Assembly: GCA_000934665.2 (NCBI GenBank)
Contig: KZ538769.1
Location: 62,001 to 126,000, forward strand
From: Catajapyx aquilonaris
Lineage: Eukaryota
DNA: 64,000 nt
Direction of reading: 5' to 3'
The notes under the pieces are model-generated. The model saw nothing but the letters and a program-made list of their open reading frames with translations. It was not told the origin of the DNA and did no database searches. Shown in pieces: positions 1-64,000 of the stretch; the first letter of the stretch is position 1; the number at the start of each line of letters is the position of its first letter. Position numbers and translations under genes: made by a program.

Positions 1-1751
1 CAAGCGAGTCTCCTGAGTCGCTTGGTCACATTATGGAAGGAGTGTGTCGGCCTCTGCGAGTGCGCTTAGAACAGGCAATTGCAACAGAACGAGGTCCTGT
101 AATGCTCTACAGGGTGACCAACCTGCTCAGGTTCTACCATCGGACAATCTCAGGGGAGGTCCCGGTGGAGAGTGGTCTGGTGCTAACCCTCGGGGAGGTG
201 CAGCAAGAGTGCTTCGATGCATTCTTGTCAGCCTTGAGGGAGACCGTTTCCAGTTGTCTACACCAGGGGGTGCTGCCGGCCAATGATTTGTCAGCTGCGA
301 CAGGAGTGGGGCCTGTCATGAACGCTCTTAGAGATGTGCTGGCGGCTGCTGCAGTAGCGCAGGATCAGCACCAGGATTTTGCACAGGTTTTATGCACTTT
401 CAATAAATCTGACAGGCCACACCAAGATTTTCCTCAATTTTCCCTAGTTAATGTTTCTAAAAATGCTCACTCTCGAGGCAAACTCAGAGGTGTAACCAAA
501 TTCACGATGCGAGTCATTCACTTCAATCCGCGATCTCCTCAGATATTCCAAGCTGCAGTAGATCCCCTCCTGGAAGCAATCAATGAGAATACTGGCCGAT
601 TGAGCTCCACTGACATGGCTGTGTTCAGGCTCAATTGCCTCTACCAGATCCACTCAACCCTTTCGCTCTATGAATTCATGGAAGCACACCTGGAAAAGCT
701 GCAGGTAAATTTATATTGAATTCACCAAATGACAAGCTGCCACAAAACATTTCGATTCAGATTGGCATTGATATTTTCCACACAACCTAATGTACGAAAA
801 ACGAGAGAATGATCTGACGTCATCTTTTCCTCCATTGTTACGTTTTGTTGACACTGTTTTTACTCACATCGTTCTGTGATGGGATTTCCATGGAAACCTT
901 GATGACGTCGGATTGCTCTCTCATTTTCCGTGCATTATAATTATGACAAATTAACAAATGCCTGTCTCAAGTTCATGCCGTAGTGAGTGTGATCACAACT
1001 CCTTCCTTTCACAGACCCAAATGGAGAGCGAGATCAGCTGCGTCCTTACAGAGCAAGCAAACTGGCTGGATGCGCATTTGGGATTGGGAGCCATTTGCTC
1101 CGTGTTACAGGAGACAACAGAGCCGCTCTCCTCAGTTCCAGGAATGGAGGCACAGAATCTGAAGCTCCTCATTGTAAGTCCCACATGCCATGTTTCACAG
1201 GTCACTTTAGCAATATTGATAATCCAGACTGGTATTCAAATTATAAAATTTAATTTGCAAACACATATCAGCCTACAAACGGCTACACTGTGACCACAAT
1301 CAAAAACAAATAAAAGTTATGCTTTGGTCATTCAAACAAACGGAGAGGTGTACGTATTGTTTGGCGAAAATGGAAGTGCCAAACCATTGACCTTGAGATA
1401 TTTACACCAGACCCCTTAAACTTTTTAAACTTAAAAACCTCATAAATACTGAGCCAATGAAAAACTACTATCATCTTCATCAGCAATCTGAGAAATGGAA
1501 TTGACAAATTAATGCTTGGCGATCATTTTCCACAGAACAAGCTTGATGGATACTTGGCCAACCCAGAGGCCCTCCTCCTGCCGCAGAGTCGCCTCCTTCA
1601 GAGCCTGTCGCAACGGCGCTTGGTACAGAAGCATGCAACCGAGGTTGTTACAAACATCTACGGGCAGCTACATGATGCTGTTCATGACCCCAAGAATGCA
1701 TACCGTGACCCAGCTGGATTGGTCAAGAATGTCCCAACCCAAAATGAATGA
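1..1751 (+). CDS. COG6: Conserved oligomeric Golgi complex subunit 6, 3' part (5'-truncated by the window). Exons <1-386, 543-704, 1015-1173, 1536-1751
   Basis: Translation EGVCRPLRVRLEQ...LYRVTNLLRFYHRTI...VDPLL...MAVFRLNCLYQIHSTLSLYEF...LDGYLANP...IYGQLHDAVHDPKNAY matches the COG6 C-terminal half. All three introns are GT-AG in phase 0. AATAAA overlaps the stop (1751-1756). Confidence 0.9.
788..938. mobile_element. Small foldback MITE in a COG6 intron
   Basis: Imperfect inverted repeats TAATGTACGAAAAACGAGAGAATGATCTGACGTCATC / GATGACGTCGGATTGCTCTCTCATTTTCCGTGCATTA. Confidence 0.55.
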
Positions 1752-2092
1752 ATAAATTCACAAATATTAAGTATGTTCGCTGCACAAACAAATATCCTCT
1801 TCTTTCATTCTCCTTGCGATAAAACTTGAAATGCCTTTTGCCTGTTTGGCATTAGTAGGAAATACCAGGATGTGGAACACACTGGATTAGCTTTTAAAAA
1901 TAGGGAAATCCTCAGGTACGATGGCATGACTAATACTCATCAACACAATGTTGGGAAAAGATGATCGAGGAGAGTCGATAATGATCATGTTACGTACAAC
2001 CCCGAGGAAGCGTTGTGGTACTAGGCACTGGCAAACAGGCACTTCAGTCTTATGATCCTACCTGGCAAAGCAATGGGTTTAGCATTGCACTC

Positions 2093-5000
2093 TTACACAA
2101 CAACTGAAGTAAGCCTGTTGACTATTGACACATACTCTTCTTTCTCCTGGTCACTGAAATGCTGCCAGATGGTTTCTGCTTCAGTCGAGTTCTGGCGCAA
2201 TTTGTGCAATAACTGCGGAACACGCTTGTCTGGTGCATTCTTCACCTCCTTTGATGGTAGCACAAATGAACCGCTTCCAAGCGCAAGAGTCTTTCTAAAT
2301 GGAGGGACACATGGATACTTCACCCGCTGCACGTACTTTGCCACCTTTCCCTTCACTGCATTATCACGCACTGCATCTTTGATCACCGCAGTATGGGCAG
2401 TGGCACGTGAAAAGGCTTCAAGTGCTTCAATTGCTGCCTCTTGAACCAAAGGGTCAGGGTCACCAAGTAAGGTTGCAAACATGTCAGAAAGGCACCTCAG
2501 CAAATGAAGTTGATCCTCCCATGGTGGAAAACTAATTCCCGAAGTGTCCTTCAGGAGGAAGGTGGACGACACTTTGCAGATTCGATCCAGAAAACGAAGA
2601 CATGATGACAGCTTCATTACTACCTGAAAGTGTACAACAATGACAGTGAAAGTATCGTGATCCAGCCCAATATACAAAATGTCCCACAAATGGTATGCCA
2701 AGTTTGTATGCACATATAATTATTATTAACAGTGTAAGGCACTGTCAAAATTTATATTAGTTGCATATAAACAGAAACAATGCCTGAAGCAATTTTTACA
2801 AGTTGCAATAGTTATATTTTAGAGAGATTGGCCCTAGTTTTAGGGGCCCTGTACTTGTCCTATGATCCAATCCCGTTTACATTTACAGTAAGCTTAAACC
2901 TACTTCGAGTGCAGTACAATGCTAGAAAGACTGAGTCACCTGGAAAAACTGGACAGCTGTGAGATGTGGCAGGGCCATCCTGGTCGCTTGAATCATCATA
3001 TTGATCGTTCTGTGCCCATCCTTTTCGCTGGCTCTTTGAACCCTCAGTCTTCCCCACGTCCGCACCAACTCCCTGGCAATATCTTCATCTGTGACGACCA
3101 CGGCTGCCTTCAAGAACAATGGCAAGGACTCGAGTCTGTTGGCATACCCGAGAGCCAACTGCTTGACTTCCTGTTCTACCACATTCCTCTGGACTGCATC
3201 CAGCATGTTAAATCCAGTCACATGCCAGATGTGGACAAAGTCCCGGGGTGGGAACAGTTCTAGAAATTTTTCTTTATCCTCATCAGACAAGAACATGAGG
3301 ATGCGACGGAGAAGTTTGCTAACATGTATGAATGTCAAGGTTAAATTGCTCTCTCCTTGATCCTGAATCCATCTTGCCAGGATGCTGGCATGTTGAAGGC
3401 ACATGCTTGATGATCCATACCTACAAGTAATGAGTAAAATCCTCCATTTTTGCTACTTAATAATATTCGTATATCATGCATAATTTCCAGACATCATTCC
3501 AGTAGGTGAAAGGAATATCCTCCTCGCATTACTGTGCCTTTCCTGCTATTAGGAGAATAAATACTGCAATATCTTTCATCATGCCTCCCTACCTCGCAAT
3601 AAAACACCAGACATCCATTGCAAGAGTGGCATTCCAGAGATGTGGTTGTGTCAAGTTATCCAAGAGAACCTTCTCCAGGACACTGAATTCTCTGGCATCC
3701 AGTGTGGCAGCCAGTCCAGATAATCTGGTGCACACATTCTCATACATGCTCACCATTGGACGAGGCTTGCCTGGAGGCATTACTCCAGGGAGCTGCAAGT
3801 CTGCACATAGCTCACTGCGACCTAATGGGGAGGGGAGAAAAAATTGTTACAAAAATTAAGTGTATTATGTACATGCATTCCAAAATTGCTTCCATGTAAC
3901 TAAAGCGACAATGTGTGCATCATTACTGGTGAAACTCACATTTGGCAACAACAATGAACATTAATTCAATGAAGTTATCCTGCAAAATCCATGGTTGCCT
4001 TTGCTCGGGATAAAGGGAAGTCAGCCTGCTGAGAATAATAAGCATCAATTCACAAGTTGCGAAATTTAGCTCCTGCTTCTGGTTAGCAGCCTTGGAAAAG
4101 ATGGCCTGCCGGAACTCCTCTTGATCAGCAAATGTTTCCAAAAGGGCATATGTTCCAGCGCTCATGGAATCAAGTGCTGCTGCATAGTTTGCATCCTGCC
4201 TCTTGGATGATCCAAACCTGCAATTTAAAATTAAATGTGGTATTGTCGGATTCAAAGCTTGACGGAGTTCCTGGGTTTTCCCCAACCACCCAAATCCTCC
4301 AGCCCCGACTCCATCACATTTTGGAGGGTTGGGGTTGGGTTGGGAGGATTAGGGTGGTTGGGAAAAACCCAGGAACTCCGTCAAGCTTTGAATCAGACAA
4401 TACAGATACCAGTATATGTGTGTCAACATGTAATGCACGCTGGGTTTCCTATCTGTCCAATGCCTGAATGAAAGACGTTCAAACTCATACCACATGATCA
4501 ATGTTGGGTAAACGACATTGGCATTGGACATATCAACCACTGTTTGTGAAATATGTGATAGTAACAATGTTCCTTCAAATTACATTAATTTAGGACAGAC
4601 CCATGACATGCAATCACAGCAGTGTCACCTATGCATGGAGGCAACCAATACTTCCTTTGTAGCAGTATCAAGCGTACCAGTTAAAATTATTTGGGATTAA
4701 ATAAATTTGTACTAGTTACCTATTCAGCTGTAGTAACAAGTCAATTAAACTGGGTAAGTTCTGCGACGGGAGATAATCTTGAAACAACTGGCAGAGAGCA
4801 ACAGCAATCTTGAGGCTAAAGTTGGCAATCTTGGCGTCAGCTACAGCAGCCTTCACAGAGTCATTGGGTGAATTTAGACGTAGGGCTATGTCCTCAGAGA
4901 GTAGCTGCAAAGTTGGGCTCACATCAAGGACTGATTTCAGGTCCTCACTGTACCGCTTGATGATAGCAATGAAGGATTTCCATAATTGGCTCATGCTTTT

Positions 5001-8000
5001 GACATCTAGACGCATCATGGCCCCACCAATCTGGCTCAAGGTCTTGCATACTGAAAAGATTTATGGTAAAAAAGGAATAAATGTCAAACTCTTCAATGTG
5101 GAACCTAACACAAGGATAATGTGTGCAGGGTTTAGAAGGTTCATACTTTCAGATTTAACCACCTTGCACATTTATAAGCCATTGAGAACCTCTTTGCTGA
5201 AAGATGTCAAGTTGACATGGATTTGCCCACATAGGGATTCACAAAAGGTAATCAGAAATTTACTTCATTAATCATAAATTAATGTCACTTGATGCAACCA
5301 TCCTTACAACCAAGAAGAAGTGAGAATCTTTTGCAACACTCTGTAGAGTGGAAGCACCCAAAGAAGTGTCAGTCAGTTTTACTGCTCAGTGCTGGGCTCT
5401 GTAAGGCATACCTTGGATGAGGAGCTCCATGTCATCCTCAAAGGAACAGTTGAACGTAACTTTTTCCAAAACATCCAGTAAGCTTGCTTGAAGGACTTGA
5501 CATTTGCCAAACAGATTTCTGATCAAGTCTTCAAGTCCTGCATACATATCCACACTGAAAGAAAACAGAGCCAAAAGTAAACAGATGAATAAAGCCAGCT
5601 TCCAAAAGTGAACAATAACACATAATATACCCAGGGCTGGAACTGGGTTTTGCCATATAAAATGTGATTTTACAGACTTTTGGGGCAAAATTACTGACCA
5701 TTATTTACTGCCCTTGGAACTAGGTTTTAATCAACTATATACCACAAAATATGAGCAGGTGGCTGTCAAAAGCGGCCATCTTCATTTTTATGAGTTTTTG
5801 AATTGGCACTGCCATTATTTTAATTCTTCAAATAAAGGTGCATCTATAATGTGTCAAAGAGGTGGTTTGAAATGCGATTTCTTGGGATCATTAACAAAAG
5901 GAGGGGAAATGTGGTCAAAGCCAGCTATCTTCGTATTGCATCGTTCCAGATGGAGGACATGTACAGGGTGTTCCAGATTCGCTGGTCACTTTTTGATAAC
6001 TGATATCACCCAACAGCAGTTACTTTTTGTAGCTAGTGCCCCTAACCATGTAATCCATCCTATATCAGTAGTTACAGAATGGAGCACACGGTTAGGGGCA
6101 CAACAAGCTACAAAAAATAACTGTTATTGCCTTATTGGGCAATATCAGTTATCAAAAAATGACCCACGAATCTGGAACACCCTGTATACCTCTTATGACT
6201 TACTTCTGATCCGGCTATAGTGTGTAAAACACAATTACAAAAAACTATTTTTAGGAAAAGTTCCAAAGCAGCATGATCAACAATTTGTCAATAAACTTTC
6301 AAGGAAAATAATGCTGCCCTCAAAAATGTCTTAACAGCCAATTACATACATGGGTGAAGATTCCAAAGAAAAGGCTTCATGATGTTAATTTTCGCGATTA
6401 TAACATTTTACAGCCAAAGGATTTCTGAAACTCTGCCTCAATTTGCCAAGAAAACTTTAAGAAGAAGTTATTGAGGTATGTTATGATGGCATCGGCAAAA
6501 AGCCTCTGGCCAATAGCCTACAGTGTGTAAATTATTATAGCTATGCAGACAGATCTGTCTTTCCACATTAGATTTACACTAATGCAACACTAAATAATGG
6601 CAAATTGTTAGTCAACACTCGGCCCTAATTTGAAAGAATATTACCTCTCACGGCAGTGATTGACAGCAGTAAGAAGGATGTGTGGGCCCCACCTGGCCAA
6701 GCTGCTAATTTGGACTGCTGCCAATTCTGAGAATTTCGATGCATATCTGCAGCAGGATTCCACACTCTGCAGGAGGACATACATCACCTCGACCACAGCA
6801 CTGACAGAGTCTGAATCCATTTCTTCTTCAGTGCCAAGATACATGTTCACTTCTGCAACTGCCTGCAAGGTAAAGAAGCAGCCTAAATAAAGCCAGCATG
6901 TCGTGCAGAGTACTACTTATTTTTAGAAGTATCTTGGCAAAATGTGCTGCACAGTCACAAAGTATGCACAACTAATTAATATCAGTGTTTTATCATTATT
7001 AATCAATTACAGGACATGGTGTTCTTTCCCCAAAATGAAAAGCAGTTCACATGTACAGGAAGTCACCGGTCTAGAAACAGGGATACGTTCCTGAAAATGT
7101 CCCCATGCCGGATTTGCGCGTAACTCGAATCCCTGAGGAACAGAGCATGTATGCAGCATAAAGATGCTGCTGCAAGGAACCGCTTACCCCATGTGTTTGC
7201 TTACAGGTGCAGAAGTAGTAGTTTCCCAATTATTTATTAATTATACAGTATTTATGATGAACTTGGTGTCGGTAAACGTATGCAGAAGTGATTTAAAGTG
7301 GAGAAATCATTACAAATAATTCTTATGCAGAGCTTAGGGAGCTCTTTTGTAAGTACAGATCGCTGTAAGTCAGGTCATTTGTAAACCGGGGACTTCCTGT
7401 ATTGATATCTTCCACTGAATAGCACTAAATACATATTCTCAAGAAACTTGACCACGTGCACATTCCGATAATGGCACTTACATGTTTCTAACAGAATTCA
7501 ATCAAAATTGTTGCTTCAAGATCATAATTATATCTTGAAGCAACAATTTTGATTTCATTATGTTTGGTGATGAACATGTCATAATTATTATGACATGTTC
7601 ATCACCAAACATCACTCAGCTATTATTATTCATGGTTTACAGACCTGTTCAAAAAGCTGGGCCAATGAAGCCAGTCCACGGCGAAGGACCTTTTCCTCCG
7701 CCTCCTCGATGGCAATGTGGTGCAAGCAGATCTCGAAGAGGGTCTGTATCACCTGAACCTTCACATCCTCATTCCCCTCTTGCTCCAAAAATTCGTGCTC
7801 CCATGTTAAGGAAACTCGGAACAACTGTGTCACCCCTATTTTGTCCCCAAAATTAGTCAAGCCGTCTCACAAATGCATCTTCTCACCATCTTGTAGATCA
7901 AAATACAGTAAAACTTCCATAAGTCAAAGTTCTCTACAAGTCGAAGAAAATGATGAGCTTGGTTGGTCGCAATGTAAAAGAATAGGAAATAAACTTCCCT

Positions 8001-8849
8001 AACTCAAATTTCTATAACTCGAAGTACTCCATAACTTGAGGTGCTGGCAGGGCCTTACGACGGGATATCAATGCATTTTCAGTCTCCCTAAGTCGAAGTT
8101 CATGTTGGCGAGTACGGAACATTTTCCCATTTCCCAGCCGAAGGGTCGAGAGTAGGCCACATGTACAGAAAGGCTCAATTTCCTGATCTCCGTCTACCAG
8201 ATGTACCAAAAGAAGTGTTTGACTCGATTGTGACAATTATGGAATCCTTGACTCTAAAAGTAGGCAAATGTCCATAACGGAGATTTCTTTACAACAAAAC
8301 GAGGAACATTGTAAGTCTGATAGTGATAGTTATTTTTAAGTTTTGAACACCTTTTGTCGCTGGATATAAAGGCAGGCTTCCTTATCGAGTTCTGTGCTTA
8401 AAAATAGCCAAACTTCTCTCACTCGAATCTTCTATAACTCCCAAGTTTTTCCCCGGTCCCATGGAGATTCGACTTATAGAAGTTTTACTGTATTAAAACT
8501 TTCCATGTGGTTTGACCAGCATTTTTAAAACTCACATTTCTGATAGTTTGGGGAAGATGTCTTCCTGTTGATAAGCATACCACCAGTGGGTTCTAGGGCC
8601 TGTGTAATACACCCTGCAATTTGCGTACTTTTTACCAGTCAGAACTCTCTCTGATTTATATTATGACTATTATCTGCAGAGTGGACGCCCGTCTTTTTCG
8701 ACACGAATGATAATAATTATAATATTAGAACAAGAAAAGGATATGAGTAGTGGCGGGCAGATGCCGGGCGCTCTCTCCTTGGCCTCTCCCTCGCCCCAGC
8801 CATGCACCCGGCTGACCAGGTCGCACACCGTGTTCTGGCTGCTGCTCAT
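2093..8849 (-). CDS. FIRRM: FIRRM/C1orf112 (FIGNL1-interacting protein), ~821 aa. Exons 8849-8745, 7794-7645, 6862-6645, 5554-5412, 5050-4720, 4217-3940, 3821-3593, 3420-2940, 2623-2093
   Basis: The spliced ORF is open with consistent phases. Motifs LAMDVWCFIARYGSSSMCLQH, SMYENVCTRL, LSDMFATLLGD..LVQEAAIEALEAF and HCRESVDMYAG resemble human C1orf112 (LAMDAWCFLARYGTAELCAHH etc.). The first intron is U12 AT-AC. Confidence 0.88.
4240..4403. mobile_element. Palindromic foldback element in a FIRRM intron
   Basis: Near-perfect ~60-bp inverted arms GTATTGTCGGATTCAAAGCTTGACGGAGTTCCTGGGTTTT.../...AAAACCCAGGAACTCCGTCAAGCTTTGAATCAGACAATAC. Confidence 0.7.
5964..6184. mobile_element. Tc1/mariner-type MITE
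   Basis: TIRs CAGGGTGTTCCAGATTCG.../...CGAATCTGGAACACCCTG flanked by TA on both sides. Confidence 0.8.
7056..7399. mobile_element. pogo/Tigger-like MITE
   Basis: TA-CAGGAAGTCACCGGTCTAGAAA ... TTTGTAAACCGGGGACTTCCTG-TA: imperfect TIRs with TA target duplication. Confidence 0.65.
7795..8744 (-). other. U12-type (minor spliceosome) AT-AC intron, FIRRM intron 1
   Basis: 5' splice site ATATCCTTTT at 8744-8735. Branch site TTTCCTTAAC at 7814-7805. Terminal AC 10 nt downstream at 7796-7795. Splicing joins PPLL|EFLEQ in phase 0. Confidence 0.9.
7906..8490. mobile_element. pogo/Tc1-like MITE inside the U12 intron
   Basis: TA-CAGTAAAACTTCCATAAGTCAAA ... TTCGACTTATAGAAGTTTTACTG-TA. Confidence 0.75.
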
Positions 8850-11799
8850 GGCTGCCTAGGGGCGGCCCCGGGTCCGGCCTCGGGGCGGGGACAGAAGCCT
8901 CCCAAGTGAAGAACGAACGAACGAACGAAGCTGCCCGCGGTGGGAAATCCCTTTTATTCTTCCTCCTGCCCACTACCCGTGTTCGACGTGCCATCGAGTC
9001 CCTACTCCATGTGCTGTGACACGCAGCGCCATCTCTGGACCGGAAAGTGGAAGCTTCGCATGGCGGCCGTTTCAAAATGAGTTGAAAGAGTGGAGTGCAG
9101 CATCAGGCTATCATATAACCTCCCGGTTGGAAAAATTCTCTTTCAGTCCAATAATTCAATGCACCATCAACAAGCTGGGATGATTCAAGTAATTACATCA
9201 AATATCCAAGTGGCGCTACAACTTGTTTTATTTGTGAATCTAGCAAAGGGGTACAAAAATACCTCATTTCAATCACTTTCAGTCCAACTGAATAAGCCAC
9301 ATACGGACAATGTGGGACTTCTACAAACAGCAATCAAATCAAAAAACATATGTGGCAGCACATGAAACTTAGCAATCTAGAAAACCACCTCCTTCCCTTC
9401 CTCCCTATCACTTTCAGTCCAACTAAATAAGCCCCGTACAGACGGTGTGGGACACCGAGAGTATAATTACATAAAAAATTAATGTGGCTGTGCATTACAG
9501 ATTTACATGTGAACCTTCTTAATCTAGCAAATATGCATGATGAAATCACCTCTCACAATCACTCTCAATCCTCCTGAAGCAGCTACAAGGTCACAACTAG
9601 GGAGGACTACTAAAATGGACATAACAACCTATGGCTATTTCAGCCTGCTATGCAGGGTAATCCTGTCCCAAAATTGATGACGGCAACAGCTGATGATCAG
9701 GAGAGGTCATGAATTAGTCACTCCTGGTGAGCAAAGTCTGTGACTAAGGTGAGAGGATACTGGAGAATACCCAAACCGACCGGGACTGATGTACAAGTGT
9801 GGCCTAGGAGTGACAAGTCCATCAATTCTATTGAACATCAGCTGGCAGCAATGTCAGCTTGGGCAGAGGAACACCTCCATACATACAAACATTACACATA
9901 TGAAACTTTCTTCATCTGGCAAGCCAAAGAAAATATTCCTTTCAATCACTTTCAATCCAACTGAAAAGGCCTCAGGTCCCCAAGCAGGAATGATTAGTAT
10001 TGCAGCTACAACATAAGGCTACAGTCATGTCTCTGCATCTTGTTATGTAGTACATTACATGATTTCAACCTTGCAAACCTCCCCATCTCCGTCCTTATGG
10101 GCACAACCAAAGGACCATGAAACAGAATGGCTGCACTAATAATTACAACCTAATCCTACAAGCGTGCAGCTTGTTATGTACATTATATGATTTCAACCTT
10201 GCAAACATGAACTTCCTTATGGTCACAACCAAAGGACCATTAGATAGGATAACTACACTAATTATTGCTAATTACTGTACAACCTAATCCTACAAGCAGT
10301 GCAGCTTGTTATGTACATTATAGGATTTCAACCTTGCAAACATGAACTTCCTTATGGTCACAACCAAAGGACCATTAGATAGGATAACTACACTAATTAT
10401 TGCTAATTACTGTACAACCTAATCCTACAAGCAGTGCAGCTTGTTATGTACATTTTAACTTTCTCACTCTGACCAACTTTAACTCTTCATCCAGTTGCCG
10501 TCAATCCAAAGGGTACAACCAGAGGACCATAAGACAGGATGACTACACTAATTAGTAATTACCACTAATCACTGTACAACCTAATCCTACAAGCAGTGCA
10601 GCTTGTTATGTACATTTTAGCTTCCCGATGCTGTATTTAACTCTTTATCCAATTACTTTCAATCTCATGGGTATAACCAAAAGATCATAAGCCAGGATGA
10701 GGAAACAAGCTACAACCTAATCATACAAGCCGAGCAGCTTGTTATGTACATTTAAAATTTCTCAAACTTGCAAACCTCACAATATTCACCTAATTACTTT
10801 AAATCCAAATGAATTGATACAACCAGAGGACCATAAGCCAGGATGACAACGCTACAGGTAGTACCTATTTTACGCCATTTCACATTAACACAGGTTTCCA
10901 AGTGACCTTTAAACAAAATTTTAATCGAATAATTTTGATACATTTGAAAAACAAAACAATATCAGCAACAACAAACACTGCAACGCATGTGAACCCAAAC
11001 ACAAAATATAGGCCCCTTTTTTTTTTACTTTGTGGTGCATTGTGGCAGGATGTAGATATACACTGTATGTATGTACAATTCTGTGTCATTGGTCCCTGCC
11101 CTCCTCAAAGTACTGCATTCATTGTTACAATGCACTATGTGCACAGCAACTCTTGACAATGAAGGGAAAGGTACCCTCAGGGGGACTTCCCATTAAACAA
11201 GTGCATTAAATGTTTCAAATATTCAACTTTGAAAGAAGCAATTTTTCTACTGTCTGTGGGAAATTGTTAGAAATTTTGGAACCTATTTACTCAGATTATA
11301 ATTTATCAGTCGAATGAGATGGCTAGGTTGCGTGACCTGGTCCATCGCTGGCTACCCCACCATGGGACAATGCCATGATGAATGTACGGTATGTATAATG
11401 TTGTCTCGTTTTACACTGATTCACATTATGCTGCTGTGTTGCCAGAAACAATCCAAGGCATAAAACAGGTATTACCTGTAAGTACCACCTAATCCAACAA
11501 GCAGTGCAGCTTGTTATGGACATTAAACTCTCTCAACCTTGCAAATCTAAAATTTTCATCCAGTTACTTTCAATCCAATGGGTACAACTACACAACCAAA
11601 AGCTATGATGACTACAATAGTTAAAACATTATCCTAAAAGCAATGCAGCCTGTTATGTACATTGATTTCTCTCAATCTGGCAATGATCTCCATCTTCATC
11701 CAATTACTTTCAATCCAATGGATTCAACCAAAGGACCATAAGCCAGGATGACTACACTATTTACAACCTAACCCAGGGCTACTCAACTGGCAGACAGTG

Positions 11800-11958
11800 C
11801 TGCCGTCAGATGTAAGAAGACCGTAACTCAAAAACTAGTAAGGGTGAAAGTCGCATGCATGCCCTGCACTAATCCCCCCTGACTCAGAGTGGAGGGCATG
11901 CATGCGACTTTCACCCTTACTAGTTTTTGAGTTACGGTCTTCTTACATCTGACGGCAG
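11800..11958. mobile_element. Foldback element with perfect 66-bp arms
   Basis: 11800-11865 is the exact reverse complement of 11893-11958. A diverged relative lies at 23730-23821. Confidence 0.75.
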
Positions 11959-12596
11959 AGTGGTCCAGATCCAGACCCTTAAACAAGTTGTCTGGCCTGC
12001 GTCTATTTCCACATAATAAAGGAAAGATAAACAAATAAGTGCAATGCCTGAACATTCTGTATGGCTTCCTGTCTAAAATCTGCTGGAATTCAAGGGGTTT
12101 CCAGGTAGCCCCCACATCATGGTAAGAGACGCCTTGCCACATCGGATCTAGTAGCATTAACTGCCTGGGTTCAGAACAGAAGCTCAATGAATCATGGTGA
12201 TTTATTTTCGTCCTGCCATTGATCCCAGCCAGCTTTTGGTAGCAATCTCTCATTCAGTTGGGTCCTTACAAAGTGAGCAAATGCAATGGTGTTGTGCATT
12301 GTGCCCTATGCTAATGTGGACCACAGAAAAAGAGGTTATTATAAAACCGAGAGAGTATTCACTAGTGAGACAAGTGAAGCCATATCAAATGATGGTAACG
12401 GAAGAAAAGTGGATGCCAAAAAAACATCAAATTTCAACCGAATTCCTGGGAGACTAACTTTGTGTTTTCTGACTATTCGGGCCAAGAGCAACGTAGATTA
12501 CACCAAGGGACCATCTCTAATCAAGAGCAGAAAGGATATCTTCCAGGAATAATTTTGCACTGGCTCACAAGAATTTTTATTGGATGTTGCTCCTAA

Positions 12597-12960
12597 CAGG
12601 GTTCAAAATTAGCAGTTGCCAGTCACATTTCTTCACTTAACATTATCAATTGGTGATCGAAGTGAGATATCTAGTCATCACTTTTGGTGACTACCTTTTT
12701 CCTCCCAAAATTGCATTTCTGTCAATAAAAAAATATTATTGCTAAGATTCTGGTCACATATTTTTTTGTTTCCGGCTGAAGCTGTTGGTGACTCTGTGGT
12801 GTTTGTGGCGCTCAGTTAACAATTAATATTTAAACTGTAACATACCGTAATGTTTAAAACAAGAATGGTGACAAGACATTCAGTTTTGGTGACCACACCT
12901 GGGTTTTAAGATGCTACTTGGTGACCTGCTTATATGTCTCACTGTCAGTTTCAAACACTG
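12597..12960. mobile_element. hAT-type MITE
   Basis: Ends CAGGGTTCAAAA / TTTCAAACACTG with an 8-bp target duplication GCTCCTAA (12589-12596 and 12961-12968). Confidence 0.8.
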
Positions 12961-13007
12961 GCTCCTAATAACATCTGACAAAAAAGTGAATGTGTAAGAA
13001 TATGACC

Positions 13008-13420
13008 TTTGAATAGTGACAACCTGGGCTTGAGAGTCGAAAATTTGCCATTTTTCCATATTTGAAATTGCCATGGAAGGCTCTAGGAACCAGCCAGAAC
13101 TCGTGTTTTAATTTTTATTTGCAACAATGGTAGATGAAGGCCAATTTTTTGAGTCACTTATTGTTCAAAGTGACATTAATTATATCAATATGGTTGACCA
13201 ATGTAACTGTATACCTTAAATGGGGTGTTGCAATCAGGAATTATGCACAGGGACATTTCAAATTTTATCAAAATTATCACTTCTGAACAAATGGCTACTC
13301 AAAAAATCAGTCATCTATCATTGTCATCAAAATAAAATTTCTTGAAGGTTCCTAGGACCATTTCAAATAAAACATTGCAAATAAAGAATCAATATCAAGA
13401 CCAGGTTTTCACTACTTAAA
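13008..13420. mobile_element. Degenerate TIR element (possibly Kolobok/TTAA-type MITE)
   Basis: TTTGAATAGTGACAACCTGGGCTTGA versus TCAAGACCAGGTTTTCACTACTTAAA inverted ends. Confidence 0.5.
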
Positions 13421-13540
13421 GAACAAAGCAGTTTCACTCTCATCAAATATTTTTAAAGAACAACATTTAATAAAAATTATCGCAGGCCATTGCAAAATCA
13501 ATCTTAGAAAACGTCCTTTGAAGCAACATTTTATGACTAA

Positions 13541-13751
13541 AGGCCGGTACCGACATGAAAGTTTTCTCGTGCAAGAGGAGCCAAATGTGCATGCCAGGAT
13601 CCGAGGAGAGATAAAAGTACAAAATTTTCAACTTTCATCCCCTTTCCGAGGGACCAGAGGGACCTGAGGCGACGTAGAGTCCGTCTCGGCGTAGAAGATT
13701 CCTCGCTCAAGAGGACTCTTGCCCGAGAAACTCTTACATCGATACCGACCT
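13541..13751. mobile_element. PIF/Harbinger (Tourist-like) MITE
   Basis: TIRs AGGCCGGTACCGACATGAAAGTTTTCTCGTGCAAGAG / CTCTTGCCCGAGAAACTCTTACATCGATACCGACCT, with TAA on both sides. Confidence 0.7.
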
Positions 13752-14234
13752 TAAGAGTGAGTCATCTACGTCACTGACAAGTTAATTTTCACCTGGAAGT
13801 GGAGCTCCAAACAAACAAACAAAAACCAATGAGGCAATGTGTGTGGGGGGTTTATTGCTGACCTTAATTGAAAGGCGACATGCACATACTGGACCATGTC
13901 TGAAATTCGTTCCGTAGTCCTGACCTAATCCTACAAGCAGTGCAGCTTGTTATGTACAATTACCTTGCAATATATTACTCTTCCTCAAATCAGCAAATCC
14001 TTAAATCTTCATCCAATTACTTTCCATCCAATAGGTGCAACCAAAGAACCACAAGTCAGGACGACGACACTTATAATTATTACTGTACAACCTAATCCTA
14101 CAAGCAGTACAGCTTGTTATGTACATTTAAGATCAGTCTCGCACACCCATTCACCCTGTTACTTTCAATCCCATTGGTACAACCTCAGGAACCATAAGCC
14201 AGGATGACTACACTAATTACAATCTAATACTACA

Positions 14235-15312
14235 GCAATTCAGCATGTTATGTACGAGGGCAAATCAAAAAGTAACTCACAGCTTTTTTATTTCCGAAGC
14301 TACACAACAGAAACTGAAACTGAGATATACATAAGAAAGGACAAGTCTTTCTCTAATTTTAGACATATTCATCATACACTTTGGTACACTTGTCCCACTG
14401 GAACACGACTTTTTCCATGACACGGCAGAAAAATACCGTCAGGCTGGCTGGGAAGCCAGGGGGGATGGCAATGGCATAAGAGAAAATAGATAGTTCAACC
14501 GGACGCCATCTTGAATAGAAATGAAAGTGAACTGTGTGGGTGGCCATGGGGAAAGAATTGTGGGAAAATTCGTAAATAAGTTTAAAGTGAGGCTTTGCTG
14601 GGACAGCAAGTTCATAGGGAGATAAAAATATTTATATTCAACAAATATTTAACAACCGGTTTCAAGATTCAGATTCAGCATGACTTAGATTTTGAAATTA
14701 GTTTCCTGAAATAACTACCACAATAACAATCAAAAAGTCTAAATTCTGCCAAGTACCGTACAAGCAACCACCCATGGCCCCACGCAAATACCATTTATAA
14801 AGTGATTTGATTTACTATATTTTTCCCAGGAGCGTCATGGCAGCTGTGTGGCAGCCAAAGGTTTTTTCAGCTTCAGGTTGATGGGGCTAGCGGCATTGGG
14901 TTAAGCGGTGTATTTCCTCTATGTCATTGGCTGACAGGCCTCTTTCACTTCCTCCATGTTGCTGAAATGCTGATCGGCCAGGTGCCACTTTATTGGTACA
15001 AAATTATGGTCTTAACCGTGGTCTACCATTATCTTGGACCAAAAAAGAAGCACTGGCCTGTCAAGACCTAGCGACATCGAGGAAGTGAACGAGGCCATCC
15101 GCCACTGACTTTTCAGCCAGCCTGACACTTTTTTCTGCAGTGTCATTGGAAAAAGTCGTGTCCCGGTGAGACAAGTGTACGAAAGTGTGTGGTGAATATG
15201 TCCAAAATTAGAGAAAGACTGGACCTTTCATATGTATATCTCAGTTTTAGTTTCCGTTGTGACACTTCAGAAATAAAAAAGTTGTGAATCATTTCTTTTT
15301 GATTCGCCCTCA
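14235..15312. mobile_element. Non-autonomous mariner-derived element with ~230-bp inverted arms
   Basis: TA-CGAGGGCAAATCAAAAAG ... CTTTTTGATTCGCCCTCA-TA. The arm encodes WDKCTKVYDEYV, similar to a mariner transposase C-terminus. It is inserted at the TA of the array-unit motif GTTATGTACA. Confidence 0.8.
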
Positions 15313-15936
15313 TACAATTCAAGTTTTTCAATCGTGCTAGCCTTTATAATTTATATCATCATCCAATCCAATTACTTTTAATGCAATGGGTACAACCAAA
15401 GGACCATAAGCCAGGATGACTACACTAATTAATACCTAATTCTACAAGCAGGTCAGCTTGTTATGTACAATTCTAGTTTTTCTCACTCGCAAAGATCTCC
15501 ATCTTCATCCAGTTACTTTCAATCCAATGAGTTCAACCAAAGGATCATAAGCCAGGATGACTACACTAGCTACAATCTAATCCTACAAGCAGTGCAGCTT
15601 GTTATGTACATTTTAACTTTCTCACTCTGACCAACCTTTAACTCTTCATCCAGTTGCCGTCAATCCAAAGGGTACAACCAGAGGACCATAAGACAGGATG
15701 ACTACACTAATTACCACTAATTACTGTACAAACTAATCCTACAAGCAGTGCAGCTTGTTATGTACATTAATCATGTTCTCAACTTGCCAATCTGAAAGTC
15801 ACCATCCAATTACTTTCAATCCAATAATTACTACTACGGGACCATAAGTCAGGACAACTAAAGTAATAATATAAAATCCTACAAGAAGTGTTGCTTGTTA
15901 CTGTGCACATTCAAAATTACTAAACCTTAAAAGAAC

Positions 15937-15988
15937 GATCCAACTATTCTCGATCCAACTATTCTCGATCCAACTATTCTCGATCCAA
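15937..15988. repeat. 15-bp tandem repeat (GATCCAACTATTCTC)x3
   Basis: Directly visible. It abuts a truncated Harbinger-like MITE ending ...CACATGTAAACACACCTTAA near 16175. Confidence 0.85.
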
Positions 15989-16422
15989 TGGATAGAATCA
16001 CAGGAGCGTAAAGATGCGTCGACATGGGAATGATTTGATTGCGCGATGTCATCGCCGAGCGATGAATCCAATTGTTTGGGGCAAAAATCGATTGTTACAG
16101 TGATTATTACTTGCGCCCCAAACAATTGAATACAATGCTCTGCGATCAAATCGCTCACATGTAAACACACCTTAAGTCAGGATGTGTGTGTGTGTTATTA
16201 CACTAGTTACATCATAATACTAAGAGAAGTGCAGGTTATCGTACACTGTATGTGCCATCTTGGTAATCTAACAAGCCTAAAATCTTGGAACACTTTCAAT
16301 CCAATGGAAAAGGTGATAGAAAATATTATCTTGCAGTGAGACTAAAAAGTCTCTTCCACGCCACTTTTTAACCAAATATTGCTGACTCACATTTAAGAAT
16401 TGTTTCAGATCCAACCTCACAA

Positions 16423-19400
16423 TTACTCACTGAGCACTTTTGTAGGGGTTGCAGTATTTCCTACAGTTTCCATCAGGTTTTCCAATCGATCCTCATGGAT
16501 TGAATCCCTAATGGCTTTGAAGAATTCTCGGTAATAATGCAGATTGTGACTGGAAAAAAAAAGAGAGAAAAAAAGAACTGTTCAAGCTGAAATTTAATTT
16601 GCAATGATGTGAACCAAGGACAGCTGCGAATCAAAATATGCTGAATTTTATAATTAGATGTTTTATGTCGTTTCCAAAGGCTGCCTGCACCGATTGTCGC
16701 AGAAGTGACGCAAAATAATTGCAAAAGGTTACTGCTGGTGCCATCACAACAAACACGTCCCAATTGAGGATTGCTTAATAGTTAGGTGTCCTTATCTATC
16801 ACTCACATCATGAGAAGAACCGAGCCCAACATCTCTTGAACATTGAGGAGGTGGTGGATGTAAGCTCTTGTGAATTTCCTGCATGTGTAGCAGCAACATA
16901 CCTCACTGAGAGGTCTGAAGTCGTCACTGAATCTGTGGAAGTTCCAATTGCAGTAAATCTGATAGAGAATTACCAACAGGTCCTACTTACTCTCGATCCT
17001 TTAATGCAATTCCAATGTCCCCATTCCTTGGCTCACCATTTCCATCACCTCCTCCAGTTTCAACTGGTTTTGGAATGTCTCTGAAACACCAACAACAGTC
17101 AGGAATGTTTCCTCCAGAAAATGGGACTTAATTTCCTTATGCTCCAAGTCAAAGTCTCAATGCACAGACATGTACATTTTCAGGCGGCACTAGATTTGGA
17201 AAAGTTCTCGCAGAGCACGTACAACAGCCTCAAATAAATCATGACAGGCAAAATAATAATAAGAATAAAGGACACAGGCAGCTCAAAGACAGCTACCAAC
17301 TTTGTAACCATAAGAGGCACTGTTTATGAGACGTTTCCTGCCAATTTAGGTGCGTCTTTTCTTGTGCTGGTTAACCACATTCAGCAGAAACACTAGGAAA
17401 ATGCTGTACTTCTGCCAGGACCACAAAATATTTCAGCCATAAGACTAGTTTCTGATCTATCCAGGGTTGACTACCTCAGTCATATAAATGCAATTCTGGT
17501 AGTCACTTACAAAAATTCCCTACATTCAAATTTTTGATGGTTGGAGGGTGTATACATTTTTTTTAAACGTATGAGGGATGTTCATAAAGATAAAGTTTCC
17601 TCCTTAGTGTCGACTTCTACAATTATGATGTCTGACAGGTTGTACATTGCTGGGGAAAATGTGTGACTCAGCAGGATTAGAATAAAGAGAAGGGCTAACA
17701 CACATGTGCAGTTTGAACGGTTTCTCTCTTTTCCTTCAACCCTAAGGAGGGATGAACACCCCTCGCATAAGTAAATATGAACAATTCATGAGCTGAAGAA
17801 ATGAAGGCTCATACTCACTTTTTGTTTACATCGAATTTGAATGTCAGTGCCCTTCCTGCTTCAGTCCATTGATAGGGAAAGGATGAGTCAAAAGTATCAA
17901 TGCCCAAATGCACCAGTTGCAACACAGTGAATGGGTCAAAGGCACCATGCATCACACGAGGCTTCTGCTCTGGTAAATGTTGCTACAAAAAAAGGTGACA
18001 ATAACTGTAAAAATAACTAATGGAAACTTCAAAACTAGCAACTGATAGTAATGCAGTCACCTGGCCAACCTACCAGAGTTGAACTGACCACATTGCACAA
18101 CAGCTCAGTGTCAAGCTTTTCAATGCTTCCGTTTGTGTGAAATCCATCAAGAACAAATCCAGACACAGGAAACTGAGCCGTTTCAGTTGCTGCCTTCTCC
18201 CTGGACTTGATGCAATATCCGCCTTCAATCACACCCAAAATTCCACTTTGGCTCAAAACCTGCAAATAAAATGCATATGTAGTACTCGCAAACCAAAATT
18301 TGCGGACATCAAATATGATGCAGACGGTACACAAAAACTGATCAGCAGGAAATTAACATAAATATCTTTTGCAATTTCAACTTTGATCAAGGGGTAATCA
18401 CTCATCAAGTCCGTTGTACAGTACTGTATAAGGCGCCAAGTCTGGCCAAGTCCTGGCTCAAGTCTGGCTTGTTACAAGTCTTTTGTACGCTCAACTTCCG
18501 AATGATTTACCCCTTGACTTTGATAGTCTGATACTTGATGAATTACATAAAACGCCCCAGTAATGACTTCCTATACAAGATTTTCTCATGCCATTTACGA
18601 TTTGAATCCTACCTTTGATTCCTGATGACTTTTAATGCACTCTGGCAGGTAAGTCAGAGTCCTGTCTATTGCTTTCCTTATTCTCTTTTTGCTGCTGTTC
18701 TGATCAGTGTCTCCGTCACATAGGGCTTGATACAAACAAGGGCGGTAGGATTCCACCACTTTCATGTACTTTGCAACATTCAGTTGCTTCCTTCCAGATC
18801 GAGACCACACTGAAATTCCCCCACTGTCATTATAGCCAGGAGGTGTGGCCTGCGCAGGATCTTGAACGCTGCAGTAAACTGGATGTTCCTGAAATCCAAG
18901 AACATTTGCAATATTCAAACATTACTCCCACACTTGGATCAGCAACAGCTTTTCGCAACACGTGGTGTACTTTGGCCTGTTCCATACGAAACGTATTACT
19001 GAATCTGCTCATTCAGTTCATCTCACCTGCATTCCTACAAATCCAGCGATGCCTTGCCCTAACTTGTCCACGGCAGGAAAAAACTCCAAGGTGTTGGCGA
19101 TCGGGACCTGGACCATGGGCAAGTCCAGTTTGGCCATCATCAGAACTTCATGGGTCAGGTGGGGCACAGCACCTCCCTGAAAGAGTATCTCATAGCATCA
19201 ACAACACAATAGCATACAAATTCCACAAAAACCAATGGTTTCAAATAGGCCACTCTCTTTTTAAAAAAATAAAATAAAATAATAAATGAAAACCCACTCA
19301 CCTTTCAAAACCGTAAAAAAAAAAAAATCACGCAGAAATCGTGCAATAAGCGCCAATTGGGGCAGACCAAGCCCCATGGAGCTCTTTAATCAGAGCATAT

Positions 19401-19897
19401 GAGTAGACAAAGAGGGCTGCCTTTCTTTTCTTCTGGTGGGAGACGCCCAGTTTGACCCCACCAACCCCAGCTTGGGGTGCAGCACATTCCCAGGCGGCTG
19501 TACCCCCATCTCCCTTTTTCGCCACCGAGCAAAACCGATCAGGCCATATGGGTTCATCTCTTCACATCTGGGTCTACTAGTAAACATGCCACCCGAGAAG
19601 CCTAGCCTCCTCCTCTAATGCCAAACCTGCTGCGCCATACACACACTAACCCTAAAATCGAACTATGACTCCCCCTGATTGTTGTGTATGAGTCGACGAG
19701 TTCGGATTCCTTCCTTCCTCCCCTGGGATCGCAAGCTAGGTACACGAATCGTACACTTGCAGTGATGAGGCGAGGCTTATTACCTTTGTGTGCACGAGGA
19801 GGGCGGGCGTCTCCACCTGGCCTGATTCGAGTCCTTCCCAGGTCCCCAGGCGCGCACCGCCTCGGCCAGACTCCCGGCTGCGAAGGACCCACCTCAT
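16423..19897 (-). CDS. QTRT2: Queuine tRNA-ribosyltransferase accessory subunit 2, ~410 aa. Exons 19897-19784, 19176-19027, 18888-18613, 18259-18074, 17982-17819, 17080-16991, 16932-16807, 16549-16423
   Basis: GARLG..ETPALLVHTKGGAVPHLT, YCSVQDP, QALCDGDT..KKRIRKAIDRT, LPEQKPR, GIDTFDSSFPY, and Zn-site CCCYTCRKFTRAYIHHLL..HNLHYY. All introns are GT-AG with consistent phases. Confidence 0.92.
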
Positions 19898-20068
19898 GGC
19901 CCCACCCAGCCAGCAACAGGAGGAGGGCGTAACAACAACAACCATGCAACAACAACAAGGGCCAAACACACCACGTGCTACGAACCGACCGCCATGTTGG
20001 CCGACCGGCGACTGGCCTGACATCTGGCGGAGATGAGATGCGGCCGGATTGTCTTGGTTCATTATGTT

Positions 20069-20311
20069 GCCGTTTACATGTGACAAGCTCCCTTGATACA
20101 GCCAGTCGGAGCTCGAGATCTTGCAAGACGCATGCGCAGTATGATAATACACTGGATGGTATAACCTGGTTTTGATTGGTCCAAACTGGTGCCGTTTACA
20201 TGAAACAAGATGCGAAATGACAAGCCAATCGTAACTCGTCCCTTGCTATATGCATGCGCACTATTGCAGTGTGGTGGATGGTGTAAACGCATTCTGATTG
20301 GTCCAATCTGG
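20069..20311. promoter_or_regulatory. Duplicated ~120-bp module upstream of QTRT2, each copy with GCATGCGCA (NRF1/Ewg-like) and a CCAAT box
   Basis: Two direct copies (20069-20189 and 20191-20311) of GCCGTTTACATG..GCATGCGCA..GGATGGT..TGATTGGTCCAA.CTGG. Confidence 0.45.
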
Positions 20312-20577
20312 AGCTGTATCATGTGCGGAAAGTTCAAATTGTTATTGTATCGTTATTATATTAAAATGGTATAAATTTATATATTTATTCAAAAATGCAA
20401 TGTAAAATTCAACTATTTATTCCAAAATGTTAAATTCAAATGTTTATTCAAAAATTCAATTCAAAATTCAAAATAATATTTCTTCCAAAATTTAAAAATA
20501 GGGGATATTGAAGTAGCGATCATTTTAGGCATTGTTCAAAGAATGATTAAGTATATAGTCAATACATTGAAAAGTAT

Positions 20578-20931
20578 GGGGAGGTGTGGTGGCCGAGATG
20601 GTAACGTCTCTCGGCTTGCTGTGTGAAAGGCCCCAGGTTCGATCCCCGCCTGGAGAACTTTCCTTTCACCTGCGTCAGGAGGGTCTGCGGTCTCTGACCT
20701 GCACCAAGGAGGTATCTGGCCACCTAACCTCCTGGGGAACTGCACATGACTCCTTTTCAGACATTGCACTTGCACCCATGTTCCCTCCCCGAAAATCCCT
20801 ATCCTTACCCAATTTCCTTGATTCCTTGCACCGAAGTTGTGAGAAACTTGAACAAAAATAAATAAAGGTTCATGCGATATACCCCCGGTTGGGAGTGAAA
20901 GCATTACCCACAGTTATTATTATATTAATAT
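20578..20931 (+). mobile_element. tRNA-derived SINE, full length
   Basis: Pol III A box TGGCCGAGATGG, B box GGTTCGATCC and a TTA-rich tail. 15-bp TSD TACATTGAAAAGTAT at 20563-20577 and 20932-20946. Confidence 0.85.
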
Positions 20932-20974
20932 TACATTGAAAAGTATTATATAATAATTAATTAAAATCAAAATA

Positions 20975-21046
20975 TGGTGGGGCCCAAAAAGACCCCACGG
21001 CACGGTTGCCGTAATACTCGTAGGCACGGCACGGTTCCAGGGTTAA
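20975..21046. mobile_element. Possible solitary piggyBac-like terminus
   Basis: Subterminal repeat CACGGCACGGTT x2 ending in GGG-TTAA. No matching opposite end was found. Confidence 0.35.
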
Positions 21047-21630
21047 TTCCCCGAATATGGTTGTAATTTAACAATTTAATATGGAACACACTGGCCTGCA
21101 GATATCATGCTTGCGTCTCGAAGAACCTCCCCTCGACGACGAGGGCACTGTCACACCCGGGCGACCGCCGGTTTGGCCGTAATGAATATTCAGAGGCAGC
21201 CCTGCACGCGTGGATCCCACTCATCCCCCTGAAGCTACAGGCTCGACTCACGCTTCGAGACGCAAGTGGCGGCCCCTGTGGGTTGGATCGCCATGTTGGG
21301 TAACCACTGACTGGCCTGCCTTATGGCTTAGGCGGTGTAGGGGCATTCAAGCAATCACACCCAACAAGGTCTAGAAATTAATGAAGTCCTTTCTTTGTAT
21401 TTCAGAAAAAGGATTCTCAAGCTGCACTTGCACAGTACACCAAAAATTGACAACAGGCATTCATAAAATAATGTCAAACACTTTCTGGAAAAGGTCATCA
21501 AGTTGGTTGGAAGAGTAAAGTTCCACAACAAATTTTCACTTTGATATGAACTCAGAAAATGTTCGATGGTCACACTATCGTTGCACTTTTGTACTGTATG
21601 AAGTTTCACCATCATTTTACATTCCTCATT

Positions 21631-24600
21631 TCAAAGCTTGTTATTCGTGTTCTTGTAATCCTGGTTCCTTTTGTTTGCCAACCGATGGTCAAACCTTTTT
21701 CTCTTGCTCACTGATGTGGGATGCATATTGAGATTGACATATTGCTGAGACCTACGTTTGATGCCACGCCCTCCACTTGAGTCGCAACCAAAATTTTCCA
21801 ATGCAGAAACTTTTTCAGCAGTTGTTTTCATGGCGTTGTATGTGTCTGTAAATGTCGTGAATGCTGGAGAAAACAAATGAGGTTCCTTGCGAAGGCTGCT
21901 GAGTACATCTGCGGAAACTTTATGCCAAGCAGCTGTCAATTTGTCAACCAAAGGCACGTGTTCTTGAAGGCCACTACAACTAGGTGACAGATCATCACTT
22001 GAGGAGGGTGAACAAGGGGTTGGGGAAGGCATCTCCACATCACACTCTCCAGGCAAAGGACCCTGCAATGAATTGGGACAGGTTGCTGATGCTTCCTTGT
22101 CACCCAATGCTACGAAATGGAGAGACAACTTCTCAGCAGCTGATATGGGGAAATGCATTGAATTGAGCTTTGCATATCTGCAAACGGCAAACTGGTGTTT
22201 GCAAGCCCCTCCTTTCAGTCCTATGGGACAGCTACAGCTCCAGATTGACACATCCACAGAATATGTTCTTGCTTCCTTGTTTTGTACAGTGTACATCTCT
22301 GTTCCAGGGATTTGAGCTACTTTCAACCTGGTTGCCTTTTCCCCAAGTTTGATGAAGCCCTGCTTGCGACACTGGCCTGGTTTTGCTGGTAGCAAGCGTA
22401 ATATCTTTCGTCGGTAGTACATGTCCACCTCATCAGTCAGGAAGACGAACAATCCAACAGTGTTATATGCCCTGCTTCTGAGCAGTATCTTGTCTTGAAG
22501 GACACCATGGGCTGCCTTGTCAAGATTGCTCATGTTGTGCCCATGCATTTGGATCTCTGCTCTGTGGCATAGAGCCCACTCTTCACGCCTGTCATATAAC
22601 TCACAGAATCGGTTCAACAAGGTCATGTACTTTGCAACAGTAGGATCTGTGCAGATTTCCTGGAAATTCTCATCTAATTCCTCTTCAGTTCTGGAGTGCA
22701 CTAGTCTCTTCACAGCAGCAAAGACTTTCACCCTATCCAGTGCTGTGACTTCAGATTCTGCATCAAATATGAAGTGCCACTCAGTTTGCAGGATGTGTAA
22801 AATGCAAGGAACTAAGACTGATGAGGGAAAGAAACTGCTCAGACTCTTCCTTTCATCTCTTGAGTCATCAGTGATGAAGACAGCCGGACCCTCCCAACCC
22901 CTTCCAAAGAAGGCTCTCTCTGGCAGCACACTCTTGAGGAGCTGTAAAGCTTTGCTTATGAGGAGCTCACACCCTGAGCTAGTAATTAAAGCTCCAAGTG
23001 GCAAGCCTCCAACACTTGAATGGGCCATCAAAACAAACACTTGGCACTGACACCTGTCCATGTTCAATACAGTCACAAGTTCTGCAGCAGTGGGCAATTC
23101 TTGGTGCACCCGCCGCATAAGTGGTGAACACACAGAAATTGCAAAAAAATCATCGCCTGATTCCATTGCTGCACAATTACACCCACACCTTTCATTGTAT
23201 GCAGCAATTCTTTCTCTCAACTTCTGTTTCATCCTTTCTCCTTGATCATTACCATTCTGCTTAGAAATCAGGTTGGACTTGAGGTGATACACCCACTTTA
23301 GATCTGGGCAGAGAGAGCGATCAGATAATACTCTTAAGTAGTTGTGTCCATGCTCTAGTTGCAGGTCCCTCTTGTGCTCTCGAAGGGCAGACATTGGCTT
23401 ATGAGTCACGAGAAGTTCACAGAATTTTTCTCGAACTTCAGGAGCAGGATCACGACGGGCGAGTGCCTGAGCTGACTGTATGAAGTGGTTGTGGGTGTGT
23501 AAAATTACCACTTTGCATGGGTATTCCTTAAATTCTGGGACATTTCTCCTGAAATAGATAAAAGGGAACTACAGTACTGTCATTCATATCTAGTGGCTGA
23601 TTAAAAAGAAGAAAAAATAACTTTTTGCACATATCATCAAACGCCTCAGTGTCTGAAGAGAGGTTTTGATTGACTCAGTGGCATATGTCATGACATAATT
23701 CCCTAGAATTACAACACCACTCCTTTGACCAAAACTGGTAAGGATGAAGGTCGCATGCATATAACAAGCCCAGGCTGGATTGGTGCAGAGCCTGCATGCG
23801 ACTTTTGTCCTGACTGGTTTGTGCAGCACACAATTTCTGAGACTGGCCTTTGGTGCAATAACAAGTGACTCTTTTTAAACCAGCTCCCTCTCTTTCATCA
23901 GTGAAATTCCACATTTTGGGGGGAGCAGCAAAAATGGTCACAATAGAAGCGCATTGGCATGCCAAAGTATAAAGGCCTCATTTTTAATGCACTCACAAGC
24001 ATCCTGAAGGAAGTAGAGTTCAGAACAACTCAATTTTTTGGAAAACAAAGACAAAACAAGAATGCACATACTAGAAATGTGAAAATCGTACATGTAAGGC
24101 ACCAAAGTAGGACCCCCAATTGATTTTTTCCTGTGTAAAGTTCTAAATTGTTAAAGTTACTATTAATTTCTCAATGTCAAAAAAAAGTCATCAATTACTT
24201 AAGAATCGGCTACATCAGTATCCACAAAACAAATTACTGTAAAGGGCATTTTTTAATTTAGTAAAAACTTGCAATAATGATGCTTTAGAAAAAGTTCTCC
24301 TAATGTCAGATATCTTCTCCTCATAATTTGGACCTCCAAATATAAGTAATTGTTCAGGAGAAAATGAAAACAAACCTAGGTTATGCAAGAGGGATGGCCC
24401 AGCATTGGTGTACCTTCCACCTCTGAGGTCCCTAGCTCAATCATTATGTTGCTACGTCTTTATAATATTTGTAAAATGTGACAGATATTTCTGATCAATT
24501 TTTGTAATCTTATTAGCACGAGCAGAAGTCATAGTAGCACCTTACTGTTTCAAGGATGGTTTGCCAATAGTAAGCCCTAGTTGTGCTTGGCAGTTGGTAT

Positions 24601-27600
24601 GTTTTGCTGAAGCACCCCTTCCAGCTTTAGGCCGTGTATTGTGATGGCAGCAATAGCATATCTGGAATGGAAGTAAAGTTTGATGAAATCAGCAAAATTA
24701 AGTAGTGCATGGAATGAATAATATTACGTTAAAAATTTGTGCCCTTAATATTATGAAAGAAGCTCATGAAATTAACCTGGAAGACTTGGACACAATGGTC
24801 CACCTTTGAACATTTGAATTTTTATACGAGCTCCTGTTATAGGCCGCACAACCAATATTTTCTGGCATGGTGGAGGTAGCATTTGGAATATAATATGAGT
24901 GACTAACATGCCAGGGTGTTCGTCGGTCACTTCTTGATAACCAAAGGTGGGCATTAGCGTCGATAATCAGCTAATAGCTGAACTAACTTTTCTGCAGCTG
25001 ATTAGCTGTTTTCGCTAACTTTTCAGGCCGCTAGCTGACTGATTAGCTCCCACTAAATTTAGTGCCACACAGCAGCTAAATAAATTCAGCTAACAAAATT
25101 TATTCGTCTTCCTGTCTCTCTGTCTGTTACATTTTAAAGTTGCATTGTTTCCACTCCAAACAGGGATTAAAATAGACCAGTTTATGGGTGGGGGACTTCA
25201 AGGCCCTATCCCTACGGTGGAATCCCACTGGTGATGCACCAAAATTGAAAGTCTTTCTTTCAATGTCCAAAAATGTGGGAGACTTCAAGGCCCTATGGCC
25301 AACCATCACTCCCAAATGATGGAGTAAAAATGTAAGAGTATCAGGATGTGACCAATAAGGCAATAAACCTTTTTGCTCTTTGGATTTGTTTATTACTTTT
25401 TGTATGGAACAGTAAGTAACTAAATAAGCTGTATGTGTAACAATGTTCTCTAAGCTTTATCAGCTTAGGTCTGTTTTTTAAGGGTCATAGAGCCAAAAGA
25501 GGCCGACAATGCCTGGTTAGGGCTCACGAGGTCTCCACACTTTGTGCCAAATCATGACGTCACATCCGCCCGCGAAATTCAAACCCTGCCGTATCGCTAC
25601 CGTACGCGGTGTGTTGCTAGGTGTTGCCATGTTGACATCCCCCACATGTTCACCAAATAGGCGTTGCCATACCGTTGTCCCTGCTGGTTTATATGACGGT
25701 ATGGCAATGTCTGGAAACGTCCCTGCGAGTTTATATGGTTCCATTGTTTGGTGAACATGTGGGGGATGTCAACATGGCAACGCACCGCGTACGGTAGCGA
25801 TACGGTAGTGTTTGAATTTCCCGGCGGATGTGATGTCATGATTTGGCCCAAACTTTGGAGGCCTCGTGAGCCCTAACCAGGCATTGTAGAGAAATAGAAC
25901 CTTCACTTCCATATACTGGTTTTTCACAAGGATTCTCGCTACCTGAAGCTTGTGCGCCATTTACCGACCACCCTGTACATAGAGAAGATTCTACTAATAA
26001 TGCTTAGTATACAGACCTTGTAGACAATTCTGGGAGTGTTTTTCTGAAAAGTACGCCTAACACGCCATGTGGTGCAAGACTTTCTTTGAAATTCTGCAAC
26101 CCATGCCTTCACATCTTCTTGAGAAAACACATTCACTCGGACAATTGCCTCAAACCGTTCCTCCTGAGAGTAATCCTCGACAATTCTAAAATTCTTAACC
26201 ACATGACGAAACTTGCTAGGAAGCACCTTCTGCAAATAAAAGTACATATTGATAATATGATGTTGAAGAAAACTTAATTCTGTCAATGTAATGATTGGGA
26301 TAATTTAACCTCTAATTGCTCCGGGATACTGGTACTAGAAACACTAGTCATCGCATTTTCAGGATCCAGGGATGTGGAATGGTGATCATGTGCTTGGTGG
26401 ATCTTCAAGACCTGGCCTTTGAAGTTGAAGCCATCTAATGCCAATCCTAGTTTTGCTTCATCTACTGAACGGAACTAGTGAGAAGAAATGCAGGTGTTAG
26501 TGTATGAGGAGTATTTAAATAACCTGAAGAAAAAAATCAGTTACCTCCACAAATGCGAAATTCTTGTCTGGGGTCATTTCACAAGCAAGCACTGGATTTC
26601 CAGCTGTTTGAGCCACACTTGAAAGGAGGACCACCTGGTTAAAAAATATCTTCACCTCTTCCTGAAAAGTGCAAAAAAAAAAGTATATGCAAGTTACATA
26701 ATTATGTATGGCAGCCTACTTTTACCTCAGTGACTCCAGCAGGAATGTTTTGAATATGCAGAAGTCTGCCCTCCCCTGCACTAGTGGATCCCACTGCTGA
26801 ACCAGTGTTGGCTGGAACCTGGCCAGTGGCTGAAGCAGAAAAAAAGTGTTCAGATCCTGGTTTGTAAACCCCCGAGTGACCCAGTGTTAGTAACTGGGTC
26901 GTAACTCCACCCCAGGTTCACTCTGTGTCTCACCTTGCGTAGCTGTACCACACTGCACCTTGCCACTCACATGCTGTCGAACCTACACAAGAATGGAAAC
27001 CAGTTTAATGTTGAATAATTCATTACAGCAAGAAAACCCAGTCAGAGTGTAATCATAACTACTGATCCAACAAAGGAGGAAGGTGCCCAGGTGGAATAGG
27101 TAATTCAAAATGCCACTTTCTAATGGGGATGGATAGTAAAAAGGGTGGTGGAAACAGCCCTGACTGGTATTAATTGGAGATTGATTTGGGATAATTTCAC
27201 CTCTAATTCCTGTGGGACACCGGCCACTTGGTTTTGAGATGTCCTAGGCAAGGCAATTTTAATAGCCTTCACCACACCATGGGAATTATTAGGCAGCATC
27301 TTCTGCAAGTAAAAGTACACATTCCTAATATCATGTTCATATCATTTTCATTCTGTCAGTGAACTGATAGGGATGTCTTTACCTCCAATTTCTCTGGCAT
27401 ACTGGTACGAGGGACATTGGCCTTTGGCATTTTAGCCATCCCAGGCCTGGTAAGGCGATGAAATGGTCGAAAGATCTTCAAGTCATGATGCTTGAAAAGT
27501 ATACCATCTAATGCCAGTGCTTGCCTTGTTTCATCTATTGAACGCAGCTAATGAGAAGAAATTCAGGTGTTGCTTTGTGACTGGTATAACTCTTTGTCAC

Positions 27601-29663
27601 ATTCGAATAACCTGAGAAAAACAGTTACCTCCAAAAATGCCACATTCTTCTCTAGGTTGCATAATTTGCAAGCGATCACTGGATTTCCAGGCCCATCAGC
27701 CAGATGAAAAAATTTCATCTGCTGGTTAAAGAACTTCACAAACTCCTCCTGAAAAGCGTTTTGTTTTGTTTTTATCAGTGTACAGAAGTTACATCCATAT
27801 GCCATAGCCTACATTTACCTCAGTCACTCCAGCAGGGATGTTTCCAACATGCAGAAATCTGGCCTGGTTGGGAAGAATGTGTCCCACAACAGGTACCACT
27901 ACTGTACCAGTCTTGGCTGGGACCTGGCCAGTGGCTGAAGCAGAACAAGAGTGTTCAGATCCTGGTTCGTAAACCCCAGAGTGACCCAGTGTTAGTAACT
28001 GGATCATAACCCCAACCCAGGTTCACTCTGTGTCTCACCTTGCGTAGTTGTACCACCTTGCACCTTGCCACTCCCAAGTTGTCGAACCTACACAAGAATG
28101 GAAACCATTTCAATATTGAATCATTCACTATATTGTAAGAAAGCCCAGCAAGAAGAGTGTAATAATAACTATACTATTCCAACAAAGGAAGAAGGTGGAA
28201 TTGATAAATCAAAAGGGCCATTTTCAAACAAGAATAGATAGTAAAAATAGTGTTGGAAGCAGCCCCTGATCCTAGTTATGACGGGGATCATATTACCTCC
28301 AATTGCTCTCCGATACAGGTACGAGAGACATTGGCCTGTGGGTTTTCAGATGTCCTGGGCCTGGGAACTTTAATAATCCTGACAACATCAACGGATTTGT
28401 TAGTGGGCACCTTCTGCAAATAAAAGTACTCATAGTTAATATTGTCAACATAATTTTTCCTCTGTCAGTGTTACCTCCAATTGCTCTGGCATACTGGTAC
28501 TAGGAAAGCTGGCCTTTAAGTTTTCCGAGTTCCTGGGCATGGGAATCTCAAGAGTTTTTACCACATCTTGGGATTTGTTAGGTAGCACCTTCTGCAAATA
28601 AAAGTATACAACTTGCTAAAATGCACTGTACTCACGATTATCTGTTGCAGATTATTATGCATCACCAAAAAATATTAGAAATATAGGTCCAAAAAAATGA
28701 CAATACGTCTCACAAACAAAGACGTACTACAGACACATTATGTACCGGACTACCGGTAGAGTAGTACATTTAAAACCTCTGAATGGCTCCTTTTTACTGC
28801 ATCTAGGACCTTTTCCAAATATCCGCTGACACCTGTGCAGTCATTAGCACTGATAATAATCGGGAGCAGTGCCTTTTGTTATATTAATTTAATTCAGCCA
28901 GAGCATACGGATTAGGATCAGATTACGTAGGCATACTGACACTAGGAACCCCGGCCTTTTGGTTTTCAGGCGTCCTGGTTATGATAATTTTAAAAGTCTT
29001 CCCCACATCTTGGGATTTGTTAGGTGGCACCTTCTGCAAATAAAAGTACAATTTGCAAATATTATAGTAATCTAATTTTTACTCTGTCACATGCTGATTG
29101 GGATCACATTACCTCCAATTGCTCTGGGATTTTGGTACTAGGCCCGGGATGGTGATAATGTGCTTCACGTATTGTCAGCGTCTTTCCCTTGAAGTTGATG
29201 CCATCCAATGCCATTGCTGGCTTTGTTTCATCTCTTGACCGGACCTAATCAGAAGAAATGCAGGTGTTGACGTATGGAGAGTCACATTCAAATAACCAGA
29301 GGAAAACATTGTTACCTCCAACAACGCTGAAATCTTGTTTGGGTTGATGTTGCAAACAAGCACTGGATTTCCAGATGCTTCAGTTAGGCCAGAAAGGGGC
29401 ATCTTCTGGTTGAAAAACTCCACCATCTCATCCTGAAAAGTATTTTAAACAGATAAGCACATTATGCAAGTAACATGCCAGCCTACTTTTACCTCAGTGA
29501 CTTCAGCAGGAATGTTTTGAACGTACAGAAGCGTGGTACGCCTCGGAACGGTGCATCCCACTGTTTGGCCTGTGTTGGCCGGGCCCTGGCTAGTGGCTGC
29601 AGATGAAATAAACGACCAGTTCCCAGTGTACTACAAACCCCACATCCGCATCTCACCTTGCAT
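21631..29663 (-). CDS. Chimeric protein (~1300 aa): 3x U2AF65-like RRM1 plus linker repeats fused to a Mutator-type transposase-derived WRKY-like/MULE/SWIM region. Exons 29663-29657, 29596-29493, 29432-29316, 29244-29113, 29033-28941 (uncertain), 28591-28475, 28413-28297, 28087-28039, 27934-27819, 27748-27629, 27547-27383, 27302-27201, 26982-26934, 26829-26726, 26661-26545, 26474-26310, 26229-26017, 24661-24546, 23548-21631
   Basis: All introns are GT-AG, phases are consistent and there are no internal stops. The RRM copies (e.g. ATGQVPA..VPVVG..QARFLHVGNIPAGVTE|EEFVKFFNQQM..GNPVIAC..LEKNVAFLE|LRSIDETRQALALDGI) match U2AF65/U2af50. The C-terminal part has CCHHN..KHTNC..HTHNH, GGLPLG, FITDD, CILH and SWIM CSCPIGLKGGACKH. 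Confidence 0.78.
25506..25887. mobile_element. Long-arm foldback MITE in an intron of the chimeric gene
   Basis: ACAATGCCTGGTTAGGGCTCACGAGG... / ...CCTCGTGAGCCCTAACCAGGCATTGT, with inverted similarity over roughly 150 bp. Confidence 0.8.
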
Positions 29664-29930
29664 TACTTTTCAGCTCCAACCTACAGCCTTGGCTCCAACT
29701 GTCAGCATGTCAGCTGAGGCACGTGTCCGCCATGTTGGTTACCAAACCACCGATAGGCCTGCCATCTGGCGGCGTTCCCAAGCGATGCGACACTCTCCGT
29801 CAGCTGTTTACACCACCGCTTGTTTTGTCCACAAGTTGTCATCTTTCATTGACCTCTGCACCTTTTCCAGTCACAACATCATCCCCTCTGAGCAGTGTCC
29901 AAGACTCCAGTCACCATTAGTTACTCCAAG
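29664..29930. promoter_or_regulatory. Putative bidirectional promoter between the chimeric gene and NELF-E
   Basis: The divergent start codons are separated by 267 bp. The interval contains CGCCATGTTGG (YY1-like, 29728) and TGCCATCTGGCGG (CTCF-like, 29760). Confidence 0.6.
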
Positions 29931-31252
29931 ATGGTCTACCTCCACTTCCCAACCAACCTGACGGAGGAGGAGCACATGCTGCAGGCCAAGTACCAGAAGT
30001 TACGCAGAAAGGTAACCGTCAGACTCATCGCATTGACACGCCTGCAAGTCTTGTAAAACCCTGCTTTTGGGAGCAGAAAAAGGCGCTCCAGTCCTTGAAG
30101 GCGCCCAGCAAGTCTGAGATGGAGAAGCGGACGCTGAGCAGCAAGCGTCCGGCTGAGGCCAAGGATGCCAAGGAGGTGGCCAAGAAGCTGCTCAAGTCGG
30201 GTGCCATCAGTGCCATCCAGAAGCCAGGGGAGAAGGGGGAGAAGACCACCTTCAAGAGGTCCAAAGGACTCGAGAGGAAGCTGAGCTCAACCACCGACAG
30301 GCTGTCCGATAGGGTCAGCGGATACCAGCCATATTCGGCCACACATCCGGATGAGGAGGAACCGGAGAGGAAGCCAAAGATGAAGGTAAGAGGCAAATCG
30401 CAGTCTGCGTCACCATCTACGTCGCTGTTCTCTTTCAGAATCTGTATGACAGCTTCGTGTCTGCCAGGGAACGGGAGGAACGAGGCCAGAATGAATCGCG
30501 TGACGGCCGCCCTGAGAAACCACGCCAAGGCAACACCGTGTATGTGTCAGGCCACAGCGTAACAGAAGAGATCTTGAGAAATGCATTCCAGGCATTTGGA
30601 GCCATCGCCAACATCTCCATGGAGATTGAGAAGCACTGTGGGTTTGTCACCTTCAACAAGATGGAGTCTGCCGAGAAGGCCATCAGCGGGATGAATGGTG
30701 TTGTCGTATCCGGAATCCAGCTCAAAGTCAGCCTGGCCAGGAGGCAGCCTACCATCGATCCTATCAACCAGGCGTCATCTTCGGCAGCTTGGTCAACTAT
30801 TGGTAAGCATACACAGACCTACCCGCAGCTGGAAAAGACATTCTCACTGTTGTATAACTGGACATTCTTGTGGGTAAAGGGTGTGTTACTGTTTGCAAGA
30901 TGATTTATGTTAACAAGCATTAAGCGGCGGTTACATGTGAGCGATTTTATTGGCAATGTTGCAGCAACATACATTGCTGAGCGAAAGAAACAATATATTT
31001 TTGCCCCAAACAATCAGTCTCACGGCTGCAACATTGCTGATCAAATCGCTTGCATGTAAACGTGGCTTTACACCTACCACTGCCTTGCAGACCGTTTCAA
31101 ATTATTATTGATGCTTCTTTCTTTTAAACTTTTTAATACTGTAATAACACATGGAATCTTTTCCAAATTTTTTTCCAGCTGCTAACCAGTCGCAGAAGGG
31201 AAGCCATAAGGACAAACGAGATATGGTCACATATGACTTGGACCTATTTTGA
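29931..31252 (+). CDS. NELF-E: Negative elongation factor E, ~275 aa. Exons 29931-30011, 30077-30385, 30439-30802, 31179-31252
   Basis: MVYLHFPTNLTEEEHMLQAKYQKLRRKKKAL, AKKLLKSGAISAI, FKRSKGLERKL, NLYDSFV, RRM GNTVYV..CGFVTF..LKVSLARRQP, WSTIAANQSQKGSHKDKRDMVTYD. AATAAA at 31272. Confidence 0.95.
30921..31070. mobile_element. Harbinger-like MITE in NELF-E intron 3
   Basis: TAAGCGGCGGTTACATGTGAGCGATTT / AAATCGCTTGCATGTAAACGTGGCTTTA inverted ends. Related to the fragment near 16070-16175. Confidence 0.6.
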
Positions 31253-31337
31253 ATCAATGTTAAAGTGAAAAAATAAACTTACTTAAAATATCTGTGTTTT
31301 CTGTGTTAAGAACAATAAAACTGAGAACTTCTAAACT

Positions 31338-32525
31338 CTAGACCTTGGCCTTCTTGGCTTCTGGAGTGTTTGATTCCTTTGTGGGGGTGCGTTTCAGCCA
31401 GTTGGCCATGAAGCGGCTGCTGGGTGTCTCGGCCTTCTTGGGCGTCTCCCTGTCAGATGGGAAAGTGTCAGTTTCGAATGTAATCCACATAATTCATGTC
31501 CTAAATTGACTAAACAATTTGTGCTCAACATACCCCAACTTAATAGGATGGTTGCAAGTGACATCCTTGTTGCGGGAGTTGTTCACCAGAGTAGAGACTG
31601 GATGCCACTTCAGCTCCTCTGCTGGCTTCAGCAGCTGAAAGGCATCCTTTGACTTTACACAGTCAGAATCAAGCCAGTCCTGCAGGAAAAGAGGCACATT
31701 TTAGTTCGGAGAGACATGCAACATTCAAGTGCACTTGTTATAACGAGTACAATTTGCATACTGCAACAATTTCAGGTGAGTCCAAGATGGCAGGCATCCT
31801 TTGGTGCAGCCAGCCCAATGTGTCATTGGATTCCATGGTGATGATGCTGTAACTGTGCACCGCATTCCCATCTTCAGGGGTCCAAACGTTGTACAATGCC
31901 GCCATATGCATTAGCCTGGGTCCATCGCCAGTGTTCCAAGTGTCAGGATCCTCCACCTTCACACCTTCTTCCTGCGGCATGTAGAGAAAGTACGGCTGCT
32001 TGGTCTTGCCTTTTGTCTGCCACTCGTAGAATCCATCACACAGCACAATGCAACGACGTCCACGGTTGAACGACGGGCTGTACAGAGAGGACTTGAGCAT
32101 GCCTTCCATCCGGCAGTTGTTGGTCGACAGTCCGTGGGATTTAGGGTCAGATCCCTGCAACATTCATTCAAAGGTGAACAAAAATCCTCGCTTCAGTGTG
32201 CCTTGGACGCACCTTGAACCAAGCGGGAATCATTCCCCAGAGCATGGGCTGAATGACCCTTTCCTCCTGGTGGTTGAACAGTATGGGAGTGTGGCTCGCA
32301 GGGGACACATTGTGCGAAGGGTAATACTGCCGTCCGTCCGAAGACTCCTGCCACCTTGGCTCCACTTGCTCCCCCCTGTCCCGAGGCTTGTAGCGACAGG
32401 CCCTGCAAATTGCTCCAGGATCAAGGGTACTGCAGAACAAGAGGCAATCATAATTATCAGAGTAATTATTATTCTAAATGCTGCGTATGTGATGAACGTT
32501 ATTACCATGCGGTTCTCCCGCACAT
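31338..32525 (-). CDS. HMCES: Abasic site processing protein HMCES (SRAP domain), ~295 aa. Exons 32525-32506, 32429-32213, 32154-31762, 31679-31534, 31449-31338
   Basis: N-terminal MCGRTAC (catalytic Cys2), PSHNVSP, MLWGMIPAW, RRCIVLCDGFYEW, KQPYF, YSIIT, LHQRMPAIL, WHPVS..VNNSR and a C-terminal PIP-like SSRFMANWL. Confidence 0.95.
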
Positions 32526-35500
32526 GCTTCCACCGCAGCACTTCACTGTCTCTCTTCAGGAGTTGTGTCTGGAAGGCAATGCTGTTAATTAGCGGACACA
32601 ATTAGTGCGGGTGATCTAATGAATTCTAGTGATCCAAGTCGAAGAAGAACCTTTCGAACAAAGTTCCAGAACAAATTTTGGCCGAACAGCGCTGCCACCT
32701 GGCCGGGTTGAGTCACACTACAGCTTTTAACAGTGTCCCCCAGATGGCGGTAATGCCGGGTACATCAGTGACATCTGACGGATTCAATTGAAAGCTCCGG
32801 CATTGAATTATTTAACCGCGGATTTCAAAAGTGAATGTAATCGTTCTTCAATCATTACTGTACTTGAGTACTTCTACAGCCGCAACTACTCGTTCATGCT
32901 CTATTTACACTTCGGGTAAACCACTTGTTACAGCGAAGACATTTGCGCACACCCTGTGAGTAACGAGATAATTGGTATTATCATTAGCAGCTGAAACCGT
33001 TCTTCTCATACCCGTTTCCAGCCCGTTTCATACCCATTTTACATCCGTTGCCATGTAACCAAACCTGGATAAACAAACAAACAAACTTTGCCTTTTATTC
33101 CCACAGATTATTGTTGCTGTTGTTGTCATGAGAGACAGTATTGGCATTGTCATCATTCACTTTCAGCGTGCAAAAATGTACTGCTGGTATATCAATGTTC
33201 GCATTCGTGTTTGAGCCTTTGCGACTCATTCAGTTTGTTGCCTTCTGAATATAGACGTCGTAATGGCCTGTTCCTGCCCTCGTAAAAATTTGACGTAGAA
33301 CGTCGGGAAATGCAGGCAGCTGCCGGAGAAGTGACATATATTGTGCGGCAGGAATTTAAAGGGCGGTTTTTTTCCCCCCTGATTTTTAACAGAGCTATTG
33401 GTCCATTTTGCACATTGTTATTTTAGAGGCCGCAAAAGTATGATAAATTATGTATTTTTTTCTGGCTGCTGAGTTGGTACTGAAGAAGAGTCATTTCCTG
33501 CCGCCTCTGTGAACGGAAGTCCTGGTGCATCCTCACTTGCTCATGCCTATTACAGTTACAGTAAATTAGAGCACTGAGCATTCTCCCGGGAAAATCCTGC
33601 AGGAAATATTCCGTGCCATCAGAGCAAATTTGCTTCAAACACCATATGTCGATGTAAACGTGTTATGACAACATACGCAGACGTTTATAAAAATGTTTTG
33701 ACACAACCAGCTGCAGTGCGTCAGGATAAGTCAGGAAACACACTTCACCTACTCCACACACAGGTATCATCCTTGATCCCTGCCTCATTTCTTGGTCCAC
33801 AGATCATCAAGGTCTGGCCAGAAAAAAATGGCTCGGCAGTCAGCAGGAAAAACGTCGCCATTATAAGAAAAGGTAAGTTTTCTCTATATTCCTCAGCAGG
33901 AAGTCGTCTCCGTTCATCACGCCTGAATAACATTAACGAAATGCCACTAACTGATTACCGGATCTCACGATTTCATTCTCTGCCGGAATTCCTGCAGATC
34001 CCATAAAACACAAGGCCTCGCATATAATTCCGGCCAAAATTCCATCACACCAAAGTACGTGCTATGCGTATTGCCAAAATGGGATCGATCAGCTCTATAA
34101 AGGTGAGCCAAAATTTCGCCCAAATTATTTTTAGCGCCACATTTCGCCCGAATTTTGGCACAAGAATGGATACAAAAAGGTGACAAAAAAAGGCCGCCTT
34201 CCCATGGGACACGAGTAAAAAAGGTGGCAGTTGTCGTGTTTCACCGATAGCTTCCGGTCCCCATATAAGTTCTTCGCACTTCCATCACTTTTCTTGTGCC
34301 CCAACTTCTTGGATTCATTCCAGACACCATTTTCAGTCGGGAAAAAGATCCCCTCCTGAGACATGGTTCCAGCTTTGTTTGCTCACATGGCCACCAGCTT
34401 TTGGGAGAAGTCAAGGGGTCAACTGACAGGTTCATTAGATCTTGGGATAGAAATAGACCATATGCGAATAGGCGCATATTATAACCCACAAATGCCTGAA
34501 TTATTTGTTGTTAAATTTTAATGGAGGGATAACATCTCCATATTTATGGGAAAGTTTGTCCGGTCTGCCTAACCCACTTTCAGACTACTGCGAGTGCTGA
34601 AACTTGGCACACAGATGGCAAACCGGTCCTTGATTGAGGGAAAAATCCAAAAACTGTACTTCCAAAATTTTAGATTTTTGGTACTGTAGTGCACAAGTGG
34701 CTTATATAATAGGACATCCCGGGTTAATACATTATTTTCAGTGTACTTTGTATGTACTGTTTATCTGAATATGCCGGAAGTTTGCACTTGACATTTGAGC
34801 CTTCACAGGCTGCAGGTAATAATATTTTGGCCACCCCTGAACTTAGCAGCTGCTCTGCACATTGTACATCTGCCGTTTTCTTTTGTGTGTGGTACGTGCC
34901 TCCGAATTTATATCGGGCCTTCCAACCCATGCATTACTATGTTAATTGGCAGAGTGTACATGGTGATTAAGACAGAGTGCTTTGGCTTCTTTCCCTGAGT
35001 GTCCCGGAATATTCAGGTGAAATTTTCTGAGCTCGTTTCCGGTGTGCCGCTCCTTGATCTCTCCTGCTTGACTTCTCCCTGGAACGAGGCCATTGGCCCT
35101 ACCCGTGTGTGTATACACACATGAATTGCATCGCATTTTGGAAATCCCTGTTGCATTCTATATATGTGCAGTGTGTGTCCCCTGCCTCCAACCCTCCCCA
35201 AGAGTGCAAAAGCCGTTCATCCACAGCACAAGGGTAGGGGTGTCCCCCCTTTTGCCAAGGGCTCAGTCTTCAGCCAGACTTTTGGTGGGGCACACACGCT
35301 CTCTGGGAGTGCCCTGGACGAGTTCATCACCTCCCATCGGGTGAGTTTGTTCACCTCCGAATAATATGTCCATTTTGAATATTCATGTCCCCTACCATTG
35401 TTTTACGCACGTGACCATTTGCTCAAATTGTGGGAGTCGTAATCGACATACCCGGATACACCATCATTTCCTGTTCAATTGCACGTCAACAACGTAGTGC

Positions 35501-35891
35501 TTTCCATATGCATTTGTTCTTCAATTAGGCTACTGACCAAAGTTATACATTTTTATAAGATACGACTGGTGATGTGTTGTTTTTTTGGTCTTATTGCAGG
35601 TGTACCTTGCTGCTACGTTTTGCATCCAAAAGGGCCTGAAATTCCTGGCCAGACAGCCTTGCGCAAGATCAAAGCGAGACCTTGAGGACGGTAATATCCT
35701 GGCCTGCTGGTTGGTAAAGGCTCCTTTCAGGCATGATCTGGAGGCCCCTTGCTGGTCAAGGGTTCAGTTGACAGACGAAGAAAAGGGGATGAAGAAGTGT
35801 GGTGGTGGCACAGTGAGGGGTGGTGACACCGGTGAACTCGGGTGACCTTTAGTGGGTTATAACGGGTGTGGACTTTTGTGTGAACACAAGT

Positions 35892-38800
35892 ATGGAAGAA
35901 GAAGTTGGTGGGACTAATCCGGGAGGCCCTCAGGGCAGTCATACCTTGCCGAGGAGCAGGGAATCTGTGCGATCTGGCGAGGAGAGGCCACGACCTGCCA
36001 GCATTCACGCTGGCATGAGGTTCGCAGTCGTTGACCAACAGTCGGACAACAACGGAAACAATAACAACAACAATGGCAAGCATCATCTTCAGCTATTCCC
36101 GCCTCTGCTCTGGAAAAGTCAGAAGGACAGGTATGCACCACTTAGGAATGTGTCAAAGGTGACAGGTAGCTTTCAGGTGAATAAGCCTCGTTGGAATGCA
36201 CAAGGAAAATGGTGACCACTCGTGATTGCATAACATTACTGGCTAGCACTGGTAAATCAGCGGGTTTTTATTTTTAAAAACCAGGTTCAGGCCAGGTTTT
36301 ATTAATGGCCAAATATGTATGAAGGTCGATGATGAGGAAATACTCGATTGCGGCAGTGCGTGTAATATATGTAATCGGATACTTTCACGGCCTTGATTTT
36401 TACAAATGCGCAAAATAATGTATGTAACTATTCAGAATAGATATACAAATAATAATCAAAAAGTATTATCAAAGGGTGTTTGTTTGTCCTTTGTATGGGT
36501 ATGAAATGGGTATAAAACTGGTATAAAATTGATATAAAGGAATCAAACCTGGACAGTCTGTGGACAAGCCAACAAACTCGGCCTTTTATAATACGAGTAA
36601 TGCCTGAGTTCATACTATTTAGAAATAGCTAAACCTGGATTTATCACCTCAAATTCTGATTACGTACCGGTATTGCGAATAACGCAGATGTAATATTTTA
36701 GCTATACTCTGAGTGCCAAAATTTTGCGGACATAAATCAGCCGAGCAGGTACACCCTGCAAGTGGGCGGACTCACACCCTAAACGTGGCTATTAGCCCTC
36801 GATATTTTATACTGGTCTCCAGGTGTGTTATAATATATGGAGCGTGTCAGCATAGGCAAAACGCGAGGGCGTTGCAGAAACACATGCCAGGGCATGCTGG
36901 GGGGTGCGAACCTTGAAATGTCTGCATGAAACACACCACCAGAAAGGTTGATCTGTTTACTTCCTACTGGAAGTGGTCCAAATGCGCTTATTGACTCCGC
37001 TGTGTACACACCCGAGTACATCACCACCACAGCTTCTTTTACTACTGTACCGTACAACTGGCCAGGTCTAGACACGGTCTAGTCGGATTGACCTTTATGT
37101 TGTCCACACGAAAGTGAACAAAACTTGGCAACACTGCCCCACACAACCAGGTGGCGCACAGTCGCCCTCTCTGCACGCTACTGCCGCTCTCGGGGAAACG
37201 TAGAACTAAATGCACGTTGGTGATGAGTCAGTCTCGCCTAGTCAATTCTATTATGTCATGCTATGACCCGCAGGTCACCGGCAGTGATCAGAGGATGGCC
37301 CCGGGAGCTCCAGAGGGTGCCATCGCAGGCCACTGGACTGTCCACCACTGTTCCTACCAACCTGGTGCAGCAAAAGTTGGCCGGAAGACATGCTCCGACC
37401 AGGAATTCCCTGCGCCACAGTCGGATGATCGTCCTTTCGCGATCAGGAAGAGGTGATTTCATCACGTTGGTCATAGAATAGCATTTTGGGTGGGTCCTCT
37501 CAGTCTACCTCACTCTCCAGGAAATGTGCGGTCACCTCCCGTTAAAACCTGTTAGCCCCGCGAGGACATTGTAAACTACTGGTGTCATTTTGCTAATTGG
37601 GCACCGCCACATTCGGGGAGTATACCCGTTACAGCACGTCGCACTGTCGCGTTAAGGTTCATATTACAAAAATTAAAATGGTCATACCTGTACCGCCTGA
37701 GGAATGTACCTGTCTGGAGTTGAAAACAGGCTTTCATAACCAGTGATTAGAGAGATGAATGTTGCGATTTTTTGGCGAATAGGCATTTGATTCACACAAG
37801 CTAATAGATGAGTATCACGCCAACTGTAGCGTCCCTTTTGCGATCTATTTTTGCGCCGCTTTGTGTTTTCGAGCGATAACATTGTGAGGCGATGAACACA
37901 ATGCTAAAAGTTCCGTCGGGGTCTGCTCAGACACAGACAGACAGGGAAAAAACGGAGGTAAAATTCCCAAGATTGTGAGGACTGTAGGCTCCATAAATCC
38001 AGTGTGAAAGAATGACGACTCTGGTATGCGTTGACTCGACAGTGATACCACGCAAGTACCTGCCTCCAGTGATGCGGTACCACCGACTGGCGAAGGGTCT
38101 GGCCGCCATCCAGGCGCTGTTGGGAGTGGCCGTCACCTCGATGGCCGTCTGGCTCCTTCTCTGGACACCCAGCCTCAGGACCAGGGATGTCCCTCACTGG
38201 AGCGGAATTCCCGTGAGTATATACATCGATGCTCGAATGTAATGCAACTGATGATCAAATGTGTGGTCCTGCAGCTTCTCCTGGCTGGTCTTCTGGGTCT
38301 GTTCCTCCTGTGCTGCTGCAGGAAGGAGCATCCGGGGATGAAGCACAACGGATGTGTATTCACAGTCAAGGTACAGTGCCTTGTAAGTACGCTTTGGCAC
38401 AAACCCGCTTCCAATTTTTGCACGATACAACGATACCAAGGTGGAAGGAAATCGACCAATGAGCTTCTGATGCATTTGTATAGTGTAATGTACGTAGTGC
38501 ATGGGTATTGTCCCGAATAATAAACACGAACAATTGCAGGTACTGAGTGTGGGTATGTCCATTCTGGCGATTGTGACCTCCTTCTGCGCCTGTGCCTTCG
38601 CGGCTATCCACCTGGCGTACCTGTCCGGCATGACCTGCACACCGTCCACTATGGACCTGGCAGTGCCCTGCGTGTGTCGCAACAACGATGCCGGACTGAG
38701 CGGACGGGTGGTGTACCGGTACGAGGACCTGACCTGCTTGGAAGTGGAGAGCCTCCTGAAGCTGTTCCTGGTCGGGTCGTGTGCTGCCAACGGGGTCGCC

Positions 38801-38923
38801 GGTTGCATATCGGCCTGGTATGTGTTCCTGCACTGGGTCAGCCGGTACATGTACGTCTACTCGAGCGTCGGAGGACACGACGAGACTCCAATCGTCAGTC
38901 CAAACCGTGCTGGTGCCAGATGA
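35892..38923 (+). CDS. Four-pass membrane protein, sarcospan/MS4A (CD20)-like. Exons 35892-36130, 37274-37452, 38043-38212, 38275-38382 (alternative donor 38370), 38540-38923
   Basis: In-frame spliced ORF of ~359 aa. It has IQALLGVAV..HWSGIP.LLAGLLG (MS4A-like TM1/TM2), a Cys-rich loop (TCTP..CVC..YEDLTC) and TM4. The N-terminal exons are less certain. Confidence 0.7.
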
Positions 38924-41900
38924 CCACTGACACGACCTCACTATATGCCCCACCACATCACCCAGCTCTATTTATTTCCCTGTCACATTGTTACCTGTGT
39001 TGCAGAGTACTCCCCCATTTCACCCTCAAGTGTACGTTGCAGTTCCGAGTTAAAACTATTGTAACAAAAAACCGTGTTTCATTAGACTCTCCCACTTGAT
39101 CCAGCACGACCTGCAGGGAATGGGAATCAGGTAAAAATATGAATAATTAGTTTTTCATTTTTTGCTCATGGGGGTATTTATTCTACATAATGTTTGCTTC
39201 TCTCCTGGACACAAAAAATTCTTCAGCTAGATTTTTGGAGGGGCGGGTAGGGGGGAGGGGGGGCGAGGCTCTCTGCCCTTGCTTCAAAATCCAACCTTCA
39301 GGGAGTTCAATTGTACAACAATTAGCCAATCTTCCGATTGCACATTTCCGCTTCCGTTACGTACATTTAAAAAATAACGTTGAGAAAAAAGGCTCTGAAA
39401 GACAGTTTTTTTTTTTTTTTTGGATTTTGCAGCAAGGAGCTGGATGCAGTTTTGCAATAAACCCTTCCATGTGTTAATAAACCCAGGAGAAGTACGGTAC
39501 AAATTTTTACAAACAGTGGCATGTAACATTTATGTACAGGTACTGTAGAAACTATGGGCACACTGCAAAAAACGGCTGACTTGTAACGAACAGAAAAACT
39601 TTCTCCTCTTATATTTTTTTTTTGATAATCTTCTCTTTAAAAACATGGAGTGTCTTTATGATGTGAGAAAAATAGTATCGGTTTCCTAAAATATTTTAAA
39701 AACAGGTAACATTTGTTAAACAATTTTTTTCGCTAGGTAGCTGACCTCCTGTGGCATAACTCCAGGTTTAACAATTGACACTTTACAACCAGTATGCAAA
39801 AATCCATTTGTTTTTTCTCTTCTTGTTTCTTTTTTTATTTCTTTAAAATTTTCCTTACGCTATCACAAAATAAAGCCACTTGAGGTGCACTTGGGAGAAA
39901 ATTTTGTGACTTACTGAAACAGCTAAAGAGAACGAGGGGTTAAGGGACAAGTTTATGTTGGTGTTTTCGCCATAAGAGAAGACAGAGCAGCCACCTCAAC
40001 AATACAGGAAGTCAGCCAAATAGCCGCTCATTTGGGGAGTGCATGACTACCACGTCAACAGTGAACAGTGCAGTAGGTGGAACAATTCGGACCCAAACCA
40101 AACCACGTTTTATTTTCTTCAATGACAACAACATGCGGCAATGGTGTGGCCTGCAACTTCCTATTACTGATCAACAAGGTAACAATTAACCGTTGAAGCG
40201 ACAAAACTCAATGAAGGTAAGAAAGTGTCAATTGCATGAGACTAAAAGTGCACTTTGGGTTCAAAGCTCAACCAGTGTTACTCACGCCCCGGCATTGAAC
40301 AGTTGCGCTCTAATTGACACTTGAGAGATGTATATAACAGGGGCAGAACAGATGCATTTTAAAAATAACATTACGATTGGCAAATATATTTTTTTCTTCA
40401 AAATAGCTGGAAAGCCACACCACTGCTGCACCCACGAAAAATATATTCCCACCAGGGGAGTCTGACATATACTTGTCAAACAATGTTAGGGGAGGAGCAG
40501 GTAAGGAGTCAAAAAACAGGGTTGGGCAGTTTTGAACTGGCGCCGAACCTAAGTTGTAGGTCCCAATATGGGTTCAGTTTCAAAATGGACTGTCCGGTTG
40601 GGTTGAGGGAAGGGCAAAGGTAAAAATCCCCTAGGTCAAACATGATTTAACAGAGCCGCAACCAGATAGCCCATTTCAAAACCGAAGCACCTCTTATACT
40701 CTACACTGCATTTTTTGTTACGCACCAACGTTGCACTTCCTTGTTTTCTGGAGATCATCCTCCAAAAAAGATATATCAACCATATTGTACAGTGTCAATA
40801 ATTATGCCAAAATGTTTGCACAGGTCTCAACACTTAAAAACCCACAAGCAAAAAATTTATGCAGTAGCCTGCTTGGGATTGCAAAAAGGACCAATCAAGA
40901 GGCTGGCCTGAGGCCCGACGATCTCAACGCTTCTTCGGCAGTGATGATGAGAAAATAAATGAAATATATAACTGCAGTGTTCCAATAAACTACGCACGAG
41001 ATGAGAAAACAAAGAACCACAGGTAAACACCACACTCATTAGATTAAAGCAATGAAAACTTGCACAGGGCTCCGTATAACATACTGCATTTTGGTTTTGC
41101 TTTGCTTATGTTTGTTTCTCCTTTTTTTCCTCTCTCAAAAAACTGTTCCTTGTTTCTGCTTCCAGCAAAAGGCAGCCTGGTTGTTTGCACACCAAGACTG
41201 GACACAACAAATAGTGAATATTATAACATGATTTTGAACTTCGAACCTTGGCCTCCCTTGAAAGAAATAAATTGGAAGATCCTCTTCTGCGCACAGTGGC
41301 TACAACTCTCACAAATAATACTTTTTGCTCAAGCAGTCGCCACAATATCCTTGTTCTGGCTTATAAAAGTACGTAAATAATACGCCAACAGCAAAAAAAT
41401 AAAAATAAAAACTTGTTAGTTTCCACCACCACTGTTGTCATAGATCAACATTTTTATACAGATTTTTCTTTTTTCCATCTAAATAGACTCTACAGCCAAG
41501 GGAAAAAATGTATGTACAAATTTTAGTGTGGAACACAGAAAAGACTCAACAAACAATGAGAAAATGCCTTCCCTGAATAACCCCACTGGTGAAAAAGCGC
41601 ATCTATGGTAGAAGAATCTATATAGTAGCATCACAAATGGCGCCAACAAAACTGAAGCATAAAAGTGGAATGTCTTGAGTACACAGACTAACACTGATTT
41701 TTTTTGCTTAAAAAATGTACAGAACACAATAAAAACAATGAAAACTACAAAACCATCCATTCCTTATTTTCATCCACTCAACAGGAAAAAAAAAAATCGT
41801 TTCCTACACAACTGATGCCCTTATAATCCCCTGGGAATGTCAATGCCAAGTAAATCCTCATTGACGAGCCTTACCTATTAGCGTCTGTATATTCATTATG

Positions 41901-44511
41901 TATAAAAAAGATTATTCATAAATAACAGTTTGTGAAGGAGCTTGGGAACAAGGATACTGTGGCTGAATCTCAGCCTGGCCAATTTTGGAAACCGTTTCCA
42001 CCGTCTTAGGGCCTTGCCCCCCATTCACAAATCCTTCTAGCTCGATTCCGAAATTCCTTTGCACTTTTTAACTCCTGCATCTTGTTTTGCATGAGCCTTG
42101 GGCTCTTGGCCACTAACTAATCACTTCAAACTACAAGCAGTCCTGGAAGCCTTCTCATCACTAAGCGTTGGTCACCTATCCAACCCAACTCATTTCAAAA
42201 TAATTATCACAAATCGCGCATATGGGGGAACAAAAAAAAATCATAAAAACGAAAAAAATCTTCGGCAGGAACATGCGTTTTTCCCAAGGATGAGGTGGAG
42301 GGTAAAGGGTAATAAAGGTTAATTGCAACACCTTGCTACGTATCTGCATTACATATAAAAAGAAAATCAACAAGACGACAGATTTGTACTTTAAATCGAT
42401 CCTGTCATACGCACAAGGACCTGTATACTAATTCTACCCTCTCTCACTCCCCACTACATATCCTTTTCACTTTTTTGTCTCCTGGCAGTTTACCAAGAAC
42501 CTAACGCAGCAGCTTCTTTTGATAAGGAGCCGTTCACAAAGTACGTACCTACACTCCGGTCGTGTAGTATCTTATTTGAATCCCTCCCTGACCACGTAAA
42601 CATCAACAAGTGTGTCTCCTCCTCTCCCTTTATGTTAATATCCCATAGCAATGCTTAAAATCTTTCATAATTTTAAGAAGAGTTAGTAATAACAAGTTAT
42701 AAAGACGTGTATGATTCAGAAGCAACAAACAGTAATTAGAATAAAATTTAAGTTTCCATCAAACAGCTTACAACATGTCAGCCTCTCCTTTGTCTGATTT
42801 GCCTGCCCTGCTGGTCTCTCCAGCATACCTTGTGAACGGCCCTCAACAGGGATTGAAGAAAATGTCAACCATCATGATTGTCAATGTACTTGTAATAATC
42901 CTTTACAAGGGAAGGCAAAAAAAAAAGATAATATAACCAATAAATTTCTCAACTGATCAACATTTTGTCATAATTTTGGCCAAGAATATTTTTCAACAGA
43001 AACATTGGGTGGGGAGGACAAGGCCCAGTGTGGTAGCGTGGAAAAGAAACAACTTAACCGCATCACAATCCTTGCAAAAAGTAACCACCAAAAAATAGAC
43101 TCTCTTAATTTTTTCCTTGTATTGCAACCTTGTCTCCTCTTCTTTTCCTTCTTCTCACAAGCCGCTGCCTTTTACACAGTTCTCAATTGCGTCACTGGCC
43201 CTGGTTAAGGTGAAACATGTCTCTTCACCGACCAAAAAATTATCAAAAAAAGTAATAAACTACATGGAGACAAAAAAAAAACAAAAAAAAAAAACACTGA
43301 AGGTACACTACAGGTAGCAACAAGTAAAACTTCTCTTCAAAATATATCCTCTGCAAGGCAAAACTTTCTTTTCTCCAAGCCACTTCTGTTTGTTCGTTTT
43401 GCAACACTGATTGGAAGCCTCTCTTATATATTTTTTATCCTTTTCCCTTCACGCCAGCTTGGATGAACCATAAAATTCAGTTATGCCTCACCATGCACTA
43501 GGCCTAGTATCCTAAACTTTATATGTGTAAATAACTTTACGTGTCTGTGTTTCGTGTTTTGTGTGTCTGAATGCTTCTTCTACTCATAATTATGGATGTG
43601 ATGTAAATAATTAGAAAAAAAAGCGGGAGAATGGGTAGGTATGATGTGAAAGGAATGGGACAGGGGAGGTTAATTATGTCTGTGGTCACACAAGTTATGA
43701 TCGGAGCACTAATTGTTGTTGGTTTTCTATACGTCCACAGATGATGAGAGACGGCAGCAAAATAGTTGTGGATGGCAGCTTTGCTACCCTTCTCTTCTCG
43801 CATCTGGAATCTTGGGTTGTGTCTCCTTCAAAAATGGGCAGGTCCTGTCATAAAAATAAGCATGTTAGAAAAGTTCCACAAGGTAACTGTTACTGTGCAT
43901 GGAAATGAGTTTAAAACCTTAAAACCCAGGTGGGTTAAAGAAAAACTTTAGCCCTCAAGAAAAATTTTGCTAATTCAACCTTGGACTGAAACCGAGCTTC
44001 CGTAAACCCAAAGCATCAGCGTTCTTGCTCAGATATTTCCAGCAAATACTTGCCGAGGCATGCATAATGGTGGCATTGCACTCGAAAAATGACACCGCAA
44101 GAAAACTACTGCTGCATGCTTGCAGAAATATTTTATATATTGTTCCGAATGTAGCACGACACCTAGCTCAGATGTCTTTCCCTCAAAAATAGAAGGATAT
44201 TATTACGCACCGCCAGTAAAATTTAGTAAGCAGAGTCCAGTTTGGAAGCTGTTGCTATGCAGACTACCATCGACCCTTTTCCATGGCAGATAAAATGAGC
44301 TGCCATAGCATTACAGAAGAATCACTTTTAAGCAACATAACTTTTCAGCAAACTGAGCATCAGTAGCAATTTCCCTATGACATTTACGGCAGAATCACTA
44401 AGTTAATGCATGACATTTCTTTGCAACTGACGAGCTAAATATTTATTGTCCGTACTATATCAGTGTTCCTAGTGCTTACCTCGCTGGTGTAGCGGTGCTG
44501 GGGGCGTGAGA

Positions 44512-47500
44512 CTACTTTCGCTTCGCATGGAGCATCTCCATGAGAAGAGTCTGTGTTGGAGCACCTCCATTGACGTGCTTGTAGTACAGGAACTCTTCCC
44601 CTCTGTTGGCCATTTGGTGGAGGTCAGGGAGGACGGACAGGAGCTTGGAAAACTTGTCCTGGAAAAATGAGTTTTTCCCCCAGGAATGCCAGTGTTTTAA
44701 AATGGGTGCAAATGGTATCTTAAAACCCACCAAAGCCATATCTCCCCCTTTACTACCTGCTTGCCATGGAAAATAAGTGACTCTCACCCATTTGCACTAC
44801 ATGCTACTACCACATTTGGTACGTCGACTCTATATTCGTTACCAAACAACAAAAATCCAGAGGTTGTTTTCCAGGAGTGCAGCAGTGCTTCGAAACCTGA
44901 AAGGAGACTTGAAACACATCTCAAGAGGTTATGACACCCATATGTCCGCCGCACAAATCACATGCTGCAAGCGACATGCAAGTGATCACAGTACGTCAAT
45001 AACACGTTGGACATCACTGTTCGATTGGGCTTTAAACCTAGAACCATGTGAAAATGTACAATGACTATTTACAATGTTTCAGCACTAACTGCAGATGACC
45101 CAATGAAATATAAATAAATGAATACAAAACACCTCTTTCCAATGAAGTCAGTGAAGAGTAAAAGAGCACCAATGAGAAGTGTCAGTTATTTTCCATGGGA
45201 ACCTCACACATACATGGCACATTCATTCTCAGCCTTGTCCCAGAAGGAAAACGTCGTGCCGAAGCACAGAGTAGCTATGTCACATCAAGGCCTAAAAGCG
45301 AGACATATACATATGTACAGCAGGATGGCTTCACAATGGACATACCTACAAGCACATGACGGGACTATTTATGTACAGCTCAGAAAACATATTACTACAT
45401 GTATTCTTAATACTTACTCTGACCTCATTATCTGGAAGGATAAAGATAAGCCAGTGTTGTCCTTACCCAGCAATTAATGGGTTAAGGACTCTACTTGCCA
45501 TTTCATACACATAGAGGACGCTTCAAGTGTGGCTTATGCTTTATGACAAGCTTTAGATAATACGTAATGGCACCAGGAACAAACCTGCATGCGGTAGTGC
45601 ACTGCCCTTTGCTAACTATTTCTACAGTGCAGTGTCAGTCAACTCATGGATGCAGTTTCATAAAGAACAACAACTACTCAAGTTCCTTCAGATAAAATAT
45701 TACTTCACAATGTTACGGCTTTCTTTTATGACCTATGGTCTCTTATGTTTACAGGTGATCTCAAGTGCACAATGTTTCAACCACTAATGCATTGTTATCC
45801 AACCACTGATAAGATATGTACACACTATTTACACCTGAAAAGTAATGCTCAAAGTAAATAATGATATTAGCAATGTTTCTTACGAAGTACTTGCTCCAAA
45901 AACTGTGCTCGACTGGATTATTACACACCAAGTAATAGGCTTTCATGTAAAATACTAATCGAGAGAGGTATACCTGAACATGTGGGTAGCAGTTGATGGT
46001 GTAGTCCAAAAGTGCCTTTTGCACCTGCTCATGAGCCTCTTGAATGTGTTTCCGATTCATGAGGCCTCTCACCTCTGCAAGGGAAAGAAACACAATGTAA
46101 GTGTGACAAGCAATGCAAGAGATGGCACAACCGCTGTCAACCCAAACTGAAGCAACCCACCAGCTCCCACCACCATCCATCCATTCAATCACCTACAAAT
46201 TCCAGGCCAATATGCAGAACACAGAGTTGCCACTTTGGGCTCAGTCCAACAAGCGCATTCTCTTTGTGCTCCAAACTGCAAAATGCAGCTCCAGCATCAA
46301 TGGCCAAGAAGAGTCCATCTGTCATGAGACAGGCCTCAAGAGCCTCTGTCCGTGACCAGGGAGCCAAACATGGCAATACAGTTTGCCTGGTAAGAAGCAG
46401 CCAGTTTGTCTCACTAACCCTAAGCCTCCAGGTATCCTGACAAATTTATAGCTAAGCTTTTCCACTTTGGTTACTACATCCAAGCCAACAAATCGCCTCC
46501 CCTAAGCCAGAGTCTGGAAACCTGTTAGGCCACAATATATTTTTCCTTCGACCACGTTCGACAAAAATTCTTGTTCGTACGCTACCGTACAAAGGACGCA
46601 CCCAATTGCGACACCTCACATACCATCCATTGTCTCGAACTTAATCTGCTCAGGCCAAAATTAACAAAGCATTGTCGGAGCTCCCCCCCCAGTAATGAAT
46701 TTCGGAACTCTGCCTAATCAACTCGTCCCCTGTCACATTGTTTCCGCTTGATTTATGCTTCTCCCAGAATTGACACCGCGCTATGTGACCGCGCTAATGA
46801 GCGTCCCAGTCACGAACACACGTGGTCCTCCCCCCCGAAAAAAAAATGTGTCACCCGCCGGTACTGTCCAAACCATGAACACAATACGCAGTAAAATCGT
46901 CCGAGCCTGGAACAAAAGAGTCCTAAATACTGAGACCATCCAGCATTATATTTTACAAGCAAGTTGCTGGGCAGAACAAGCCAACTTTTCCCCTTCTCCC
47001 GCATATCGACTAGTGCAAATGAGGTCAAGTGCGGAAACAACCTAAAACCGCGGCCGAACTGCACGAGTCAAGATAGCTGGTTCCTATGATTACCTTATCT
47101 GGGTGGGGACTTTGAAAAAGTAAGAGCGAAAAAAACAGCGCCCCCGTTTATTTATATATATTTTAAACCACACGTGCATAATATGCCCATTCATGCACCG
47201 CTTTCTCAGTGCGTTACATTACCCCCGGGTTGATGATATATGTGCGCCTAATCTCGAAGCTGTCTACGGGACAATAGAATCGAGAGGGGAGAAGCGATCT
47301 CTTGTCGCCAAAACAAAGTAGGCTGAGACTTCCCTCGTTTTTTCTCCCTTCCTGTGTATTCTGGGCCACTCCCACATCTCGTCACATGTAAATTACGCCT
47401 CTTGTGTCCCTCTTTTTTTAAAAGGCATCGCCCAATGTGGCAACCCCGCAGCAAATCGGTCGCGAGATGATAGGATGGAGCAGGGTTTAGTCATGCAGTG

Positions 47501-50500
47501 CTAGTTCATATTCACATTCAGGCACAAACAGGGCATCAGCACCCCAGAAAGGTGAAAGTGCTATCGCAGTAACTGCTACTTTCAAGTAGCGGCTACTCCA
47601 CGGGCGAGTACCGGTTGAGGCCCGGCCCGACTCTCCGAAAATTTTGGCTCCTTAGGTCCAGCCTTGAGCCCCCGAAAAAGAACCCAACAATCTCCTTGAA
47701 GGATTCCAGGGTTGGGCTAAACTTACCGGGGTTGAGCAGGAGGAGGAATTTGACGCAGATGTAATCGGAGACGTCGAACTTGAGATCTTGCAGTTTCAGG
47801 CTAAGTTCGTTGAACTGGTCCACCAGGGTGGGCACCCCGAGGAGGGCCAGAGCCAACAGGTCGAATTTCTGTCCGTTGGGCAGAGTCGTCTCGTCCGGCA
47901 GGTTGTTGTGCATCCTCTGATGCATGTGGTCCAGCACCAGCATGTCGGACCACGAGTGCTGCAGCAGCTTCATCTGGTCGTCCACCTGCAGCGGAAACGG
48001 GGTGACACAAGAGAACATTGTTACGTTTCACGCGACATATTGTCTTTTTTTTAAAAAAAAGTGACGTCATCGTGACCTTTTCGGTCGCCATTTTTCCCTC
48101 GGTGGTAAAAGGCACCCAACCCCCTACCTCCGGAGTCTCCACCTGCCCAAACCCGGAAGAGCCTTGAGATCGAAGGCTATCTGGGGGGGTTGCACCGCCA
48201 GGGGGGTATACACCCCCCCCCCCTCACCTGCCCAAGGATTCATGCTAATCCCCTCCATTGTTGCGATCATACCTCCCTCCTTCTCCTTCCCACATCCCCT
48301 GCAGGGGTTTTTCTGTTTGTCTTCCAGGAGAGATGGTAGACAAGCGACCGTTTTCACTTCCCGTGCCAAAGCTTGCTCACTCTCAAGGTTGTCCAAGAAA
48401 AATTCCTACCTGCAACACCCCTCCAAAGCCCAAGGAATACGGGTTCTACAACTCCTCATTCCTTTCTACCCTCCCCACCCCCTCCGGCTCTTTAACACCT
48501 ACCCACCATCGACTTTTTCGTATAAGGAAAACTCAATCTGATTTTTTTTTCACCCCCCTGAGGTAAGAGGCCTGTCAGTTGACATCAAGAAAACGAGCTT
48601 AAAAAGTCCGGTTTGTAAAAAAAAACGGGCAATGTGCGTCATTCTTCTTTCCCAACCGCTGCCGGATTTAAAGTGTTTTTTATCCGCAATCAAGCGCAAG
48701 GATCAATTGCATATAAATTGCTAGGCCAATGCACGGCACATACGTAACACACGTGCAATGTGTGTACCATGTTCTAATGAAATTCCCGACATTTACAGTG
48801 CAGCTAGGGGCCAGCAACTGCTCGAGGTGCAACGCACGCTTGCCATACCGCCAGATGTTGAGCATCAATTTTACCTGTCCTTGGCACACATACTTTAATA
48901 GCTCCAGGAGCCTCACCAAAATTTCTCATCTAATGACCACATATTCGCCCCCCTTTTTTTTCAAATCGAGATGCAGTGAAGCTTGCTGACGACATCCAAC
49001 ACTTGGCTATAGAGTAATTCACGCTGGTATTACGTTCTAGTGACAATTAGTGCATCTGGTTGCACAGCATGACATATTCGACCTTGGAACGACGGCTTGA
49101 ATGTTGCTTTTTTTTGCCACAACATTTCGCATTAGGCCTGTACCGCTCGCAATTCGTCGGTCCCTTCGTGTGAATGCACGCACCTTTAAAAAAATATATT
49201 TCGTGTTCGTGACACAAGCCTTCCCTCCAACGGAAATATCCTCTCCTCGTGCCCACCTATCTCCCACGGAAATAACGCGCCACAAAAAAACGCCTTGCCT
49301 ACTCGTTACCCATGGCCTACTTTTTGCTCTACGTACACACAGGCATCATTTTATAATTAGGGACACCCTCGCTCTTTTCCCAAAATACAGAAATAGCCTT
49401 ACGTCGTCGCTGGCTGAAACAACCTTGCCATAAAGCAAGTTGTTGCTATCCGGGCTCTTGTACCTCTGATATGGTATACGTCAAGCTGACCTTACGCTTT
49501 TTTTCTGACCCCATGTCACGCACAGTCACGCTGGACCGACACCCCAACAAGCTAGCCGCTCAATATTCGGATGCCTTCGTTTTATTAGAAATTATGAAAC
49601 GTGACGTCACGCTCGGCTGAACTCCTCGTCACGTTGAGTCACGCTGACATCAACCGGCGTGACGTACTTATGCACGATCCATTCGCGAACCAACAATCAA
49701 TTCGCATCCTCCATAAACGAACTGGACTCAGGCTGCGACTAGCACTAACAACAATATAAGGCTGGTAACATAACAGAGATCCTAAGTACTGCACTGTAAA
49801 ATGTTTGAAAAATTGTGAAATAATTTTCGAATGCTGCATGTTGCTATTCTTCCACGTAATTTCACGTGAATACAGGCGGTAAGCCGTTTGTGGCCTCCAG
49901 CGGGCAACAATGATTTTTGGGCAGCCCGCCGGCTAACTCCATCAAGCCCACCCCTCTCCCCCCACCCCCTCGAGGTCGTCCTCGTCAATATGGAGGAAGG
50001 CATCATGATCGTCAGCAGCTGTCCCACTGACCCACTTTCAAAGTGGGGCAGTGGAGTACTCAGGCAGGCATAGCGACTCCATCCCATAGGCTGCACACAG
50101 GCGACCTCGGCCCACTATTCCATTCCCCCAAAGCCGCCCCTTGCGCCCGCGCACCTCCAACTTTACACGATAACATTGGAAAACCACGCCGGCACGCGGC
50201 GTTGCCCACGGTATTGCGCAATTCGCAAGACACCCACCCAGAACCCCCCTTACCACCACCACCCCTCTCTTTCCATTCGTACATATAGCAAGCAAATGGA
50301 TTTTTCGCACCGTGCCAAGACACGCTGCGTCCTAATCTGCCCCTACGCACTATGCAAATTCATGTTTGGGCGGCGTCTTATCTGCCTTGCAACGATCATG
50401 ACCCGCCTGGGTTTGTCAACGGGGGGTGCCCACTCGAGTGCTAATCCGGCGCCGATTCTGGCGACAAACGGACAAACATGCTGAAATCCCACCCACCCCA

Positions 50501-53500
50501 GACGGAGGAGCCGGAGCTTCCATTTGCCCAATCTATACGTTATTCCGGTAGTAACCCATGAAGTAAGTTCATGGGAATAATACGCAAGCTCGCAAGATGT
50601 GCGATTTCCCCTCGTGTGTTAATCTCACAACTCATGTACCCCCCACCCCCCACCTGCCCATGTACACAAAAAAAAATGGAAAGTGCCCGGCACCAAGGCT
50701 GCACCGCAACCAAAAAATGTCAGTGATTCAACACGCAATGAAGCGTACACCCTCCATTTACCAACCAATACGACACCTACGCATGATCTGGAGCTGGGGC
50801 CAAACACAAGATTGGCCCCGGTGTTGCCAATTCGCACCTGATGTAACAAGGAGGGATTGAGGACAGCGCCGGATTCAAAAGGTGCGCGGGCATGTAATCC
50901 GCTCCAGTTGCGGCCGAATTGTCCGAAATAGATGTGGGTCACTCTGACCCTTCCCTCAAGAAAAGAACCTGCCCGATTGTGCCTTAAGGGGTCGTAAATA
51001 TTCCCCCCCGTGTTTACGATCGCCCAAAAGCCTTCCAATGATCGGACGGGGGCCTCCAGACTACGCAGCACTTGTTTGCTTCCATGGACAATTTTCCCTC
51101 AGGCCTGGGGGCTGGGGTGTTTCTTGTCATGGGGGGCTGTAAAAAAGAATTAACCTGCGTCTTTTGTGCGCCAGGCGGTGTTGCCATCCTAAAGCCAAAT
51201 CCGGCAACGTCCCCATGCCATGCGGATTCCCCTGGAAAATCACGGGCAATTTTCCCTTTTCATCCGGCGATGGCGGGCAATCTTCTTTCAAGTGCGTCCG
51301 CTTTCTAGCCCTCGGGGCGTCCCCCCAACTCAGCTTTCACCGGACACGTAATTCCTCACGGCACTTTCACTTCTGATGTGCACCCATTACGACATCTCAT
51401 TACCTGAACTTGGCCCCTGCCGGGACTTTAACGTGGGCTGAACTTGACCCCATATTCCCAGCATGCACTCCTTTTTTTTCTGCCAAACAACAAAACGTGC
51501 CCTCCAGTCCCCCATTGCACTCTCACTTTCCACACTTTCTCTCCCCTCAACACACCTGTACACCCCCTACCCAAAAACCTAACAAAAGAAATGGTCCTCT
51601 TGTGAAACTCCCTGGGTCCTTCCGAAGTAAACATGCTTTCAGAAAATTGTCAAGCCGATTTTCCACTTTCCCCTTCTCCCCCCCTCCTCAGTCCAAACAG
51701 TTCGGGGGTCGATCGATCCCCGAAAATTGTTCTTTTAGCATATCCTCCGCCTACACGGTTCGACCAAAAACAAGGTGTTACACCGGCCAGGAGATCCATC
51801 TGGAAAGGCAGACATGTTGCAACCGAGCCTGACCCTTTCCCTTTCGATCACCAGGCCTGCCCTCGATCCGCCTCTGCATTCTCCAAAAGGCCCCGTTCCC
51901 CTGTTTTGATGGCCTTTTCTCTCTCTCTGCGCCGGATAACATGTTAGTACATCCAAAGCAAGTGGTGTGTGTGCCCCGCGGGGTTTGACTTTTGAAAAAT
52001 GATTAAATATTCGTTTGAACCCGGTTTGGAAACATGATTCTGTCGAAACTTGGTCATTAGCAGTCGGCGGGTTTTATTTTCGAACTGGATGTGTTTCCGT
52101 TCTTATGAAAGCGAGTATTATTTTTCCCCGCAAAAAAAAAGAAAGAAAAACAACGTCCTTGTTGAGAGATATGCACCGTGCGGCGGCAAAAGTCCATGGA
52201 CGAGCAAGATACTGCAATTGTTCCCTAAAAAGGATTGGCGACCACGTGCTTTGGCTAAAAACAAACGGAAATCCCATCAGTTCGTGACAATTTAATCTTA
52301 CTTTTCCTTGGACTACGAACCTACCGCGATATGTGTTTTCTTTCCCCCCTCATATAGTTTCCGCGATTGCAACAATGCCGGGTAAATAAGCAGCCAAGGT
52401 CGTCCCCCTGCAGACAGACGTGAATTAAGCGGGTTCATGACGACGTATCAATGAGCAATGTGTCGTATCGAAAAAGAAACAACGCACGGTCCGGACCTGA
52501 CATGAACACGTTCGGAGCCTGACAGTACGGCACGATTTGCATTGTTCTGGCGTTCCCAAAAAGCGGACCCATTTTTATTCTAACCTATAAAAACACCTCA
52601 TCCATCTCGGGCGTTTTTCCAGCGGGGTGTAACAACCACACACCCAGTGACCAATTTCGCAACAATTGCTCGATTAAGAGTCCGAACGCACTTGATTGTC
52701 ACGAAAATCGCTGACAAGTGTGCGATACGGATTTGGAAGACCTCCCGTGCATCGCAACCACTTACAACACTTTTTAACCCCGTTCAAGTCCTACACGACT
52801 ACGCAATAATTGAGAGTAAGTGGGGAGAGTCAGAGGGAGAGGGGGGGGGGGGCACGCCCACTGGTGCGTACAGGTTGATTTTCCAGCCCCGATCTTTCAG
52901 AGAGAGAACCCTTCAGAGAAAGGTACCAGAGCGCCATCTCAACATCCTCCATCTTTTTTTTCTTCTTCTTCTCACTATACTCTCATCCGGGCATTCTTTG
53001 GCACTACCCGATTATTCGCCCTCGAGCAGGCATTAATCACCCTCCCTCCCCCTCTCCACACACACATACACACACCTTACGCAAGCGCCCAAATTATCAA
53101 GACAAGCAACGATCCACGAAAAGTGAAAGTGGTCACACACCGTTGGCTCCACAGCCTTCGCTTGCTTGTCCCACTAGCATTGACCCACTTGGGCGTCACG
53201 CTGATATCATCCAGCCTCTCCCGAGTACTTTCACTGAAAATTCAAAACGGACGCCACCGAAATAAAATTGCACTTCCAACACCTTTTTTTTTTGAGCCCC
53301 GAAAAATTCCGGCATCGCCTAAAAATGTACCTGAATACACCGAGTTTCAATTCACTACGAACATTCGTCGAGTTTTAAACGCCAATCTTAGGATGGGTTG
53401 AGATATCGGTTAGTGAGCTGTCGTTAACGCTTTACAGTTGTACTTGTACAGTCGATATATATATTTTAGTCATTGAATGTTAGTTCTTCATTTGCTCATA

Positions 53501-56413
53501 AAAAGTGTCATTAAGAAATTAAACAAAAAGTCAGGAATATCTGCTGGGTTAATGGAAAACAATAATTGACTAGGTGTTTTTGTCAGCCTCAGTCTACGTA
53601 TCCAGCATATTTTTGTGCGTGCATATTTTGCATACTCATGCTGCAACAGTGAGGTGTCGTCACACGCTATTCCACCTGCAGCAATTGATTAGCCGCCGCC
53701 GCCGCAGTAACAACAACAAAAAATATATAATCAAACAAGGCAGGCGTGTAAAATAGGTCTCTCGCGAGAACTCCTTTCCCGCCTAAACCCGCACGAGGCT
53801 ACGACCGCTAGATGGCGAGAAACCCAGCTGGGGAAGGTTCCCGAGACTGGAAAGCCAAGCAACCGTATCGCGCAGCACATTGCGCATACAACTACCCCCC
53901 TCCCCCATCCCCTTCAACTCACTCAACCTGTCTCCCCTCCCCCACCCCTTCCGCGGCCAACTTGCATGCCAAGTGCACTAGGTAAATGTTTCAAGGTCAT
54001 CGAGTCGAGACCAAAAACTGTATCCCGATCCCGCAATTATTCTACCAAAATATCACCCATTTTTGCGCGGCACTGCTCCGCCTTAATTCGGCCGGAGTTC
54101 TGCAAGGGGGCCAACGAACGGCTTGCGTAATGGTCGCGTCTGGCATGCATCGAATTCACTGACCCACCGAAAAGACGCGGTTGAGTCACTGACTGATTAC
54201 CAGCCATGTGCGTAAACAAGAATGAAAACGGTGCGTACAGTTACATCACAGCATTTCAGTCAGATCCAAAAAATTCTCCAGGCCAAAATTTTCTTGTAGT
54301 AGTTTATATCAGTACGCAGTTCAGTTTGGTTTATAGCGGCTGTGACATGCACTGTGCACTCTCTGAATACTGCCCGATACATATCCGACGTCATTTCCTC
54401 CAGCTCTTTTTGTGCGACGGATACATGCTTGTGGGCATTGCATTTTTTTTGCGCGCAGCCACATAATGGAGCAAAGGCGTGGCACCACGATCTGTCAATC
54501 GGCTACCCATGTAATATTTCCTCAGGGGTGCCGCGTATTAAGGTATCACCCTTTGACACGTGGGGTGCAAAATTATTATAGGGGGGCTTCCCTTGTGATG
54601 ATTGCCTCCGTTCAATTTTTCCCTCATCCTCGGCCTCGGACTTCAACTCCTTGCGCCTCATGTAACCCTGGCCTACTTCAGCCAGATCTAGGCTTTTATC
54701 TTGACGAGATAACGAGCGGGTGAAGAAACTTTTTAATCACGGGAATATTCATTACTGGAGCACACCGTAGATCTAATAAAATTCCGTCCTTTTAAAAATA
54801 GTTCCAAGTCCAGTGACACCTCATTGTAGTACCGGCTGCGATAAGGCTTGCGCAAGAGCAGCCGGCACTTTTTCGGAACAAAAGGGTAAAAGTGAAGGTT
54901 AGATTCAGCTGCCAATGATTAGTCGTGAAGGATTCCACATTTGCGGTAATCATACTTGCAGCACGAGCAGCTCGTGCTGAAAAGCTGAGTAATTTCGCCA
55001 CTCCTATATGCCTCGATCTCAAGTACGGGGATAGATATACCAGCATGTTTGGTGTGGGGCTGCTGGAGCGCGGTGTCGACAGGCTGAGGCCTTGAGACAA
55101 CTAATGGGTTTCTCTCAAAGTGTCCTTTCCAGGCATTTCCTGGTTGTCTCTCGAAGAAATTGATGTGATGGCGGTACCCCGTGCAGCAACAAGCGTGGTC
55201 ACTACCCCGCCCCAGTCGGACTTCCGCGTTAGGAGAGATGTAACTGCCTGCTCTCATGGATTACGCTACACATGTGTGCATATCTTGCGTCGAGTGTTTA
55301 CAAAGGGGCAACATCCCGGGAACGATCGGTTCAAGGCCGCCGAAGGGACAACCTTCGCCATTATGCAGGCAGATGGGGGCAGGTTATCCATCTCGAGTCG
55401 AAGGGGTCACACCTTATCGCGCGCGCACGGAGCCGGAAGCCTGCGTGAGTGTCGAGATTTTTTGGGTGTGTACTCGAGGCGGAAACAACTCCACGAATCC
55501 GATGCACAAATATTAATTACCATCGCCGTACACCAAATTGCTTCCCCAGTGGAATGTGTAGGGGCCAACTAAGGCCATTGCCGTGCATGTATAGTGACAC
55601 TTACCTTCAGATCCTTGAAAAAGAAGGAATTTCTCGCCCAGTCGACCTGAGCAAACAGATTTTGGTCGAGCACCTTGCACAAGAGTTCGAAAAGGTCGAC
55701 CTCGCACTGGTTGTAGGTCTGGTTCTGGAGGAGGTTGAAGAGAGAGTTCTGCCACTCCTTATCGTCGAGGGATTGTATGATGTCGCGGATGAGCGTGGGG
55801 ATCTTGACGGCCGGTACACTCCCGTTGGACAGCTGCACTCCGTCGTAGTGGAAGGCGGAGGAGGCTTTCGGAGACATGGAGTGTGGCGAGGGCGTCGAGG
55901 GCGTCGCCCACAGCTTGGGGTCGGAGGGCATCATGGGTCCGTTGGGCATCCCGGCCATCCCGGACCCGCCTGCCCCTGCACCGTTCCCTGTCCCTCCTCC
56001 GCTCCCGTGGCCACCACCGCCGCCCGCACCCCCGAGGGCCACCATCGACGGCTGCTGGATGGGACTCGGCGACGAGTCCGGAGAGGAGGTCAGCGACGAG
56101 ACTTGTGGTATTTGTATCTCCTGCTTGATCTGCAGGCTTGGTGCGGAGACAGTGGCGGCTGCGGCTGCTGCTGCGGCGGCTGCTGCGGCAGCGGCTGCGG
56201 CAGCGGCGAAGGCGTTGTTGGTGGGCGTGGATGGACCGCTGCTGTAGCTCAGCGTCACGGCCTCGTTGCCCACGGGGACGGAGATGCCCTGCTGTCGGGC
56301 TTGTTGGACCGCCAATTGCCTCTGGCGAAGCAGCTGAAGTTTCCGCGCTCGGTCCCTTTTGTACATCGGACCGAACTTGTTGCGACCACCCCTCATGCGG
56401 TCCGCTCTCACCG
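44512..56413 (-). CDS. ftz-f1: Nuclear receptor FTZ-F1 (NR5A3): FTZ-F1 box, hinge and LBD. The zinc-finger exons were not found and presumably lie beyond the window. Exons 56413-55605, 47985-47727, 46074-45974, 44658-44512
   Basis: AVRADRMRGGRNKFGPMYKRDRARKLQ, IKQEIQIPQVSSLTSSPDSSPSP, LCKVLDQNLFAQVDWARNS, VDDQMKLLQHSWSDMLVLDH and AF-2 TLLMEMLHAKRK. Phases are consistent. Confidence 0.96.
56154..56207 (-). repeat. GCN repeat encoding 18 alanines in the FTZ-F1 hinge
   Basis: Mixed GCC/GCT/GCA codons, in frame. Confidence 0.9.
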
Positions 56414-59400
56414 CTGAAACAACACAACAGGACATGTCATACAACACATTATTAAACTATACAATGCACATCAACAATGTAATACATGGAGATTGTGACG
56501 TCAGTACTTTATTAACCATCTGGAAGCATGCATAATTCTGATCTCGCTAACCTACACACGTATATTAAAGGAGGTCTGTCACGATTGCAAGTCTGTGGTC
56601 ATGGGTAGAGAGATATTGAGTAATTTTTTTTCTCCCCCTTACAAAACATGAGGTACTGAGGGTTGATGCAAAGGTTGAGGACTGTCCACGTAAAAGTTGT
56701 TCTCATCACGAAGGGAAAGCTCCGTAATTAATTTCATCACAGGAATTCGTTGTGTTGCCCTCCCAAGTAATACTCCCATGCACTATAGTGACAGAGCGAT
56801 GCACAGCGTATAGTCCAATAACATCGTACGTACGCCCCTATTCTGGGTATTCAAATATCCGGAGTGGTGGAACGGCAGCTTCGCGCTACAATGCAACCCC
56901 CCCCCCCCTCCCCCCATATTTTATAACGCAGCGTCTCTTATCATGCAGCATCGTTTCTCAACTACTGCTGTGATCCTCCTCGAATGGTCCCAAAAAGCAA
57001 TAATTCCACTCCAGCTGTACCAAACCACAAACCCCTCCAGATGCCTTAAAGTTGCTTAATTTCTGATAGTAAATTACAGGCCAATTAATTCCTAATGCTC
57101 ATGTAAACGCCCTTGGCGGACACGTTTAAAAACCAGTGCACATTATTTTCTCCTCAACAATGACGCGCCGTATATGAAAGCATGTAAACCTAGGATGTAA
57201 ACAGTCTGCAGAAAATCGTTACATGCAGCACGCGCTGTCATGGCAGTTGAACAATGACTTTTTCAACATGGTCAAAGCTTGCCTAATTTCGTTTCAAAAT
57301 GGACATGGGTCCACCGTTTTACCTGAAGGGTTCCGTGTAATTGCATCTCTCTCACTCAATTCAAAATTGGCTGTCTGTTTACTGTGTCAGATATATTCAG
57401 TCGAGGGCTGCTGTTGCCAGGGTCGTCTGTGCTACACATGTTCGGGTCGACAACGACAAGTATAGCATCATTCTGTAGTAAATGAAATGAGCTGCAGTGG
57501 CAGTCGAACCAGAGAGAGGCAATGGCAAAACCGGAATGTGAATATCAAGTTATATTACACTCGAGCATCTGCCGAAGGACTCTTGAAAAGTCAAGAGTTG
57601 AAACAAAGGGAGTCATATCTCTACAGATAACCCGTGTGTCCATAGCACAGCATCCGACTGGATATATTTTCCCTCTGTGTCATCTAATAAGGTATTCGAC
57701 TACAGTCGCCAACCATTCCCCTACAAAATTCAATACAACAGTCTCTCCTATAGTAAAATAAACATATTTCCTCATAAGAATTGCCCTCTCTATTCATTAT
57801 AAACTAAAACCATGCATTAAATGCGTTAATAGTCAGCCAGTTCTTCGAAATAACTGTGGTATCCTATATATGCTGAAAAAGTCATTATATTCGTGGTCCC
57901 TACGTCAATACCATGACATTATCGTGCAATATATACCGCATTATTTAAATTACTTTTTTTACTGGTCATATAGCGCTCAATGTTTAATGTTTCAGCAGCA
58001 ATTTATAGTTACTAAACTGCACTTGAACTGAACCCCTAGAACCATTGAAGGACCTAGCATACATAACTGTTGGAGAAAATGATTAGATCAGATCCGAAAC
58101 GTTATGTTTTTTGACGGGAAACCTTCCGAGTCCTGCAACAAACAACAGATCCCAATGATGTCTTCTGTTACAAGCTCGATTGCAAAATTAGTACTTCAAA
58201 TAGTCTATATTTCAGTATAGACCTATAGTCTACTGTAACATCACTCGACTCAGAGCCACTAAAATATCAAAACTCTCCTGGATGTGGACTGCTCGGGGTT
58301 AAACTCTTTACACAATGACTTAACCCGCACAAATCTGAATCTTTTTGCCAGGTTGAATTAATGTACTCAACACACGCCCTTTGCATTGCTGGCAGGTGGC
58401 TCAGCTGTTTACATGCACTCCTTTCACGTGAAGTAGAATGAGGAGTACGAAATGTATACAAGTGCAGTAGGCCTACTTGTAATTCATGCAGCTGCCACAT
58501 TGCACGCATTGTATCAAACTGCCACGCCAGTTGCGTATAAATCGCAGAATTTCTACATAATCTGTACATTACATAAAGTGTACGAGGTTTGTAAGTGCTG
58601 CAGCCGGTAGTTCAAACACATGATAAGCCCGTACGTTGCAAAAGTTGCGGATTGAAGTTACTGATGCAGGAATTTTCATAAGTGAAGATGAGGATCCCGA
58701 TTGCTGACGTCAACATATCTACTAGTGGTGTTTTGATATGACGAACAGTTTGGAAATCTATTACATCCCTTCAGAAGAATTTGTTGTACGTGTCTTACTT
58801 CGCCAATAGAAATTTCTATCAAATCGCGAGTGTTTAGCCCTTTCCTTGCGTCATGCAGATTGTAGAGAATCAGTTAACTGTTTTGCATAAAAAAGTTGTG
58901 CAATTTGTAAGAAATGTCAATGTTGACGTACATTACCGAACTGACTGGTAAAACAAACAAACTAGGCAATCGGCCAAGCCAAAGTTCAAAATTTTCTGCA
59001 AATACCAGTTCAAAGGAAGGAATCGACTTGTGGATGCTTCACCGCATCTATCACAAAGGAACCTCTTCACGCACCGCATAAAAACTCCTCACAGTTGTAC
59101 AGCACGCAGCCCGTATAACCTAGAAGCGACCACTTAAAAGCAAACAACAAATCTGACGTGGGGTTTACAAATAAGGTCATATTCGTTACATGCACATTAC
59201 AAGTTAAGGACGTTGATAAAAACGTCAAGATGCTTCTGAAATGATAGTCGCGGGACAGGCGATTCCTCGAGATATATTTTATAACCCCGAAAACGAGCGC
59301 CTTTCTCCTTAACTGAAATATCTCAATCCTCCCCTTTCCCTTCAGCACACAAAAACCTTCTCACATCCCCCCCATCCAAGGAAACCTACTCTCAATAAAA

Positions 59401-62400
59401 TTCCCCCTCGACAAACAAGCTGTACTAGGAAGGGTATTGCCGTAAAAGTCCCCAAATTTCTCTTTTATTCCGGACCCTTTTATTTATAACCGGGGCCTCA
59501 TCCTATCTGAATGGTACCCGAGTCCTATTTTGGTTCCAATATAGCCACACTGTATTTTACTTGTAGTGAGAGGGGGGGCTCTCCCAGAAAATATCCCCCC
59601 AGAGTCCCCTTTCCCTTCACACATCACCATCCAAAAGAAACCCACGGGTAACCTTTAGGGTATGGGAAGATTCCTTTCACCTCCCAAATCCCCTTCTGCC
59701 ACACTCGCATCGAATTCGCCACATTCACGGAAAAAGAAACTCGACCGGTTTCCCACATTGATAAACAATATCCCGCAAAAAAAATTTGCCCATCATAAAA
59801 TTTATGGACCAGTCTCCAAGACAAAAGCTGAACAATGGTCACGGCCAGTGTGTCAACGCCTATAATCATACCCCCTGGGAGAGAGAAAAAAGGCGGCACG
59901 ATGTTGTATGGTACGGGCGGAGGCCACTTCTAACGAGAAGAGTGACCTTCGATTGGACTCATCCTGGAAACTAGGCGACGCAGAGGCCTCGACAGAAGCA
60001 CATTTGCCTACAAGCACAGGAGAAGCCGCTTCCGCCTCATTCCGCGTGCGTTTGTCACCTTGGATCCAGACACTGATCTCGCCAAGGTAACAATAACGGT
60101 CTTCGCCTTGCTATTACATATTTTCTCCCCCTTTTTATCCTTGCGTAACTGGAACTGAAAATAAAAATGGATGACCTCGCCGGAAATGTGCCGCTTTCAG
60201 ACTACACTGTGGGCACCCCATTCAATGACTTCAAACTTGCATAACTGCAATTGCACCGATTTTGTGGTGTACTACCCGAGTCCGTATTACAAGTATACGA
60301 CATGTTACTGTAGTAAAGAAAAACACGGGTTAATTAATCGAGTCGTAATATTGAACGTGGGTGATTACATGACATTTCAGCTAACTTTGTATTGCCCAAC
60401 ACCTGCCTTCCAAGTTCATACATTCAGATCACGTTGAGAGCTTAGCCACAACAGCGGGGTAGTAAATAATAAAGAACCGTTAAAACAATAGAAATCTCAG
60501 CGCCATTCCAGACAAACGTGGGAACATCACGAATAGTAAAAAACAAAGATAAAACGTACTGGTTCGCAGGACTCGAGGCCATAAAATCACGATTATGTCA
60601 GGCTCAACTCAAGCGTTCATTTTCCATCCCCATTTCCGATGCGTGGAGCCCAGAAAGAGAAACACAGGTGAATACCTTTTTTTGTTGGAGGGAGGGGGAG
60701 TTTACCTTTCTCGAGCAGCACTTTTTAAAAACGAGGACGACAAAAACCGGTTTACTTCCCACCCCTTAATAAACTATATTTAGTATATAAAAAACTAACA
60801 AATTGGACAGAGAAATCCTCATTACAAAATGTCACACAACCGATGACGTCAGTCGGCACGTGATGTCCAACATTTCCTCCAGTAAAAAAGCTCCCCTATC
60901 CCATGGAATGTTTGAAAATAAAAATGGTGCTTTTTTTGGCGACTTGCCTTCCATTTCCCCCGCCTTCCCCCACACCCCTAGCAACCTCCGGACTCTGGCA
61001 GCAGCACAGTCTCGCCAAGCAGCTTGCTGACCGTGACCCACTTTTTCTCTTTTTTTCTCTCTCTCCCTCCCTCCCTATACACTGTACCCCTCTCCCCAGT
61101 TTTCTCATCCCCTTCCCCTCCACCCCCTGTGGGCCACCAAGCGAGCACCACCAGCTCAACCATGGCGAAGAAGAAAAAGAAAAAAAAAAGCTGGAGGCGG
61201 GGTGGAGAGAGAAAAAAAAGTCGAGATAGCTCGTCGTAATATGGCGGCCACTAGGCCTCAGAACCTAAGCCCCCCGAGGGCATTTTCAACCAGCCCCTGC
61301 CTCCAATGTTGCCACATAACGCAGCACTCCCACCATTTTTCCTCCGCATTTTTTTTTTTTTTTTCACTCTCGCTTCATTCTTTTTGCACAACCGGTTTCG
61401 CTGGGATGGCAAAGGGGGGCTCCCTTAGGGTGGTTTGCTACTTTGCAGGCTATCCAACACAACTATGGGCAGGACGCTGGATGGTGCTAAATCTAAATTC
61501 GAAACTATCCTAGAATCCAAATTTCGCACAGCATTGGCGGGGGTAAATTGTTATAAGGGTGTAGGTACCAAATTTCAGGGATGTCATTCGCAGGTTTCTG
61601 CTGGGGAAATAACAAGATTAGTAGGGCTGGTGATATCTTAAAAGATGGTAATTACGCTCGGTATTGCGTAACCGGTGGTTCCAAGAGTCGCAAAAGCACC
61701 GCCTGTTGAGCAAGACAAAGCCAGCCCCAGAAAATCACAATTTCGAGAAAGTGGGGCTGCTATACTAGGGAGGTTAGCTTTGCCCTTATTTACTGGCACC
61801 AATGACTGCATGTAATTCATTAATTTTACAGGGTTGGTTCATTCTGGCTCTGATGGTCTCAATTGTGGTGATTCATCCAACACCCCTCTTCAAAATAAAA
61901 GGGGGTCGCTCGAAAAATGACGCGACGTTTACCTATATACCGCAGAATGAGTAATCGCAGATAATTTTCCCGTATGCCAATAATATTAACACCTCGCCAA
62001 CAGTTACTTTCCAATGCAACCGCGTGCAATAATGGCTTTCCTGATAACGCCCTTGCATTTCGTGTTATCGGATCGTTACAAAATGAAATCGAACTTGCCC
62101 ACCTCCGCCTAAGGTTGGCAGGATTTAATCTGAGGCACGATGTTTCATGGCAAAGTCTGAGCGGATGCAGCTGGATGGCGAGGAGGAGGAGGAGGAGGTG
62201 GCGGTGGTAGGATGGTGAGGTGGGTGAATCCGCTGCTAGTCACGATTCTTGGCCTGCAAAATCCATACGGGGCACAAGTACTGGTAACGCTCATCCGATG
62301 CACCCTCCCCTATTTCACGCTGCTACCACATTCAGAAGCGGGCCCAACAACAGGACTAATGAATTCACTTGTTCCAACAATATCTCAATAGATACCAATG

Positions 62401-64000
62401 GGAAACATGTGGCATGCAATTAATTCGCGACCAATGGAGAGCGGAGGAAAAAAAAAACTAGTCTCCCTTCTCCAATTGCAACTCGACATACAAAACCGAA
62501 AAACTAGTTTGACCGCATGATGTGACCCAAGCTGTGTGCAGGTGAGAAATATTCGTTGTTGTTAATGATGCGAACGACATGTGTAAATGACTCACACGGA
62601 CAATCCGCCACATCAGTTCACATTATGTCATAGAGTACGGACCTGATGGGAATACCCCGATTATTTTGACTGGAAAATGCGGGAGTGCGTGCAGACTTTG
62701 TAGAACGTTACCGTAAATCAATCCAAAGGGCAATGATACATTTCTGACAGCAATGCGAACCACCATTATCCGGATGCACGATAGTAGTCATTTTAGTTAA
62801 ATTATGACAACTGTAACATGCCAACTTTGCTATATTACGCTAAATAACAGTGAAGTCGCATCGGAGGTTCACAAATCACGAAGCACTTGTGCAGTAACCA
62901 ATTACTGCAGTTGTATGTGTGGTATTGTACTGTACTGTACATGGCTCTGACGATGAGGTAACGCTACCCCCTTTGTCCCAGCATGGGGCTGCTCTTTCTG
63001 AACACGATTCACTATTTTTTTTTTTTGAGCCCAAGAAACGTGAATATTCACAAACGTGATGATAACTTTTCGGCATCTAATAAGACATTAGCGGAAGATT
63101 TTTAGAACTCTTATTGCAACATAACAGCTGGACCATCTGACGGTCCTTGTTATGCGCCAAGTCTCTAATAGGCTAATGGAATCTGACGAGCCTCAATACA
63201 TGACACGAATAACTTACACTATCTTACTGCATTATTATGTTCCAAAACTCCAGTGCGAATCCCATCGAAGCAATTTTACTCGCTGAAGAATTACCGACTG
63301 TACATAAGAATCCAGTTTGATATACCAAGTGCTTAGACTAATGTATAATAGATACTAAATCCCGGATTTACTTCAATGCGAGCAATTTAATCTGCCCATG
63401 CACCACGCTCATAAATCGCTAAATTGTGATATCAGTCCGTATATAGCCGTTCCCTGAATCATCCCAGCAGGTTCCACGTGTCCGATGCAAAAGACGACGC
63501 ATACGCTTCTGATTGTATAAAAGGCCAACCCCCCACTCCCTATGGGTGTTTACAACGCAATGGCACCCGGCCAAACCTTTCGCTAGGGAATGAATACGTT
63601 CGATGTGCTCTGGCTTCCGCAAGAATCAACACTAGTTACACATTATTCATCGCACTCCCCTCGCAAGATACACGCCCCGACTTAATCTGATGACCAGTCG
63701 CGGTGGGGTCAAAGTTCGCGAAAGGGCATGAATCGCGCACCGAGGCAAGTGATCTTACGCGCACTTATTATTTCCTGATAAGCGGTGCTCGTAAACAAAA
63801 GGGGCGCTCCTTATCCTGGATGGTCTGGAGCATTCCTGCGGCCGTTCATTTGCCCGCGAAATAACTCCGAGGCCGAGTCATTCTGGAATTGGGCCCGGAC
63901 CCCCATTCGCTCTATTCTTGGACTGGATTGTTATAAAACGGGAAGTGTCGGCCACACACCCTGGCTGGCTCACACTTGCCTTGCACAACCCCAACCACGA

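Follow-up and report, generated by a model that had tools for sequence, protein, structure and literature searches.

The window, a stretch of 64,000 nucleotides from Catajapyx aquilonaris (contig KZ538769.1, positions 62,001 to 126,000), possesses a host-transposase fusion gene of new architecture, which is intact and transcribed. It is probably an arthropod gene in which U2AF RRM1 exons were joined to a full-length MULE/SWIM transposase that has presumably lost catalysis, and its product would have a nuclear nucleic-acid-binding role. The gene is situated between QTRT1-like and NELFE genes, both host genes of single-copy type, and these neighbours point to an arthropod host. The NELFE-like gene lies on the plus strand with its ATG at about 29931, head to head with the fusion gene, and the interval of about 270 bp between the two start codons (29664..29930) is presumed to be a shared promoter region.

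Gene structure and transcripts

The fusion gene runs on the minus strand from 29663 to 21631 and is composed of 19 exons separated by 18 introns, all of which are GT..AG. The spliced frame of 3921 nt comprises 1306 codons, none of them a stop, and ends with TGA. Exon 1a (29663-29657) contains the ATG (29663-29661) and four further nucleotides; the shorter side of its joint with exon 1b (29596/29657) has 37 letters. The 5' UTR reaches at least to about 29693, and an in-frame TGA is present upstream of the ATG. RRM module 1 (29113..29596) is formed by exons 1b (29596-29493), 1c (29432-29316) and 1d (29244-29113). It is followed by three linker exons (28297..29033), m1 (29033-28941), m2 (28591-28475) and m3 (28413-28297), which show the repeat families D1, D4, D5 and D6. 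RRM module 2 (27383..28087) has four exons, 2a (28087-28039), 2b (27934-27819), 2c (27748-27629) and 2d (27547-27383), and is separated by the linker exon m4 (27302-27201; 102 nt, phase 0) from RRM module 3 (26310..26982), which is formed by exons 3a (26982-26934), 3b (26829-26726), 3c (26661-26545) and 3d (26474-26310). Exon T1 (26229-26017), placed by tblastn of relatives, encodes the transposase N-terminus. Exon Tm (24661-24546, 116 nt) carries Cys634 and Cys653 of the zinc motif, and T2 (23548-21631) carries the zinc H-x-H, the MULE RNase H-like core, the SWIM finger and the C-terminal tail. The stop TGA is at 21633-21631 and the 3' UTR extends to 21397 or beyond.

This rebuilt chain agrees with the initial annotation, which had proposed 18-19 minus-strand GT-AG exons and a stop-free product of about 1300 aa, in its start, its end, its three module ranges and its 26310/26229 boundary. 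Two features are known from RNA contigs only. The donor of exon m1 at 28941 avoids an in-frame TAA further on, and exon Tm links T1 to the 645-aa ORF, to which T1 is not joined directly. A zinc-finger exon at about 23700-23870 with an acceptor at 23568 was ruled out by the RNA, which gives the exon at 24661-24546 and an acceptor before 23548. The stretch 23731-23823 is a dispersed repeat with a second copy at 11829-11927. Between the modules, exon lengths differ by 12, 3 and 33 nt, all multiples of three, while intron lengths vary freely. A chance origin of the open frame is excluded by the 1306 open codons over 19 exons, together with these exon differences in multiples of three where intron lengths are free.

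Spliced contigs came from one public run, X1, the sole run covering the locus; its kind is unrecorded, and it was read as cDNA-derived for the sole reason that its contigs carry GT-AG joints in the fusion gene and in NELFE. At least 10 of the 18 introns were seen among the X1 contig joints listed, and the contigs match the window with 0 other letters. Joints were observed in module 1 and the adjoining linker (1a-1b, 1b-1c, 1c-1d, 1d-m1 and m1-m2) and in modules 2 and 3 (2a-2b, 3b-3c and 3c-3d). Contig records 1-3 sit on T2 with 0 other letters, and record 3 joins 26017|24661 and 24546|23548 directly, connecting T1, Tm and T2. The proposed joining of the upstream exons was in part found in the contigs. 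The 3d-T1 junction (26310/26229), which the initial annotation had also proposed, is absent among the joints listed, as are seven more of the 18 introns; exon m4 is not among these joints. At its upstream end, record 3 breaks off 2 nt before T1 with 6 unplaced letters. Many X1 joints carry the flag 'between: not known', and the cover is none at 27106-27472 and almost none at 27473-27839, so that these parts are uninformative either way.

U2AF65-type RRM modules and the transposase part

To identify the RRM modules, seven exon queries were compared with PDB at E<=1, or at E<=10 for exon 3d. All 13 matches were U2AF65 for exons 1c (3.2e-7), 1d (2.4e-5), 2c (8.8e-6), 2d (6.1e-8) and 3c (3.1e-6), as were all 8 for exon 2b (4.6e-4) and 13 of the 15 for exon 3d (3.7e-5). 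Exons b, c and d match successive residues of human U2AF65 RRM1 and its flanks, and module 2 includes the U2AF65 inter-RRM linker. The earlier assignment of all three modules to U2AF65 RRM1 is therefore borne out by the seven exons. Pfam gave no RRM_1 match on single exon-containing ORFs, as the domain is encoded in pieces by three exons. In the sequence alignment, the RNP2 and RNP1 positions are changed in all three modules relative to U2AF65. Tyr152 of RNP2 is kept only in module 1 and is His in modules 2 and 3, Gly154 is replaced by Gln in modules 1 and 3, and module 1 has lost its RNP1 aromatics; the RNP1 octamer nearest to that of U2AF65 is in module 3. Both Tyr152 and Gly154 have RNA-contact roles in U2AF65, going by part of PMC7408900. 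As the initial annotation had stated, no RS domain, ULM, RRM2 or UHM is present in the 1306-aa model, and a scan for RRM2/UHM remnants in 38 minus-strand ORFs of at least 55 aa at 8000-21600 gave 0 RRM matches. Judged by its sequence, the fusion protein is not a U2AF large subunit.

The C-terminal 748 codons represent a complete Mutator-like (MULE/SWIM) transposase. This part has 1925 relatives at E<=0.001 (best 2.8e-100), and spliced T1+Tm+T2 aligns contiguously with the N-termini of relatives (for example P0011, at 9.9e-26). Among 36 aligned members, 31 match Pfam MULE, 18 match ZSWIM1-3_RNaseH-like and 12 match SWIM. The protein itself scores below the cut-off for MULE (PF10551; 18.8 bits against 27.6) and for SWIM (17.7 bits against 19.6), and its membership in the MULE superfamily therefore rests on transitive homology through the 31 matching members. 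The AlphaFold model of the 645-aa part has a pLDDT of 77.2. Its five PDB matches at E<=0.001 were all ISCth4 transposase, presumably of the IS256 family, followed by Hermes and integrase cores. The transposase part is accordingly predicted to have an RNase H-like fold of IS256/Mutator type.

The first acidic column has D in 106 of 116 relatives and falls in a 3-residue deletion in the window protein; in the second, D is found in 98 of 116 and is kept, and the E column (E in 96 of 115) has K. These three columns, which we take to be the D-D-E triad from the MULE signature, fit strand and helix positions of the predicted model. Two of the three presumed catalytic positions are thus lost, and the protein has therefore most probably ceased to be a transposase. 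The SWIM finger CxC..CxH is kept with C1106, C1108, C1117 and H1119, conserved in 111-113 of 112-113 relatives. In the N-terminal zinc domain, C634 (64 of 68 relatives) and C653 (66 of 66) in exon Tm as well as H687 (88 of 88) and H689 (87 of 88) are also kept. The initial annotation had described a WRKY-like CCHH domain, a MULE core and a SWIM finger; a C..C..H.H motif and the other two are present. For the putative WRKY-like domain, which spans three exons, the four zinc ligands are conserved, and none of the 36 aligned members has a FAR1 or WRKY Pfam match.

Order of events and alternative explanations

According to the repeat families, each m exon is chimeric, pairing sequence from the 5' part of T1 with sequence from the 3' part of a d exon, the last RRM exon. 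As the m exons mix T1 and d-exon sequence, the fusion predates the internal duplications and the triplication. U2AF large-subunit exons for RRM1 and its flanks would have been joined at the DNA level with introns included, and would be spliced at an acceptor some 20 codons inside the MULE/SWIM transposase ORF. In-frame tandem duplications after the fusion would then have given rise to three RRM modules with short chimeric linker exons between them. The locus records its own history, from capture through splicing via an acceptor inside the transposase ORF to repeated in-frame tandem duplication, and with its surviving junction exons it serves as a clear example of exon shuffling.

Instead of one gene, the locus might hold two transcription units, a U2AF-RRM1 repeat gene and a separate transposase-derived gene with an untranslated leader, the common frame being a relic of duplication. 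The missing 3d-T1 joint would fit this, as would the summed contig depth, which is higher on T2 than on the RRM exons, though contig depth cannot rank gene parts. It is nevertheless unlikely. Exons T1 and Tm have no Met codon, so that the zinc domain is translatable only from the upstream exons, yet its conserved ligands are kept. All 558 upstream codons are open, the m exons put transposase-derived coding sequence in frame inside the RRM transcript, and contig record 3 does not run into the intron upstream of T1. The gene might also be a transcribed but functionless relic, a young chimera drifting to a pseudogene, which is judged quite improbable. Such a relic would fit with the pairwise dN/dS of 0.64-0.69 between modules, with the erosion of RNP residues in every module and with the lack of any ortholog among the protein collections searched; constraint on RRM residues appears weak. 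Yet no stop, frameshift or lost splice site is found in the 19 exons, although the repeats have diverged by 21-32% (exons) and 8-35% (introns). When frame survival was simulated (n=1000) at the conservative rate of 0.08 substitutions per site, half the smallest intron divergence between modules, the transposase part stayed open in 0 of 1000 (P<0.001) and the N-terminal part in 9 of 1000. Selection for the open frame is thereby supported. From the purifying selection proposed in the initial annotation, the survival of the open frame stands, whereas at the level of RRM residues the signal is weak.

MULEs are known to capture host gene fragments with introns (PMC9168764, in part), and some genomes carry relatives of the transposase in several copies, such as the six Pomacea loci in one cluster. 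The gene could thus have been carried by a Mutator-like element, still mobile or mobile until recently, that had captured U2AF exons in the manner of a Pack-MULE, and be one of several copies rather than a host gene. This is very improbable. No credible pair of terminal inverted repeats was found in 17000-33000, where the sole spanning inverted pair is of 30 nt at 73% with one arm within the NELFE gene. Two presumed catalytic positions are lost, X1 has no variant letters over exons at >= 90% likeness, the locus is embedded among conserved host genes, head to head with NELFE, and the RRM part is present in none of the 157 transposase relatives. A host-transposase fusion gene is the explanation preferred here.

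The architecture itself was not found elsewhere. No protein of 1130-3225 aa related to the transposase part was found, which is weak evidence, and the nearest named clusters in the ESM Atlas were the MULE, SWIM and ZSWIM1-3 families, with no RRM. Literature searches, covering preprint main texts without supplements, gave no RRM-transposase fusion, and RRM, MULE and SWIM are all absent (0 mentions) from the main text of the F-box/TE-domain preprint. Among the relatives and the literature searched, the earlier statement that no described protein has this architecture remains valid.

Possible role and relation to known systems

The fusion product may act in the nucleus and bind nucleic acids. The zinc domains inherited from the transposase would recognise DNA, probably at sites resembling the ends of the ancestral element, and the three domains of RRM1 type would bind RNA that is possibly rich in pyrimidines, or else make protein contacts. 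A physical link between specific DNA sites and RNA would result if the RRMs do bind RNA. All cassette exons are frame-neutral, and the reading frame would thus be preserved in isoforms that have fewer RRMs. A more specific and rather speculative proposal is that a catalytically dead domesticated Mutator transposase acts as a DNA-to-RNA bridge, with its zinc domains on ancestral-transposon DNA sites and an isoform-tunable set of one to three U2AF-type RRMs on pyrimidine-rich nascent RNA, where it would act on splicing or silencing. If true, the gene would stand as the first fusion of an RRM with a transposase, and outside the spliceosome a core 3' splice-site recognition domain would have found a second use.

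The U2AF large subunit (U2AF65/U2AF2), named U2af50 in insects, shares RRM1, the N-terminal extension and the linker up to RRM2 with exons b-c-d. The fusion protein differs in having no RS domain, U2AF35-binding/ULM region, RRM2 or UHM, in carrying three RRM1 copies in place of RRM1-RRM2 and in its altered RNP positions. Pack-MULEs of plants are non-autonomous elements bounded by long inverted repeats, which have no transposase and carry captured gene fragments. They likewise associate a MULE with an intron-bearing host gene fragment, whereas the present gene has its fragment fused to the transposase frame, and the search for inverted repeats around it gave none. The best structural match of the 645-aa part, ISCth4 (PDB 6xgx, 6xg8, 6xgw; E 1.8e-6, probability 1.00), is a bacterial active enzyme with 10-16% identity and low TM-scores (0.20-0.40).

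Domesticated MULEs, namely plant FHY3/FAR1/FRS and MUSTANG, the animal 'FHY3-like' proteins (PMC10027918, in part) and vertebrate ZSWIM1/ZSWIM3 (PF21056), resemble the transposase part in their MULE core, SWIM finger and N-terminal zinc domain and in the presumed loss of transposition, while, as far as these sources describe them, they have no fused host domain. PF21056 matches 18 of 36 relatives and not the window protein at E<=0.01. The sequence relation is distant. The gene looks independent of the FHY3, MUSTANG and ZSWIM domestications.

It is well recognised that new regulators can arise by host-transposase fusion. The closest parallel in structure is given by the vertebrate genes SETMAR, GTF2IRD2 and KRABINER, which, going by the main text of Cosby et al. 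(bioRxiv 10.1101/2020.05.07.082677), also have host exons spliced in frame to a transposase, with an acceptor that lies at the start of the transposase ORF or close to it, keep the DNA-binding part of the transposase and occupy a fixed host locus. The terms RRM, MULE and Mutator occur 0 times in that main text. The partner there is KRAB, SET or similar and here an RRM, and the present gene further differs in its full-length MULE-type transposase, in the triplication of the host part after fusion and in its arthropod host. Documented fusions combine a transposase DNA-binding domain with a chromatin or transcription domain, mostly in vertebrates; the present gene adds an RNA-binding domain from a core splicing factor, with a Mutator-type transposase kept whole, in an arthropod.

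Exon chain and transcript joints

The exon chain was rebuilt from the window. The gene lies at 29663-21631 on the minus strand and is composed of 19 exons, AG/GT-bounded throughout and summing to 3921 nt, which give a frame of 1306 codons and a terminal TGA (21633-21631) with no internal stop. The stop-free frame over all 19 exons bears out the intact chimeric gene proposed in the initial annotation, whose start, end, three module ranges (29596-29113, 27934-27383 and 26829-26310) and 26310/26229 boundary were also correct. The finding of a chimeric gene is real. It consists of three modules of four exons each (a-d), four short linker exons, of which m1-m3 follow module 1 and m4 follows module 2, and the transposase exons T1 (26229-26017), Tm (24661-24546) and T2 (23548-21631). 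The c, d and m exons are in phase 0 at both ends and each a+b pair is a multiple of three, so skipping any cassette preserves the frame. Exonic length differences between modules are multiples of three in all cases, while those of the introns are not. Before the start codon, minus-strand ATGs at 29708, 29733 and 29765 open short ORFs, which would act as uORFs provided that the transcript begins upstream of them.

A search of public sequencing runs found one, X1, which contains a third of the sampled words of the locus; its kind is not on record. Its contigs were placed on 20500-31500. Three records of 875, 619 and 843 nt match the gene with no other letters, and the contigs contain sense-matched GT-AG joints both in the gene and in the NELFE-like gene on the opposite strand. 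For these reasons X1 was taken to derive from cDNA of the same organism. Among the joints listed, 10 of the 18 introns are represented (1a-1b, 1b-1c, 1c-1d, 1d-m1, m1-m2, 2a-2b, 3b-3c, 3c-3d, T1-Tm and Tm-T2). Most joints of the gene are flagged 'between: not known', but record 3 runs directly through T1-Tm-T2. The X1 joints listed contain none for the remaining eight introns, one of which is the critical 3d-T1 (26310/26229). The transcript check suggested earlier thus bears out ten introns. Record 3 stops 2 nt upstream of T1 with six unplaced letters, and so does not continue into the upstream intron. Two features of the chain were obtained from X1 contigs only. One is exon Tm (116 nt), which links T1 to the 645-aa ORF, together with the T2 acceptor preceding 23548; the other is the m1 donor at 28941, by which an in-frame TAA is bypassed. 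A zinc-finger exon read from the translation of 23731-23823 was rejected; the site is a repeat and the contigs show the exon at 24661-24546. The repeat, of 99 nt and 73% identity, is inverted between 23731-23823 in the Tm-T2 intron and 11829-11927, 12 kb away.

U2AF65 RRM1 modules and the transposase part

The exons were queried singly against PDB sequences. All matches were to U2AF65 for exons 1c (13/13, best E 3.2e-7), 1d (13/13, 2.4e-5), 2b (8/8, 4.6e-4), 2c (13/13, 8.8e-6), 2d (13/13, 6.1e-8) and 3c (13/13, 3.1e-6), as were 13 of the 15 matches of exon 3d taken at E<=10 (best 3.7e-5). The b, c and d exons match consecutive residues of the same U2AF65 chains, so each module represents RRM1 flanked by its N-terminal extension and by the linker that leads to RRM2, RRM2 itself being excluded; the match of exon 2d extends into the inter-RRM linker. 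The modules were identified from the b, c and d exons, the PDB constructs beginning after the region of the a exons. The earlier reading of three U2AF65 RRM1 copies is confirmed by these matches. It also holds for the missing domains: no RS-rich region, RRM2 or UHM was found in the gene model, and none of the 38 minus-strand ORFs of at least 55 aa in 8000-21600 gave an RRM match. The modules share 52-55% protein identity. Compared with U2AF65 in the alignments, no module retains the full set of RNA-contact positions. Module 1 retains the RNP2 tyrosine, which the other two modules replace by His, and the Gly next after it has become Gln in modules 1 and 3. Of the RNP1 aromatics, module 3 retains the set, module 2 retains a part and module 1 has lost them. 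Roles in RNA contact are given to Y152 and G154 of U2AF65 in PMC7408900. Given the erosion of the RNP positions, a putative U2AF-like binding of pyrimidine tracts should be viewed with caution.

For the 645-aa ORF of the transposase part, a word-indexed search gave 9 relatives (best 44% identity) and an exhaustive HMMER search gave 1925 at E<=0.001 (best E 2.8e-100, 33% identity). Where relatives are named, the entries are 'uncharacterized' proteins from a nemertean, snails (six Pomacea loci), a frog, a thrips and a sea urchin. Such a patchy, multi-copy spread is the pattern of a transposon family. Among 36 aligned members, Pfam models matched as MULE in 31, ZSWIM1-3_RNaseH-like in 18 and SWIM in 12; the window protein itself scores 18.8 bits for MULE and 17.7 for SWIM, both below the cut-offs. 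In the alignment with relatives it retains the SWIM residues C1106, C1108, C1117 and H1119. The MULE core and SWIM finger claimed earlier are upheld. The zinc ligands C634, C653, H687 and H689 are retained as well, but no FAR1 or WRKY Pfam model matched the 36 members, so in the 'WRKY-like CCHH' domain of the initial annotation 'WRKY-like' is a resemblance only. T1 and Tm spliced to the start of T2 give an uninterrupted alignment with relatives' N-terminal ends (P0011 at 9.9e-26, about 40 others), confirming the exon Tm obtained from RNA. An AlphaFold model of the 645-aa part (pLDDT 77.2) matched only the ISCth4 transposase in the PDB at E<=0.001 (five chains, best 1.8e-6), with Hermes and retroviral integrase cores ranking next. 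ISCth4 is a member of the IS256 family, which comprises bacterial relatives of Mutator.

Presumed catalytic columns were aligned for the window protein and the 116 relatives of at least 480 aa among 157 proteins, shorter ones being excluded. The first conserved acidic column (D in 106/116) falls in a three-residue deletion in the window protein, the second (D in 98/116) is retained, and the E column (E in 96/115) holds K. In the model, these columns lie in strand 1, just past strand 4 and within the helix region that comes next, as expected of a DDE triad, and by the MULE signature we take them to be the catalytic triad. An extra conserved Asp seven columns past the first (96/116) is retained, so that the loss of catalytic residues is a presumed one. 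The full-length MULE/SWIM transposase is probably inactive.

Order of events and selection

Repeat families D1, D4, D5 and D6 show that the m exons are chimeric. Their 5' part, with the end of the preceding intron, repeats the 5' part of T1, and their 3' part, with the start of the following intron, repeats the 3' end of a d exon. Because the 5' part of T1 aligns with the N-terminal ends of relatives, sharing the conserved L561 and P562, it is transposase-derived. Chimeric m exons with such a 5' part place the tandem duplications later than the joining of U2AF exons to the transposase.

Between modules, exons are 68-79% and introns 65-92% identical, with dS of 0.47-0.57 and dN/dS of 0.64-0.69. 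Random substitutions were simulated in 1000 runs at 0.08 per site, half of the smallest intron divergence. The 748-codon transposase part stayed open in 0 runs and the 558-codon N-terminal part in 9. Since simulated frames are so rarely open, selection has probably kept the frame open. Single RRM residues are only weakly constrained. The purifying selection proposed earlier thus applies to the frame, open beyond chance, and weakly to single residues, as the inter-module dN/dS indicates. Within 26310-29596, the short c-d introns of the modules are more alike (82-85%) than the adjoining exons (68-77%), and dS between modules exceeds intron divergence. Possible explanations are that splicing constrains such very short introns, that gene conversion has occurred, or that the exons have diversified.

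Genomic neighbourhood and comparison with known fusions

No credible pair of inverted repeats flanks the gene. Queuine tRNA-ribosyltransferase exons (16806-18921) lie downstream on the same, minus strand, and the NELFE-like gene (29931-31450, plus strand) lies upstream, head to head, with the start codons about 270 bp apart. Its introns 30009/30075, 30383/30437 and 30801/31178 were confirmed by a 2263-nt contig. A NELFE exon gave 78 matches, the named ones all from arthropods (best 73%, an orthopteran; crustaceans 71%). The window is therefore from an arthropod without a close relative in the protein collection, and so the absence of orthologs carries limited meaning. The window also contains a COG6 C-terminus (3-719, plus), an SRAP/HMCES exon (31738-32163, minus) and, on the minus strand, a nuclear-receptor ligand-binding exon with an exon bearing a long poly-Ala run (47593-48027 and 55569-56456). 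In the T1-Tm intron lies a MITE-like palindrome of some 380 nt (25506-25887), whose arms of 65, 53 and 35 nt are 89-100% complementary; the summed X1 depth of about 15 over it apparently comes from other copies. Just 3' of the gene, 20500-20866 shows a summed X1 contig depth of 381 and many variant letters, marking it as a dispersed, transcribed repeat.

The RRM-bearing N-terminal 558 residues had no match among the 157 relatives, the sole alignment being at E 0.42. In a Pfam scan of 15 relatives, 12 had a long N-terminal extension and none an RRM, and no RRM is listed among the ESM Atlas neighbours. An RRM-transposase fusion was not found in the literature searched, which took in the main texts of preprints. 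Within these sources, the architecture is undescribed, as the initial annotation had held. As an unproven reading, we infer that the gene product would link DNA sites to RNA. The gene is best placed among the host-transposase fusions, which are a known kind; its architecture is new, combining three U2AF RRM1 copies with a full-length, probably inactive MULE/SWIM transposase.
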